Positions 1 to 64,000 of a stretch of 64,000 nt of DNA are shown piece after piece. Position 1 is the stretch's first letter, and each line of letters starts with the position of its first letter. Where the stretch lies: the NCBI GenBank assembly GCA_043228905.1, contig JBHGNT010000006.1, positions 21,948,001 to 22,012,000 on the forward strand, written 5' to 3'. Made by a program: the position numbers and the translations under genes. Source of the stretch: Azolla caroliniana (lineage: Eukaryota; Plantae; Polypodiophyta). The notes beneath the pieces were generated by a model. That model saw nothing but the letters and a program-made list of their open reading frames with translations, did not search any database and was not told where the DNA came from.

Positions 1-3000
1 CGGGTCGGGTGATGGTTAAGTAGACCAAGCTTCCGACAACCTGTCGGAACCGTTTCTCATTGCAGGCCGGTCTAGAGTTGGGACGGAGCTTCTGGTTCCG
101 GTCCAGGGGTGTGGAGACAGGTCGGCAATCCGTCATGCCGAACTTATACAGCATATTTAACACGTAATGTCGTTGTGAGAGCAATATGCCGTCGGGGGTC
201 CGGATCACTTCGATCCCAAGAAAATAATGAAGGTCCCCCAGGTCCTTCATTTCGAATGCGTCCGACAACTGGAACTTGACGCGGGTGATTTCGGGAAGAC
301 TCGGTCCGGTGATGACTAAATCATCCACATACAAGAGTATACATACCGGACCATTAGAGCCTTGCCGGATGAACAACGAAGAGTCCGACTTAGAGACTGC
401 AAACCCCAGCTTACGCAACCGGTGCGTGATCTTCGCGTTCCAAGCTCGGGGGGCTTGCTTCAAGCCGTAAAGCGACTTCTTCAGTCGGCATACCGCCGAT
501 TTGTTCATCTCCGATTGAAATCCGGGGGGCTGAGTCATAAAGACTTCTTCTGCAAGCTCTCCTTGAAGGAAGGCGTTCTTCACATCCATCTGGTGAAGAT
601 GCCACCCCCTTGCCGCAGCAACCGCCAGTACCACACGAACCGTCGTCATCTTCGCCACAGGAGCAAAGGTCTCGTCGTAGTCGATTCCGTGGGTCTACGC
701 GTATCCCTTCGCCACTACCCGGGCTTTGTACCGGTTAACCGAACCGTCGGCGTTGTACTTGACCTTGTACACCCACTTGCATCCGATCGGTTTACAGTGA
801 CGGGGAGGATCAACTAGGTCCCAAGTTTCGTTGGCATCAAGTGCCCGCATTTCTTCGTCCATAGCGGCACGCCAATTTGCGTCCTTTGCCGCTTCTGCGT
901 AGCTCTCCGGCTCACGCACTTCTGTCACCTTAGTCATGTACGCATAATGATGCGCCATGTATTCATTGTACCCGTACCGCATGACGGGATCCTTCTGGCG
1001 GGTTGATCGACGCAACGCACCGTCACCTGATTTGAGGCCCTTCTTGGCCAGTTCGGTCTTCGTTGCCGAAGACCCGCCTTTCTCCTTTCCGGAGTCGGAT
1101 ACGCACCGATCCGACTCATCGTTTCCGGTTTCGAATTCCGACATCTTCCTCTTCCCCTTCTCTTTGCGCGTGAACCGTTTCCTCGGTTCCTTGCGCGGGG
1201 AGAGCACGGCAGAGTCTCCACCACTTGCCGTCTCTTCATTCGACTGGTCTAGCCGACTTAGTCGCTCGTTTGGTCCACTCAACCGTAACGATTCCGGTCT
1301 CTCATCTTGAGTCCTGGCTTCGTCATCCTCTGCCAGGGCTGATTCAGGCTCACTGGCCTGATCTTCCGGCATTGGGTCGGGATCAGAGGTCGGAGTCGGT
1401 ACGGAGTACCAGGATGCTGATTCATCGAACTCGACATCTCGGCTGACTCAGACTTCCTTTGTCCGGGGGTTAAAGCACTTATACCCCTTTTGCTCTTGAG
1501 CATAACCGACTAGAATGCATTTTTCCGATTTTGCATCCAGCTTTCTCCGCGTCTTATCCGGCACATGCACATACGCTATGCTGCCGAATATCCGAAGGTG
1601 TCTTAAGTTCAGCTTGCGCCCAAAATACAGCTCATGAGTTGACACCTTGTCAGCAATGCGGTTTTGTATGTAGACGGCCGTCTGGACTGCCTCCGCCCAG
1701 TAGAACCGGGGCATGCTCTTCTCCTCCAGCATTGCCCTTGCCGCTTCAACAAGTGTCCGGTTCTTCCTTTCGGCCACACCGTTTTGCTCCGGTGTGTATC
1801 TGCAACTGAACTCTCGCTGAATTCCCTTCTACTGCAGATAACTAGTGAATTGGCCGGAAAAATATTCCTTTCTGCCATCCGACCGAAGGCATTTGATCTT
1901 CCTCTCTGATTCCCGTTCCACCATCTTCTGGAGGCTCCGGAAACAATCGAAGACTTCGCTCTTCCGCTCAATCAGGTAGATCCAAGTATGTCGAGTATAG
2001 TCGTCGATGAAGGAGACGAAGTATCGGTTCCCGCCAAGGCTTACACTTTGTGTCGGTCCCCACACATCTGAATGGATGAGATCGAGCTTGTTACGGCTCC
2101 GGTTCCATTCGGTGGGGAATGGAAGCCTGTGTTGCTTCCCAAGTTGGCAGGCTTCACAAATTTCGGCTCTCCGGCCGCTGAACTTCGGCAAACCGAAAAC
2201 GACTTGTTTCGTTTGCAGGTCTTGAAGCCTTCGGTAGTTGACGTGGCCTATCCGCTTGTGCCACAGGTCGATGTCCGACTCGACCTTCTGTCGTTTCGTG
2301 AATAGAGCGGCGCCAAAGTCATCGGTGTTGAGGATAAACATCCTCCCGTCTCTGCGCCCTTGCGCAATGACTTCGCCCTCATCCTCAATGAAGCACCCGG
2401 GGTGCGTAAACCACACCTGCATCCCCTGGTCGACAATCTGACCGACGGACACCAGGTTCTTCGTGATTGTCGGAACGTGTAATACGTTCATCAGCTTCCC
2501 TTTCTGTCCGACGTGGCTTAGAGGGATTTCTCCGACGTGCACGATTGGGTGAGGAGTTTCGTCTCTGGTTTCGACTACTCGTGGTTGATCCGATTTCTCC
2601 AGAAAGGAGAACCACTCTTTGTGGCTCGTCATGTGGTTCGACGCGCCGGAATCAACATACCACACTTCCTCCATTTTGGAAGTGGTCTTCTTCATTGAGT
2701 TTGCCTTGTGATTCATCACCAAGGCTAGCCCCTTACCGGCCTTTCCGGTTCCGGATCCTCCTGATCCGTTTGCGTAGTGCGAGTTTTGCTGGCCCTCCTT
2801 ACCGGTCTTGCCGGATCCGGATTTGTCCGAATCGGCATGCTTTCTCCAGCACTCGCTTTCCCTGTGGCCTTTTTTGCCACAGTACCAGCATTCCGTAGCG
2901 GATTTGTCTTGCCGGCCTCCGGCACCACCTTGACTCCCCCTGCTTGTGGAAGTCCCGGAACTGCTGTCGGCATGCTCATAGTGCCTCCGTTCCTGCTCTT

Positions 3001-3706
3001 GCCGGCCGCCTCCATTGCGTGCCGACCCACCTCTTCCACCACGCCCACGGAGCCGATCCGTTCCCGTGTACAGCATTCGGTTGTCCGGGGATGCACTGGT
3101 AGATGCACCGGCGTGGTTCTCCTCTACAAGGAGCATTGACTGTAAGTCAAAGAATGAGGGGGTATTCTCCCTTGTACACACCGCAGTCCGGAACCCTCCG
3201 AACTTGGACGCCAGGCCTCCGAGACATACCTGAACCATCTCGTCTTCCTCTACGGTAACATTGATAGAGGCGAGCGAGTCGCAGATCTCCTTTATCCGGC
3301 CCGTGTAGTCTGCCACAGACATGTTCTTCTGTCAAACATTGCTCAACTCATGTCTGAGTTGCAGCTTCCGGGCAGTGGTGCTTGCGGCGAAAACCTTTTT
3401 CAGGTTCCCCCAAGCATCCTTCGGTGTCTTGGCGTCACGGATGTGGCCGAGCAGCTGATCACCGACACTGGACGCGAAGCAGTACATCACCTTGCTTGCC
3501 GCCTGTTCCCATACCGGGAAGTCCTTGTGTGTCGAGTCGGGCGCCGCATCATTCGCTCCTTCGACATAACTCCAGTACCCGTGTCCAAGCAGGTACTGGT
3601 GCATCTTGTAAGACCAGGATGCGTAGTTGCTCCTATTGAGCTTCTCCATCGGGAGCGACGTAGCCATGCCTCTATCCATGTCTTCTACCGTGTCTGTTTT
3701 CGACAT
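1..3706 (-). pseudogene. copia gag-pol polyprotein with in-frame premature stops
   Basis: ORFs 3332..3706, 1829..3322, 1448..1777 and 695..1372 share one frame and are separated by single TGA/TAG codons. Confidence 0.9.
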
Positions 3707-3761
3707 GTTAGGGTTTTCTTCTCAAGAGTAAATGTCTGCAGCAGAGGTTCTCAACCCTTGC

Positions 3762-3773
3762 GCTCTGATACCA
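3762..3773 (-). promoter_or_regulatory. primer binding site, tRNA-iMet (TGGTATCAGAGC)
   Basis: Plus strand gctctgatacca directly abuts the LTR end. Confidence 0.93.
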
Positions 3774-4201
3774 TGTAAACGTGACTGTTTGCGGAAGCGT
3801 AAAACAGAGAACAACAGAGAGAGGGAGAGAGAGAGAGAGGGAGAGAGAGAGAGAGGGAGAGACAGAGAAAGCAGAACACAATTTCAAAATTATTTCAAGA
3901 CTCTGTATACACATTGTGCTAAGTAGCACTATTTATACAAGTCCTCTTGGGACTGATAGAAGTACCATGTACTTCAATGCTCACACGAGCATCTGACACT
4001 TACTACGAGACTATAGCTACCTAGTAGTCTATCCTATACTAGGCTTCCGATTGGACTTCCAGTTACGGATTGCACTCGGCCTCCACTGCTTGCCGGTTCA
4101 GTTGCTCACCATCATACCGATCCGTTTTGCCCGATCCGTCTCGCTTACCGGCTCTGGCTTATTCAGCCGATCCGGCTCTGGTTTGAGCTTGCCGCTCAAC
4201 A
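3774..4201 (-). repeat. 5' LTR of copia A
   Basis: Minus strand TGTTGAGC...GTTTACA with CT microsatellite and TATA-like box; outer end inferred from the TG terminus only. Confidence 0.75.
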
Positions 4202-4499
4202 ACAACCCTTTGAATTGTTCACTTGAGTTCAACCCCAAAGATTAAGCCATACAATTAAAAGTTAGTCACCATTTTGGAAATATTTACAACTCCATATATG
4301 TGACAAAGTTGTAGTACTTATGATTAAGTTTGTCATTCCATTACAAACAATCTTGTATAAGAATGCGTCTAGCTCCATATATGTGGCAGGAGAAGTTGGT
4401 ACTCCCTTCTCTATTTCAAGGTCGATTAGACAACGGTGTCCCTTGGTTGTTTTCGAGATCTGTTCTCTCTTAGGTACAGAGACTTGTTTGGAATTTCTT

Positions 4500-6778
4500 A
4501 TGGGGTGCATCTGATGTGAATGCAAGATCTAAGGTTGCGTGGAAGGTGATAATATCTCCTCCTCATGAGGGTGGATTAGGGTTGTGAAGCATTACTTGGG
4601 AAATTTGTTGTAAGAAGTATGCTGCCAGGGAATGAGCCATGGAAATTGCTACTTCATGAACGTATGAAGGAATTGGTTCCTTCTATAGGTGGCCATTGGA
4701 AACCACATGTGAGGTGGTGGTTTGTGCATGAGGATATGCTTTGACTTCTATTTTCACTTCGAATAAAAAATTTAACTCTTTGTTAAGAGCTTGGAAATGT
4801 TTGCTTCCTAATCTTGTGCATAAACATCCTATATGGGAGGACACATGGAAAAGCAACCAATTTACTGGAACCCCTTGATTCAGGATGATTATGGTAATAT
4901 GTTGGGAAGAAGGACAAGATTAAATTGGGTGGCTGTTGATGATGCATTTGCGGCTAATGTTGGTACATGGTTGAACTTTCATCAAATTTTTAGGGATGTT
5001 ATGGAACAATCTTCGAAATAAATAAGAGGTGTTAAGTTAATGTACCAAGAAATAAGTAATGCTTGTAACAAGGTCTTGGCTTCTTCTTTTAATTGAAACC
5101 ATGTATGGTACGGGGCATTCTCTTCCTTTACTGTCTTGATTGGAGCAAGAGTTTATACATCTAATGTATCCTTCTTGGTGTATGAAATAGCTTCCAACGG
5201 AAAATTGCAATGGGTCCCTATGGAGGAGTAGAAGCCTATTAGTGTGGTTGCAAAAATAGGAAAGGTATTTATTATTGATCCCCATCCTAAAAAGGTAAAT
5301 CCTTTGTGGGATATTTGGGTTTGTGTTAGTAAACCCTTATTGGAGTTAGAGTGGGATCCATCAGAATGGTGGTGGAGAGATGTTAATGGTAAGATGGTCT
5401 CTTTCTTTGATTACTCTGTAAAATTAGGTAGGGAATCCAACAAAGGAGGAACCCAATTATACCAATTGCATTTAAGGTATGGTCAAGTAATAGTATTCCT
5501 ATGCATGCAACATTGGTGTTTTCGAAATGGTTGTGGGCTCTGCAGATTCCTCACAAAATCATTACATTTAGATGGTTATGTGTCAATTATGCACTTCCAG
5601 TCTTGGATTGGATACATATGGATGAGAGAAGCAAAACTTGCTCTTTTTTGGGGGTTTCATTTAGAATCAATGCAACATTGGAACTTGTTGAGAAAACCGA
5701 TCCCTCCAAATGGGAAGAGCACGAGGTGAATTAGTCGACCTTGGCTCGGCCTACGTCAAAGAATCGGCTAACTGAAAATCAGATAATGATTGATTTCGGC
5801 TAATAGCCAAATCGGTTGAATCCAACTTAGCTATATTTGTAAATAGCCTAGATGTGCCCATTAAGGCTATATTTGTAAATAGTCTGTTATGTATATGAGT
5901 ATATATATACTTAGGGCAAGTAATTAGAAAATTGAGGATCATCATTATTCTTGTTGAACAAGTTGTAGTTGGTTGTTGCCACTGTAACTAGAGAGTGAGA
6001 GAGGGTGTGTGTATCTCTGTAACCGTTTGTGACAAAGAAGAGCTTCAAGGTTGTTGCCTTGAAGCTTCTTGTTGTACTCCTCCCATCATAGTGATTCTGT
6101 TCGGAGTTTGTGGACTCCTCGTGGTTTTTCTCTTTTTGGGTTTTCCTTGTTAAATCACATGTCTCTGCACTTGTGTATTTTGTCTTGTCTGTTTTTTGAC
6201 ATTCTCGATCTTTGCACCTGCCTACGTATACGTGCTAACCGGTTGTGGCCGGAGTTGATTCTCAATCGAACTGTATGGCTGCGAGTTTTGTTTGGAAACG
6301 TATGTTGTGCCTCATTGATGTTGCGTATGGACATAATGTGATTACATGGGGAAATGTGTTTTGGATGGATGTAAATTTGGATAAGCATAATTATGAACGG
6401 GAAAAAATATTATTTACCCTTCAAACTAGGGGAAGGCAAGTTAAGGAAGTACCATATTAAGGTTCAAATCGGATGAATGTAGATGCCATAGTATGGGCTA
6501 CAATATCATCAATGATTTTGTGGAATATATGGATAGCTGGATGCAAAAATGTGTTTCAGCAAATAAAGCAGAATCATGTTCATTGTGTGAAGGAAAGTTG
6601 ATCGATGCTTAATTAAATTTTAAAAGGTCAATATGACTCCTTCACTGGTAATGAAGATACCATTTTTCTTAAACAACGGTCCTTTAAAGGCAAATGGAAG
6701 GATTTGTTCATCTTTGTGGAGAGAAATGACAAAATGGTTTGGCAATATCTACCCCCTCGATGGTTGTTTCCTCCATAA
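4500..6778 (+). mobile_element. degenerate L1-like LINE ORF2 C-terminal remnant, split by a solo LTR
   Basis: Trp-rich fragments (WDPSEWWWRD, KIITFRWL, ILWNIW). Removing the solo LTR restores ESMQHW-NCMAASFVWKR, which resembles the zf-RVT region. Many stops and frameshifts. Confidence 0.65.
5686..6267 (+). mobile_element. solo LTR
   Basis: TGTTGAGAA...TTCTCAATC imperfect terminal inverted repeat; 5-bp TSD GAACT at 5681-5685 and 6268-6272; internal TATA-like box and GA/GT tract. Confidence 0.85.
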
Positions 6779-9700
6779 GTGGAGTTTGTTTTACCTTATG
6801 ACATAGTGGGAACATAACCTTTTTTTCTCTGCTATCTTCACCTCTACTAGATTGTATGCTTTGTATATGCTTATTGGATTGGTAACGGAAACTAAGGTGT
6901 AGTTTTTTTATTTATTTAAACAATCTTGTTCACTAAATAGATAATGATGACATTTACAATATAAATTTGAGGGTGTAAAATTTTATGATTCCATGTGTTT
7001 TGTAAATTGTTTACAATAAAAAAAAGTTTATACTAAGGTTTGGTCTCATAAAATGATTTTGTAGCATTGACAATGAATGATATGGTATGATTGATGAAAG
7101 TGATAACCTTAAACACCACTTTATAAACACACGAATATATGTGACTAACATTACCATGCCTTTGATAGTTGTTAAATATGAAGCCATAATTTAAGTTCAC
7201 TTCATGTACATTGTCAAATATTCCAAGTAAATGAAATATTATTAGGTTTCAAGTGTTAAACTTTCAAATAAATCGTATGCATGAAATTTTGTTGGAATAA
7301 TATGTCCTTGAATCGACAAGAAGATCTCTAAGATATGGACCTCAAAACTATGTTGGCGATTATGTCAAAGTTGTTGCATGAGTTTAGATTTCTCTTACAT
7401 TTCCAAAACCAATGCAGTATAACCCTTGGATTTCATAGATTCCCAATGTGTACGATGGAGAAATAACATAAACCCCTTTCTTTGATTGATATTGAGGAAT
7501 AACAATTGTTTCTTTCCCACTAATGTGTTCCTTTTTACAAAGATTCACTATTCTCCTTTTCTCCGCGAATTGTGTCACACATAAATGACTCATAATATAT
7601 TTATTTTCATCGACTACACACATTTGAATGAGGTCTATGATGATGTATGCCTCTCTATGAAGGAATGTTAAACCTAAACAAAGAGATAGCAACATTCTTA
7701 TTTACACAAATATCTTTACAATATCAAGGCTTTGATAACTGGCAAGCAAGGATATTGTATGGGAAAATGCTTCTTCGATGAATCTTGTAGTTCACAACAA
7801 AAATATTCATACATGCCAAGAAAATATATTACATAAAAAGGCCATATTTGAATGAGCATATAAACCCCCTAAATCTATGTAAAGTGTACATGATTAGTGT
7901 TGCACATACTATACACCAGTATGCTTCATAATAATGTTCAAATTCTTAATTACTTTGATTAACCTCTCCATATAAGTAGGTGCCAAGTTGAATGTGTTGA
8001 AGTTACTACGTTGTTACCAACTCTTATGAGTCATCAACAATTATTCATCTATTTTTTCACCTAAATACAACCATTATTAACCATAGTGTTTGTTCAACTA
8101 AATGGAAGACATTTTATGATTACGTTGATAATGTCGCAATGTGTACCAATAATTGCTTATTTTGTAAGCAATCCAAAATTCTCCTTCTCGTGTCAAGATA
8201 GTTTTATTGTGCTTTCAACATTTTGAAGGGACTTAAGTGACCCCTCATCTTAAACTTGGGGACAATTTTATTAACCCAAAAGACTTGTTACAGATATTCA
8301 ACCATTCATATTGTAAACATTTCTAGTGACAAATCCCAACAATACCACTTTGAAGCTAAATGCAATGTCATCATGATATCTTGCCAAATTGATTGCAATG
8401 TTAAGAGATACATATACTTAACCCTCCTTATTCTCAATCATAAACATCCCTAATGTCCTTGTTAAAATATTGTAGAGTGCTAATGGAAGATTTAGCCACC
8501 CTAAAATAGTGTCCCCATAGCATTCTGTTGCCACAATCACAAAAGTAGACAATTATTGACATTGTAATGATGAAATCCAACTATAATAAATGGTAGAATT
8601 AGGAGCATGTCCAACTGCCCACCCAACTACTTGGTTCTGCAAGAATATTGGCTTTAGATCAAAGATCTTAGCTAGAAAAACTCTACTTAACCACAAGACC
8701 CTACCAAGTGTATGTGGTTTTCTTTTCCAATGATGTAACTTTTGTGTTATCGTAACATGTACAACAGTTGACCATATAGGACTACTAGGTGGAAAGGAAA
8801 TAATGACATCGAAGTCATCATATCTATAATCCCCGTACATCTGTTTGATACATTTGAGCACGAACGTCAAGGTCTTGAATGCATACAAGAATCATAAAAT
8901 GAAATAAAGGCTTTGGATGACCTCACAACAAGATCACTAAAAGAAACTAAGTTCATTGCCCAAGGCCAAGAAGTTATGGCCTCTGTTTGGTTACAAAGGC
9001 CAATATGTACATTGTGGAATTAATATGGGAACCATGAAATACAAACGAAAAGCTTTGGATCACCTCACAAGAAGTTAATCGAAAGATATTGAGGTCATTG
9101 TTCAATGCCATGGAAGTTATGGAGGTGTCAATGTGTAATTTCAAGAAAGCATGATTGATGCATTGAACTTGGACAAATGTGTAATGGGTCGCATTAGTTG
9201 TTGTCCAATAATGCACCCTTATGATAATGTCTCAATAGAGGACATGCATGTTTGTAACAATAAGCATCATGTACATGAATGGATCCTCAAAGTGCCACTA
9301 TGAATTTGCATGCTTGTTGACATGTGGGTAATATGTGTGTTTGGATATGAGCGTTTGTTGATTTGAGTAGCAATGCGCATCATGTACTTACAAACATCTA
9401 TGTTTCATGTTTTGTTGATTTGGATAGCAATGAACTTTTGCAATGAATCTAAATATACATATAAGTGTTTCAATAGAGGTTGAGCATCACATTGCATCGA
9501 TGTCTAACAAGAGGATTTCAATGAATGTTCCATAAAATTGTTCTTTTAAATAACAAAACCCACTAAGAACGACTTTGGCTAGCATTTGTGTAATTGGATA
9601 AATTTCTCCATATAAACATGATCTTTTGGACAGTTTTTTGAACCATAGCCATACATATCGTCCCTTTATAATCTTGGGCTAGATCCAAATCATAAAGGAG

Positions 9701-10019
9701 CACCAAAAATAGTTTAGAATAAACTAACTTCAGTCAGGTGGCTCCTACTGTTATGGGATTACAATGTAGGAAATATGGGTCCTTTCGATTTGTAAAGATC
9801 ATGTATATATAGACACATTATTGATATAATTTTGGAGAGATATCGTACTATATAAATAATATGGAGAATCTCTCTCTCTCTCTCTCTCCCCCCCCCCCCC
9901 CCCTTTTTTTCATAAATAGAATCATATTAATTGCCGAAAGAAAAAGAACAACTGCCATAACTCAAAGGCAGAAGACATTGGGATCTTAATTGATAGTTTA
10001 TAGATTGTAATTTGTAACA

Positions 10020-10480
10020 TACCTGAGGTTTCCAATAATGGGAACTACCAAAGTAACCTACCTTTCAATTGCCCAATATGTATTTGCACCCCAATTTGTC
10101 CTCAAATACAACGGTGTTACGGATACGCCGTACATGTTAAACCCCCCAATGCCTAAGGAATTGAAGTCCTATTTAGAAACCCGACTTATAGAAGCCTGCA
10201 CTACAAAAATATATGTCCAAATGAATCTCGATATGAAGCAAGTAATAAAGTGATGGCTACTTTGCCCTAGTAGTAGTGACATTATTGTGCAATTGAAACA
10301 CATTCCAACAACAATATTTCGCCTTCTTACAATGTTTTCCAAATCAACACTAATTAGATAAACAATGTAATTCTAAACAAAAGACGAGAATGTCAATCCA
10401 TCTCTACCACAATGTACCATCACATTGGGGGTTACCACACGTTGTCGCCGTATTGTGGGCTTCATAATTCCCCATTCATT
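10020..10480 (-). mobile_element. possible highly decayed LINE zf-RVT fragment
   Basis: Minus-strand translation CFNC...HHFITCFISRFIWTYI resembles the C-x2-C...H-x-F-x2-C-x5-W motif; very degraded. Confidence 0.35.
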
Positions 10481-10609
10481 TGTAACTCTCTCTACCATCC
10501 ACTCATGCTTGTAACTTAACTCATGATAAGCACCATATGTTTTTAACTTTTGTAAGACTATTTTCCTTCAAATTTCCAATCATCCCCAAAGTGAGAACCC
10601 GAGAAAATC

Positions 10610-10667
<58 letters not shown>

Positions 10668-11953
10668 ATTGTGCGTAAGTATTACCAAGGTAAAGAAGAA
10701 ACTTGACATTTAATAATCAAGTGATAGAATCACTATTCTTCTACATAATGAGATAAAAAACAAATTTGCTCTATAAGTGACTCTCGTACATGACGTTCTT
10801 TGCTATCGGGTCTTTTTGAACCAATCAAAATACTTGCTAATTCGGATATTGTTGCCAATATTTTCGAATGAGAATTGGTTTCGATATACACAAAGTCATG
10901 GGAAACCAGAAAATTTTTATACATGTTTACGTGCTCAATATCTTTGGGGTGCAAAGTTTGTACACGTTTCTAGCTGATAATTATACACTGTATATACTTT
11001 GGGTTTATGATGATGACATGAATGTGTATGCAAACAACAATGTCCCCTAGAATGGGCATTCTTCAAGAAAAAGGTCCCCTCCTCAAATCACTAAAAATTA
11101 CATCTCCAAGTTTTTGAGCTTACATGTCAATATCATATCAAAACACATCTTTGGTGCATCCGGAATCATTTTTCTATTATTTCTCATTGCAGAAAAAGCC
11201 CAACTAGGAAAGGCAAATTTTCTCAAAACCCATACGAGGATATAATATACATATATGAAAGAAAAACACCAAATACCGCTCATGTTTTTGCATAATTGCA
11301 TAGAATACCCTTAAGTTTCAAGAAAACTACTACATTCCTATAGCTATGTTCACGATATGTACCGAAAAGGATTTTGGCATTGGATTGCCACCAACATTTG
11401 CGTTACTCAAGCCGGCATTGTCACTTCAGCTTCGTCGACAAATGCTTGCGTTGGTGCTACTCCCGCAACTTTAGCAAACCACGTAGTCCCGTTCATCATT
11501 GACTTGATAGCGATTGCACACTCTTTTGAGGGTATTGCTTCTAGGCAAATCTCCCAACTCGCCAACGATGCACGTAACCCCCCCCCCCCCCCCCAACATT
11601 GTGCTTGCTTGTGGTACATGTTACACAGAGTGGCCAAATGGCACATGCATTTGTATGTATGTATATTGTATATGAGTATCATGTACATATGTCTGTATGG
11701 ATGCATGTGCACAAATCTGCTCTTGATTCTTGGTCTTTTTATTTTGTTCTCTTCTTCTTCTTCATGTCTAATCACCACAACAAAGGGGGCAGAGAGGGAT
11801 CTTGCTTAAGATTACTATTATATTATTGTTATTCCCAAGTGTCCAATAAATGAAAAAGCTTTTGTTTTTAGGACTCCAATGATGATGGGTTGCAGATTTG
11901 TGAGCAGGAAACACAAAATACACTCTTTGGATCAATCTTTGTCTGTCTATTCT

Positions 11954-12192
11954 TCATACATATACATACATACATACATACATACATACATACATACATG
12001 ATACATACATGCATCCATGCAGGCATACATACATTCATAACATACATAGATACAGTCATACAAATAATACATGGATTGATGATGTAAGGGATATATGGCA
12101 CATCTTTCAAAATTGCTTCCCTTCCTCTGTTTTCTCCATCACTCTGTCATGCTATGTATATGCCATTCATCCCCTTCCTTCTCATACATACA

Positions 12193-12222
<30 letters not shown>
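11954..12222. repeat. two (TACA)n microsatellite tracts upstream of APRT
   Basis: Tracts at about 11954-12060 and 12184-12222. Confidence 0.9.
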
Positions 12223-12224
<2 letters not shown>

Positions 12225-12343
12225 AATATAAATCTCCTCCTCTGCATACTTCAAATACATAGCATTCCAACCTCCTCCTCTCTCTCTCCCTCTCTCTCAT
12301 ACAAGAGAAAATACTTAGAAAACACACACACACATCAAAGAGA

Positions 12344-12881
12344 ATGTCGGCATGGAAAGATGGAGACCCGCGTGTGGATCGCATTTCCTCAGCTATTCGA
12401 GTTGTCCCCGATTTCCCGAAACCAGGTTTGAAACCGAAATGCTCGTTTTATTTGCAAAATTTTTCCTATCCATGTATGCATATGTTGAATTCTAGGGCAA
12501 CAATTAACATGAAAATGCCACTCTCTAGTTTGCCATAATTTGCCCAAAATGTAACTCAAGCTTGCTTTTGTACTGACATTGGGCGGCATTGCCGGGAATT
12601 ACAGCAAACTAGAGAGTGTGGTGTTTTTTTTCGGAAGTTCCGGAACGTATGACAATCTATGGAGTGTAGGATTCTTATGTAGAATTTGGCAAATTAGAAA
12701 CTATATAATTATAATACTCTTGTTTTTCTTCTCTCTCATTATCGTAATCAATTGCCTCATGGGCCAAATTTGGTCTTAGAAGATGTTAATATATCGATTC
12801 ACTCTTTCTCTCTTTCTCTATTTATTTTACTTCATTTGTATTCTCTTGCATCTATGTAAGGTGTATGTGTATGTCTATATG

Positions 12882-12912
<31 letters not shown>

Positions 12913-13994
12913 GTATGTATATGTGTATGTGTATGTAACATCCTTCTATTTTGTTTTTCTGGTATGTCAGGAATCATGTTCCGAGACATCACCACATTGT
13001 TGCTTGATCACCAAGCTTTTCAAGACTGCATCAACATGTTCATAGAAAAGTTCAAGAATAAAGGGATTACAGTTGTAGCAGGTATACAACATACAGTCAT
13101 GTGAATCTTCAGTAGTAGTAAGACTTTTGTCTGTATTTCTAATTATTATTTTTTGTTTAATATGTGCTGCTACTAATCAATCTCTCCTAAACCTGCATTT
13201 TTGTTGGTTACTCCTACCAACATTTAAACAACAATATTTCTGTTTTTCTGTTTTGGGGAAAAACTATCGATAGGAATCGAGGCTCGGGGTTTCATTTTCG
13301 GGGCGCCCATCGCGTTGGCGATTGGGGCGAAATTTGTTCCCATGAGGAAGCCAAAGAAATTACCAGGTGATTAGAACAGATGACATGCTCAAAATCCTTA
13401 CATTATATGGAAATGCATGCTTAAATTCATACAAAAAATCTCCCATTTGCAAATTCGTGTCTTCGAATGATCCTAGAACAAAAGATTGTTACCGAGAACC
13501 CTAACTAACACATGGAATGAACATTTAACGATTGGGTTTTGGTCTCGTTAGGTGCGGTCATTTCGGAGAAATATGTCTTAGAGTATGGCACCGATTGCAT
13601 CGAGATGCATGTCGATGCGGTGATGCCGGGTGATCATGCCCTTGTAGTAGACGATGTTATTGCCACGGGCGGCACACTTTGTGCTGCCATTAGATTACTG
13701 GGTAAGTTTGTTTCGAGCGAATTTGATCTATGACTTTAATCTTGGATTAAGTAAGCTCCTCTAATCCATGTTCCATGTTCTGTTCTGGGGGGGGTCTAGA
13801 GAGAGTTGGAGCTCAAGTAGTGGAATGTGCATGCATTGTTGAAGTCCCTCAACTTAAGGTATAAATTTTCTTCAAACTCTTATCATGTTTTTGAAAAAGA
13901 TGGGCTAGTTCATAATAGACTTTGTGTTGTCCATGAACAGGGCCGAGAAAATCTCGGGGGAAAGCATCTCTACACCTTGATCCAAACACAATAA
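12344..13994 (+). CDS. APT: adenine phosphoribosyltransferase, 6 coding exons, 182 aa
   Basis: Exons 12344-12425, 12971-13081, 13274-13366, 13552-13701, 13800-13858, 13941-13994. All introns GT-AG; the exons join in frame (549 nt). Motifs [45 protein letters not shown] and PRPP-binding [11 protein letters not shown]. Confidence 0.97.
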
Positions 13995-15617
13995 TTATTG
14001 TTATGGTTTTGCCTTCTAGAAAGAAAGGTGTTTGTTCTCGTAATTAATCCGATTTGGTGTTGAAAAAAAAGAGATAAATGAGCTCCAAATAATTTTATAA
14101 GCATTTGCTCATTTCACCCATCATGTTTGCGCCATTCAATACAAAAGTTCTTTCTTGTGTTCACTTGCGAGTCTCTCATTTTATGTCTATTTCACAAGGG
14201 TGTTTAAGAGTGTAAATGTGTTAAAAATGCATTCAACATGCGTATGAATAGTGCTATCATGTATCGAAAAAATTGTCAATATGTGCCAAAGGATACATAT
14301 TTGTTCAACAAGACATGATATTTAATCTGTGAATATATACTACATGACATTTCTATTAAAGACAACCATTTGATAGACAACAAGTTCTGAAACAGTACAA
14401 AAAAAGTTCTATCAAAGGAAGTTACATTATAGAGAGTATGCTTATTGCTAAAGATAATCAACTGTATAATCTTGTTAATGGCTTGCTACCTCATCTCTAC
14501 ATATATATACACCACCTTTTGGAGATGGGTTTTGAGAGATTGTGCCCTAGATTTAACCTAGCCACCTGATCTAAGCTATCTATAATAAGACAAGGTTGGA
14601 AGAAACTACATGTCTTCTTGGTACTATCTTTTGGTGATAAGGCTTGAGAAATTGTGTTCCAACATTGGCTTCAAATAGGATCACCACTATTAACTTTGGC
14701 CCAAATGAAAATGGAAAACAAGTAGCCAAAGCTTCCTATAACTGCATTTAAACTAATCCCCATGATAAGGCTGGAAGATGTCATTATTTTTCAAGTTTCT
14801 ACCACTTTTCATTGTTGTAGCTTCTATTAGATATATTATAATTGCATATTATAAAACAATCTAACTAATACACATTCAAGTTTTCCACCAAATGTTTTCC
14901 TGTTCTGCATTTGCATTAAAATACATTATGCAGGATCTTGATTCTTTACATAGTTTCATATCTAGCAAGCTATTCACAGTAACTTTGGAAGATAAGGTGA
15001 TGGTGGAAGATGCATTTAGACAAAACTCATCCTTGAGTCTTGTTACCTTCTAATTCTTATATAAAAGCTGTCAATCATGCGTATACTAATGAATTAGAAA
15101 AAGCAACTGCACACTTACCACATAATCAGATGAAATCTTGCCATTGTATAGATCAAACCAGAAAAATCTACATTCTTGTAAGACCAGCTATTAAAATTCC
15201 ATGATGAATTGATTTGATCCGTGTTAAACAGAACACAATATTGTCAACATAAGTAGATGTTGATTCATTTATGATTTGAAAATCTGTCTAATGATAAAAC
15301 AGTTGGAATTTGAAGTTTCTTCATCTATAAATTCTCAAAAGTTGCAATACTGGCCTGCCTTTGATGCAAAAATTCAAAGCTAATTTCCTGAAATTGTAAG
15401 AGGTAGAGAACCCAAGTCTTTTTTGATACGCTGAAATACACAAATAAAGGATCAAACGTGCATGAATTATACATCGGGCGTCTATTAATCATGTGAACTT
15501 CGGAATCAGTAATCAAGAAAATCTAGAGGCTTTATCCACAAGTCCCAGCCATTCATTATGATGATAGCATGCACATCAATAAATATGATTTCATGCCATT
15601 TTGACCTAATATACTTA

Positions 15618-15864
15618 TATTTTTACTTCATGAATAGAAATTCTAAATAAAAGAACAAACCTTTGACTTGAAGATGGGTTAGCTCTACAAGTGCAAAGCT
15701 CTGAATGTCCAATAAGCATTGGATATATTGAATGTTTGAAGTATTTTTACTTCATGAATAGAAATTCCAAATAAAAGAACAAATGTTTAACTTGAAGATG
15801 GTTTAGCTCTACAAGTGCAAAGCTTTGAATCTCCAATAAGCATTGGATATATTGAATGTTTGAA
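15618..15864. repeat. tandem duplication, 2 x ~124 bp
   Basis: tatttttacttcatgaatagaaatt...ggatatattgaatgtttgaa at 15618-15740 and 15742-15864 with a few substitutions. Confidence 0.9.
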
Positions 15865-18105
15865 CCCTTGTAAAGTCTATTGAAAGATCAACTGACAAAA
15901 CTTGGAAGGGTTGACATGGTACTTTGCATACATGCTAGCATGTGAATTACATGCAAAAAGTCTTTTTTGAAGGTATATATAATAGACTCTCAAGCCAATT
16001 GTAGAAGGCCCACATGATTTGCACTCAAAATGCTTGGAAGACAATGGAAGTGTTGGAAGGTGAAAGAAAAAAAAAGCCATTGAAGGCCCTTAACACATCA
16101 CACCTCCATATGGCTAACCATTCCTTCACAATGAAAACAAAGAAAATGAAAAGTAAACGAGCCCACGTGAGCACTATCTACTTGTCTTGAATGCTCGATA
16201 CTAATGGGGCCGTAGATGTCTGATAACTACAACTATTGCATGCCAGTCAAGAAAACCGATAGGTTTTCTCCGACAAGGTTGATCTAGTTTTTTGGATTTG
16301 GAAGAGGTAGTAGATTCAGGCCTAGATCGAAGCCGACGAGACCAACCTTCCCACAAGGATCCTAGCTAAAACACAATTTGCTTGACATGTTGGGCAAGAC
16401 CTAGAAACAAAACTTTGAAGGTTGATGATGACCTACTATTGGAGGTTACCTTGGAAGACAGAGTAGCACCACTCCCTGCATATCAAATGGATTCTGAAAA
16501 GCTTCATACACCCATTGATGGTGTAACTTCGCACCCAACATTAATTACAGTCTCCCCCAATCACTATTTCACACTAACATGCCCCAACCATAAGTCAAAC
16601 ATATAAAAACTCATCTAAAAACATCAATGGGCCTACAATGTCATTTAAGAGTAGAACACAAGTTGTGGTTGACCTCATATATGTATATAAAGTATAGGAT
16701 AAATTATCACTCATAAAGTAATCTTAATAGTTGTAAGTGTCAGGCATTGAGGAACCCAAATCTCCACAATGACTATAACATCTTGTATATTTGCTCATGC
16801 CTGTAACTCTTGAAGAGTAACAAGCTCAAATATAACTCTTGAAGAGTATCTCTTGAATCTAGTTTAGTTCGATGTACTTTGGCGTTAATGATCCACATGG
16901 TTGCCTTGGGTTTTGTTTCAACAAGTTTGTATGGACAAAATCCAACCATGCCTATCGAGCATATGATTCTTTCATAGATGAGCTCAATCATAACACCTAC
17001 CCTTTACCTTAAACAAAGGTTCTTAAGTGAATAATATAGATGTCTAGACTTAACCTACATAATTAATGATTCATGAAATCAAGAGCACGAGAATCAAGAA
17101 ATCACTTATAAATATTACCAATCAAGTCTTTCATCATGTAACCATCAACATGCATGCATCCCCTCAACCTCTCAAAGATATTACAAGGGTTACAAAAGGC
17201 TTAGAGGTATTAAGGTAGGCTAATGATAGAGATTAAAGGGTTAAGGGAATTGATGAGGTCTAGCTTAAGGAGAGAGATATTCCAAATCTACAAGAGTTGT
17301 TACTTTGCTTCCCTTTTCGGCCATTGGACACTAGATATCTCCATTAGACACTACATTGGTGTGGCATATTCCCTTGTAGATGGGCATTTCGCTAAATTAG
17401 GTGGTATTTTAAATGGTTGTTGGCCCTCATATTTGTTTTTTTACCTTCTTTCCTTTTATGATCACCCTATTTGGGATAGAAGCTCTTTTATGGGACCTCC
17501 AACCAATCTTGTGCTTGCGCCTTTTGCCATAATTAAGGTTCCTTGTTTTCATCTTTCAAGATTTCGTGCAATATGCTAAGTGCATGTGTCCACATTTACT
17601 CCTACCTCTTGTGGTATGATAGAGAGGAAGGGAATATCCTCTTTTTTGTTCTGTGTTGGGAAATTAGCGACAATATGCTCTCGGTTGCAACTTTACACAT
17701 TGCTTCACGAGAAAACCGAGAGATTATGTTTTGAGTGTTGTGGTCATTGTGTAGGACCCGTGCTCCTCATGGAAAACACTTCTATAGATTGGGGATTTTT
17801 ACCTTCAATTGATGTCGTTTGTGGAGTCTAGACCGACGTATCCCCATTTGGTGGCGAACTAGGCATAGGTAGTTGTCAAATACCCACGAGCCTCACACTT
17901 GCATAATGATTACACACAATTAGCACTTGTATCTCTCTTACTCTCTCACGCCCACTCTCTTAGACAAATGGAAATCAAGAATATGTTTATTAAAACCTCT
18001 TGCTAAGAGGTCTAGCATCAACAAGGATGAGAGATTAGTTCTAATAAACACTATCACTAATCACTATCACTAATCTCTTACTACTTCCCTTTCATGTATC
18101 CTTTT

Positions 18106-18186
18106 TGTTGGGGACAAGGTCGTCAGTGCGGAAGAACAAACAACGTCTGTTATGGTGAAGAACTTGCGTATGAGAATGAACAAGAT

Positions 18187-18259
<73 letters not shown>

Positions 18260-18453
18260 CACAAAGAAACATTTTATTTCTTAATAGCAACAGTTACAAA
18301 ATGACAACCAACCTTTACTAAAGGTTACAAAGTCACTATATATAGTGACTATCCTAGGGCAACTGCCCTTTATGCTATTTACAAAAATAGCCCAAACTTG
18401 GGCTGTCCAAAAAGGATAGTGTGAATATGACCATTATACACTCGTATTCGACA
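18106..18453 (-). repeat. 3' LTR of copia B
   Basis: Plus strand TGTTGGGG...TTCGACA matching 28896-29203; adjacent PPT; longer GA tract than the other LTR. Confidence 0.92.
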
Positions 18454-18648
18454 CTCCCCCGTAATGGGCGTATACATGGGTTATACTAAAGTTACAGGTA
18501 TGTACAAGGTTGTCGGATAGATCGGTTTTGTTCGAGTCGGCAGGATTCGAAGACTGAAGCCCGAACCGGCCGGGTCGGAATAGCTGAAGCCGATCCTCAA
18601 AGAACCGATGTCTGTTGTTCGAAACCATCCTGTGTTGTGTGTCCGACT

Positions 18649-19655
18649 TTAACCGGACTGATTTTTTGTTACGCCCATCTGGTGCCGAAGGAACTGGAAA
18701 CGATCCGCCGAAAGACACTTGGTCATTCCATCTGCGACATTATCGGTTGTGGATATTTTCTTGAGACCGATTTCCCTGAAATGACGCATTTCTGAATGAA
18801 GTGATATCGAACGTCGATATGCTTGGAGGCGTTGTGGTGAACCGGATTTTGACAAAGCAACAACACCCTGACTGTCGCTGTAGATAACTGGAGCCGAGTC
18901 GAGGTCGACTTGTCGAAACGTGTGTGCTAGTCGACCGAGCCATAAGGCTTCTTTTGCCGCGTCGGACGCAACTACATATTCCGCTTCGGTCGTTGAGGTG
19001 GCTGTGCACTCCTGAAGTTTCAACTTCCACGAGATTACTCCATTGCCGAATTTGAAACAATATCCGGTTGTTGATTTCCGACTGTCCATGCAGTCGGCGA
19101 AGTCCGAGTCGGTGTAACCGACTACGCCTGAGGTTGAGTTTGGGCCAAAATGAATGCTGTGGTCTTTTGTGCCAGCTAGATATCTAAACACATGCTTGAC
19201 TGCGTTCCAGTGCGATTGGCCTAGGTTGTGCATGAATCTGGTGACAACTCCTACGGCGTGAGAAATGTCAGGCCGTATCGCGACCATCGCGTACATAAGG
19301 GAGTCAACTGCCGGTGCATACGGTACCGACTTCATATCTTCCCCCTCCAGACCGGATGTCGGGTAGTCTCGCTGAGACAAGCGAAGGTTAATGGGGAGCA
19401 GGGTTGAAGCAGATTTGGCCGAGTGCATGTTGAAGCGCTCCAAGACACGTCCAATGTAGTCGGTTTGAGACAAGAAAAGTTGTCGTTTATCGCGATGCCG
19501 ACTAATCTTCATACCAAGTATGTGTCTTGCCGGACCGAGGTCCTTCATGGCAAACTTCAACTGCAGTTTCCGAACGAGTTTGGTGAGCTCTTCGGCATGT
19601 CGGCCGGAGAGTAGCATGTCGTCCACGTAAATGATGAGGAAGACGGGAGACCCGT
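18649..19655 (-). pseudogene. copia B RT C-terminus and RNase H
   Basis: IIYVDDMLL, MKDLG, GYTDSDFA, STTEAEY; joins in frame to 26122 onward once the nested element is removed. Confidence 0.9.
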
Positions 19656-22600
19656 TGTCGTAGTGTAATTCGCACACTACGTGAAAAATTACATTTTTGG
19701 TTTCTCCGGATAGGATATGGAGTACCCAGTGAGAACCGGAAGGAAGAACCGGTGAGGACCGAAACCGGTAAGGAGACCGGCAAGAGCCGGATGAAGAAGG
19801 CCGGTGAGAGTCGGTGAGAAACGGACGAAGAGGACCAGTAAGAAGGATCCGGTAAGAACCAGATAAAGAAAACCGGCGAGAACCGAATGAAGCAGAACCG
19901 GCAAGAGCCGGATGAAGAAGGCCGGTGAGAGTCTCTCACTAGATGAAGAGACATATTTGTAAATAGAAGAAAGTATAAAATTATATATTACATGCATAGG
20001 GCAAGATTCGAACCTTGCACCTCCATGTTAATAATGTTAAGCCTTATCATTATACTAGAGTATTATGAATTTTAAAGTTATACTAAACTTTATCTCATGT
20101 AAAATTTCTAGACATGCATGGTACAAAAAGTTATTCATGCATAGACACTCGAGTTAAAAGAAAAGATGAGATAGAAAGCTAATCATGCACATGCAGTGTG
20201 CATGAAAACTAAAGATAGGAAAAGCATGATGCTTGCATGTGATAAACTTAGACTCTTCCAACACTATATAAGGAAGAGAGAAAGATGTATAGAGGTTGTT
20301 GATTATTTTACAAGGATTTTGATCAATCTAATATATTGGTGGGATTCACGATTTTTTTTCCATCTATTTCTCTCTTACATTCTAAGTATCAATTAATACA
20401 CTATACTCGTGGGATTCATGAGTTTCATATCTTCTTTCAAATATTTCTCTTTCTTGCAATCGATTCATAAGGAGCCTTATCTCATATTCTTCTTTCTCCT
20501 AGTCCAAAACCTCAGCGGTTCCCACCCGACTCACGCAACGATCCGGAGCCGAAAGGCACGACACAAGTGGTGAACCTGACGTGAACACGGGTGGCAAGGA
20601 GATGGAAAATCAACCGGAGGCTAACAACATGATGATGATGTTTGAGCGGATGCTTCAGGAACAACGTGCAATGTTGGAGATAGTGGCGACAGTAGAGCGG
20701 CTCGTGCAACGGATCTGGCAATTCAACGGAAAGGACGTATCACGCTATCTTCGGGACTACAAGGCGGAAACGGTGCGGGATTTCGGAAGGACTGCAAGTG
20801 GCATCCTTCAACCGGGTGGCTACCTACAGGCTTCAAGCAAGTATCCACAGGCTACGACAACAAAATCCGACGTGGGAAGCGTTTGAAGAGGCGCTAAAGA
20901 CCACGTTCGCTATCGAGGACTCCTCCAAGGCAACGCGGAGAGGATTCGAGGATTGGGTAGAAACGCCGGACAAGGGGATGAAGGTCCTCGATGTGTTTTC
21001 GACATTCGAAAATTGGTTCGGGAGGTTGTCTGCGAGAGATCAAGTTATCCTTGCACCGGACAAAGTTATCATGTTCTTACGAGCCGTAGACGTCCGGGAC
21101 CGGAAGGATCTTGGAGTGCTTCTAGAGGACACGAATATCGAGAGTGGCCTCACCGAAACATGGGAAAGCGTGCGGGATATCGTCGCGCGATACACAAAGA
21201 GGGGGCAATGGCTTTCCAACGAAGAAAAGAGGGTTTCAGAACCGATTCCGAAACCGAGATCCAGATCGGAAGACCATCAACCGCGGGCTTGGGAAGCTAC
21301 GACTAAGAAGGGAATCGACGCAACTACGGTGGAGCAATTGCTGAAGGAGATGGAGAATCTGAAAATCGCGATGATGAAGAAGTCGGATGACCGTCCCACA
21401 AGTTCCAAGTATATGGACCGTCGATGCATATGGTGCGATAACACTGAACATGATCGGAGGGATTGCGACAAGCACAAGGAAGTGCTACGACAGGATCTTA
21501 TCTACTACGAGGGAAATCGGATTCATTCGATGGACTCTCGGAAGCCGCTCCGACCGAACTTCTGAAAAGGCGGCATGAAGAAGGTCCTAGAGGAGGAAAT
21601 AACGGCGAAGAACAATTACGCGACAACCGCAGGAATACGTGTCGGGGAGTCATCGGGAGCAAAGGTGTCTTTTTGGCCGGAAGTGCTAGAAAACACCGAG
21701 AAAACCGACTCTAATGAGATCCAAAGCACCGCGGAAGGCATCCGGGAAGCTACGGCATGAGAGTGCCCCGTCGATAAGAATAGCGTGTTTGCTTTATGCC
21801 AATTGCATGAAGTGTATGTAGATGAGAAGCGACGGCACACGGATGAGGTGGCCGGTCCATCGAAGACACCGGAAAGCTGGAACTCCGGAGGTAAGGGAAA
21901 AGAAAAGATGATTCTGGCATTCAAGCTCACCTCAGACATCGAACAACAAAAGGACTTGAAAAAGGTGTTCGAGGAGAGAATCCTCGATAGCCGGGTAGAT
22001 TTTTCGCTTCGAGAATTACTCGGAATAGCGAAGGAGTTCCATGAGCTTCTTGTGGATCTCGTGAAGAGAAAAAGGCAAAGTACGGAGGAGAACGCTCCAA
22101 GGGTGAATGCAAATACCGTTCTAATGAATGACACCGAATTGGAGAACGAAATACCGAATTCTCATGACACAAAGCCACATTGGGCACGCGCAACTACAGA
22201 GACTCCGGTCTGAATTGGTAACATCAAAGAACCCGTGCTAGCATTGATTGATCATGGATTAGAGATAAACTTGATGTCCAAGGAATTCTACAGGAAGGGT
22301 AAGTGGCCTATTAACACAAATCATGGGTGGAAGTTCCGGGCGGTCACTAAAGCAACGAAAGATATATTTGCGGCTTGTCCGGATGTGACGGTGAAGATCG
22401 GGGATGTCGAGATCGACCAAAATTTCTTCATACAAGACGAGGTCTCACACTCCGTGATCCTCGGGCAACCTTTTATCACGGCATCACGGATGGAGACGAA
22501 GGTGCTTGATAGCAGTGCGGCTTTTGCGCGAATTCGGAGCCAAAACGGAGGGAAATCCGTCCAATTCCTAACGGTGCCGGAAATCATGAAAGGAACAAGA

Positions 22601-25600
22601 CAGAGCTCTTGTCCCAAACAAGAATGGATTTTTAGAGCGGACTGTTATGGAGTGGGGAAGTGATAGTCCGAGAAGCCCTGATACCCCACACAGGAAGAAA
22701 CCTCTCGGTGCAAAACAAGTACGAATCGGTTCGGATGGGGCATCCACGTACACGGCCGTAACCGGAGGAATGAAGAAAGAATACCGAAAAGTGGAGGATA
22801 AGTTACGGTCGGCATCAATAATAAAAGAAGACGAAGAAATCGTGGGAATAGTCGAAGAGGTGTTCTATGGGAGCACACTACAACGGCTTGAAGAGCTCGC
22901 GGAAGATACAAGCCAGGGAAACCATGTAATTCCGGTGGAGTCTGTCGAGATGTATGAGATCATTGTGAAAATGGGGCTGGATGCGCTCCGCAAAGAAGAA
23001 GCAATGGTAAGTACGAAATACAAGACCGTGGAGAAGAAAGTGAAACCGGCTACGGGACCGTTACCCGCAGATAGCAAACAAAAGAGGAAAGAAGTCTCAG
23101 GGGATCCGACACTTCGGAAGTCCATGGATATCGGACATGCCTTCATGGATGAGACCCGGAAGAAACTTCGGATCGGTGGAGGTGGGTTCCTATTAAAGAA
23201 TGAAGAAGAACAATTCCGTGGGATGCTAGAGCGACATGGGAGAGCATTTGCATTTACATCGAAAGAAATAGGATGCGTTGACCCGAAGATAGTGGAGCCA
23301 ATGGTGATCTTCACGATTGACCATGTGCCGTGGAACCTGAAGCCGATTCCGGTGCCACGGGCGCATATTCCGAAAATCATTGACTTGTTCAAGGAGAAGA
23401 TGGCGATGGGGATTCTAGAGCCATCAAATGCTCCGTTCTCAAATCGATGGTTTATGGTTCCGAAGAAGAATGGGTCACTCCGATTTATTCAAGATTTGCA
23501 ACCGGTGAACAAGGTCACGATCCGGAACTCCGGAGTCAGTCCGATAGTGGACGAAATTGCGGAAGCATTTGCCGGTCGCGCAATATACTCCATCGGAGAC
23601 CTATACTCCGGATATGACCAATTCCAACTAGTTGTGAAGAGCCGAGACATCACTACCATGCGGACACCAATAGGATTAGTCCGGATGTGTACGCTACCAC
23701 AAGGCGTGACAAACTCAATTGCACATATGATGAATACGATGAACAAGGTGCTCCGGGATTGCATACCGGAGATAATGATGCGGTTCCTAGATGACATTCC
23801 GATGAAAGGGTGTGCGGTGGAAGAAAAAGATGAAGCTATGGATGAATGGGGATGCCAAAGGTTTGTAGTCAACCATATCCGTGATTGTGAGAAAGTGTTA
23901 CGGAAGTTAGAAGATGTGCATCTAACACTTTCCGGAGAGAAATCGGCATTCGAACAAGAAGAAATATTGGTAGTCGGACATCTATGTGGGCCCTACGGAC
24001 GAAGATTGTCACCAACCAAGATCAATGCGATTCAAGCTATGAAAGAAGTATGCGAGTCACAATCCGAAGTTCGAAGGTTTCTTGGAGCATGTGCATTCTA
24101 CCACATATGGATTCCGCACTATGCACATATAGCGGACCCACTCTATCACTTGTTGCGGAAGGGTAAGAAGTTTGAATGGAAACCGGAGCATACCAAAGCC
24201 GTGAAGAAGCTCAAGAAACCACTATGGAGGGCAGAAGCACTAAAGAAGCCGAGCTATGACCAACCGATCATAGTAACGGTTGACACAAGTCCAACCGGAA
24301 TCGTATGGGTCATCAATCAAGCTGATCCGGAAGGTTTGCGATATCCGATCCGATTCGGAGCAAAGGTTCTCAACGAAAGGCAACGCGGATAAGCACAAGT
24401 TAAAAGAGAATTATGGGGAGTCGTGTCGGATCGAGATTATTTGATCAGAGCCGAAGTAGTGATCGAAACGGATTGACTTCCGATACTCGGGATGATGCGG
24501 TGTTGCACGATACCGGATGTGGCTATGCTAAGATGGATTGCATATGTTAAGTCACTTAATCCGGAGGTAAGACATATCTCCGGAAAAGACAACGCTGTAG
24601 CGGATATGCTATCAAGGGCGTGGTTCGGAGATGACATAACTGAATCCGATAATGAAGAAGTTTCCGAAGACTACTTTGCTTTGGAGCACATATGCCGGAT
24701 GGACGTAATCCAAGAATTCCGGGAAGAAGAATACGAGGGAGAAAGCTTGTTGATCGGGAAAATGCTACAAGAAATTGAGGAATCATCGGACAATAAAGAG
24801 AAGAGAGCCGAGATCCGAAATAAGAAACGGCAAGTCCGAAAGTTCTTCTTGAAAAATGGATTTTTATGGAGGGAGCCGAAAAGACCGGGTGGCATACCAC
24901 TTCGAGTAGTCGGGACAAAAGAGCAACGAAACCAGGTAATGTCCGAATTTCACGAATCTGATTGGGCTGGACATCGGGGAACATGGGCAACATTTGGGAA
25001 TATCAAGCAAAGATATTGGTGGAAGAATATGTACAAAGATGTCGTGGAGTTCACGGAAAGCTGCGAGAAGTGTCAAATCTACTCTGGAGTTCGACACCGA
25101 GATGAGTTACATCTGACATTCTCACCGACAATCAAATTCAAATGGCTCGGGAAGATCTCACAAATCAAGTAGAAGGTCGGGCGGTACGAAGAAAAACGTG
25201 TTCTGCGGTATGTCAATTTCTTTTGGAAGAAGTGTTTTGCAGGTACGTGTGCGTAGGACAAGTGATTGCGGATCAGGGAGAACTTGACTCTGATAAAGCT
25301 AGGGGATTCTTCGCCAAACATGGACTTCGGTTAACACTAACAACGGCATACAATCCGGAAGCCAACGGGAAGGTCGAGCGAGGACATAGTCCGATCGTCA
25401 AAGCACTTGCCAAAGCATGCGATGGAAGGGTGATGGATTGGCCGTAGATGCTCCTGTATGCACTATGGGCGGATCGGACAATGCATAGCTCCGTAACCGG
25501 TTATATGCCGACAGAACTTATGACCGGACAAACACCGGTAATGCCGACGGAAACCACAATCGCGACATGGACAATGCTACCATGGAAGGAAGAGATGAGC

Positions 25601-26121
25601 CGGTAAGAACTACTAGCGGTCCGGATACGACAACTGGAGGGAAGACCGGAAGATGTAGCGGAAGCGTCACGCCAACAACAAGAAGCGCGACTTCGGAACA
25701 AAAGCCGGTTCGACACCAAGCACTGACTACGACCATAGAAGATTGAAGAAGGAGATTGGGTGATTGTCTATGACAGTAGTTTGGATCATCAACATACAAC
25801 GGTACGGAAGTTCGCAAAAAGGTGGTTCGGCCCATATGAGGTTCGGAAAGTTTTCAACAACGGAACTTATCGACTATGCGAGTTATATGGAATGATGCTA
25901 CGAGTTCCTATAGCCAGGAAACGGGTGAAGATTTTCAAGAAGCGGACTGAAGAAGAACCCTATGTGATCCTAGACAAGACTGACAAGAAGGAGCAATCAG
26001 ACGAAGATCGCGGTGATGCGGAAAGCGAGGAAAGTGGATTACAACTCATAGTCGACTTAAGGGGAGAATTGGAGGAAGCTTCGGATGAAGGTGAATAGCA
26101 AGCATCGGGGACTTCGGCACA
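19656..26121 (+). mobile_element. Ty3/gypsy, tRNA-Trp-primed family, older degenerate copy lacking PPT and 3' LTR
   Basis: 5' LTR 19656-20563 (TGTCGT...ACGACA), PBS 20568-20585, decayed gag-pro and pol homologous to 36300-41941; flanked by CCGT on both sides. Confidence 0.93.
20602..26098 (+). pseudogene. gag-pro and pol of the older Trp-primed gypsy
   Basis: ORF fragments 20798..21565, 21785..22213, 22235..22663, 22647..24392 (RT FLDD), 24492..25172, 25142..25447 and 25760..26098 align with the intact copy. Confidence 0.92.
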
Positions 26122-28212
26122 CCGTCTTGAGCTGTTTTGGTGAAGAGACAGTGGTCCTCATCGCTCTTGGAGAAGCCGACCGACTGGATGAAGTCGTCGA
26201 ACTTCTTGTATCACTGTCGGGGTGCCTGTTTCAGGCCGTATAAACTCTTCTTGAGTCGGCAGACTAGATGTTCCTAGCCGGATACCACAAAGCCTTTTGA
26301 CTGCTCCATATAGATTTCCTCCTCTAGGTCACCGTGGAGGAATGCTGTTTTTACATCTAGTTGAATTAGCTCCAAGTTGTCGGCAGCTACGACGTCGAGC
26401 ATGAAACGAAGGGTTGTCATTTTCACCACTGGTGAAAAGATTTCGTCGAAGTCGATGCCATATTCTTGTCGAAATCCCTTCGCAACTAATCTGGCCTTGT
26501 ACTTTGGGTTGGTCGGACTTGAATTCTCCTCCGTTGTTGGTTCGAAGACATTTCAGTTTCCGACCAGTCTGATTTTTGACCATTGCAAGCCATTCGGAGA
26601 AAATCGAGAACACTCGATCTTAAGTTCACATCTTCCGAGTCGAGTCGTCAATAAAACTGACGAAGTACGAAGCATCGTCGAGAGACTGATGTGGCATCGG
26701 GCCACAAATGTCTGAATGGACCAAATCGAGGGGACTCGATTCTCTTGGTGCTGATGTCGGGTGTGATGCGGCTACTTGTTTACCGTACTGGCAATGCTCG
26801 CAGAATTGGTGATCCGAGAAGGAGAGTTTGGGGATGTAACCGGCTCTGGATAGGTGCGTTATGCCGACCTTGCTGAGGTGTCCATGTCGTCCATGCCATA
26901 ACGATGACATGGGGATATAAACCAGAAATAAGTCACCCTCTTTGAGTGTGACAGATAAAGGGTACAAAAAGTGTACCTTTGGTCCTTGAGCAAGCAGGAG
27001 GTTCCCTTTGTGAAGTGTCCACCCTCCTGATGAGAACCTGGCACAGCTGCCGGCTTCGTCAAGCTGTCCAACTAAGATTAAGGGTCTTGAGAGCTCAGGA
27101 ACATGTCAGACGTTGTGTAGTATGAGTATAGAGCCACCCGGAAGGTTGAGCTCTACGGTGCCGATTCTGATTATAGCATAGTGTTGCGAGTTTTTCGACT
27201 CAAACTGAGTCGGAATGCCGGTCTGAGTATTGCCGAAACTGGGATTGGTGAGGTGTCACATGATACGATGCGCCCGAGTCCAGGAGCCATGTGCTCGATT
27301 CCTCAGTCGTAAGAGAACTTCTGATTCGACTGGGTTCTCTATGAACAATATGTTCGGGTCGGTCGTAATAATTTCGGCTAAAGAGCCGACGTAGTTGACC
27401 TCCTCATGCCGGCTACTCTTCTGATCTGCTCTATGAGCTTTGTCGGTTTTTTCTTTGAGTCCCTGGCAGTCAGCTTTGATATGTCCCGGTTTCTTGCAGT
27501 AGTTGCAGATTCGGTTGTCCCGAGACTTGCTCTAGCTTCGCTGATTGTTCGGAGGTTGGGAAGAACTTCTTCCCCGGTTGTTCGATCAATCGATCGAACC
27601 TTGTACTACGTAAGCTTCATTTGCTGAGTCTTTGGCGAAAGACTTTCTCCAAGCTGCTTCAGTTAGGATTGCGCTCATGACTTCGGAGTACTTAACGACA
27701 TCTGTTGAAGCATTGCACACGGTTGTAACGAATGTTTCCCATGAAGAGGGGAGACTACTCATGAGTATCATTGGTTTGAGTTCATCCTCGATTGCCGTCC
27801 CCTAAGTTGAGATTTGGGAGCTTATGTTTTCGTACTTGTTGAGGTGTGCTTGAACCGAATCGGATTCTTTCATCCGCAAGTTGTAGAGATGCCAGATCAG
27901 ATACATCTTCGTTGCGGCGATCTTATTTTCATAAGTTTCTGACTGTGTTTTCCAAAGTTCAAAAGCTGTCGAGCATGATTGCACTGTGAAGTACACTGAC
28001 TCCGACAAGTGCATCCGAATCGTGGTGCGGAAGATTCTGTCCAGCTTTAGCCATTCGTTTGCCTTGTATGCTTCTAGAGTATTTTCATTCTCAATTGGGT
28101 CTATCTGACCCTTGACTATGAGATAGTCCTGCATTTGTTCCTTCTAGAAGTTGAAGTTTGAACCGTCGAACCTCCTTAGACTCATCTTCGATGAGCCGGA
28201 TGTTGATGCCAT
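26122..28212 (-). pseudogene. copia B gag, protease, partial integrase and RT N-part
   Basis: [41 protein letters not shown]-like segment, LKKSLYGLKQAP; stops and frameshifts. Confidence 0.85.
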
Positions 28213-28881
28213 CTGCTTCGGTTTCGGTTGGTAAGACTCGGTTCGGAGTTGACTACGAACCTTAGTGGGGTGCAGCCAGCCGACTCACCCGATATCGTTG
28301 TGGTCGGTTTTGAACCCGAGTCAGTTTGGTTTTGGATACTTGTTGCTGAACTTGCTCGGAGTGACTCCGATAACTTGAGGGATAGAACTTGCTGGTCTTC
28401 CCGAATGTTGCCGAGTCGGAGTGAGCCTGGATAGCTTCGATTGTATGCTGAATACCGATTACAAGAAACCGATTGTTTGGGCCGATTCAGGTTCGGATGA
28501 CTGCAACGATGAGAGGGACAGATCCAACAGATCCTCCTGAATGTCGATCAGCCGAATGAAGCACGAATTTGGTTGTTGCGAGAAGACCAATCTGTAGCGA
28601 GTGTTTACAACAAGTGGGTGAATAGTGTCTGGTGACCTATTCGGATGTCGTTTAACCGAATGAAGCACGATTGGGTCGGGTGTTGCACAGGGAACTCGCC
28701 TCAAGTGGTTACAATCATAGGAACAGAGTACAGCCGGCTAGCTTACTCCAATTAGTGATTTAACACAGTGAGATGCAAACTTCTTTTTTGTCTTCTCTCT
28801 TCTCTGTTCTTCAAGAAGTTACAGAAAACAGAATTTTGTTGTGTACGATGACGGCCGACAACGAGTTGAAGAACCTCCAAC

Positions 28882-28893
28882 GCTCTGATACCA
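28882..28893 (-). promoter_or_regulatory. PBS tRNA-iMet of copia B
   Basis: gctctgatacca 2 nt from the LTR. Confidence 0.92.
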
Positions 28894-28895
28894 AA

Positions 28896-29203
28896 TGTTG
28901 GGGACAAGGTTGTCAGTGCGGAAGAACAAACAAAATCTATGATGGTGAAGAACCTGCGTATGCGAATAAACAATGTACACAGAGAGAGAGAGAGAGAGAG
29001 AGATAGGCACAAAAGAAACGTTATATTTCTCAATAGCAACAGTTACAAAAATAACAACCAACCTTTACTAAAGGTTACAAAGTCACTATATATAGTGACT
29101 ATCCTAGGGCAACTGCTCTTTATGCTATTTACAGAAATAGCCCAACTTGGGTTGTCCAAAAAAGGATAGTGTGAATACGGCCATTATACACTCGTATTCG
29201 ACA
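28896..29203 (-). repeat. 5' LTR of copia B
   Basis: Direct repeat of 18106-18453. Confidence 0.92.
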
Positions 29204-29666
29204 CTTTGCACTTGGTATCAACTTGGGCCATCTTCACCGACCCGATCATCTCTCCGAAATCCGTGATGACTTCGCACATTTCCACGGAACTGACCGGATT
29301 TGTCCAAAAAAGGACAGTGTGAATACGGCCATTATACACTCGTATTCAACACCTTGCACTTGGTATCAACTTGGGCCATCTTCACCAACCCGATCATCTC
29401 TCCGAAATCTGTGATGACTTCGCACATTTCATCTCTCCGAAATCTGCGATGACTTCGCACATTTCCACGGAACTGACCGGATTTGTCCAAAAAAGGACAG
29501 TGTGAATACGGCCATTATACACTCGTATTCAACACCTTGCACTTGGTATCAACTTGGGCCATCTTCACCGACCCGATCATCTCTCCGAAATCTGTGATGA
29601 CTTCGCACATTTCATCTCTCCGAAATCTGCGATGACTTCGCACATTTCCACGGAACTGACCGAATT
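29153..29666. repeat. 3-copy tandem repeat (148, 183, 183 bp) spanning the LTR-flank junction
   Basis: Units start tgtccaaaaaagga at 29153, 29301 and 29484; units 2 and 3 contain an internal 35-bp duplication. Confidence 0.92.
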
Positions 29667-29703
29667 TACCCAATCTTCGCTTAGGCCTTCATTGGCTACC
29701 CTT

Positions 29704-30559
29704 TGTCATGATATGGCAAGACTCAAACCCATGACCTTATGTTACATGGGTCGAGCTCTTGACCATTACACTATCTATTGTAATATGTAGGATATTATTT
29801 TTATTTAAGTTTTGCTATAGAAAATTAATGTATATTCAAGATTTCTCTAGAACATTCTAGAAGCTTCAGGATTACTCCTAAGAACACTATAAAAGGAGGC
29901 ACAAGGCATTATTTCAAACCAAATCAGTTCAACGCTAGTCTTAAGTCTCCTAGCCTTCCTTGCATATATTCTTCTCACATAATATATCGCTGTCATCATC
30001 ATTTTCTCTCCCTCGATCTCTCACTCACTCACGCACTCCCCCCCCCCCCCCCCCCCCTCTCTCTCTCCCTCTCCTTCTCTCGAGGGTTCTACACCCTCTA
30101 TTCCTCTTAGTACTAATTTCTTCTCTGTCTCAGTACTATTCCTGACAATTTGAACTGATTTTCCTCCTTCCGTCTCCTCCTCTTCCTTTTATCTTCTTAC
30201 ATATCCCCTTTTTTCCGGTCTTCTTTCCGGTTTCCCTAATCTTCTTACCCCTTTTTCCCCTTCATTCTAATCCTCTTATCCTCCCTAGTAAAATGGAAAC
30301 TATTAGCACTCAGGAATACCAATCAGTTTTCTCGGAGCTCCAGTGCTTAAAAGAGAAATTTGTAGCACTAGAACAAGAAAATCACCATTTGTTGGGAGAT
30401 CTTCAACAAATAGCGCTGGAAAAACAACAACATGGGGAGCTGAAGTTACGTGTACAACAACTTGAAGTGACTATTGTATCACTACAACAACAAGGATCAA
30501 GCACTCAAGGGATTCACAAAGAACCCAAGATCGGTCTTCCTGCAAAATTTGATGGGACC
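29704..30559 (+). mobile_element. truncated Tcn1/Tf1-sushi-like chromovirus: 5' LTR (29704-30147) plus gag N-terminus (30293-30559)
   Basis: TGTCA...TGACA LTR with TATAAAA at 29888; gag coiled coil ending EPKIGLPAKFDGT, typical of Tcn1/sushi gag; no tRNA PBS. Confidence 0.8.
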
Positions 30560-32205
30560 TTCCGTAGGCTTTCTTTTGCTCGGCGGAGGTTGTCGGCAGT
30601 CTTCCGTTATTCCTCCTCCGCCGCCATTTTTAATTCTCTTTTCCTGGTCCGTAATGCTTCCTGTGCGGCCAGGTCTTCTTTGAGAATGGCAAGCTCTTGT
30701 GCTTGCGCTGTAATTGTATCCGGGATTGTTTCCGTCACCGGGGTCGTATTATTATGTACAGTTGTCGGTGTTTCATTATTCTGTACATGTATCGGAGCCA
30801 CCGATTCTTATTCCTGGGGTCCTGTTATGACCATCTTAGCCAATTCCTCCGTGACTATTTCCAATTCTTGTTCCAAGCTCCAAATCCTTGACCGGGCCTT
30901 CTCTAGTTCTCCGGTTGTGGCTAGCAACCAGTCCAATTGTGCTTTCTCTTCGGCCTCCATATAATGGACCACTCTGGCTATTTGCTCACCGATCCACTGC
31001 ATCCATTGGTTGTCGGTGCCTTGTTGCTGTGTCCGTGCGGAGGGTTGGCCGATTTTTGCACTTGCCAGTGGCTGATCTTGTCTGGTTACGTCGATTGGCA
31101 ACTCTGGCTCCGGTTGGTAACCACTTGGCAGTTCCGGCTCTGGTTGGTCCTGGTGTGCTGGTGGTGTAGACAACTGAATCACCGACTCCTGAATCACGAG
31201 TCTTGTTATGTCCTGACCCGCTGACGTAGCTTGTTGCGCAGGGAATTCTGTGACCAGTTCTGTTCGAACCGGTTCCGATTCCACCCTTGGTTCTGGGCTC
31301 TCAGTGTGGGGTATCGACGTCCTATCCTTCGCTGGACCCGATTGCTCCCCAACATGGTCTGCAGTGCTCTTCTTCTGGCGCCGCTGGAGGTGCTCGCTGG
31401 GCTCCTCCTCCGTTTCCTCCTCATGAGTCCCAAGATTGATTTCCATTGCCAAGGGATCTGGCTCCTGTTGACCTGGTCGTCGCAATGCAATCTTTATTGG
31501 CTGTGCCGGTGTTTCCTCCTGCGTCTCCACCTGCCGTTTCCGGTTAGGCCGCTCTTTCGCCTTTTTTTCAGTGTCGGCCTCCTTCCATTTGGTTGCCTTA
31601 GCAGCTAATAGCTGCTGCCGTTTTGAAGCTGTTTTGGGGGTTCCTTCGGTTGATCTCCCTCGCTTCTTCGCCGTGATGGGCTCCACTGGTGGTGCTAACA
31701 GTGTGAGCCATTGTGCCACTACCGTCCATATTTTCCTGCCATCCTTCCCTCTTATCGAGTCGATGGTCGTGCGTAGTTCGTCGGCGATCAGCACCGACCA
31801 ATGCACTTGTATACCCTCATATGTGGCTATAATTAAACCGGCTCTATTCCTAGGCATTGCCGGGGGTCGAGGGTACACATGGCCAAACTCGTGGAGTACA
31901 CGAACAATCTCTCGGAATAAGCCATCCTCACCGCCCTGTGTGCGATATGCCTTGCTGGCCAGAGAGTACTCACTGAAGTATTTCGTGAGCTGCTTCGGGG
32001 TAGTGTTGTCGATGGTGAAGATGCCGCCTTCGGGTAGGCCCGTCAGGGCATGGATTGCCTCCTCTGTGATTACTTCTGTGTTGATGTCTTTGACAACCTT
32101 TTCCGCCTCTCTGTGTGGTGGTGCCTCCATGATCCTCAAGAATCCTTCCAATCCGTGTTGCTTCAACCACTTCTTGGCTGCCTTAGAGAGTGTCATGGAG
32201 TCCAT
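30560..32205 (-). pseudogene. extra (env-position) ORF of gypsy C1
   Basis: 30808..32205 and 30607..30801 are homologous to 53729-56485 (WLKQHGLE, ITEEAIHALTGLPEGG, YEGIQVHW). Confidence 0.8.
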
Positions 32206-35200
32206 TTCTCCTTCTGAGTCGGTGGGTGCTGGTGAGGTAGTGCGTTAGTGGGCTTTGGGTGCTCGCGTCTGATTATCTTTAATCGCCTGTGTGCGTTTGC
32301 ACTTCTTTGTTTGCGAAATTCGAAGACTTCCATGCAGTGGAGGTTTTCTTTCTGCATGTTGGCGACTTTCTCGATTCCCGCGCATGCGCACATCGTGTAC
32401 TATAATAGCAATGAAGTGCCACGTGGCGGCGTTTTAATGCGCTATAAATAGCCCACTACGTGGCTTTTCAAAGTGCCCGTTCACTCCTCCCTTGTCATGG
32501 CATGTGGCAGTTCGCTTCTCGCCATCGCATGATTTGGGTTTGATTTGATCTAATTTGATTGATTGATTTATTTTTAGATTTGATCTTGTTAATCCGTATC
32601 CGGCCCAAACAGACCCTTCCCCGGATTGTGGTCCCTTTCACCAGTTTCGTGCTTGCCGATTGCTTGACCGGTTATCGTCTCGTTGTGCTTACCGGTGTCC
32701 GGTTCGGTGTCAGCCTTTGTTTGTTCAAACGAGTTTCTTGGCATGGGTCCATAGTATGGTTTGAGTCGAAACCCATTGACCCATTGACCCATAACTTCTC
32801 CGGCGAGTGTCCCTAGTTGGTAGGAACCGTTGAACTCTCGTGTAATCCAATATGGTCCGGTCCACCAAAACCGTAGCTTCCTCGACATCTTACCCATCCG
32901 GGTCTGGAATACAAGTACCGGCTTGCCGATCTCTAACATTTTTTCATTACCTTTCCGGTGTCGATCGACGAATGCTTTCCTTCTCCGTTGCTCCAGTTCC
33001 ATGTGCATCAGGCTGGCTATCCGGTGTTCCTCTAGTTCGCATAGTGTTGCTAGCCGGATTGTTTCCGACTCCTTCTCGTTTAGGCGTTCCCGAACTTGTA
33101 ACCGCAAACTGGGAACCTGGAATTCAATCGGCATTACCGCTTCCAATATGAATGCTAATTGGAAAGGCGTTGCCTAGATACTCGTCTTATATGCTGTCCG
33201 ATAGGCGTAGAGTGCACTGTGCAGCTTCGTATCCCAATCCGTCTGGTTCTCATTGATGATTTTTCGCACGATGTTTTGTAGCGTCTTATTTGTGGATTTG
33301 GCTAATCCGTTGGCTTGCGGATAATATGCCATCTGCGCCTTTATGGTACAGTGTGTCCTGTAGTAGGCAGAAGTGCCGGCTTTGTACTACTAATTGTTTC
33401 CGGTCATCTTTGTTCATCTCCTCTGAAGGTAATCCGGTGCTCAGGAATTGGTGCATGTTAGTGAGCCACTTGTCCTCCTCGGTGACCGTACCATCTGTTG
33501 CCGTTTTTGCTGTGACCCGAAAGAACTCTGCATCCGGAAACTCGTCTGGGACTCCATCACCGGTTTCACCGGAGTCTAACCAGCTCAAATAATCCACAAT
33601 TGCATGTTGTATGCCTGGCCGGTGAAATATCTCGAACTCAAATTCCTGTAATAATAACGTCCACCGGGCTAGCTTACTCGTGAGTGATGCTTTTGAGATC
33701 AAGTAAAGTAGCGTTGAATGGTCTACATGAAAGGAAAATTTCCTCCCCAATAGATAGTGTCAGAACTTGGTGACGTTGTAGATCATGCCCAAGGCTTCTC
33801 TTTCCGTCGTTGAGTAATTACGTTCCGCCTGGGACAGCTTCCGGATGGCATAAAACACGAGCCGGTACCACTTCGGTTCGGTAAGCTGCATTAATGCGTT
33901 CCTAATTGCTATGTCGGGCGCGTCTACGAATACGTGGAATTCTTTAGACCAATCCGGAGGTTGCACCAATGGTGCTTGTGATAGTAGTACTTTTAATGCC
34001 CAGTAAGCCTTCTCTTCTGTGTCCGTCTAGTGAAACGGCGTCTGGTGCACCGCATCATGCAATGGTGTGGCTAGGTCTGCCAGATACCGGAGCATCCGGC
34101 TATGCCACCGGATTTTTTCTAGGAACCGACTCAATGCTTTCGCCGTGGTGCATGCCGGTGCCTCCAAAATTGCTTTGACCTTGTCCGGGTCTACTGCAAT
34201 ACCGTCCTTGCTAACGATGTGGCCTAGTAATGCACCGCTTGACACTCTAAACACGCATTGCGCCGGGTTAAGGCTTAACCGGTAAACCCTACATTTCTCA
34301 AGACATAGGCGGAAGTGTTGGAGGTGTTCCCTTTCCTAGCTGTACACGGTGAAATTGTCTAGGAACACCTGCATGAATGTTGGAATAAATTCTCCAAAAA
34401 TATCCATGATTATCTGCTGAAAGGTTGTCAGCGCCGTTTTAAGTCCGAACATCATGACTACGACGACAAATACTCCCCATTCGGTAACAAAAGCGGTTTT
34501 CTCTTGGTCGTCGGGGTGCATTCGGATCTGATTGTAGCCGCTGAACCCGTCTAGGAAACTATAAATTTCGTGACCGGCTACTTCATCCAGGACTCCATCC
34601 ATAAAAGGGAGTGGGAAGGCGTCGGTTACCGTTGCCACATTCAACTTCCAGTAGTTGACACATACCTTGATTTTTCCGTTCTTTTCGGTATGACGACTAT
34701 CGGACTCAGCCATGTCGCCTTCTTGACCAGTCGGATGAACCCTACCCGTAACAATTTGTCGATTTCGTCCTTTAGGTTTGCTGCATAGTTAGGGTTCATC
34801 TGGTGGCGTCATTGCGCCACCGGCTTGTCATCCTTACTCAGATGTATCTGGTGTTGATGCAACTGAGGATCTAGCCCCCACATGTCTTCATAAGACCACG
34901 TGAATACGTCCTGGAACTCCTTTAATAAGGTGATCATTGCCGTCTTCCTTTCTGGAGTCATTTCTCTAGCGATGTGAACCAGTCTTGCATCTTCTACGGT
35001 GCCTAGGTTTACCTCTTCCAACTGAGAGGATTTTACGCATTGAGATATTGCCAATTCCTTCTCCAAAGCTTCCTGCGCTTGCCGTAATTCTCTCATGGCT
35101 TCTTTACCCCGTTCTTCATCGGCATCCTCTGGTTGCATAATATATGGTGTCACTGCTTCGGCAACATCGACCTCTTCATCAGCCAATCCTTCAAGCGTGT

Positions 35201-35498
35201 TGACACATTCCGCATACAGCGGTGTCAGCTCCTTGCCGGTACTCGAACGTGGTTGTGTAGGTACTCGTACTTTCGCTTTGCCGCGCCAGAAAGTAATTAT
35301 GTTTTTCCACCAATTTTGCTTGATGTGCGCTGTTTTTAGCCATGGGCGGCCCAACAACAGTGGGTATGCCCCTTGTGCATTGAGCTGGAGGACTACTGCC
35401 AAAATGCGGAATGCGTGACCTCCGATAGTCACTTCCAAATGTCGTATCAATCCGGTAGGTCTTACTGAACTTGTGTCTGCCATCCGGAGCGAAAACGG

Positions 35499-36261
35499 TG
35501 TCGTAGTGTAGGTTGCACACTATGTGGAAATTATATTTTTGTCCCTCCGGATAGAGAATGGAGTGCTCGGTGAGAACCGGAAGAAAACGGCATACCGGCA
35601 AGGAAGAGACGGATAAAGAGACATAAATGTAAAAGAAAAAGGAAATACTCACTACTGCGCAGGGCGTGATTCGAACTCTGCACCTCCACGTTGACAAACC
35701 CCAACCTTACCATTACATTAACTTATCTTAAGTGTTTTAAATATAGATTTAATACGTATAAGACCTTTATTTATGCATACCTTTATTAAAAGGTAAATCG
35801 TGTATTTTTTTTTAATATATGAAAAAGACGAGACACTAAAAATAACTCATGCACATCTAGCGTGCATGAGCCCTATACTTAGGAAATAAAAAAGCATCAC
35901 ATGCACATTTAGTGGACATGAACACTTTTTGTAAAAAAAAAAAAAAAGCAGGAAGCCATGCTTAGCTCTTCCTTCCTTATATAAGGAGGAGAGAAATATG
36001 TAAAGGGTTGTTGATTATTTGGATTAAGTATTAATCAATACAAAAATTATTCGTGGGATTCACGATTTATACGTCTACTTCTCTCTTAACACCCTAAGTA
36101 CCAATTAATATAGTATACTCGTGTGATTCACGAGTTTCTTATCTTTCTCTTTGCTATTAACTCATAATTAATCTCTATCTCACGAACTTCTTTCTCCTAG
36201 TCCAAGACCTCTGTGGTTCCCACCCGACTCACGCAACGATCCGGAGCCGAAAGGCACGACA
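35499..36261 (+). repeat. 5' LTR (763 bp)
   Basis: TGTCGT...ACGACA; TATA in ccttatataagg near 35975. Confidence 0.95.
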
Positions 36262-36265
36262 CAGT

Positions 36266-36283
36266 TGGTGAACCCGACGTGAA
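36266..36283 (+). promoter_or_regulatory. PBS complementary to tRNA-Trp 3' end
   Basis: TGGTGAACCCGACGTGAA is the reverse complement of the plant tRNA-Trp end TTCACGTCGGGTTCA-CCA (tRNA sequence from memory). Confidence 0.85.
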
Positions 36284-36299
36284 GACGGGTGGCAAGGAG

Positions 36300-38339
36300 A
36301 TGGAGGCTCAACAAGCTAACAATATGATGGCGATGTTCGAACGGATGCTTCAAGAACAACGCACGATGTCGGAGATTTCGGCATCAGTAGAGCGGCTCGT
36401 GCAACGCAACGGGCAATTTAATGGTAAGGATGTGTCGCAATATTTGCAGGACTACAAGGCGGAGATGCTCCGGTGCCGGGCTCCGGAAGGACTACAAGTG
36501 ACATCCTTTAACCGGGTGGCGACCGACGGGCTTCAAGGGAGTATCCACGGGTTGCAACAACAAAATCCGACGTGGGAAGCATTCGAAGAGGCGTTAAAGA
36601 CCACGTTTGCCATCGAGGACTCCTCCAAGGCAACGCGGAGGGGATTCGAGGATTGGGTGGAAACGTCAGGTAAGGGGCTGAAGGTCCTCGAAGTGTTTTC
36701 GACATTCGAAAGTCGGTTCGGGAGGTTGTCCGCGAGAGATCAAACTATTCTTGCACCGGACAAAGTCATCATGTTTTTGCGAGCTGTGGACGTCCGGGAC
36801 CGGAAAGATCTCGGAGTGCTTCTTGAGGACACGACCACCGAAAGCGGCCTCACCGAAACATGGGAAAGCGTGCGGGATATCGTCGCGCGGTACACGAAGA
36901 GGGGGCAATGGCTTGCCAACGAAGAAAAGAGGGTTTCGGAACCGATTCCGAAACCGAGAACGGGACTGGAAGACCATCAACCGAGGGCTCGGGAGATTAC
37001 GGCCGAGAAGGGAGTCGACGCGTCTACGGTGGAGCAGCTGCTGAAGGAGATGGAGAATCTAAAGATCGCGATGGTGAAGAAGTCGGATGACCGCCCCACA
37101 AGCTCCAAATATACGGATCGACGGTGCATATGGTGCGATAGCGCCGAACACGATCGGAGGGATTGCGACGACCATAAGGAGGCACTACGACGGGATCTCA
37201 TCTACTACGAGGGAAACCGGATTCATTCGATGGACTCTCGGAAGCCACTCCGACCGAACTTCCGGAAAGGCGGCATGAAGAAGGTGCTCGAGGAGGAGTT
37301 AGCAGCAAGAAGCAACTATGCGACAACCGCGGGAATATGTGTCGGGGAGTCATCGGGAGCGAAGGCGTCTTTCTGGCCGGAGGTGCTAGGAAACACCGAG
37401 AAAACCGACTCCAACGATATCCGAAACACCGCGGAAGGCGTCCGGGAAGCTACGGGATGGGAGTGCCCTGTCGACAAGAATAGCATATACGCCCTGTGTC
37501 AATTACATGAGGTGTATGTGGACGAGAAACGACGGCGCACGGAGGATGCGGCCGGACCATCGAAGATACCGGAAAGCTGGAACTCCGGAGGTAAGGGAAA
37601 AGAAAAGGCGACTCCGGCATTCAAGCTCACCTCGGACATAGAACAACAAACCGACTTGAAAAGAGTGTTCGAGGAAAGAATCTTGGATAGCCGGGTAGAT
37701 TTTTCGCTGCGGGAACTACTCGGAATAGCGAAGAAGGAGTTTCACGATCTTCTCGTGGATCTCGTGAAAAGGAAGAGACAAAGTACGGAGGAAAATGCTC
37801 CAAGGGTGAATGCAAATACCGTTTCAATGAACGACACCGAAGTGGAAGGCGAAATTCCGAACTCCCACTATACAAGGCCACACTGGGCACGTGCGACTAC
37901 GGAGACTCCGGTCCGAATCGGCAACATCAAAGAACCCGTGCTAGCATTGATTGATCATGGATCGGAGATCAACTTGATGTCCAAGGAGTTCTACCGAAAG
38001 GGGAAGTGGCCTATAAACACCAACCATGGATGGAAGATTCGGGCAGCCACGAAAACGACAGAAGACCTATTTGCGGCTTGTCCGGATGTGACGGTAAAGA
38101 TCGGGGATGTCGAAATTGACCAAAATTTCTTTGTGCAGGATGAGGTTTCACATTCTGTCATCCTCGGCCAACCCTTTATCACGGCTTCACGGATGGAGAC
38201 GAAGGTGCTCGATAGTGGTGCGGCTTTTGCGCGAATTCGTAGCCAAAACGGAGGGAAATCCGTCCAATTCCTAACGGTGCCGGCAAATCACGAAAGGAAC
38301 AAGAGGGAACTCTTGTCCCAAGTGAGAATGGATTTTTAA
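36300..38339 (+). CDS. Gag-protease ORF1 (679 aa from first ATG)
   Basis: Open frame; CCHC knuckle CIWCDSAEHDRRDC; aspartic protease ALIDHGSEINL and ILGQPF. Confidence 0.92.
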   Translation: MEAQQANNMMAMFERMLQEQRTMSEISASVERLVQRNGQFNGKDVSQYLQDYKAEMLRCRAPEGLQVTSFNRVATDGLQGSIHGLQQQNPTWEAFEEALKTTFAIEDSSKATRRGFEDWVETSGKGLKVLEVFSTFESRFGRLSARDQTILAPDKVIMFLRAVDVRDRKDLGVLLEDTTTESGLTETWESVRDIVARYTKRGQWLANEEKRVSEPIPKPRTGLEDHQPRAREITAEKGVDASTVEQLLKEMENLKIAMVKKSDDRPTSSKYTDRRCIWCDSAEHDRRDCDDHKEALRRDLIYYEGNRIHSMDSRKPLRPNFRKGGMKKVLEEELAARSNYATTAGICVGESSGAKASFWPEVLGNTEKTDSNDIRNTAEGVREATGWECPVDKNSIYALCQLHEVYVDEKRRRTEDAAGPSKIPESWNSGGKGKEKATPAFKLTSDIEQQTDLKRVFEERILDSRVDFSLRELLGIAKKEFHDLLVDLVKRKRQSTEENAPRVNANTVSMNDTEVEGEIPNSHYTRPHWARATTETPVRIGNIKEPVLALIDHGSEINLMSKEFYRKGKWPINTNHGWKIRAATKTTEDLFAACPDVTVKIGDVEIDQNFFVQDEVSHSVILGQPFITASRMETKVLDSGAAFARIRSQNGGKSVQFLTVPANHERNKRELLSQVRMDF

Positions 38340-38393
38340 AGCGGACTGTTGCGGAGTGGGGAAGTGATAGTCCGAGAAGCCCTGATACCCCAC
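38330..38393 (+). promoter_or_regulatory. predicted -1 ribosomal frameshift signal (G GAU UUU plus H-type pseudoknot)
   Basis: Heptamer 38330-38336 precedes the ORF1 stop; stem 38342-38350/38366-38374; GTGGGG 38356-38361 pairs with CCCCAC 38388-38393; pol is in the -1 frame. Confidence 0.85.
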
Positions 38394-41300
38394 ACAGGAA
38401 GAAAACTCTCGGAGCAAAACAAGTACGAATCGGCCCGGATGGGGCATCTACGTACACGGCCGTAACCGGAGGAATGAAGAAACAATACCGACAAGTGGAG
38501 GATAAGTTACGGTCGGCATCAATAATAAAAGAAGACGAAGAAATCGTGGGAGTGATCGAGGAAGTGTTCTATGGGAATACACTACAACGGCTTGAAGAGC
38601 TTGCGGAAGATAAAAGCCAAGGGAACCGGGTAGTCCCGGTGGAATCGGTCGAGATGTACGAGATCGTTGCGAAAATGGGGCCGGATGCGCTCCGCAAAGA
38701 AGAAGCAATGGTAAGTACGAAATACAAGACCGTGGAGAAGAAGGTGAAACCGGCCGCGGGACCACTACCCGCCGATAGCGAACAAAAGAAGAAAGAAGTC
38801 TTGGGAGATCCGACACTTCGGAAGTCCGTGGATATCGGACATGCCTTCACAGATGAGACCCGGAAGAAACTTCGGATCGGTGGAGGTGGGTTCCTCTTAC
38901 AAGAAGAAGAAAAACGGTTTCGAGAGATGTTGGAGCAACATGGCAAAGCATTCGCGTTCACATCGAGGGAGATCGGATGCATTGATCCAAAGATAGTGGA
39001 GCCGATGGTGATTTTCACGATTGATCATGTACCGTGGAACCTGAAGCCGATTCCGGTGCCACGGGCGCATATTCCGAAAGTCATCGACTTGCTCAAGGAG
39101 AAGGTGGCGATGGGGATTCTAGAGCCATCAAGTGCTCCGTACTCAAATCGATGGTTTACGGTTCCGAAGAAGAATGGGTCACTCCGATTCATCCAAGACT
39201 TGCAACCGGTGAACAAGGTCACGATCCGGAACTCGGGAGTCGGTCCGATAGTGGACGAATTCGCGGAAGCTTTTGCCGGACGTGCGATATACTCCATCGG
39301 GGACCTATACTCGGGGTATGACCAATTCCAACTAGCCGTGGAGAGCCGAGACATCACTACCATGCGGACACCGATAGGACTAGTTCGAATGTGCACACTA
39401 CCACAAGGAGCGACAAACTCGGTTGCACATATGATGAACGCGATGAACAAGGTGCTTCGAGATTGCATCCCGGAGATAACGATGCCGTTTCTAGATGACA
39501 TTCCGATGAAAGGATGCGCGGTGGAAGAAAAAGATGAGACTATGGATGATCGGGGATGCCGAAAGTTCGTGGTCGACCATATTCATGATTGCGAGAAAGT
39601 GTTGCGAAAGCTAGAAGATGTGCACCTAACACTTTCCGGGGAGAAATCGGCATTCGGGCAAGAAGAAATATTGGTGGTCGGACATCTATGTGGACCCTAC
39701 GGCCGAAGACCGTCACCAACAAAGATCGATGCGATTCAAGCTATGAAGGAAGTATGTGAGTCAACATCGGAAGTCCGAAGGTTTCTGGGTGCGTGTGCAT
39801 TCTATCACATATGGATTCCGCACTATGCACATATAGCGGACCCGCTCTATCACTTGTTGCGGAAAGGTAAGAAATTCGAGTGGAAACCGGAACACACTAA
39901 AGCCATGAGGAAGCTCAAGAAGACACTATGGAGGGCGGAATCACTTAAGAAGCCAAGCTACGAGCGGCCAATCATAGTAACGGTTGATACAAGTCCAACC
40001 GGTATCGGGTGGGTCATCAATCAAGCCGACTCGGATGGTTCGCGGTATCCGATCCGATTTGGAGCAAAGGTCCTTAACGAAAGGCAACGCGGATATGCAC
40101 AAGTCAAAAGAGAATTGTGGGGAGTCGTGTCGGCGATAAAATCGGATCGGGATTATTTGATCGGAGCTGAAGTGGTGGTCGAGACGGATTGTCTTCCGAT
40201 ACTCGGGATGATGCGGTGTTGTACGATACCGGATGTGGCTATGCTAAGGTGGATTGCATATGTCAAGTCACTTAATCCGGAGGTTCGACACATCTCGGGG
40301 AAGGACAACGCGGTAGCGGACATGTTATCGAGGGCACAGTTTGAAGACGACATAACCGAATCAGATAATGAAGAAGTTTCCGAAGACTACTTCACGTCAG
40401 AACACATATGCCGAGTGAACGTGATCCGAGAATTCCGGGAAGAAGAATACGAAGGGGAAACCTTGATGATCGGGAAGATGCTACAAGAGGTCGAGGATTC
40501 AACCAATGATAAAGAAAGGAGAGCCGAGATCCGAAGGAAGAAGAGGCAAGTCCAAAAGTTCTTCTTGGAAAACAGTTTAATATGGAGGACGCCGAAAAGA
40601 CCGGATGGGATACCACTTCGAGTAGTCGGGACGAAAGAGCAACGAAACTGGATAATGTCCGAGTTCCACGAATCCGATTGGGCTGGACATCGAGGAACAT
40701 GGGCAACTTTTGTGAAAATCAAGAAAAGATATTGGTGGAAGAACATGTATATAGATGTCGCGGAGTTCACAGAAAGCTGCGAGAAATGTCAAGTCTACTC
40801 CGGGGTCCGACACCGAGATGAGCTGCATCCGACATTCTCACCGACAATCAACTTCAAGTGGATGGTCGACATTGTAGCTATGCCGACCGGGATTGGACAA
40901 AAGAAATACTTGGTGTTAGCTCGAGAAGATCTCACAAACCAAGTTGAAGGTCGAGCGCTTCGGAGGAAAACGTGTGCCGCGGTGTGCCAATTTCTTTTGG
41001 AAGAAGTGTTTTGTAGGTACGGCTGCGTAGGACAAGTGATTGCGGACCGGGGAGAACTCGACTCGGACAAAGCTAGGGGATTCTTCGCCAAACATGGAGT
41101 TCGGTTAACGTTGACAACGACCTACAATCCGGAGGCCAACGGGAAGATCGAACGAGGACATAGTCCGATCGTGAAAGCACTTGCGAAGGCATGCGACGGA
41201 AGGGTGAAGGATTGGCCACAAATGCTTCCGTATGCACTATGGGCGGATCGGACGACGCATAGCTCCGTGACCGGTTACATGCCGGCAGAACTCATGACCG

Positions 41301-41941
41301 GACAAGCACCGGTAATGCCAACGGAAACCGCAATCGCGACATGGACAATACTACCGTGGAAGGAAGAGATGAGCCGGGAAGAACTACTAGCAGTCCGGAT
41401 ACGACAACTGGAGGGAAGACCGAAAGATGTAGCGGAAGCGTCACGCCGACAACAAGAAGCACGGTTCCGGAACAAAAGCCGGTTCGACACAAAGCACCGA
41501 CTACGACCGAGGAGGATTGAAGAAGGAGATTGGGTGATCGTCTATGATAGTAGCTTGGACCATCAACATACAACGATGCGGAAATTCGCGAAAAGGTGGT
41601 TCGGGCCGTACGAGGTTCGGAAGGTCTTCGACAACGGGACGTACCGACTGTCCGAGTTGGATGGAACAATACTACGAGTGCCTATAGCCGGGAAGCGGGT
41701 GAAGATTTTCAAGAAGCGGACCGATGACAAACCTTATGTGATCCAAGTCGAGGCCGACAACGAGGAGCAATCGGACGAAGACCACAATGATACGGGAAGC
41801 GAAGAAAGTGGATTACAACTCATAGTCGACATAAGGGGAGAATCGGAGGAACCTTCGGATGAAGACGGATACGAAGAATCAAGAACTTCGGCACATACCG
41901 GAGGATGTGCGGGTTTGGAGGGGGCGAGTGTCGTAGTGTAG
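38336..41941 (+). CDS. Pol ORF2 (RT, RNase H, integrase); open from the frameshift site, first ATG at 38474
   Basis: RT DLYSGYDQ, LPQGATNS, FLDD; RNase H VTVDTS; integrase HESDWAGH/CEKC, MVDIV, ADRGE, KIERGH, FGPY; no chromodomain; stop lies inside the 3' LTR. Confidence 0.94.
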   Translation, partial: LKRTVAEWGSDSPRSPDTPHRKKTLGAKQVRIGPDGASTYTAVTGGMKKQYRQVEDKLRSASIIKEDEEIVGVIEEVFYGNTLQRLEELAEDKSQGNRVVPVESVEMYEIVAKMGPDALRKEEAMVSTKYKTVEKKVKPAAGPLPADSEQKKKEVLGDPTLRKSVDIGHAFTDETRKKLRIGGGGFLLQEEEKRFREMLEQHGKAFAFTSREIGCIDPKIVEPMVIFTIDHVPWNLKPIPVPRAHIPKVIDLLKEKVAMGILEPSSAPYSNRWFTVPKKNGSLRFIQDLQPVNKVTIRNSGVGPIVDEFAEAFAGRAIYSIGDLYSGYDQFQLAVESRDITTMRTPIGLVRMCTLPQGATNSVAHMMNAMNKVLRDCIPEITMPFLDDIPMKGCAVEEKDETMDDRGCRKFVVDHIHDCEKVLRKLEDVHLTLSGEKSAFGQEEILVVGHLCGPYGRRPSPTKIDAIQAMKEVCESTSEVRRFLGACAFYHIWIPHYAHIADPLYHLLRKGKKFEWKPEHTKAMRKLKKTLWRAESLKKPSYERPIIVTVDTSPTGIGWVINQADSDGSRYPIRFGAKVLNERQRGYAQVKRELWGVVSAIKSDRDYLIGAEVVVETDCLPILGMMRCCTIPDVAMLRWIAYVKSLNPEVRHISGKDNAVADMLSRAQFEDDITESDNEEVSEDYFTSEHICRVNVIREFREEEYEGETLMIGKMLQEVEDSTNDKERRAEIRRKKRQVQKFFLENSLIWRTPKRPDGIPLRVVGTKEQRNWIMSEFHESDWAGHRGTWATFVKIKKRYWWKNMYIDVAEFTESCEKCQVYSGVRHRDELHPTFSPTINFKWMVDIVAMPTGIGQKKYLVLAREDLTNQVEGRALRRKTCAAVCQFLLEEVFCRYGCVGQVIADRGELDSDKARGFFAKHGVRLTLTTTYNPEANGKIERGHSPIVKALAKACDGRVKDWPQMLPYALWADRTTHSSVTGYMPAELMTGQAPVMPTETAIATWTILPWKEEMSREELLAVRIRQLEGRPKDVAEASRRQQEARFRNKSRFDTKHRLRPRRIEEGDWVIVYDSSLDHQHTTMRKFAKRWFGPYEVRKVFDNGTYRLSELDGTILRVPIAGKRVKIFKKRTDDKPYVIQVEADNEEQSDEDHNDTGSEESGLQLIVDIRGESEEPSDEDGYEESRTSAHTGGCAGLEGASVVV

Positions 41942-42737
41942 GTTGCACACTATGTGGAAATTATATTTTTGTCCCTCCGGATAGAGAATGGAGTGCTCGG
42001 TGAGAACCGGAAGAAAACGGCATACCGGCAAGGAGGAAAACGACATACCGGCAAGGAAGAAAACGGCATACCGGCAAGGAAGAGCCGGATAAAGAGACAT
42101 AAATGTAAAAGAAAAAGGAAATACTCACTACTGTGCAGGGCGTGATTCGAACTCTGCACCTCCACGTTGACAAACCCCAACCTTACCATTACATTAACTT
42201 ATCTTAAGTGTTTTAAATATAGATTTAATACGTATAAGACCTTTATTTATGCATACCTTTATTAAAAGGTAAATCGTGTATTTTTTTTTAATATATGAAA
42301 AAGACGAGACACTAAAAATAACTCATGCACATCTAGCGTGCATGAGCCCTATACTTAGGAAATAAAAAAGCATCACATGCACATTTAGTGGACATGAACA
42401 CTTTTTGTAAAAAAAAAAAAAAAGCAGGAAGCCATGCTTAGCTCTTCCTTCCTTATATAAGGAGGAGAGAAATATGTAAAGGGTTGTTGATTATTTGGAT
42501 TAAGTATTAATCAATACAAAAATTATTCGTGGGATTCACGATTTATACGTCTACTTCTCTCTTAACACCCTAAGTACCAATTAATATAGTATACTCGTGT
42601 GATTCACGAGTTTCTTATCTTTCTCTTTGCTATTAACTCATAATTAATCTCTATCTCACGAACTTCTTTCTCCTAGTCCAAGACCTCTGTGGTTCCCACC
42701 CGACTCACGCAACGATCCGGAGCCGAAAGGCACGACA
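41929..42737 (+). repeat. 3' LTR (809 bp)
   Basis: Same as the 5' LTR plus two extra 23-bp units and two substitutions seen by eye. Confidence 0.95.
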
Positions 42738-44531
42738 ACGGGCACGGCTACTAGTCCTGGATTCCCAGGGTATTACAAGTTCGGAGGCTAATCACGTTCA
42801 CGACGGATCCTCCGTCTATAATTGTTCCGGGTAGCTCTCGTCCCTTGACGATGGCTGTGATAGCCGGACTGCTCGTGTCCACTACTGTCAATCCTTCCTC
42901 CGGATTAGAAAAGAACGCCAGAGCCAGTGGCGTGTCGACCACAATCATTCCCGTCTTCAGTCCTTCCGTAAACTGAGGTACTAACTGCAATAGCCGACCT
43001 AATGGTAGTGTGATTTGGCATTCTTGCAATGCCTGCCATGTTGGGTTTTCCGCCTGGCTATTGCCGGTGGGATCCTTTGGATTCTGTTTTTGTTGTTCCA
43101 GTTCTGCCACATTCCGCTCATTTGCCTTCTTTACCCATTCGGTGGCCTGCTTCCGGATGGCTTCTTGGGTTTCCCACTCCGTTGCTTTTCCTTTTGACCT
43201 CGTGGTCACTTGTTGTATGTCCGCGACTTCCGCTACCACCATGTTTACCGCTGGTCGCTTATCGTAGCTTTTCGCCGGACATTGGTTACTGTAGTGTCCC
43301 TCTTGTCAGCAATAGCAGCAGTAAGCCTTCCGGTTGTTGCTGGGTTCTGCTTTCGCTCCAGGACCCGGTTGAGGTCCTGTTGTAAGTGCTTGGCCTTGGT
43401 CCGGTTGGGTGCTTGGTGTACCCTTTTCCGGCTCTTGTTGGTGATCCCCTTTTTTATTGAAATGCCGTTTTTTGTTGAAATGCTTTTTGTTCCGGTAACC
43501 CTGTCAGGGCCGGTCGTCATACTTGCCATAGTCCTCCCTTCGTGGGTTGTAACTGGGGGAGTGATCCCGGTTGTATCGCTCATTCCGTTCCCCATTATAG
43601 TCCCGATATCTATCATATCTATCATACCGGCCGCGATCATAAGTGTCTCTTCGATCACTCTACCGGATATCTTGTGCCGGCCGGTAACACTCCTCTCGCC
43701 GCTAGCACTCTTCTTCCTCCTCCTAGTTGCTCCGTGGTTCGATTTGCCGGACCGGTGGCTCTTGCTGATTCAACAAGTTATACTCGCACTGATCCATTGT
43801 GTGGTTTCTGGACTGGCAAAGTAGGCATTGAGAACGCATGGTGCACTCCAGCGCCGAGTGTTCGGCATTCAGGCAAGTCGTACATTGAATTGCTTGTCAA
43901 AATCGAAGGTCTTCATCGGTTGGTAACATTCGTTGGAGTGCCCCCATCGTTAGCCACGAACTGGATTTTCCATTTCCCTCAGTTGGTCTATGACCTGGTT
44001 GACGGAACTTGTGTGGAAATCAATGACTGTGCACACCGTTCGTAGGGGTTCCCGGAGTGTTGCTAGGAATATCGCTTTAGTCTCTTTCTCCAGTGGTGCC
44101 CAACTGAGTTGTCTGTGCATTCTCTGGAATCGGATTACAAATTGTTGAATGTTCTCCGTGGGCTCTTGGTGGATGGTATAAAATAGGCCGACCATTTCCC
44201 GTTGATCCACCTCTTTGTGAGAAAAGTGTAAGAATTTAGTTTTCAATACCTCAAACGTCATGATGGTGTTGGGATCTTGCGTCAGGTGCTATTTGGCAGC
44301 GGGCCCTTCTAGGGTCATGTCGAACTCCGCCATCTTTAAGCGTTTTGCTTCGGCTGCGATTAAGCGTTGTGACACATGATTCGCTTCCCAGGTCTGCTGA
44401 AATGCATAGACGTGGGCCTCTGCATCCCAATTATCCCGGTACTTGGGATATTGAAACGACATGTCGTCGTCTGGTGTTGGAATGTGGGCTAGTGGTGTCA
44501 GAGGTCTCTCCTCCTCTGTTGAAGGTCTTTA

Positions 44532-44923
44532 TGTTAGGAAACAGGTCCCTCCAGATGGGATGACCCGGTGAGAACCGGATGTGAAGTACCCGGCAACGGA
44601 AGACCCAGTGAGAACCGGATGACGAGTACCCGGCAAGAGCCGGATGGTGAAGACCCGGTGAGAACCGGATGTGAAGTACCCGGCAATGGAAGACCCGGTG
44701 AGAACCGGATGATGAGTGCCCGGCAAGCGCCGGATGATGCGGGCCCGGTGAGGAGTGCTCACCGGATAAAGGGACATATTCGTAAATATGTTTTCTGAGA
44801 GTCCATCGGGGCTATATTTGTAAATAGCCGAAAAGTCATATTAGTATAAATATGACTTAGGGAAAACTTAGATTGTGTTGTTGTCATTTTTGCTGGCGCA
44901 AGACTAGAGAGCGTGTAACAGTG

Positions 44924-44966
<43 letters not shown>

Positions 44967-45237
44967 AGAGGTCATTGCCTCTGTTGTAACCGCCGCCTGT
45001 GGCGAATATAGCAAGCTTGAGGTCGTTGTCTCTGTGCTCTACTATTGTACATTTTGATATAGTGATAGTTTGCAGTCTGTGGGTTGCCGTGGTTTTTTCC
45101 TGAGTTTGGGTTTTCCACGTAAACATCCTGTGTACTCTTCTCTCCATTGTGTTGTGCTTTCATTCCCCGTTTTCTGTGTTTTATTCTAGGCTCGGTTGTG
45201 GCCGAGCGTTGTTCATCGGAGCGTGTAGTTCTTGACA
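44532..45237 (+). mobile_element. solo LTR (family E) inserted in gag of gypsy C1
   Basis: TGTTAGGAA...TTCTTGACA; near-TSD CTTTA/CTTTC; CCGG-rich tandem repeats; homologous to 47081-47833. Confidence 0.88.
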
Positions 45238-45294
45238 CTTTCTTCCTCAGTGGGAGGTCTTTCCTCCTCTGCTTCGGGTGTCGAGGGTTGCTCA

Positions 45295-45467
45295 TATTGG
45301 GGAACAAGGTCGTCAGTGTGGAAGAGCAAACAACATTTGTGATGGTGAAGAACCTGCGTATGCGAATGAGCAATATACAAAGAGAGAGAGAGATAGGCAC
45401 AAAAGAAGCGTTATATTTCTCAATAACAACAATTACAAAATAACAACCAACCTTTTCTAAAGGTTAC
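45295..45467 (-). repeat. truncated LTR of the copia B family
   Basis: Matches 28896-29080 (ggaacaaggtcgtcagtg...aaaggttac); cut by copia D. Confidence 0.88.
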
Positions 45468-46020
45468 TGTTGAGAATCAAGCTCAACTTGGTCTAGTGTG
45501 TGAACTCACCTTGAGAGTGAATAGACACTCCAACGGTCAAGAGTCACCATTAAGTCACCTCTTTGTATTCTAGCATTTAGTATGAGTCATAGAATCATAT
45601 TCTATGACACATAACTTATGAGCTTTCACATTCCCCATGATCCATGAGCCTTGTAGTTAATGAAGAGAGAGGGTGACTATATAAAGCACCCTCCTCCCAC
45701 CTTGTATGTAGTTGAGTCTTTCTCCTTTGTTAATACAATCTACCTTGCGTATTCTCTGTGTATTATTCCTTGTCTCTCTCACTCACTCACTCTCTCTCTC
45801 TCATACACACACATAACTCACATCTCTTCCGCTTCACAAGAATCATATCCGATTCTTTACATGGTATCAGAGCGATTTGGTAGCTCAATCTAGCCCATTC
45901 GCCTCATTATGATCGTGTGTTGTGCTCCACGCTGACGACCAAGAACCGGCTCATCGCTATCGTAACTTCGCTACATAGCTTGCATTCGAAGAGAGAAGAA
46001 GGAGAAGGAGAATCAACATA

Positions 46021-47524
46021 ATGAACACTCAAATGGGGAGCGCTCTCCCTACCGAGAAGTTGGATTGAAACAACTTTGCATCTTGGGAGTACAAGATGCA
46101 CCAATACCTTGTCGGACAAGGCTATTGGCGCTACATCAAAGGAGCGCATGAAGACCGACCCGCCGAAGCGGCTCCTAGATACGCAACATGGGAGCAAGCC
46201 GCAAGTTGCGTGATGTATTGCTTGGCGACATGTGTTCACGATCACATGCTCGGCTACATTCGCGAAGCCAAGACGCCAAAGGAGGCATGGGAAAATCTAC
46301 AAAAGATTTTCGCGGCGAACACAACCGCAAGAAGGCTTCAACTCCGCCAAGAGTTGAACAACATTCAACAAAGGGACATGTCCATCACGACATACACCTC
46401 GAAGATCAAGGAGCTTTGCGATTCGCTCGGCTCAATAAGCGTAAATATTGATGATGATGAGATGGTTCAAATATGCCTCAGCGGCCTCGCACAACGGTTC
46501 GGCGCGATGCGAACCGCTGTTCTAGCACGGGAGAAATCTCCCTCCTTCTTCGAGCTCCAATCAATGCTATTGGTCGAAGAAAACCATGTGTGTACAAGGA
46601 ACAATGAGTCGGAAGGCCACATGCTCTACACGCACTCGAACGGAGGAAGAGGACACGGATGGTTGAGAGGCCGATTCGGCCAAGGACAAGGCGGACGACG
46701 TCCGACGTACGATAACAACTCCCAATTTCGGCCGCAAAACGGAAGCCAACGAGGAACCTTCGCAAGAAGGGGGAGCTTCCACTTCGGCCCGAACCATCAA
46801 AACGCAACCGAATGCGGATATTGCGGAAAGCTCGGCCACCACGAAGAAGAGTGCCGAAAGAAGATCTGTGAATTGGCTTCCACAAGCCGACAACTCACGA
46901 ATTACGCGCACAACTTTGACTATGAAGATCGTGGCAGAATGTATGCACACAACTCGGACCGTGGCGGAATGTTCATGATGAAACATAGAGCAAACTCTAT
47001 GTCGGCCTCTACCTCAACTAGTGCCTCCGGTCTAGAAGACGTATGGTTCGTCGATTCTGGTGCCTCGAACCATATGACATTGTTGGGAGACAGGTCCCTC
47101 CGGATGGGAAGGGAGAAGAACAGTGCCGACGAACAATCTCGGCCGAAACCGGAAGAGGAATACCCGGCTACGGAGAGCCGGATGGTGCAGACCCGGTGTG
47201 AATCGGATGAGGAGTACCCGGCTACGGAGAGCCGGATGGTGCAGACCCGGTGTGAACCGGATGAGGAGTACCCGGCTACGGAGAGCCGGATGGTGCAGGC
47301 CCGGTGAGAACCGGATGAGGAGTACCCGGCTACGGAGAGCCGGATGACGCAGACCCGGTGAGAACCGAAGGAAGAGACATATTCGTAAATATGTTTCTGA
47401 GAGCCCATCGAGGCTATATTTGTAAATAGCCGAAAAGTCATATTAGTATAAATATGACTTAGGGCAAATATGTGTTGTAGTTGTCATTCTTGTGTGTGCA
47501 AGAATAGAGAGTGTGCGTAACTGT

Positions 47525-47562
<38 letters not shown>

Positions 47563-50500
47563 GTCGTTGCCTCTGTTGTAACTGCCGCCTGTGGCGAAAA
47601 TCTGTGAGCACGAGGTCGTTGCCTCAGTGAACTCACTGTTGTACATTCTTACATAGTGACAGTTTGCAGCCTGTGGGTTGCCGTGGTTTTTTCCCTTAGT
47701 TTGGGGTTTTCCACGTAAACCTCCTGTGTATCTTCCTCTTCTTTGTGTCGTGTTTTATTTCCCGTTTTCTGTGTATCATTCTAAGCTCGGTTGTGGCTGA
47801 GCGTTGTGCATAAGGAGCGTTGAGTTCCCGTCAGACATCACATCAAGAATGGTTCTGAGAACTTCGAGAGCAGGACCGACCCGGCTATGTCGAAACCGGA
47901 GACGACACTACGCACCCGATTCGGCACATCGGCAATGTTCCGTTCAGAAAAGAAGGTAAGCATAATTACATTAAATATGTACCGACCATTACAAAGAATT
48001 TGGTCTCCGTCGACCAAATTGTAGAGCAAGGGATGCAAGTTCGATTTAATCAAGGCGGTTGCTTCATTGAAAAAGAGGGTTGACTCATTGCGCGTGGACG
48101 AAGAGAGGGCTGAATGTTCATTCTCGACTCACACGAGATGAAATCGACCATGTTCGCAAAGGGCATGACAGCCGACTCCGACATAGAGTTATGGCACAAG
48201 CGGATTGGCCATATAAATCTCCAAAAGCTCAAAGCAATGAAATCGAAAGGAGTCATCATCGGACTCCCAACATTCAAAGAGAAGGAGATTGAAGGTGTAT
48301 GTGAAGCGTGCCAATTCGGCAAGCAACACCGACACCCATTCCCGAAAGACCGGAACGTGAGCAAAGGTCTACTCGACGTAGTCCATTCCGACGTATGGGA
48401 CCGGCGCAGACGACTACATTCGGCGGATTCCGATATTATGTGCTCTTCATCAAGGACTTTTCTAGGCACACTTGGATCTACCCGATGCAGCAAAAGAGCG
48501 AAGTGTTCGGACACTTCCAAAATTTCAAGAATGAAGTCGAGAAAGCCACGGGTCGACATGTACGATGCCTTCGATCGGATGGCGGCAAGGAGTACTTCTC
48601 GGACGATTTCACGGCGTATCTCCGAAAGGAAGGAATTCGGCGAGAATTCACTTGCTGACACACTCCGCAACAAAATGGGGTAGCCGAGCGCAAAAATCGG
48701 CACATCCTCAAAGTAGCACGGGCCATGATGAACGAGAAGCATATGCCCAAGTTATATTGGGCCGAAGCTGCAAATACGACCATCTACCTAATGAACCAGT
48801 GCACAACATCCGGCATGCACAAGGTCACTCCGCATGAAAGATTCTTCGGAAAGAAGCCGAACCTATCACATGTTCAGATATTCGACTCCATTGCATACGT
48901 GCACATCCTCGACGAAAAGCGTCAAACGCTCGACCCGAAGTCGGAGAAATGTATCCTCGTAGGATACTCACTAGAGAAAAAGGGGTACAAGTGCTACAAC
49001 CCCTCAACTCGAAAATCTCGAGTAAGTCGAGATGTCGTTTTTGACGAGTCCGCATCTTGGTACGCACTAGAGACAACTTCGACTCCAACTCCACTCGACC
49101 CGGAATTTGCTAAACAAGAGATAGAGGATGAAGATCTTTTGACGCGCATGTTCAAAGAAAGTCCGATCACGACCCGACTGAGCAGACCACAAGAGCCTCG
49201 GAGCGATCAAAGCACATCACGGCCTAGCCCGAAGATGGACAAAGGAAAGGCGAAAATGGTGGAATACGAGGATGATCGCTTTGACGACGATGAATCGACT
49301 CACTCACTCGACAGTGAGTTCGGCGGCTTCGATGTACCAATCGGAGCTAAGAAAGCTCTCATCTCTGCAAATGAAAAGCTCCGCCGCTCCACCCGTGAAA
49401 AGAATCCGGTTAGCCAATTTGGCTACAAGGACTACATGGCATATCACTATGCCTTTATGATGAAGGTGGCGACAGTACGCGAGCCGCAAACATTCTCCGA
49501 AGCAGCCAAGGATCTGCGATGGATCGAAGCCATGAACGAGGAGATGCATGCACTATGCAAGAACGAGACGTGGGATCTCGTTCCCATCTCACCACACAAA
49601 AAGTCATTTGGATGCAGATGGATTTACAAAGTGAAGTACAACGCCGACGGCTCCGTCAACCGCTACAAAGTGCGACTCATAGCGAAAGGCTACGCCCAAA
49701 CACACAGAGTTGACTACGAGGAGACCTTTGCCCTGGTGGCAAAGATGACGATGGTACAGACCGTAATTGCGCTTGCCGCGGCGAAAGGGTGGCACCTCCA
49801 TCAAATGGACGTCAAGAACACCTTTCTACAAGGAAAATTATAAGAGGAGGTGTACAAGATACAACCACCCGGCTTCGAATCGCGCATTCATCCAAAAGCC
49901 GTATGCCAACTCAAGAAGCCACTCTACGGCCTCAAGCAAGCACCACGTGCTTGGCATTCGAAGATAACGCAATATCTTCATCAAATCGGCTTCCGTATGT
50001 CAAAATTGGACAACTCCCTCTACATACGAAGCGATTCCGCCAGTCCGATCATCATCATCTTATATGTGGATGACCTAGTCATTGGAGGTGAGCATCTCGT
50101 CGAACTTAATAAGGTCAAATCCCTCCTTTTCGACAAGTTCGAGATGATGGACATGAAGGAGCTCCACTACTTCCTAGGCATCGAGGTAATTCGGACTCTG
50201 GCCGGAATCATGATCTCTCAACGACACTACATCCTCAACTTGCTATACAAGTTCGGGATGGCTGAGTGCAAATCCGCGGCAACCCCGCTCAATCGCAAAC
50301 TCAAACTAGATGCGAACTCCAGCACCAAAGCATGTGAGCCGACTTAGTATCAGCAACTCATCGGGAGTCTCATCTACCTCACGATCACACGACCCGATCT
50401 CAATTATCCGGTCGATCTCCTTAACCAATTCATGCAAAAACCGCGTGATACTCACTTAGATTGCGCTAATCGAGTTCTACGATACGTGAGCGGTACAATG

Positions 50501-51049
50501 GATTGCGGCATACTCTACAAGACCGTGATGCCAATACGACTCAAGGTGTACACAGACGCCGATTGGGCCGGCTACAAAGCCGATAGAAGATCAACCTCCG
50601 GATTTGTTTTCTCCCTCGGCAGCGGAGCAATATCCTGGAGCAGCAAAAAGCAACCAACCGTCGCTCTTTTGAGTACGGAGGTGGAATACAAGGGCGCAAT
50701 CGTAGCTGCGTGTGAAGCCGTATGAGTCAAGAGGATTTTGAAGGATCTGGGCATACCCATCACGGATTTGACTTCCCTTTACTGTGACAACATGAGCAGT
50801 ATCTATCTGGCTCGGAACCCGGTGTTCCACGCGCAGACAAAGCACATCGAAGTGCACTATCACTTCATCCGAGAACGCGTTCTGGCTGACGATGTCGACC
50901 TACAACACATTAGCACCAATCTTCAAACAACCGACATCTTCACTAAAGCCTTAGGAGCCGACAAGCTATGGCAATTCATGACCGATCTTGGATTGATGAT
51001 CCCTGACTTGCCAAGCTTGAGGGGGAGTACTGAAGACACTATGCAATAA
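46021..51049 (+). pseudogene. copia D gag-pol with stops, frameshifts and a solo LTR insertion
   Basis: CGYCGKLGHHEEEC, WFVDSGASNHMT, HSDVW, RSDGGKEY, YVDD, YTDADWAG, TKHIEVHYHFIRE. Confidence 0.92.
47081..47833 (+). mobile_element. solo LTR (family E) inserted in the copia D protease
   Basis: TG...CA ends; perfect TSD GACAT (47076-47080, 47834-47838); removal restores NHMTSHQEWF; four 54-bp tandem units at about 47155-47365. Confidence 0.93.
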
Positions 51050-51736
51050 TGCGTAGATTCTGCAACCGTGCACTACGCAATAACGCGTGGATTCCGCAAC
51101 CTCGCAACGAAGTAGCGAAGAGCCGATCTACCGCGCAAAGCCGCGAAGAAAGACACAAGTCGAAGCATAGACTTCGCAACTACGTACGCATGCCGAAGCA
51201 CAGACTTTGTAAATACGCACAACGCAAGCCGGAGCACGGATTCCGCAACTCCGCATAAAGCGAGTCAACGCGGACTCCGGAACGCAAGTTGAAGCGGATT
51301 TCGGATACCGTCTGAAACCGACCCGACTTGAGCTTGAGGGGGCGTGTTGAGAATCAAGCTCAACTTGGTCTAGTGTGTGAACTCACCTTGAGAGTGAAGA
51401 GACACTCCAACGGTCAAGAGTCACCATTATGTCACCACTTTGTATTCTAGCATTTAGTATGAGTCATAGAATCATATTCTATGACACATAACTTATGAGC
51501 TTTCACATTCCCTATGCTCCATGAGTCTTGTAGTTAATGAAGAGAGAGGGTGACTACATAAAGCACCCTCCTCCCACCTTGTATGTAGTTGAGTCTTTCT
51601 CCTTTGTTAATACAATCTACCTTGCGTATTCTCTGTGTATTATTCCTTGTCTCTCTCACTCACTCTCTCTCTCTCTCATACACACACATAACTCACATCT
51701 CTTCCGCTTCACAAGAATCATATCCGATTCTTTACA

Positions 51737-51810
51737 ACTTTCATAGCTCATTTGGTTAGAGCACCCGTTTAGTAAGCGGGAGGTCTTGAGTTTAAATCTC
51801 AATGAAAGCA
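51737..51810 (+). tRNA. tRNA-Thr(AGT), probable pseudogene
   Basis: 74-nt match to plant tRNA-Thr(AGT) GCTTTCATAGCTCAGTTGG...AATGAAAGCA with changes at position 1, in the D loop and in the B box (GAGTTTAAATC). Confidence 0.8.
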
Positions 51811-52227
51811 AACACTCTCTTTACATGATATCTAAATTAGTGCATAGAAGGAAATGGACAAAATCCAAAAATTGATGTTAATATATACTTGACAAAGCAC
51901 TAAAACATAGTTTTCAAGCGAGGTCTTTGAGTTCATCACTAAATGAAAACAAAAACTTTGTTTACTTGATATCTATATTAGTGCATGGAAGGAAATAGAC
52001 CTAATCCAATTGTTATTTTGATCTCATATTTGATGGTGCGCTGAAACATAGATTTTGAGCACATCCAATATTTGGAAGCTTTTATGACTCGTTTGATTTG
52101 ATTACCTATACTTTATTTATAAGCCTTCATAGCATAGTTGCTAAACAAACGTATTTAGTAACAAGTTTGAATGCAAGCTTTTAGTGCATATTTGGATAGG
52201 AAAGTTATTGACTACTTTTTAATGTAA

Positions 52228-52301
52228 GATTTCCTAGCTCAGTTGGTTAGAGCACTTGTTTCGTAAGGGAGAGGTCTTGAGTTCCACTATCAACGAAAGC
52301 A
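52228..52301 (+). pseudogene. tRNA-Thr pseudogene with CGT at the anticodon
   Basis: Full-length copy of the same body, loop TTCGTAA, mismatched stems. Confidence 0.75.
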
Positions 52302-52657
52302 AACACTTCATTTATTTGATATCTAAGTCATTCCATGGAAAGTAGTAGATAGAAGCCAATTGTTGTGTTTACGTGAAACTTAATGACGGGGTTATACATA
52401 TATGTTGACCATATCCAAATATTGTAAGTTCTCATAACTTGTTTGCGCAGATCACGTATACTTTATTTGTAAGCTTTCATAGCATAGTTGATACATAGCA
52501 AATTTGATCAATAAGCTTACTTAGTAATAACCTTGACTGTAAGCTTTCGTAGCTCAGTTGGTTTGAGCACCTGTTTTTGGTAAGCAAGGTTATTTAGTGG
52601 ATTTAAGCTTTGATAGCACCTCGATTAATAAGTTAGTTGGTAATAATCTGAATATAA

Positions 52658-52714
52658 GCTTTCATAGCTCAGTTGGTTAGCGGGAGGTCTTGAGTTCAAC
52701 TCTCAATGAAAGCA
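52658..52714 (+). pseudogene. tRNA-Thr copy lacking 17 nt of the anticodon arm region
   Basis: Perfect 5' (A box) and 3' (B box) parts joined as GGTTAG-CGGGAGG. Confidence 0.8.
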
Positions 52715-53728
52715 AACTCTCTCTTTACTTGATATCTAAATTACTGCATAGAAGGAAATGGACAAAATCCAATTATTGATGTTATTAAATACTTGACAAA
52801 GCAATAAAACATATTTTTATGATGCAGGACTTGAGTTCATCACTAAATGAAAGGAAAAACTTTATTTACGTGATATCTAAATTAATGCATTGAAGAAAAT
52901 AGACTTAATCCAATTGTTATTCTGATCTCATACTTGATGGTGCGTTCAAATATAGATTTTGAGCATATCCAATTATTGTAAGCTTTTATGACTCATTTGT
53001 TCTGATTACCTACACTTTATTTGTAAGCTTTCATAGCATAGTTGGTAAACAAATGTATTTAGTAACAAGTTTGAATGTAAGTGTGAAAGTGTTTTTAGAA
53101 TTCAAGCCATTGAAAATTAGAAGAATATAAGGTTTAAGAAAGTATGTGTTTTTGTATGAATCACGCATCACCATATATGTGGCCTCTTTTGGTTGACATA
53201 GCTGTTAACATAATATAATTGTAATATATTAACATATAATTGTTAACTCTTCGGGCCGGACAATGGCCTAACACAGGGTGTCTACGGGAGACACCTCACC
53301 AAAGGGTGTTACGGCAACCGGATTAGACTTCAACGCTTAATCCGACTTAGTTAAGTTACTTATTAGGATCGTCTTTCATAACACGCGTAAGATATAACAA
53401 TTAAGACAGAATGACAATTAACACAAAGAGATAACAACGCTTAAGCTTTCATTAATTAACCGCCCACTATTACATTGTATCCGGGCCTTTAAATAGGTTT
53501 CCGGTCTGTATTACAAAACGGTGCCATCCGCACCTGTTCGGGATCGGTCCGGATCCGGAACGGCATACCGTTTCCTGTCCGTCCGTCCACACTCATAGCT
53601 TAATTACAACCACATTCCTACTACTTAATTAGCTCTCTGTTTCCCACTCTGGACTCCTTTGCCGGCCGGTAACACATGGCACGCCCGTGGGACAGTACCT
53701 TGTACGTCGAATCCACAACCGACCCTTG

Positions 53729-56485
53729 CTATTCTTCGTCCAAAATGTCCAGAATGCTTTGTTCGAGAGGCTCCAATGGTTCATCTGGAAGTGGTTGTTG
53801 TTGTTGTTGTTGTTGCTGCTCTGTTGTTGTCTGCTGCGACGGGTCCGTTGGTGGTTGCTGCGGCTGCTCCTCCGTTTGTGGCTCTGACACCGGCGTCTCC
53901 GTTGTTGCTCCCTGCGTCGTAGTGGTCTCCGGTTGACTGGTTCCCGGCAGGCCCTCAGCCAGCGACGGTTCCTCATCACTAAGGTTAACTGTTGTCGCTT
54001 CCCGTGCTTTTTCTTCCCTGGACCGCTCGTAGCTTTCAAACTGGATTTGAGCGTCCAGCCTATCATCGTCCAGCTGAGCTACGAGTTGCCTGACCTGCGC
54101 CAGCTGTTCATCTGCCAGGACTTGGAAGTCGTCGGCCAGCTCGTCCCGTATGGCGGTGAAGTCCTCGGAAGTCAACGTATAACAGTCATCTCATTCCTTC
54201 CGCCGGTTTGCCACATCCGCCCGTAGTAACTGGAGTTCCACCGCGTTTTGTGCCCACTTTGTCCACCATTTTACGGAGCTTTCATCAATCAAGTGTTTCG
54301 TCTGATTCAGCCATGCCCGGAGGATGGACTGAATCCGGCTCGTTTCCAATTGCGATTTGGTTTCCGCCGCTTGCCGTTCCTCCTTCAGTTGTTTGATGAT
54401 TTTGACGTTGTCCTCCGCCTGCGCCTTGTAATGCGTCAATTGCCTTTGATATGTACTTTGTAATTTATGCAATACTGTTGACGCTCTCTCTTTGTCTTCT
54501 TGCTGCTGCCTCTGGAGCTCCATCCGGACCTTCTCCGCCTCTTCCAAGCGTCTTGTATTTTCCGCCTGTTTGTCGGCGATCGCCGTCGCGGCCCGATCAA
54601 CTGCCTGCTGGAGCTCGGCCATCCGTTCTTTATGCTCCGTTTCCAGCCGTTTGTAGTCCCGGTGCAGGTGCTCAAAATCATCCGTCTTTTGCTTGGGCCG
54701 TGCGTTGATCTGACGACGGGCCCGGTCCTCGCGGTCTTTCTGTTGGCGGAGCTCTTCCTTTAGCCGTTCAATCTCTGTTTCCACCGTTTTTCGCAGCTTG
54801 TCCTTTTCCTGTAGCACTTTGTCTTTCTCCTCTTTTAGCCGGTCGTACGCTTGATGGCCTTTCTGGAGGCTCTCCTCTACCCAGCGGAGGTTCTCAGCAG
54901 TCTTCTTTAATTCGGCTTCGGCCGCCGTCTTCAATTCTCGTTCACGGCTCCTTAGCGCTTCTTGTGCGGCAAGTTCCTCTCTCAATTCCGCAAGCTCCCG
55001 AGCTTGCGCCGCATCTCTCGCCGGAAGGGTTTCCGTTACCGGGGTCTTATTGCTATGTACAGGTCGTTCCGTTTCTTTATTCTGTACACTTACCGGAGTC
55101 ACCGGTGATTGGATCCGTATTTTGGCCATCTCTGTCATGACCTGATCCAAATCTTTTTCAAGGCACCGGATTCTGGACCGGGCCGTCTCTAGTAATTCGG
55201 TTGTGACGAGCAACCGTTCTCTTTGCGCTCTTTCTTCCGCCTCTATATACCCCACTGCTCCGGCTATCTGTTCGCCTATCCACCGGAGCCACAGGCTACC
55301 GGTGCCTTGTTGTGCTTGCACAGAGGTTTGATAGATGGGCTCACTTGTAGAGGGGTGGTCCCGCCTGGTTGCGCCGAGTTGCAGTTCCTTTTCTGCTCGT
55401 GGACCATCCTGCTGTCCTGGTTCCCCTTGCGCTTCTTCTTGGCTGATTGAGGGAGGCTGTAGTGACCTTTTCGGCTCTGGCGGGATAGGACTTGCCGGTG
55501 TTGCCGGTGGTGCCGGGGCTTCTGTTTCTGGTGCCATCTGCACCGGTTCCGGTTCCTTCCTTGGCGTGGGAGTCTCAGTCTGGGGAGCCGGTGTTCTCTC
55601 CGTCTGAGGGTCCGAACGTTTCCCGGCTGTCTCAACGGTCCTTGCCGACGACCGTCGCTGGAGGTGCTCCGTAGGCTCCTCCTCTATTTCCTCCTCCTGA
55701 GCTCCGGCATTGAGTTTTGCCGCCAAGGGGTCCACTTCTCGAATCACCGGTCGGCGGAGTGTGACCTTTACGGGCCGTGCCGGTGGTTCCTCCTGCGCCT
55801 CCGTTGGGCGCTTCCGGCTTCCGCTTCCTGTTGCTGCCTATTCTGCATCCACCGCCTTTCCCTTACTGGCCTTAGAGGCCAACAGCTGTTGCCGTTTCGA
55901 AGCCGTCCTTGGGGTGCCGTCCGGCACTCTTCCTCGCTTCTTGGGCTGGACGGTCTGAACGGGTCTGAGCCACTGCGTTACGGCGTGCCATATCCTTCGT
56001 CTGTCTCGGCCTTCTTTGTCGTCTTTGCCTCTGACGATCTCAATTGCCGCACACAACCCGTCTGTAATCAATACCGGCCAATCCACCTTGATCCCTTCAT
56101 AGGTGGCGATGATCATCCTTGCCCGGTTCTGCGGCATGACAGGGGGTCTAGGGTACACGTGGCCGTATTCATGGAGCACATGAGCAATTTCGCGGAACAG
56201 CATATCCCCGTCGCCCTGTGTCCGGTAGCCCTTGCTGGCTAGAGAGTACTCACCAAAATACCTAATGAGTTGCTCCGGGGTTGGATTGTCGATCGTGAGT
56301 ATGCCTCCCTCCAGAAGGCATGTTAACGCTCGAATCGCCTCTGCCGTTATGACCTCTGTATCGATTTCCTTGATCACTTTGTCGGCTTCTTTGTGTGGCG
56401 GTACTTCCATCATCATCAAGAAGTCCTCGAGCCCGTGTTGCTTCAGCCATGTCTTGGCGGCTTCCGACAGCGTTTGCGGGTCCAT
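53729..56485 (-). pseudogene. extra ORF (~918 codons) downstream of integrase: globular N-domain, Pro/Glu linker, long coiled coil
   Basis: ORFs 55838..56707, 54191..55747 and 53729..54175 share one frame and are broken by two single stops; MDPQTLSE start aligns with MDSMTLSK of C1. Confidence 0.82.
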
Positions 56486-56859
56486 CTCTGTGTCGGGGTC
56501 AGATTGTGGTAGCGAGGATGGATGGTGATGAGAGTGGGGTTGAGAAAGAGAGAGTTCAGAAGGCGGGGGTTCTCTGTGTGCAGGTTCTCGTCTGATGATC
56601 TTGAAGCATTTCGGTGCTTCTGTGCTCCTGGGTTCGCGAAAGTAGAGGGTCTCTACGCGCAATGGTTTTTGTCTGTGCATTCTGGCGCCTTTTTCGAGTT
56701 TGTGCATGTCGCGTACTTAAAATAGCATTATGTCCTGTGATGGCGCTTTAAATGCCCACCACGTACCTTTTCGCTCCACGCTCTTTCCTCCATTCATTCG
56801 CTTTTGCATGATTGTTTTTTTTTTTTTTCTTTTCAGTTATTATTATTCTTAGTGTGACG

Positions 56860-59800
56860 TCACATGTCCGTTGGTCCTCCCGGACCCTTACCGGCCTCAT
56901 TCTCTCCGGTTCCCGGCTTGCCGTCTCTGCCGTCTTGGTGGTTGTCGTTGGTCCTTTGCTCAAACGGGTTCTTAGGCATCGGTCCTCTATATGCCTTTAA
57001 CCGGAATCCGTTGACCCATTTGCCCAGCACTTCGTTGGCAAGTGTCCCCAACTGGTAGGACCCATTATACTCCTGTGTTAGCCAATATGGTCCGGTCCAT
57101 CTAAACCTTAGTTTACACGGCATCTTGCCCATCCGGGTTTGGAATACTAACACTGGTTTGTTGATTGCGAAGATTTTTTCGTTACCTTTCCTGTGCCGGT
57201 CGACGAATGCTTTCCATTGCCGTTGCTCCAATTCTAAATGTAGGATGCTGGCCAACCGTTGTTCCTCCAGCTCACACATCGCTGTCAACCTTATTGTCTC
57301 CAACTCCTTCTCGTTCAGCCGTTCTCGTAGCTGGATCCGTAAGCTAGGTACTTGAAATTCTACCGGCATGACCGCCTCGAGTCCGAACACCAACCGGAAC
57401 GGTGTTGTTCGGATGCTCGTTTTGTATGCCGTCCGGTATGCCCAAAGCGCGCTATGTAGCTTTGTGTCCCAATCCGTTCGGTTCTCGTTGACGATCTTCC
57501 GAAGGATGTTCTGGAGCGTCTTGTTTGTTGATTCCGCTAATATGTTCGCCTGTGGATAGCAAGGTGTGCTTCGTTTGTGGACCACGGCATAGAAGGTCGT
57601 TAGGCTTTCCACTACTTGTCCGAGAAAGTGCCCCCCTTGGTCACTTATCAATTCAATGGGGCATCCGTAACGGCACCAGATGTACTCATATAGAAACTTT
57701 GCCGTTGACGCAGCGGTGTTATCCCGTAAAGCTTTGGCCTCCACCCATTTCGTGCAGTAATCCGTAGCAACGATAACGTACCGATTACCCGTTCTCATTG
57801 CCGGTGGCTTGAACGGTCCTACAAAGTCCAGCCCCCACTTTTGGAATGGCTCGAGTGGTAGTACCGGTTGGTGTGGCATACGAGCCTGCTTTGTTGGCTG
57901 GCCCATTCTCTGGGATAGGTCACATTCTTTTGCGTACCGTACCGCATCTCTTAATGTCGTTGGCCACCATAGGCCACTTTGCCATATTTTTCTGGCTGTC
58001 GCATCTCCGGCATAGTGACCTCCGGCAAGTCCGCAGTGGGCTTCCCTCAATATCAGTTCCTTTTCATCGTTGCGCACCGCTCGTCTCCATATGCCGTCAG
58101 CGCCCTTGTGGTACAGTGTGTCTTGCAGTAAGCAGAAATGTCGGCTTTGTACCGCCAGGCGTTTCCGTTCGTCCCGGTTCAGCTCTTCCGGAGGCAGTCC
58201 TGTGCTCAAAAACTGGTGCATATTTGTGAGCCACTTGTCTTCCTGGGCCACTATCTCATCTGTTGCCGTCTCCGTAGTGACTCGAAACAGCTCCGCATCC
58301 GGAAACTCATCCGGTACTCCGTCACCCGTCTCTCCGGACTCCAATCAGCTTAAGTAATCCGCTACGGCATGCTGTATACCGGGTCGGTGGAATATTTCAA
58401 ACTCGAACTCCTGTAACAATAAGGTCCACCGGGCCAATTTGCCAGTGAGTGACGCCTTGGACACCAGGTAAAGGAGTGCCGAATAATCTACATGGAAGGA
58501 AAACATCCTTCCCAATAAATAGTGCCGAAACTTTGTCACACTGTAGATCATTCCTAGAGCTTCCTGTTCCGTAGTAGAGTAGTTCCGTTCTGCTTGGGAT
58601 AGCTTCCGGCTGGCATAGTACACTGGCCGGTACCACTTTGGTTCCGTAAGCTGCATCAGTACGCTTCCGATTGCGATGTTGGAGGCGTCCACGAACACGT
58701 GAAATTCTTTACTCCAATTTGAAGGTTGTACTACCGGTGCCTGCGACAATAGTACCTTGAGGGCCTTATACGCCCTATCCTCAGTATCGGTCCACTGGAA
58801 TGGTGTCCGATGTACGGCGGCATGCAACGGTGTAGCCAGGTCGGCCAAGTATCGGAGCATCCGGCTGTGCCACCGGATCTGGCCTAAGAACCGGCTTAAT
58901 GCCTTTGCTGTTGCCGGCGCCGGTGCTTCTAATATGGCTTTCACTTTGTCCGGGTCGACTGCAATACCTTCCTGGCTCACGATATGTCCTAATAAAGTTC
59001 CACTCGACACGCCAAATACACACTTTGCCGGATTCAAGCTTAGCCGGTACGCTCTACACTTTTCTAGACAAAGACGGAGGTGCTGAAAATGGTCCTCCTC
59101 CCGGCTATAGACGGCGAAATCGTCAAGGAAAACCTGCATAAAAGCCGGTATATATTCACCAAAGATTTCCATGATGATTCGCTGAAACGTTGCCGGTGCC
59201 GTTTTGAGTCCAAACATCATCACCACGGCCACAAACACCCCCCATTCGGTGACGAATGCCGTTTTCTCTTGGTCGTCGGGGTGCATCCGTATCTGATTAT
59301 ACCCGCTGAATCCGTCTAGGAAGCTATAGACCTCGTGGCCGGCGACGACATCCAACACTCCATCTGTGAACGGAAGTGGAAACGCATCCGTTACCGTAGC
59401 CGCCTTGAGTTTCTGGTAGTCCACGCAAACTCGAATTTTTCCGTTCTTCTTCGGTACGACTACGATCAGGCTCAGCCATTCGCTTTCTTTACCGGACGGA
59501 TAAAGCCAACTTGTGGCAGTTTGTCGATTTCTTCCTTGACCTTGGCAGCATAATTGGGATTCATCTGGTACTGTCTTTGTGCCACTGGTTTTGCGTCCTT
59601 GCTCAAGTGCACTCGATGCTGGTATAACTGAGGGTCGAGTCCTCGCATGTCTTCGTATGACTAGGCGAATACGTCGCGAAATTCCGTGAGAAGTGTTATC
59701 ATCGCCGTTTCTGTGGACTTCATCTCCTTGGCGATGTGCACCGGTTTTGCTTCGTCCATGGTGCCTAAATTCACCTGTTCCAGTTGCGATGCTTTTACGC

Positions 59801-62660
59801 GCTGTGAAACGGCCATTTCCCGTTCCAACGCTTCTTGCGCTTGCCGTAACTCCCGGATTGCGTCTTTATCCAGTTCTGCTTCCGCCTCTTCCGGTTGCGG
59901 TAAGTATGGTGCTACGGCTTCGGCAATGTCAATTTCGAAGAGGGGTATGATCTTCGGGTTTTCCTGCAGGTATTGAGCTTCTTCTTCGTCCGCTAACCCT
60001 TCGAGCATGTTGATGCATTCCGCATACAACGGTGTACATTCCTTGCCAGTGCTCGTCCTTGGCTGTGTTGGTACCCGTACTTTGGCTTTTCCTCGCCGGA
60101 AGGTAATTATATTTTTTCGCCAATTCTGTTAGATATGTGCCGTTTTCAACCATGGCCGCCCCAGCAATAGCGGGTATGCGCCTTGTCCCTGTAATTGTAG
60201 CACTACGGCCGAGATGTGAAATGTATGCCCGCCGACGGTGACTTCTAATTTCCGTATTAATCCTGTCGGCCGCACTGAGCTTGTATCGGCCATCCGCAAC
60301 CAGAACGGACACGGCTCCCACTCGTGGATTCCTAGGTCATCACACGTCCGGAGGCTTATTACATTTACCCCAGAGCCTCCGTCTATAACTATGCTGGGGA
60401 GTTCTTTCCCTTTTACAATGGCAGTGATTACCGGACTGCTGGTATTTACCACTGTTGGTCCCTCCTCCGGATTCGAGAAGAGTACCGGTGCCGGTGATGG
60501 TTCTCCTGCCGTCATGGCCGTCTTCAGTCCTTCCGTGAATCTAGGCACGAGTTGTAGGAGTCTTCCTAGTGGTAACGTAATCTGGCATTCTTGCAACGCC
60601 TGCCATGTCTCGTTCTCGGAGTGACTACCGCTGGCAAGCCCTGCGGTGTTCTCCTTTTGCTGCTGTAAGTCTGTGACATTCTGTTTGTTTGCTTTCTTTA
60701 CGCATTCCGTTGCTTGTTTGCGGATGGTCTCCTGTGTCTCCCATTCTTTGGCCATGCCCTTCGACCTTGTGGTCACCTGCTGCAGGTCTGCCACCTTAGG
60801 GACTACCATATTTACCGCCGGTCGTTTTTCATAGCTCTTCACCGGGCATTGGTTACTATAATGGCCTTCCTGTCAGCAGTAGTAGCAGTAGGCTTTCCGG
60901 GCATTGCTAGATTCGGCCTTGTCTGTTGTACCCGGGGCAGGTCCTACGGTACGCGCGGGGTTTTGTACCGGTTGGTTACTTGGAGCGCCTTGTTCCGGAT
61001 CCCGGGGGTAGCCGCCTTTTTTAAAATGCCGTTTTTTGTTAAAGCTCTTCTTATTACGATACTCTTGACGGGGTTGCCCGTTATATCTGCTGTATTCCTC
61101 CCGTTGCTGACGATACCCGGGGGAGTGCTCCCGGTCGTACTGTTCGTATCGTCTATTGTAATCCTGGTACCGATCATGCCGGTCATAGTTATCTCGCCGA
61201 TCACCGTACCGGACATCATTTTCCCGTCGCTCGCCATACCGGACATCATTTTCCCGTCGCTCGCCATACCGGACATCCTGTGCCGGTCAGTCACGGTCCA
61301 TTCGCCGCCAGCGTTCGTCTTCTTCATCCTGGTTGCTGCGTGGCTCAATTTGTCGGACGAGCGGTGCTTGCCGAGTCAACAGATTATACTCGCACCTATC
61401 CGTCGTATGGCTCTTGGATTGACAGATTACACATTGCGTCCTCATAGTGCATTCTAGAGCCGAGTGTCCGGAATTCAAGCAGGTTGTGCATTGTATTGCT
61501 TGCCGAAACCGGAGGTCCTCATCGGACGGTAACGCCCGTTGAAGTGCGCCCAGTGTGAGCCAGGAGCTTGTCTTTTCCATCTCTTTCACCCGGTCAATGA
61601 CCTGGTCGACGGTACTTGTGTGGAAATCGATTACCGTGCAAACCGTGCGTAGGGGTTCCAGGAGCGCGTTTAGGAATATCGTCCGTAATTCCTCCTCCGG
61701 GGGTGCACGGGCAAGCTGACTATGCATCCGTTGAAACCGGATGACAAATTGGGGAATGCTCTCCCCTGCCTCTTGCCAGATGGTATAAAATAAGCCTACC
61801 ATTACGGTCTGGTCCACCTCCTTTTGAAAAAAATGCATGAATTTAGCTTTTAAATCTGCAAAGGTGTTGATGGTAGACGGGTCCTGCGTCCGGCACCATC
61901 TTGTTGCCGGTCCCTCCAATGTGACGCCAAACTCTGCTATCTTAGAGCGTTCTTCTTCCTCCGGTGTCAGTCGCTGGGACACATGGTTGGCTTCCCATGT
62001 CTGTTCAAAGGCGTGCACATGAGCTTCCGCGTCCGGATCATCTCTATACTTGGAGTACTGGAACGGCATGTCGTCGTCCGGTATCGGTGCGCGGGCTGGT
62101 AGTGTTGGTGCTTGTTCCGAAATTTTCTCCGGTGTCGGTGGTCTTTCCCGATTTGATTCCGGTGTTGGTTGTTTCTCTTCCTTTGGTGACGGAGGCCTCT
62201 CCTCTTCAACTTCCGGTGTCGGAGGTCGTTCTTCTTCTGCTGGTTCCAGGGGTTCCAGCGTTAGCACTTCCGGTTCCAGTTCCGGTGTCGGTAAGGTATC
62301 CGATCCTTCGTCCTCCGGTCCACCCAGGGTTTCGTTACTGCTACGGTAGTTCGTGTGCACGCTGTATTCCCCTTCGGAGTCCGATTCATATGCTGAAAAG
62401 GCCTCTGCTTCGCCTTCTCCATTTGCCAACGCGTGGAGAAGGGATTCGGTTTCCCAGAGGCTGCTTAGGCTACTGCCATCGTCCGGGTGCGATGTTTGCT
62501 GTAGCCAGAGGGAGTCCTTCGCTACTCTCCGGATTACGTTGGAAAACGAGCGATCCGCTCTAATTTCCTGCGCCACTTGCTGGAAAGCCTCGCGTCTCCT
62601 TTGCCTTTCGACAAGGCGTTGAGTTCGATTTGTAACCAGGTCGTGCGTTGATCTAGACAT
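56860..62660 (-). pseudogene. gag-pol of gypsy C2
   Basis: Gag with three CCHC knuckles, protease VIDGGSGVN, RT FLDGFSGYNQI/FLDD, RNase H VFVDAS, integrase WGLDFVG/SDQG/WTGPY; several stops and frameshifts. Confidence 0.92.
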
Positions 62661-62696
62661 CCATCCGTGCCGTCGTTCGCTGCAAAAACAGGAATC

Positions 62697-62706
62697 GTGG
62701 TCGCCA
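62697..62706 (-). promoter_or_regulatory. short PBS TGGCGACCAC, consistent with tRNA-Arg
   Basis: 7 nt inside the 5' LTR end; 10-nt complement to a ...GTGGTCG-CCA tRNA end (plant tRNA-Arg(TCG), from memory). Confidence 0.6.
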
Positions 62707-63799
62707 AAAACTGTGTTAACTCTTCGGGCCGGACAATGGCCTAACACAGGGTGTCTACGTGAGACACTTCACCAAAGGGTGTTATGGCAACCGGATTAGA
62801 CTTCAACGCTTAATCCGACTTAGTTAAGTTACTTATTAGGATCGTCTTTCATAACACGCGTAAGATATAACAATTAAGACAGAACGGCAATTAACACAGA
62901 GAGATAACAACACTTAAGCTTTCATTAATTAATCGCTAACTATTACATTGTATCCGGGCCTTTAAATAGGTTTCCGGTCTGTATTACAAAACGGTGCCAT
63001 CCACACCTGTTCGGGATCGGTTTGGATCCGGAACGGCATACCGATTCCGGTCCATCCGTCCACACTCATAGCTTAATTACAACCACATTCCTACTACTTA
63101 ATTAGCTCTCCGTTTCCCACTCTGGACTCCTTTGCCGGCCGGTAACAGGCCACCCAAAAACAGTAGAAAAGGAATGGTCATAACTCTTTCATTTGTCACC
63201 CAAATATCATGTAAATCTTGTAAAGAGAGTTATCCATAGTAGTTTAAATCTCTAAATTTAGAGCTCGTATGAGGGAGATATGACGATTAGAAAATCATTG
63301 TCTCTTAACTAAGAATAGGAGATAAAAAGCTTCTAAAAATAGCGTGAACGAGGAAGAAGAAGAAATTTATAAAAGAGGAAGTGATAGTCTTAGAGGAGGG
63401 GTCCTAATAGATGAGGAGTAGTCTTGGGAAGGGTCTTAGTAGTGGGTTTGAGTGATTGGACGTAAGAAGGTCTTTGGTTTTTTAGTTCAATGTGGAGTTT
63501 ATCTCCTTTGTATGGTCTTGATAATTGAATATTATAACATTCTTACCCCTTTCTCATCTTCTCTATCTTTTGTGTTAATTTCTTGAGTCTCCCTCTCTAA
63601 TTCGAAGTTATCTTGATCAATAAAAACCATTATAATTCATAACTCCATCTAATCAGTTTGATCAAGCCCTATATTGTGAATTACTATCATCTGCCTTATA
63701 CACGCTATCATTTTTAGCTCTCCAGGGAGGGTCGATCCTTTCCGTATAGGAGGGAGAACCTATCCTTTCTTTGTGTTACTATACTACATTAACTTAGCT

Positions 63800-64000
63800 A
63801 TGTAGTTCGCGTTTCCAGATGAAAGAACACAAGATGCTGGTGCCTTTTTGGCATCCTTTAAGCATTATGCCATCTCTATTGGACGCGTCACCGACAATGA
63901 AAAGTTACCCTTGCTAGTAGCTACATTCTATGGTCGAGCTTGAGATTGGTATGACTCTCTTCCACCAAACGAACAAGGAGAATATCAATTTTTGGTACAC
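63800..64000 (+). pseudogene. start of another degenerate gypsy gag
   Basis: DAGAFLASF...EKLPLL...GRA*DWYDSLP resembles the retrotransposon gag G-x-A-x2-W-Y-x2-L motif; 63148-63710 may be its LTR. Confidence 0.55.

Follow-up and report, generated by a model that had tools for sequence, protein, structure and literature searches.

The window analysed here, a stretch of 64,000 nt of the Azolla caroliniana genome, holds a young Phygy-like gypsy element that spans positions 35499-42737 (7,239 nt) and has both gag and pol open (Table 1). Its two LTRs differ by two substitutions and one 46-nt repeat indel, and the TSD ACGG (4 nt) is found on both sides (35495-35498 and 42738-42741). The ORFs (36300-41938) fill the interior (36262-41928) and leave no extra ORF, and a Pfam search of the pol ORF returned no chromodomain match. 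The 18-nt primer-binding site (PBS) at 36266..36283 is presumably the complement of tRNA-Trp. The nearest named pol homologues are those of Riccia (57-72%) and Adiantum (69%), which points to a probable host among seedless land plants. The LTR is matched by thousands of contigs per DNA run, the family being abundant under three organism labels; in one presumed RNA run, six contigs fall on the LTR, and neither strand nor start is readable from them. Phygy elements are recognised by their compact interior and by 4-bp targets of the form NCGN (PMC6317226), and the element resembles Phygy in its NCGN TSD, short length, wholly coding interior and lack of a chromodomain match (PMC6317226, PMC6911290). 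NCGN also precedes many related LTR starts. The element differs in a tRNA-like LTR module, which the accessible portions of these two articles do not mention for Phygy.

Table 1. Coordinates of the features discussed, in window positions.
Feature	Position	Strand	Remarks
LTR of older, broken relative	19656..20563	+	
CCGG-rich repeats	19752-19923, 35575-35610, 44605-44745, 47168-47380		
A/B module, older LTR	20004..20057	-	17/19
A/B module, another lineage	29719..29773	-	17/19, 33-nt spacer, C56T; truncated LTR
Self-priming site	30150..30161	+	12-nt complement of 29921-29932
5' LTR	35499..36261	+	763 nt, TGTCGT...ACGACA
5' part of U3	35499..35666	+	CCGG-rich repeats; CpG 5.4 per 100 nt
T5 + T4 runs	35631..35640	-	candidate Pol III terminator; predicted RNA ~90 nt
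B box, consensus register	35667..35677	-	8/10 informative positions; all six core bases intact
B box, earlier note's register	35678-35668	-	GAGTTCGAATC; 31 nt from A box
Spacer, 32 nt	35678..35709	-	tRNA positions 20-51 by count
A box	35710..35720	-	TAATGTAATGG; 8/9 informative positions
Region between module and TATA	35721..35977	+	CpG-poor, CATG-rich; CATGCAC...GTGCATG inverted repeat
TATA box	35978..35985	+	putative Pol II promoter
Primer-binding site, 18 nt	36266..36283	+	
gag-protease ORF	36300..38336	+	open; DUF4100; aspartyl protease match weak
pol ORF	38243..41938	+	uninterrupted, in the -1 frame relative to gag; RT, RNase H and integrase domains
3' LTR	41929..42737	+	809 nt; purine tract just before
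A/B module, 3' LTR	42143..42196	-	second copy, same element

Several other features of the window were observed. Two minus-strand gypsy elements (53241-63147 and 30560-45237) carry extra ORFs (54194-56716 and 30811-32244) for which no Pfam family was found. A decayed tRNA-Thr-like array at 51737-53081 comprises copies at 51737-51810 (Rfam, 59 bits) and 52228-52301 and further fragments, with periods of 141, 350, 413 and 554 nt; a copia LTR ends at 51736 and abuts the first base (51737) of the first copy.

The motif that concerns us is real: tRNA-spaced A and B boxes lie on the minus strand in both LTRs of the young element and in an older copy. An earlier note had described it from the sequence as a tRNA-type pair with T runs about 25-35 nt past the B box, a repeat in the 3' LTR, a poor cloverleaf and a distance of about 260 bp to the TATA box, and all of its motifs and coordinates for the young LTR are exact. 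The T5 run (35640-35636) begins 26 nt past the B box and the T4 run adjoins it, the module returns in the 3' LTR (42196-42143), and the A box lies 258 nt from the TATA box (35978). Neither ARAGORN nor Rfam matched a tRNA at the window module, Rfam likewise matched none in modules from 11 loci, and the acceptor stem forms only 0-5 of 7 pairs across modules. For scoring, we used the B-box register GGTTCRANYCC, which puts the window B box at 35677-35667 and sets the spacer at 32 nt; the A/B consensus motifs are the general ones, in part as PMC10886601 gives them. Against this consensus, the young window LTR scores 16/19 at the informative positions, a value reached by 0.2% of 2,000 local LTR shuffles on either strand at spacings of 31-33 (chance 0.002). 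The last 11 nt of its spacer are common to other families, and its predicted RNA folds worse than shuffles (z +1.5).

In the older LTR the boxes read TAGTATAATGA (20057-20047) and AGGTTCGAATC (20015-20005), 31 nt apart in the register of the earlier note, whose account of boxes and spacing is again exact. Its remark that much of the spacer differs holds less well: between the young and older families the spacer is identical at 22/32 positions (0.69) and the boxes at 17/22 (0.77), so the window alone is no proof of special box conservation, and the case for it rests on other families. A further module, of another lineage, lies 115 nt before a TATA box (29888); its predicted RNA forms a long hairpin (z -3.7), and its spacer is 25-47% identical to those of other modules. 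The LTR that holds it is self-primed, and the segment complementary to its priming site (29921-29932) sits just past the TATA box, at the predicted 5' end of the LTR's own RNA. The gag-like ORF of this element runs from 30293, is cut near 30560 and matched no Pfam family at the cut-off. Self-priming is reported for Tcn1 (PMC6317226), and from it we infer a Tcn1 label for this LTR. Being one old copy with C56T, its module shows occurrence and not selection.

Recurrence among related LTRs was assessed by a PBS scan blind to the module, which returned 121 loci (designated by L numbers) from 23 of the 64 parts of the sequence collection, 80 of them with full flanks and most of them Phygy-like LTR ends. 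Unrelated loci were left out, as were those with too little upstream sequence or an indistinct LTR start. Manual delimitation gave 41 LTRs, of which 32 begin clearly and 9 are partial; the two window LTRs brought the set to 43, sorted by U5 into 21 groups. A profile with no spacing term, for which the two window modules (16 and 17 of 19) were the sole seeds, recovered L042, L060, L096, L071, L041, L109 and L033 in round one, with zero matches to reversed decoys, and L093 in a later round. A box scan over A-B spacings of 20-60 added two tandem modules each in L098 and L105, a second module in L109, which makes three loci with tandem or double modules, as well as the 29773 module of the window and L046. 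In total there are 17 modules in 14 LTR-type sequences. The module occurs in 10/43 LTRs and 5/21 groups, and also in the 3' LTRs of L042 and L109; 33/43 LTRs and 16/21 groups are without it. Every one of the 17 reads antisense, its A and B boxes separated by 32 or 33 nt (33 is also the spacing at which tRNA genes of these loci score), and the TATA-proximal module lies about 115-260 nt upstream of the TATA box, where a TATA box was placed. Pairs of at least 17/19 at spacings of 31-33 number 14 in 346 kb vs 0.33 in shuffles, and those listed are all tRNA genes or LTR sequence. Several relatives have better boxes than the seeds (L060, 19/19; L071, L096 and L042, 18/19); since weaker seeds found them, ascertainment is no explanation. 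The L060 module is about 73% identical to phage tRNA-Asn genes over 70 nt (E 0.02-10), which indicates tRNA likeness only and not the tRNA of origin. Nothing related emerged when viral contigs and prokaryote genomes were scanned for the proteins and motifs, the 31 PBS matches being without tRNA-Trp, and three further scan matches in viral or prokaryote sequence were dismissed as chance.

The carriers lie far apart (the gag of L071 is 34%, and the pol of L042 66%, identical to that of the window element) and are scattered on gag and pol trees, both built from alignments projected on the window proteins, the pol tree with FastTree and rooted on a long branch. L109 has a single 646-codon frame (100-2040, PBS-forward) in a 2.3-kb interior with no pol before the 3' LTR, and L033 a similar 623-codon frame (847-2715, PBS-forward). 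Both ORFs are long, charged and unlike the window gag, and by this coding content the two Trp-primed elements are TR-GAG-like and non-autonomous. The L046 module (L046:12069, antisense, 16/19) falls within a short LTR-like stretch (11960-12260) that follows copia RNase H-like sequence and has a different PBS-like site, possibly a copia or TRIM LTR. The module is thus not private to the family of the window element: non-autonomous elements and a self-primed LTR also carry it.

Sense-strand motifs were observed as well. L105, L098 and L074 contain a separate sense tRNA-like module downstream of the TATA box, some 350 nt ahead of the PBS in the first two and some 410 nt in the third, scoring 18/19 with a 33-nt spacer in L105 and 16/19 with a 37-nt spacer in L074. 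A sense B-box-like motif at 36197-36210, about 60 nt before the PBS in the window U5, is kept in many Phygy-like U5 regions (L057, L079, L038, L045, L075) and is near-perfect in groups without the U3 module; it may be a matter of U5 structure rather than a B box.

Judged from its sequence, the module is tRNA-derived. Judged by TSD it is no SINE insertion, and it is no tRNA gene: for all 17 modules the longest shared flanking word is 4-7 nt, which is the chance level, and there is no TSD; a tRNA gene is rejected by the missing cloverleaf and the absence of ARAGORN and Rfam matches. No free copy of at least 17/19 was found outside tRNA genes and LTRs in about 310 kb. Contigs on the LTR run on into unlike sequence in 0-2% of cases, and no joint that skips the module is seen among the matches listed. 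These results bear out the view that an antisense tRNA-type module is built into the U3 of a Trp-primed gypsy element that is autonomous. The family has the module fixed, with no TSD, and boxes and spacing persist between families with differing spacers. The earlier interpretation has to be amended in that the module moves between LTR backbones as part of a U3 cassette and is missing in most related LTRs. Repbase is said to contain "not a few" LTRs with tRNA-like parts, without description (PMC10886601).

The LTRs are mosaics. L033 has its R-U5 in common with L102, which has no module, and its cassette in common with L093; the LTR start of L071 recurs in L095, L088, L086 and L069, none of which has a module, and its CATG region recurs in L098 and L105; L034 has the same U5 as the window element and no module. 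Modules are missing in sisters with the same U5 (L034, L102) or with the nearest gag (L047, L069), and as most LTRs, close sisters included, lack the module, it is dispensable. The mosaic structure also means that the families are not independent and that the cassette is optional. With three CATG-region profiles, every LTR match with enough upstream sequence carries a module, except the short L058. In L060 and L071 a TATA box near the LTR start, where module-less sisters also have theirs, is joined by another within the cassette, which looks like the insertion of a second promoter. Toward the LTR end the module is flanked by 4.0-6.0 CpG per 100 nt, and toward the TATA box by 0.4-1.6, in 8/10 LTRs; L098 and L105 have no such step. 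As separate observations, a CATGCAC...GTGCATG inverted repeat, which we take to be an RY-like motif of B3 factors, lies between the A box and TATA in the window (35840-35880) and in L041, L042, L109 and L046, and CCGG-rich repeats are common to Phygy-like U3 regions and the LTRs of another gypsy lineage, a further sign of LTR part exchange.

The expectation that the boxes are more conserved than the rest holds for part of the material. Among the five profile-found lineages, box columns are conserved at 0.76 vs 0.58 for the other 35 columns (p 0.024), and with other representatives of the same lineages at 0.72 vs 0.57 (p 0.039), the six core B bases reaching 1.0 and 0.87; when the ten homologous copies are all included, box columns stand at 0.70 vs 0.61, and the difference loses significance (p 0.13). 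Conservation at spacer positions 22-32 is 0.76-0.82, on par with the boxes. L071 and L105 are 79% identical in the CATG region and 44% in the spacer, and both have 18/19 boxes; spacers are 25-47% identical in pairs with L105 or the 29773 module, and the boxes stay near consensus. Modules from the box scan were preselected for good boxes, and cassette exchange makes families non-independent. A core B base is broken in 5/17 copies, one of them in a 30x contig (L071). In four DNA runs, 22/201 positions vary at 4% or more, none of them within 35668-35676; in another comparison, G57A, which the consensus allows, occurs at 1-6%. Of five variant box positions, three yield the base of the consensus and the other two are unconstrained by it. 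For each of the window copy's three consensus mismatches a common consensus allele exists, and the other A-box variants fall at two free positions; the bases that depart from consensus at these three sites nevertheless dominate organism A, with about 72%, 97% and nearly 100% of the depth. The zero variants at the 16 consensus positions are not significant alone, given that 22/201 positions vary.

We favour the reading that the module belongs to a portable promoter cassette and is a putative TFIIIC site that would act at the level of DNA to open or shield the Pol II promoter next to it, and we assign it a probability of about one half. A tRNA gene or SINE head would have been captured in a U3, template-switch exchange would have spread the cassette (module, CATG-rich region and TATA), and selection would maintain the boxes. 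TFIIIC on the module would keep the adjoining Pol II promoter open and would block methylation spreading from the CpG-rich LTR end. TFIIIC bound to A and B boxes loads TFIIIB upstream of the A box; here, loading would be divergent, in the AT-rich stretch between module and TATA, and the RNA of about 90 nt would be a by-product. The module faces away from the element and so cannot make genomic RNA. A stem around the B box recurs, and the young window copy keeps the core bases with the stem largely lost, which favours a DNA element. A TATA-like element upstream for Pol III is not a consistent feature, being present in 2/17 modules. TFIIIB/TFIIIC barriers are known in yeast and tRNA-gene insulators in animals, and no such barrier from plants is named in the accessible part of the same article (PMC9540200).

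The TFIIIC-site reading has to be weighed against four others. The module could be a neutral relic, an old tRNA or SINE head in one U3 that hitch-hikes with a useful CATG/TATA cassette, the other cases being separate captures. Patchiness on the gag and pol trees, the mosaic LTRs, the core breaks in 5/17 copies, the drift of the highest-copy subfamily from consensus and the tRNA-like parts noted in Repbase LTRs (PMC10886601) all fit such a history, which we nevertheless hold to be somewhat doubtful: spacer length is constant and boxes are near consensus though spacers fall to 25-47% identity (pairs with L105 or 29773), all U3 cases share one orientation and one zone, and a TSD is missing in 17/17, with no free copy of at least 17/19 in about 310 kb. 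An unlikely alternative places the function in the product, a short antisense Pol III RNA (a hairpin or small-RNA precursor) acting on element RNA or host silencing. A T4 run follows within 40 nt of the B box in 13/17 modules (shuffle mean 9.5, p 0.05) and an A4 run in 2, the B-box stem shows one compensatory change (L096 vs L033), fold z is -2 or lower in 4/17, and foamy-virus U3 regions provide a precedent (PMC3993851). However, a common fold is lacking (RNAalifold returns an empty structure for 17 modules and -0.6 kcal/mol for 8), the young window copy folds worse than shuffles, T5 runs are not enriched (7/17, p 0.16) and spacer sequences turn over.

Poorer still are the chances of an aid to reverse transcription, in which the module, present in genomic RNA as a tRNA complement, would anneal to the primer tRNA and help minus-strand transfer. 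Tentative parallels are the HIV-1 U3-R proposal and the Ty3 3' PBS, for which tRNA annealing in strand transfer has reportedly been proposed; the module has the orientation of the PBS, and the young window copy matches the primer 3' end at 8/14 positions, the best of 17. The other 16 modules match the primer end, as read from the PBS, at only 3-7/14, the boxes track the general consensus and not the primer end, and a self-primed LTR, which needs no tRNA, has the module all the same. It is very improbable that the module is a landing pad, with bound TFIIIB/TFIIIC steering tRNA-targeting elements into these LTRs. A copia LTR does abut the tRNA-Thr gene at 51736/51737, but upstream of the A box the matches listed include neither a joint nor a junction left by an insertion, and Phygy TSDs are NCGN (PMC6317226). 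The TFIIIC site is thus favoured over the relic, the antisense RNA, the strand-transfer aid and the landing pad.

Among known systems, the Helenus/TRIMp3 elements (Helenus, Ajax, Cassandra) come close in having a tRNA-derived LTR stretch with conserved A/B boxes and no working tRNA, for which, in Helenus, a SINE2 insertion origin is proposed (PMC10886601). Helenus elements are non-coding and 311-1,263 bp long, whereas the window element has 7,239 nt with gag and pol open, and their boxes are proposed to transcribe the element, whereas the window module is antisense and upstream of the TATA box (PMC10886601). The boxes indeed read sense in the LTRs of Helenus-1_SMo and Helenus-2C_ToGe. Membership in Helenus/TRIMp3 was rejected on size, coding capacity and orientation, box conservation being the part that fits. 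For autonomous partners, the same article expects reliance on Pol II and no LTR sequence of this kind (PMC10886601). Simian foamy viruses likewise are autonomous retroelements with Pol III A/B units in U3, and under some conditions these units can be dispensed with, but theirs are demonstrated miRNAs from conserved hairpins, and here a module known from sequence has no common hairpin (PMC3993851). Both Helenus (PMC10886601) and the foamy-virus U3 genes (PMC3993851) are closer precedents than Cassandra, which the earlier note had offered. The module shares with tDNA/TFIIIC barriers its A/B boxes at a CpG-rich/CpG-poor boundary. Piekna-Przybylska reportedly described, in 2010, a tRNA-Lys3-like sequence in HIV-1 U3-R, which is alike in being a tRNA-like stretch inside U3; the HIV-1 stretch resembles the primer tRNA, whereas the window-type modules are mostly unlike the primer 3' end and one sits in a self-primed LTR. 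Pol III transcription is also said to occur in Drosophila mdg1. The yeast and animal barriers are host loci with measured binding, as opposed to a mobile element (PMC9540200). The tRNA-derived LTR motifs mentioned in the accessible portion of PMC13570524 are confined to Cassandra and Helenus/Ajax. Helenus TRIMs and foamy-virus U3 are the known precedents for Pol III boxes, and an antisense module in autonomous or plant LTR elements was not found in the literature searched, which covered few subscription papers or Repbase reports.

So far, Pol III boxes in LTRs have been read as viral miRNA genes or as the promoters of very small non-autonomous elements. In a long autonomous element, a module that faces backwards is unable to transcribe its carrier, and another explanation is called for. 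If TFIIIC binds it, the module would be a mobile chromatin device, the natural pairs with and without the cassette (L033/L102 and window/L034) would allow tests of TFIIIC barriers in plants, and the very high copy number would scatter TFIIIC sites through the host genome. More tentatively, LTR elements of seedless plants, in at least two lineages, one tRNA-primed and Phygy-like and the other self-primed, may have repeatedly recruited backward tRNA promoters as a portable, putatively TFIIIC-bound anti-silencing barrier next to their Pol II promoter. If true, this would be the first natural TFIIIC insulator in plants, and one encoded by the element itself.
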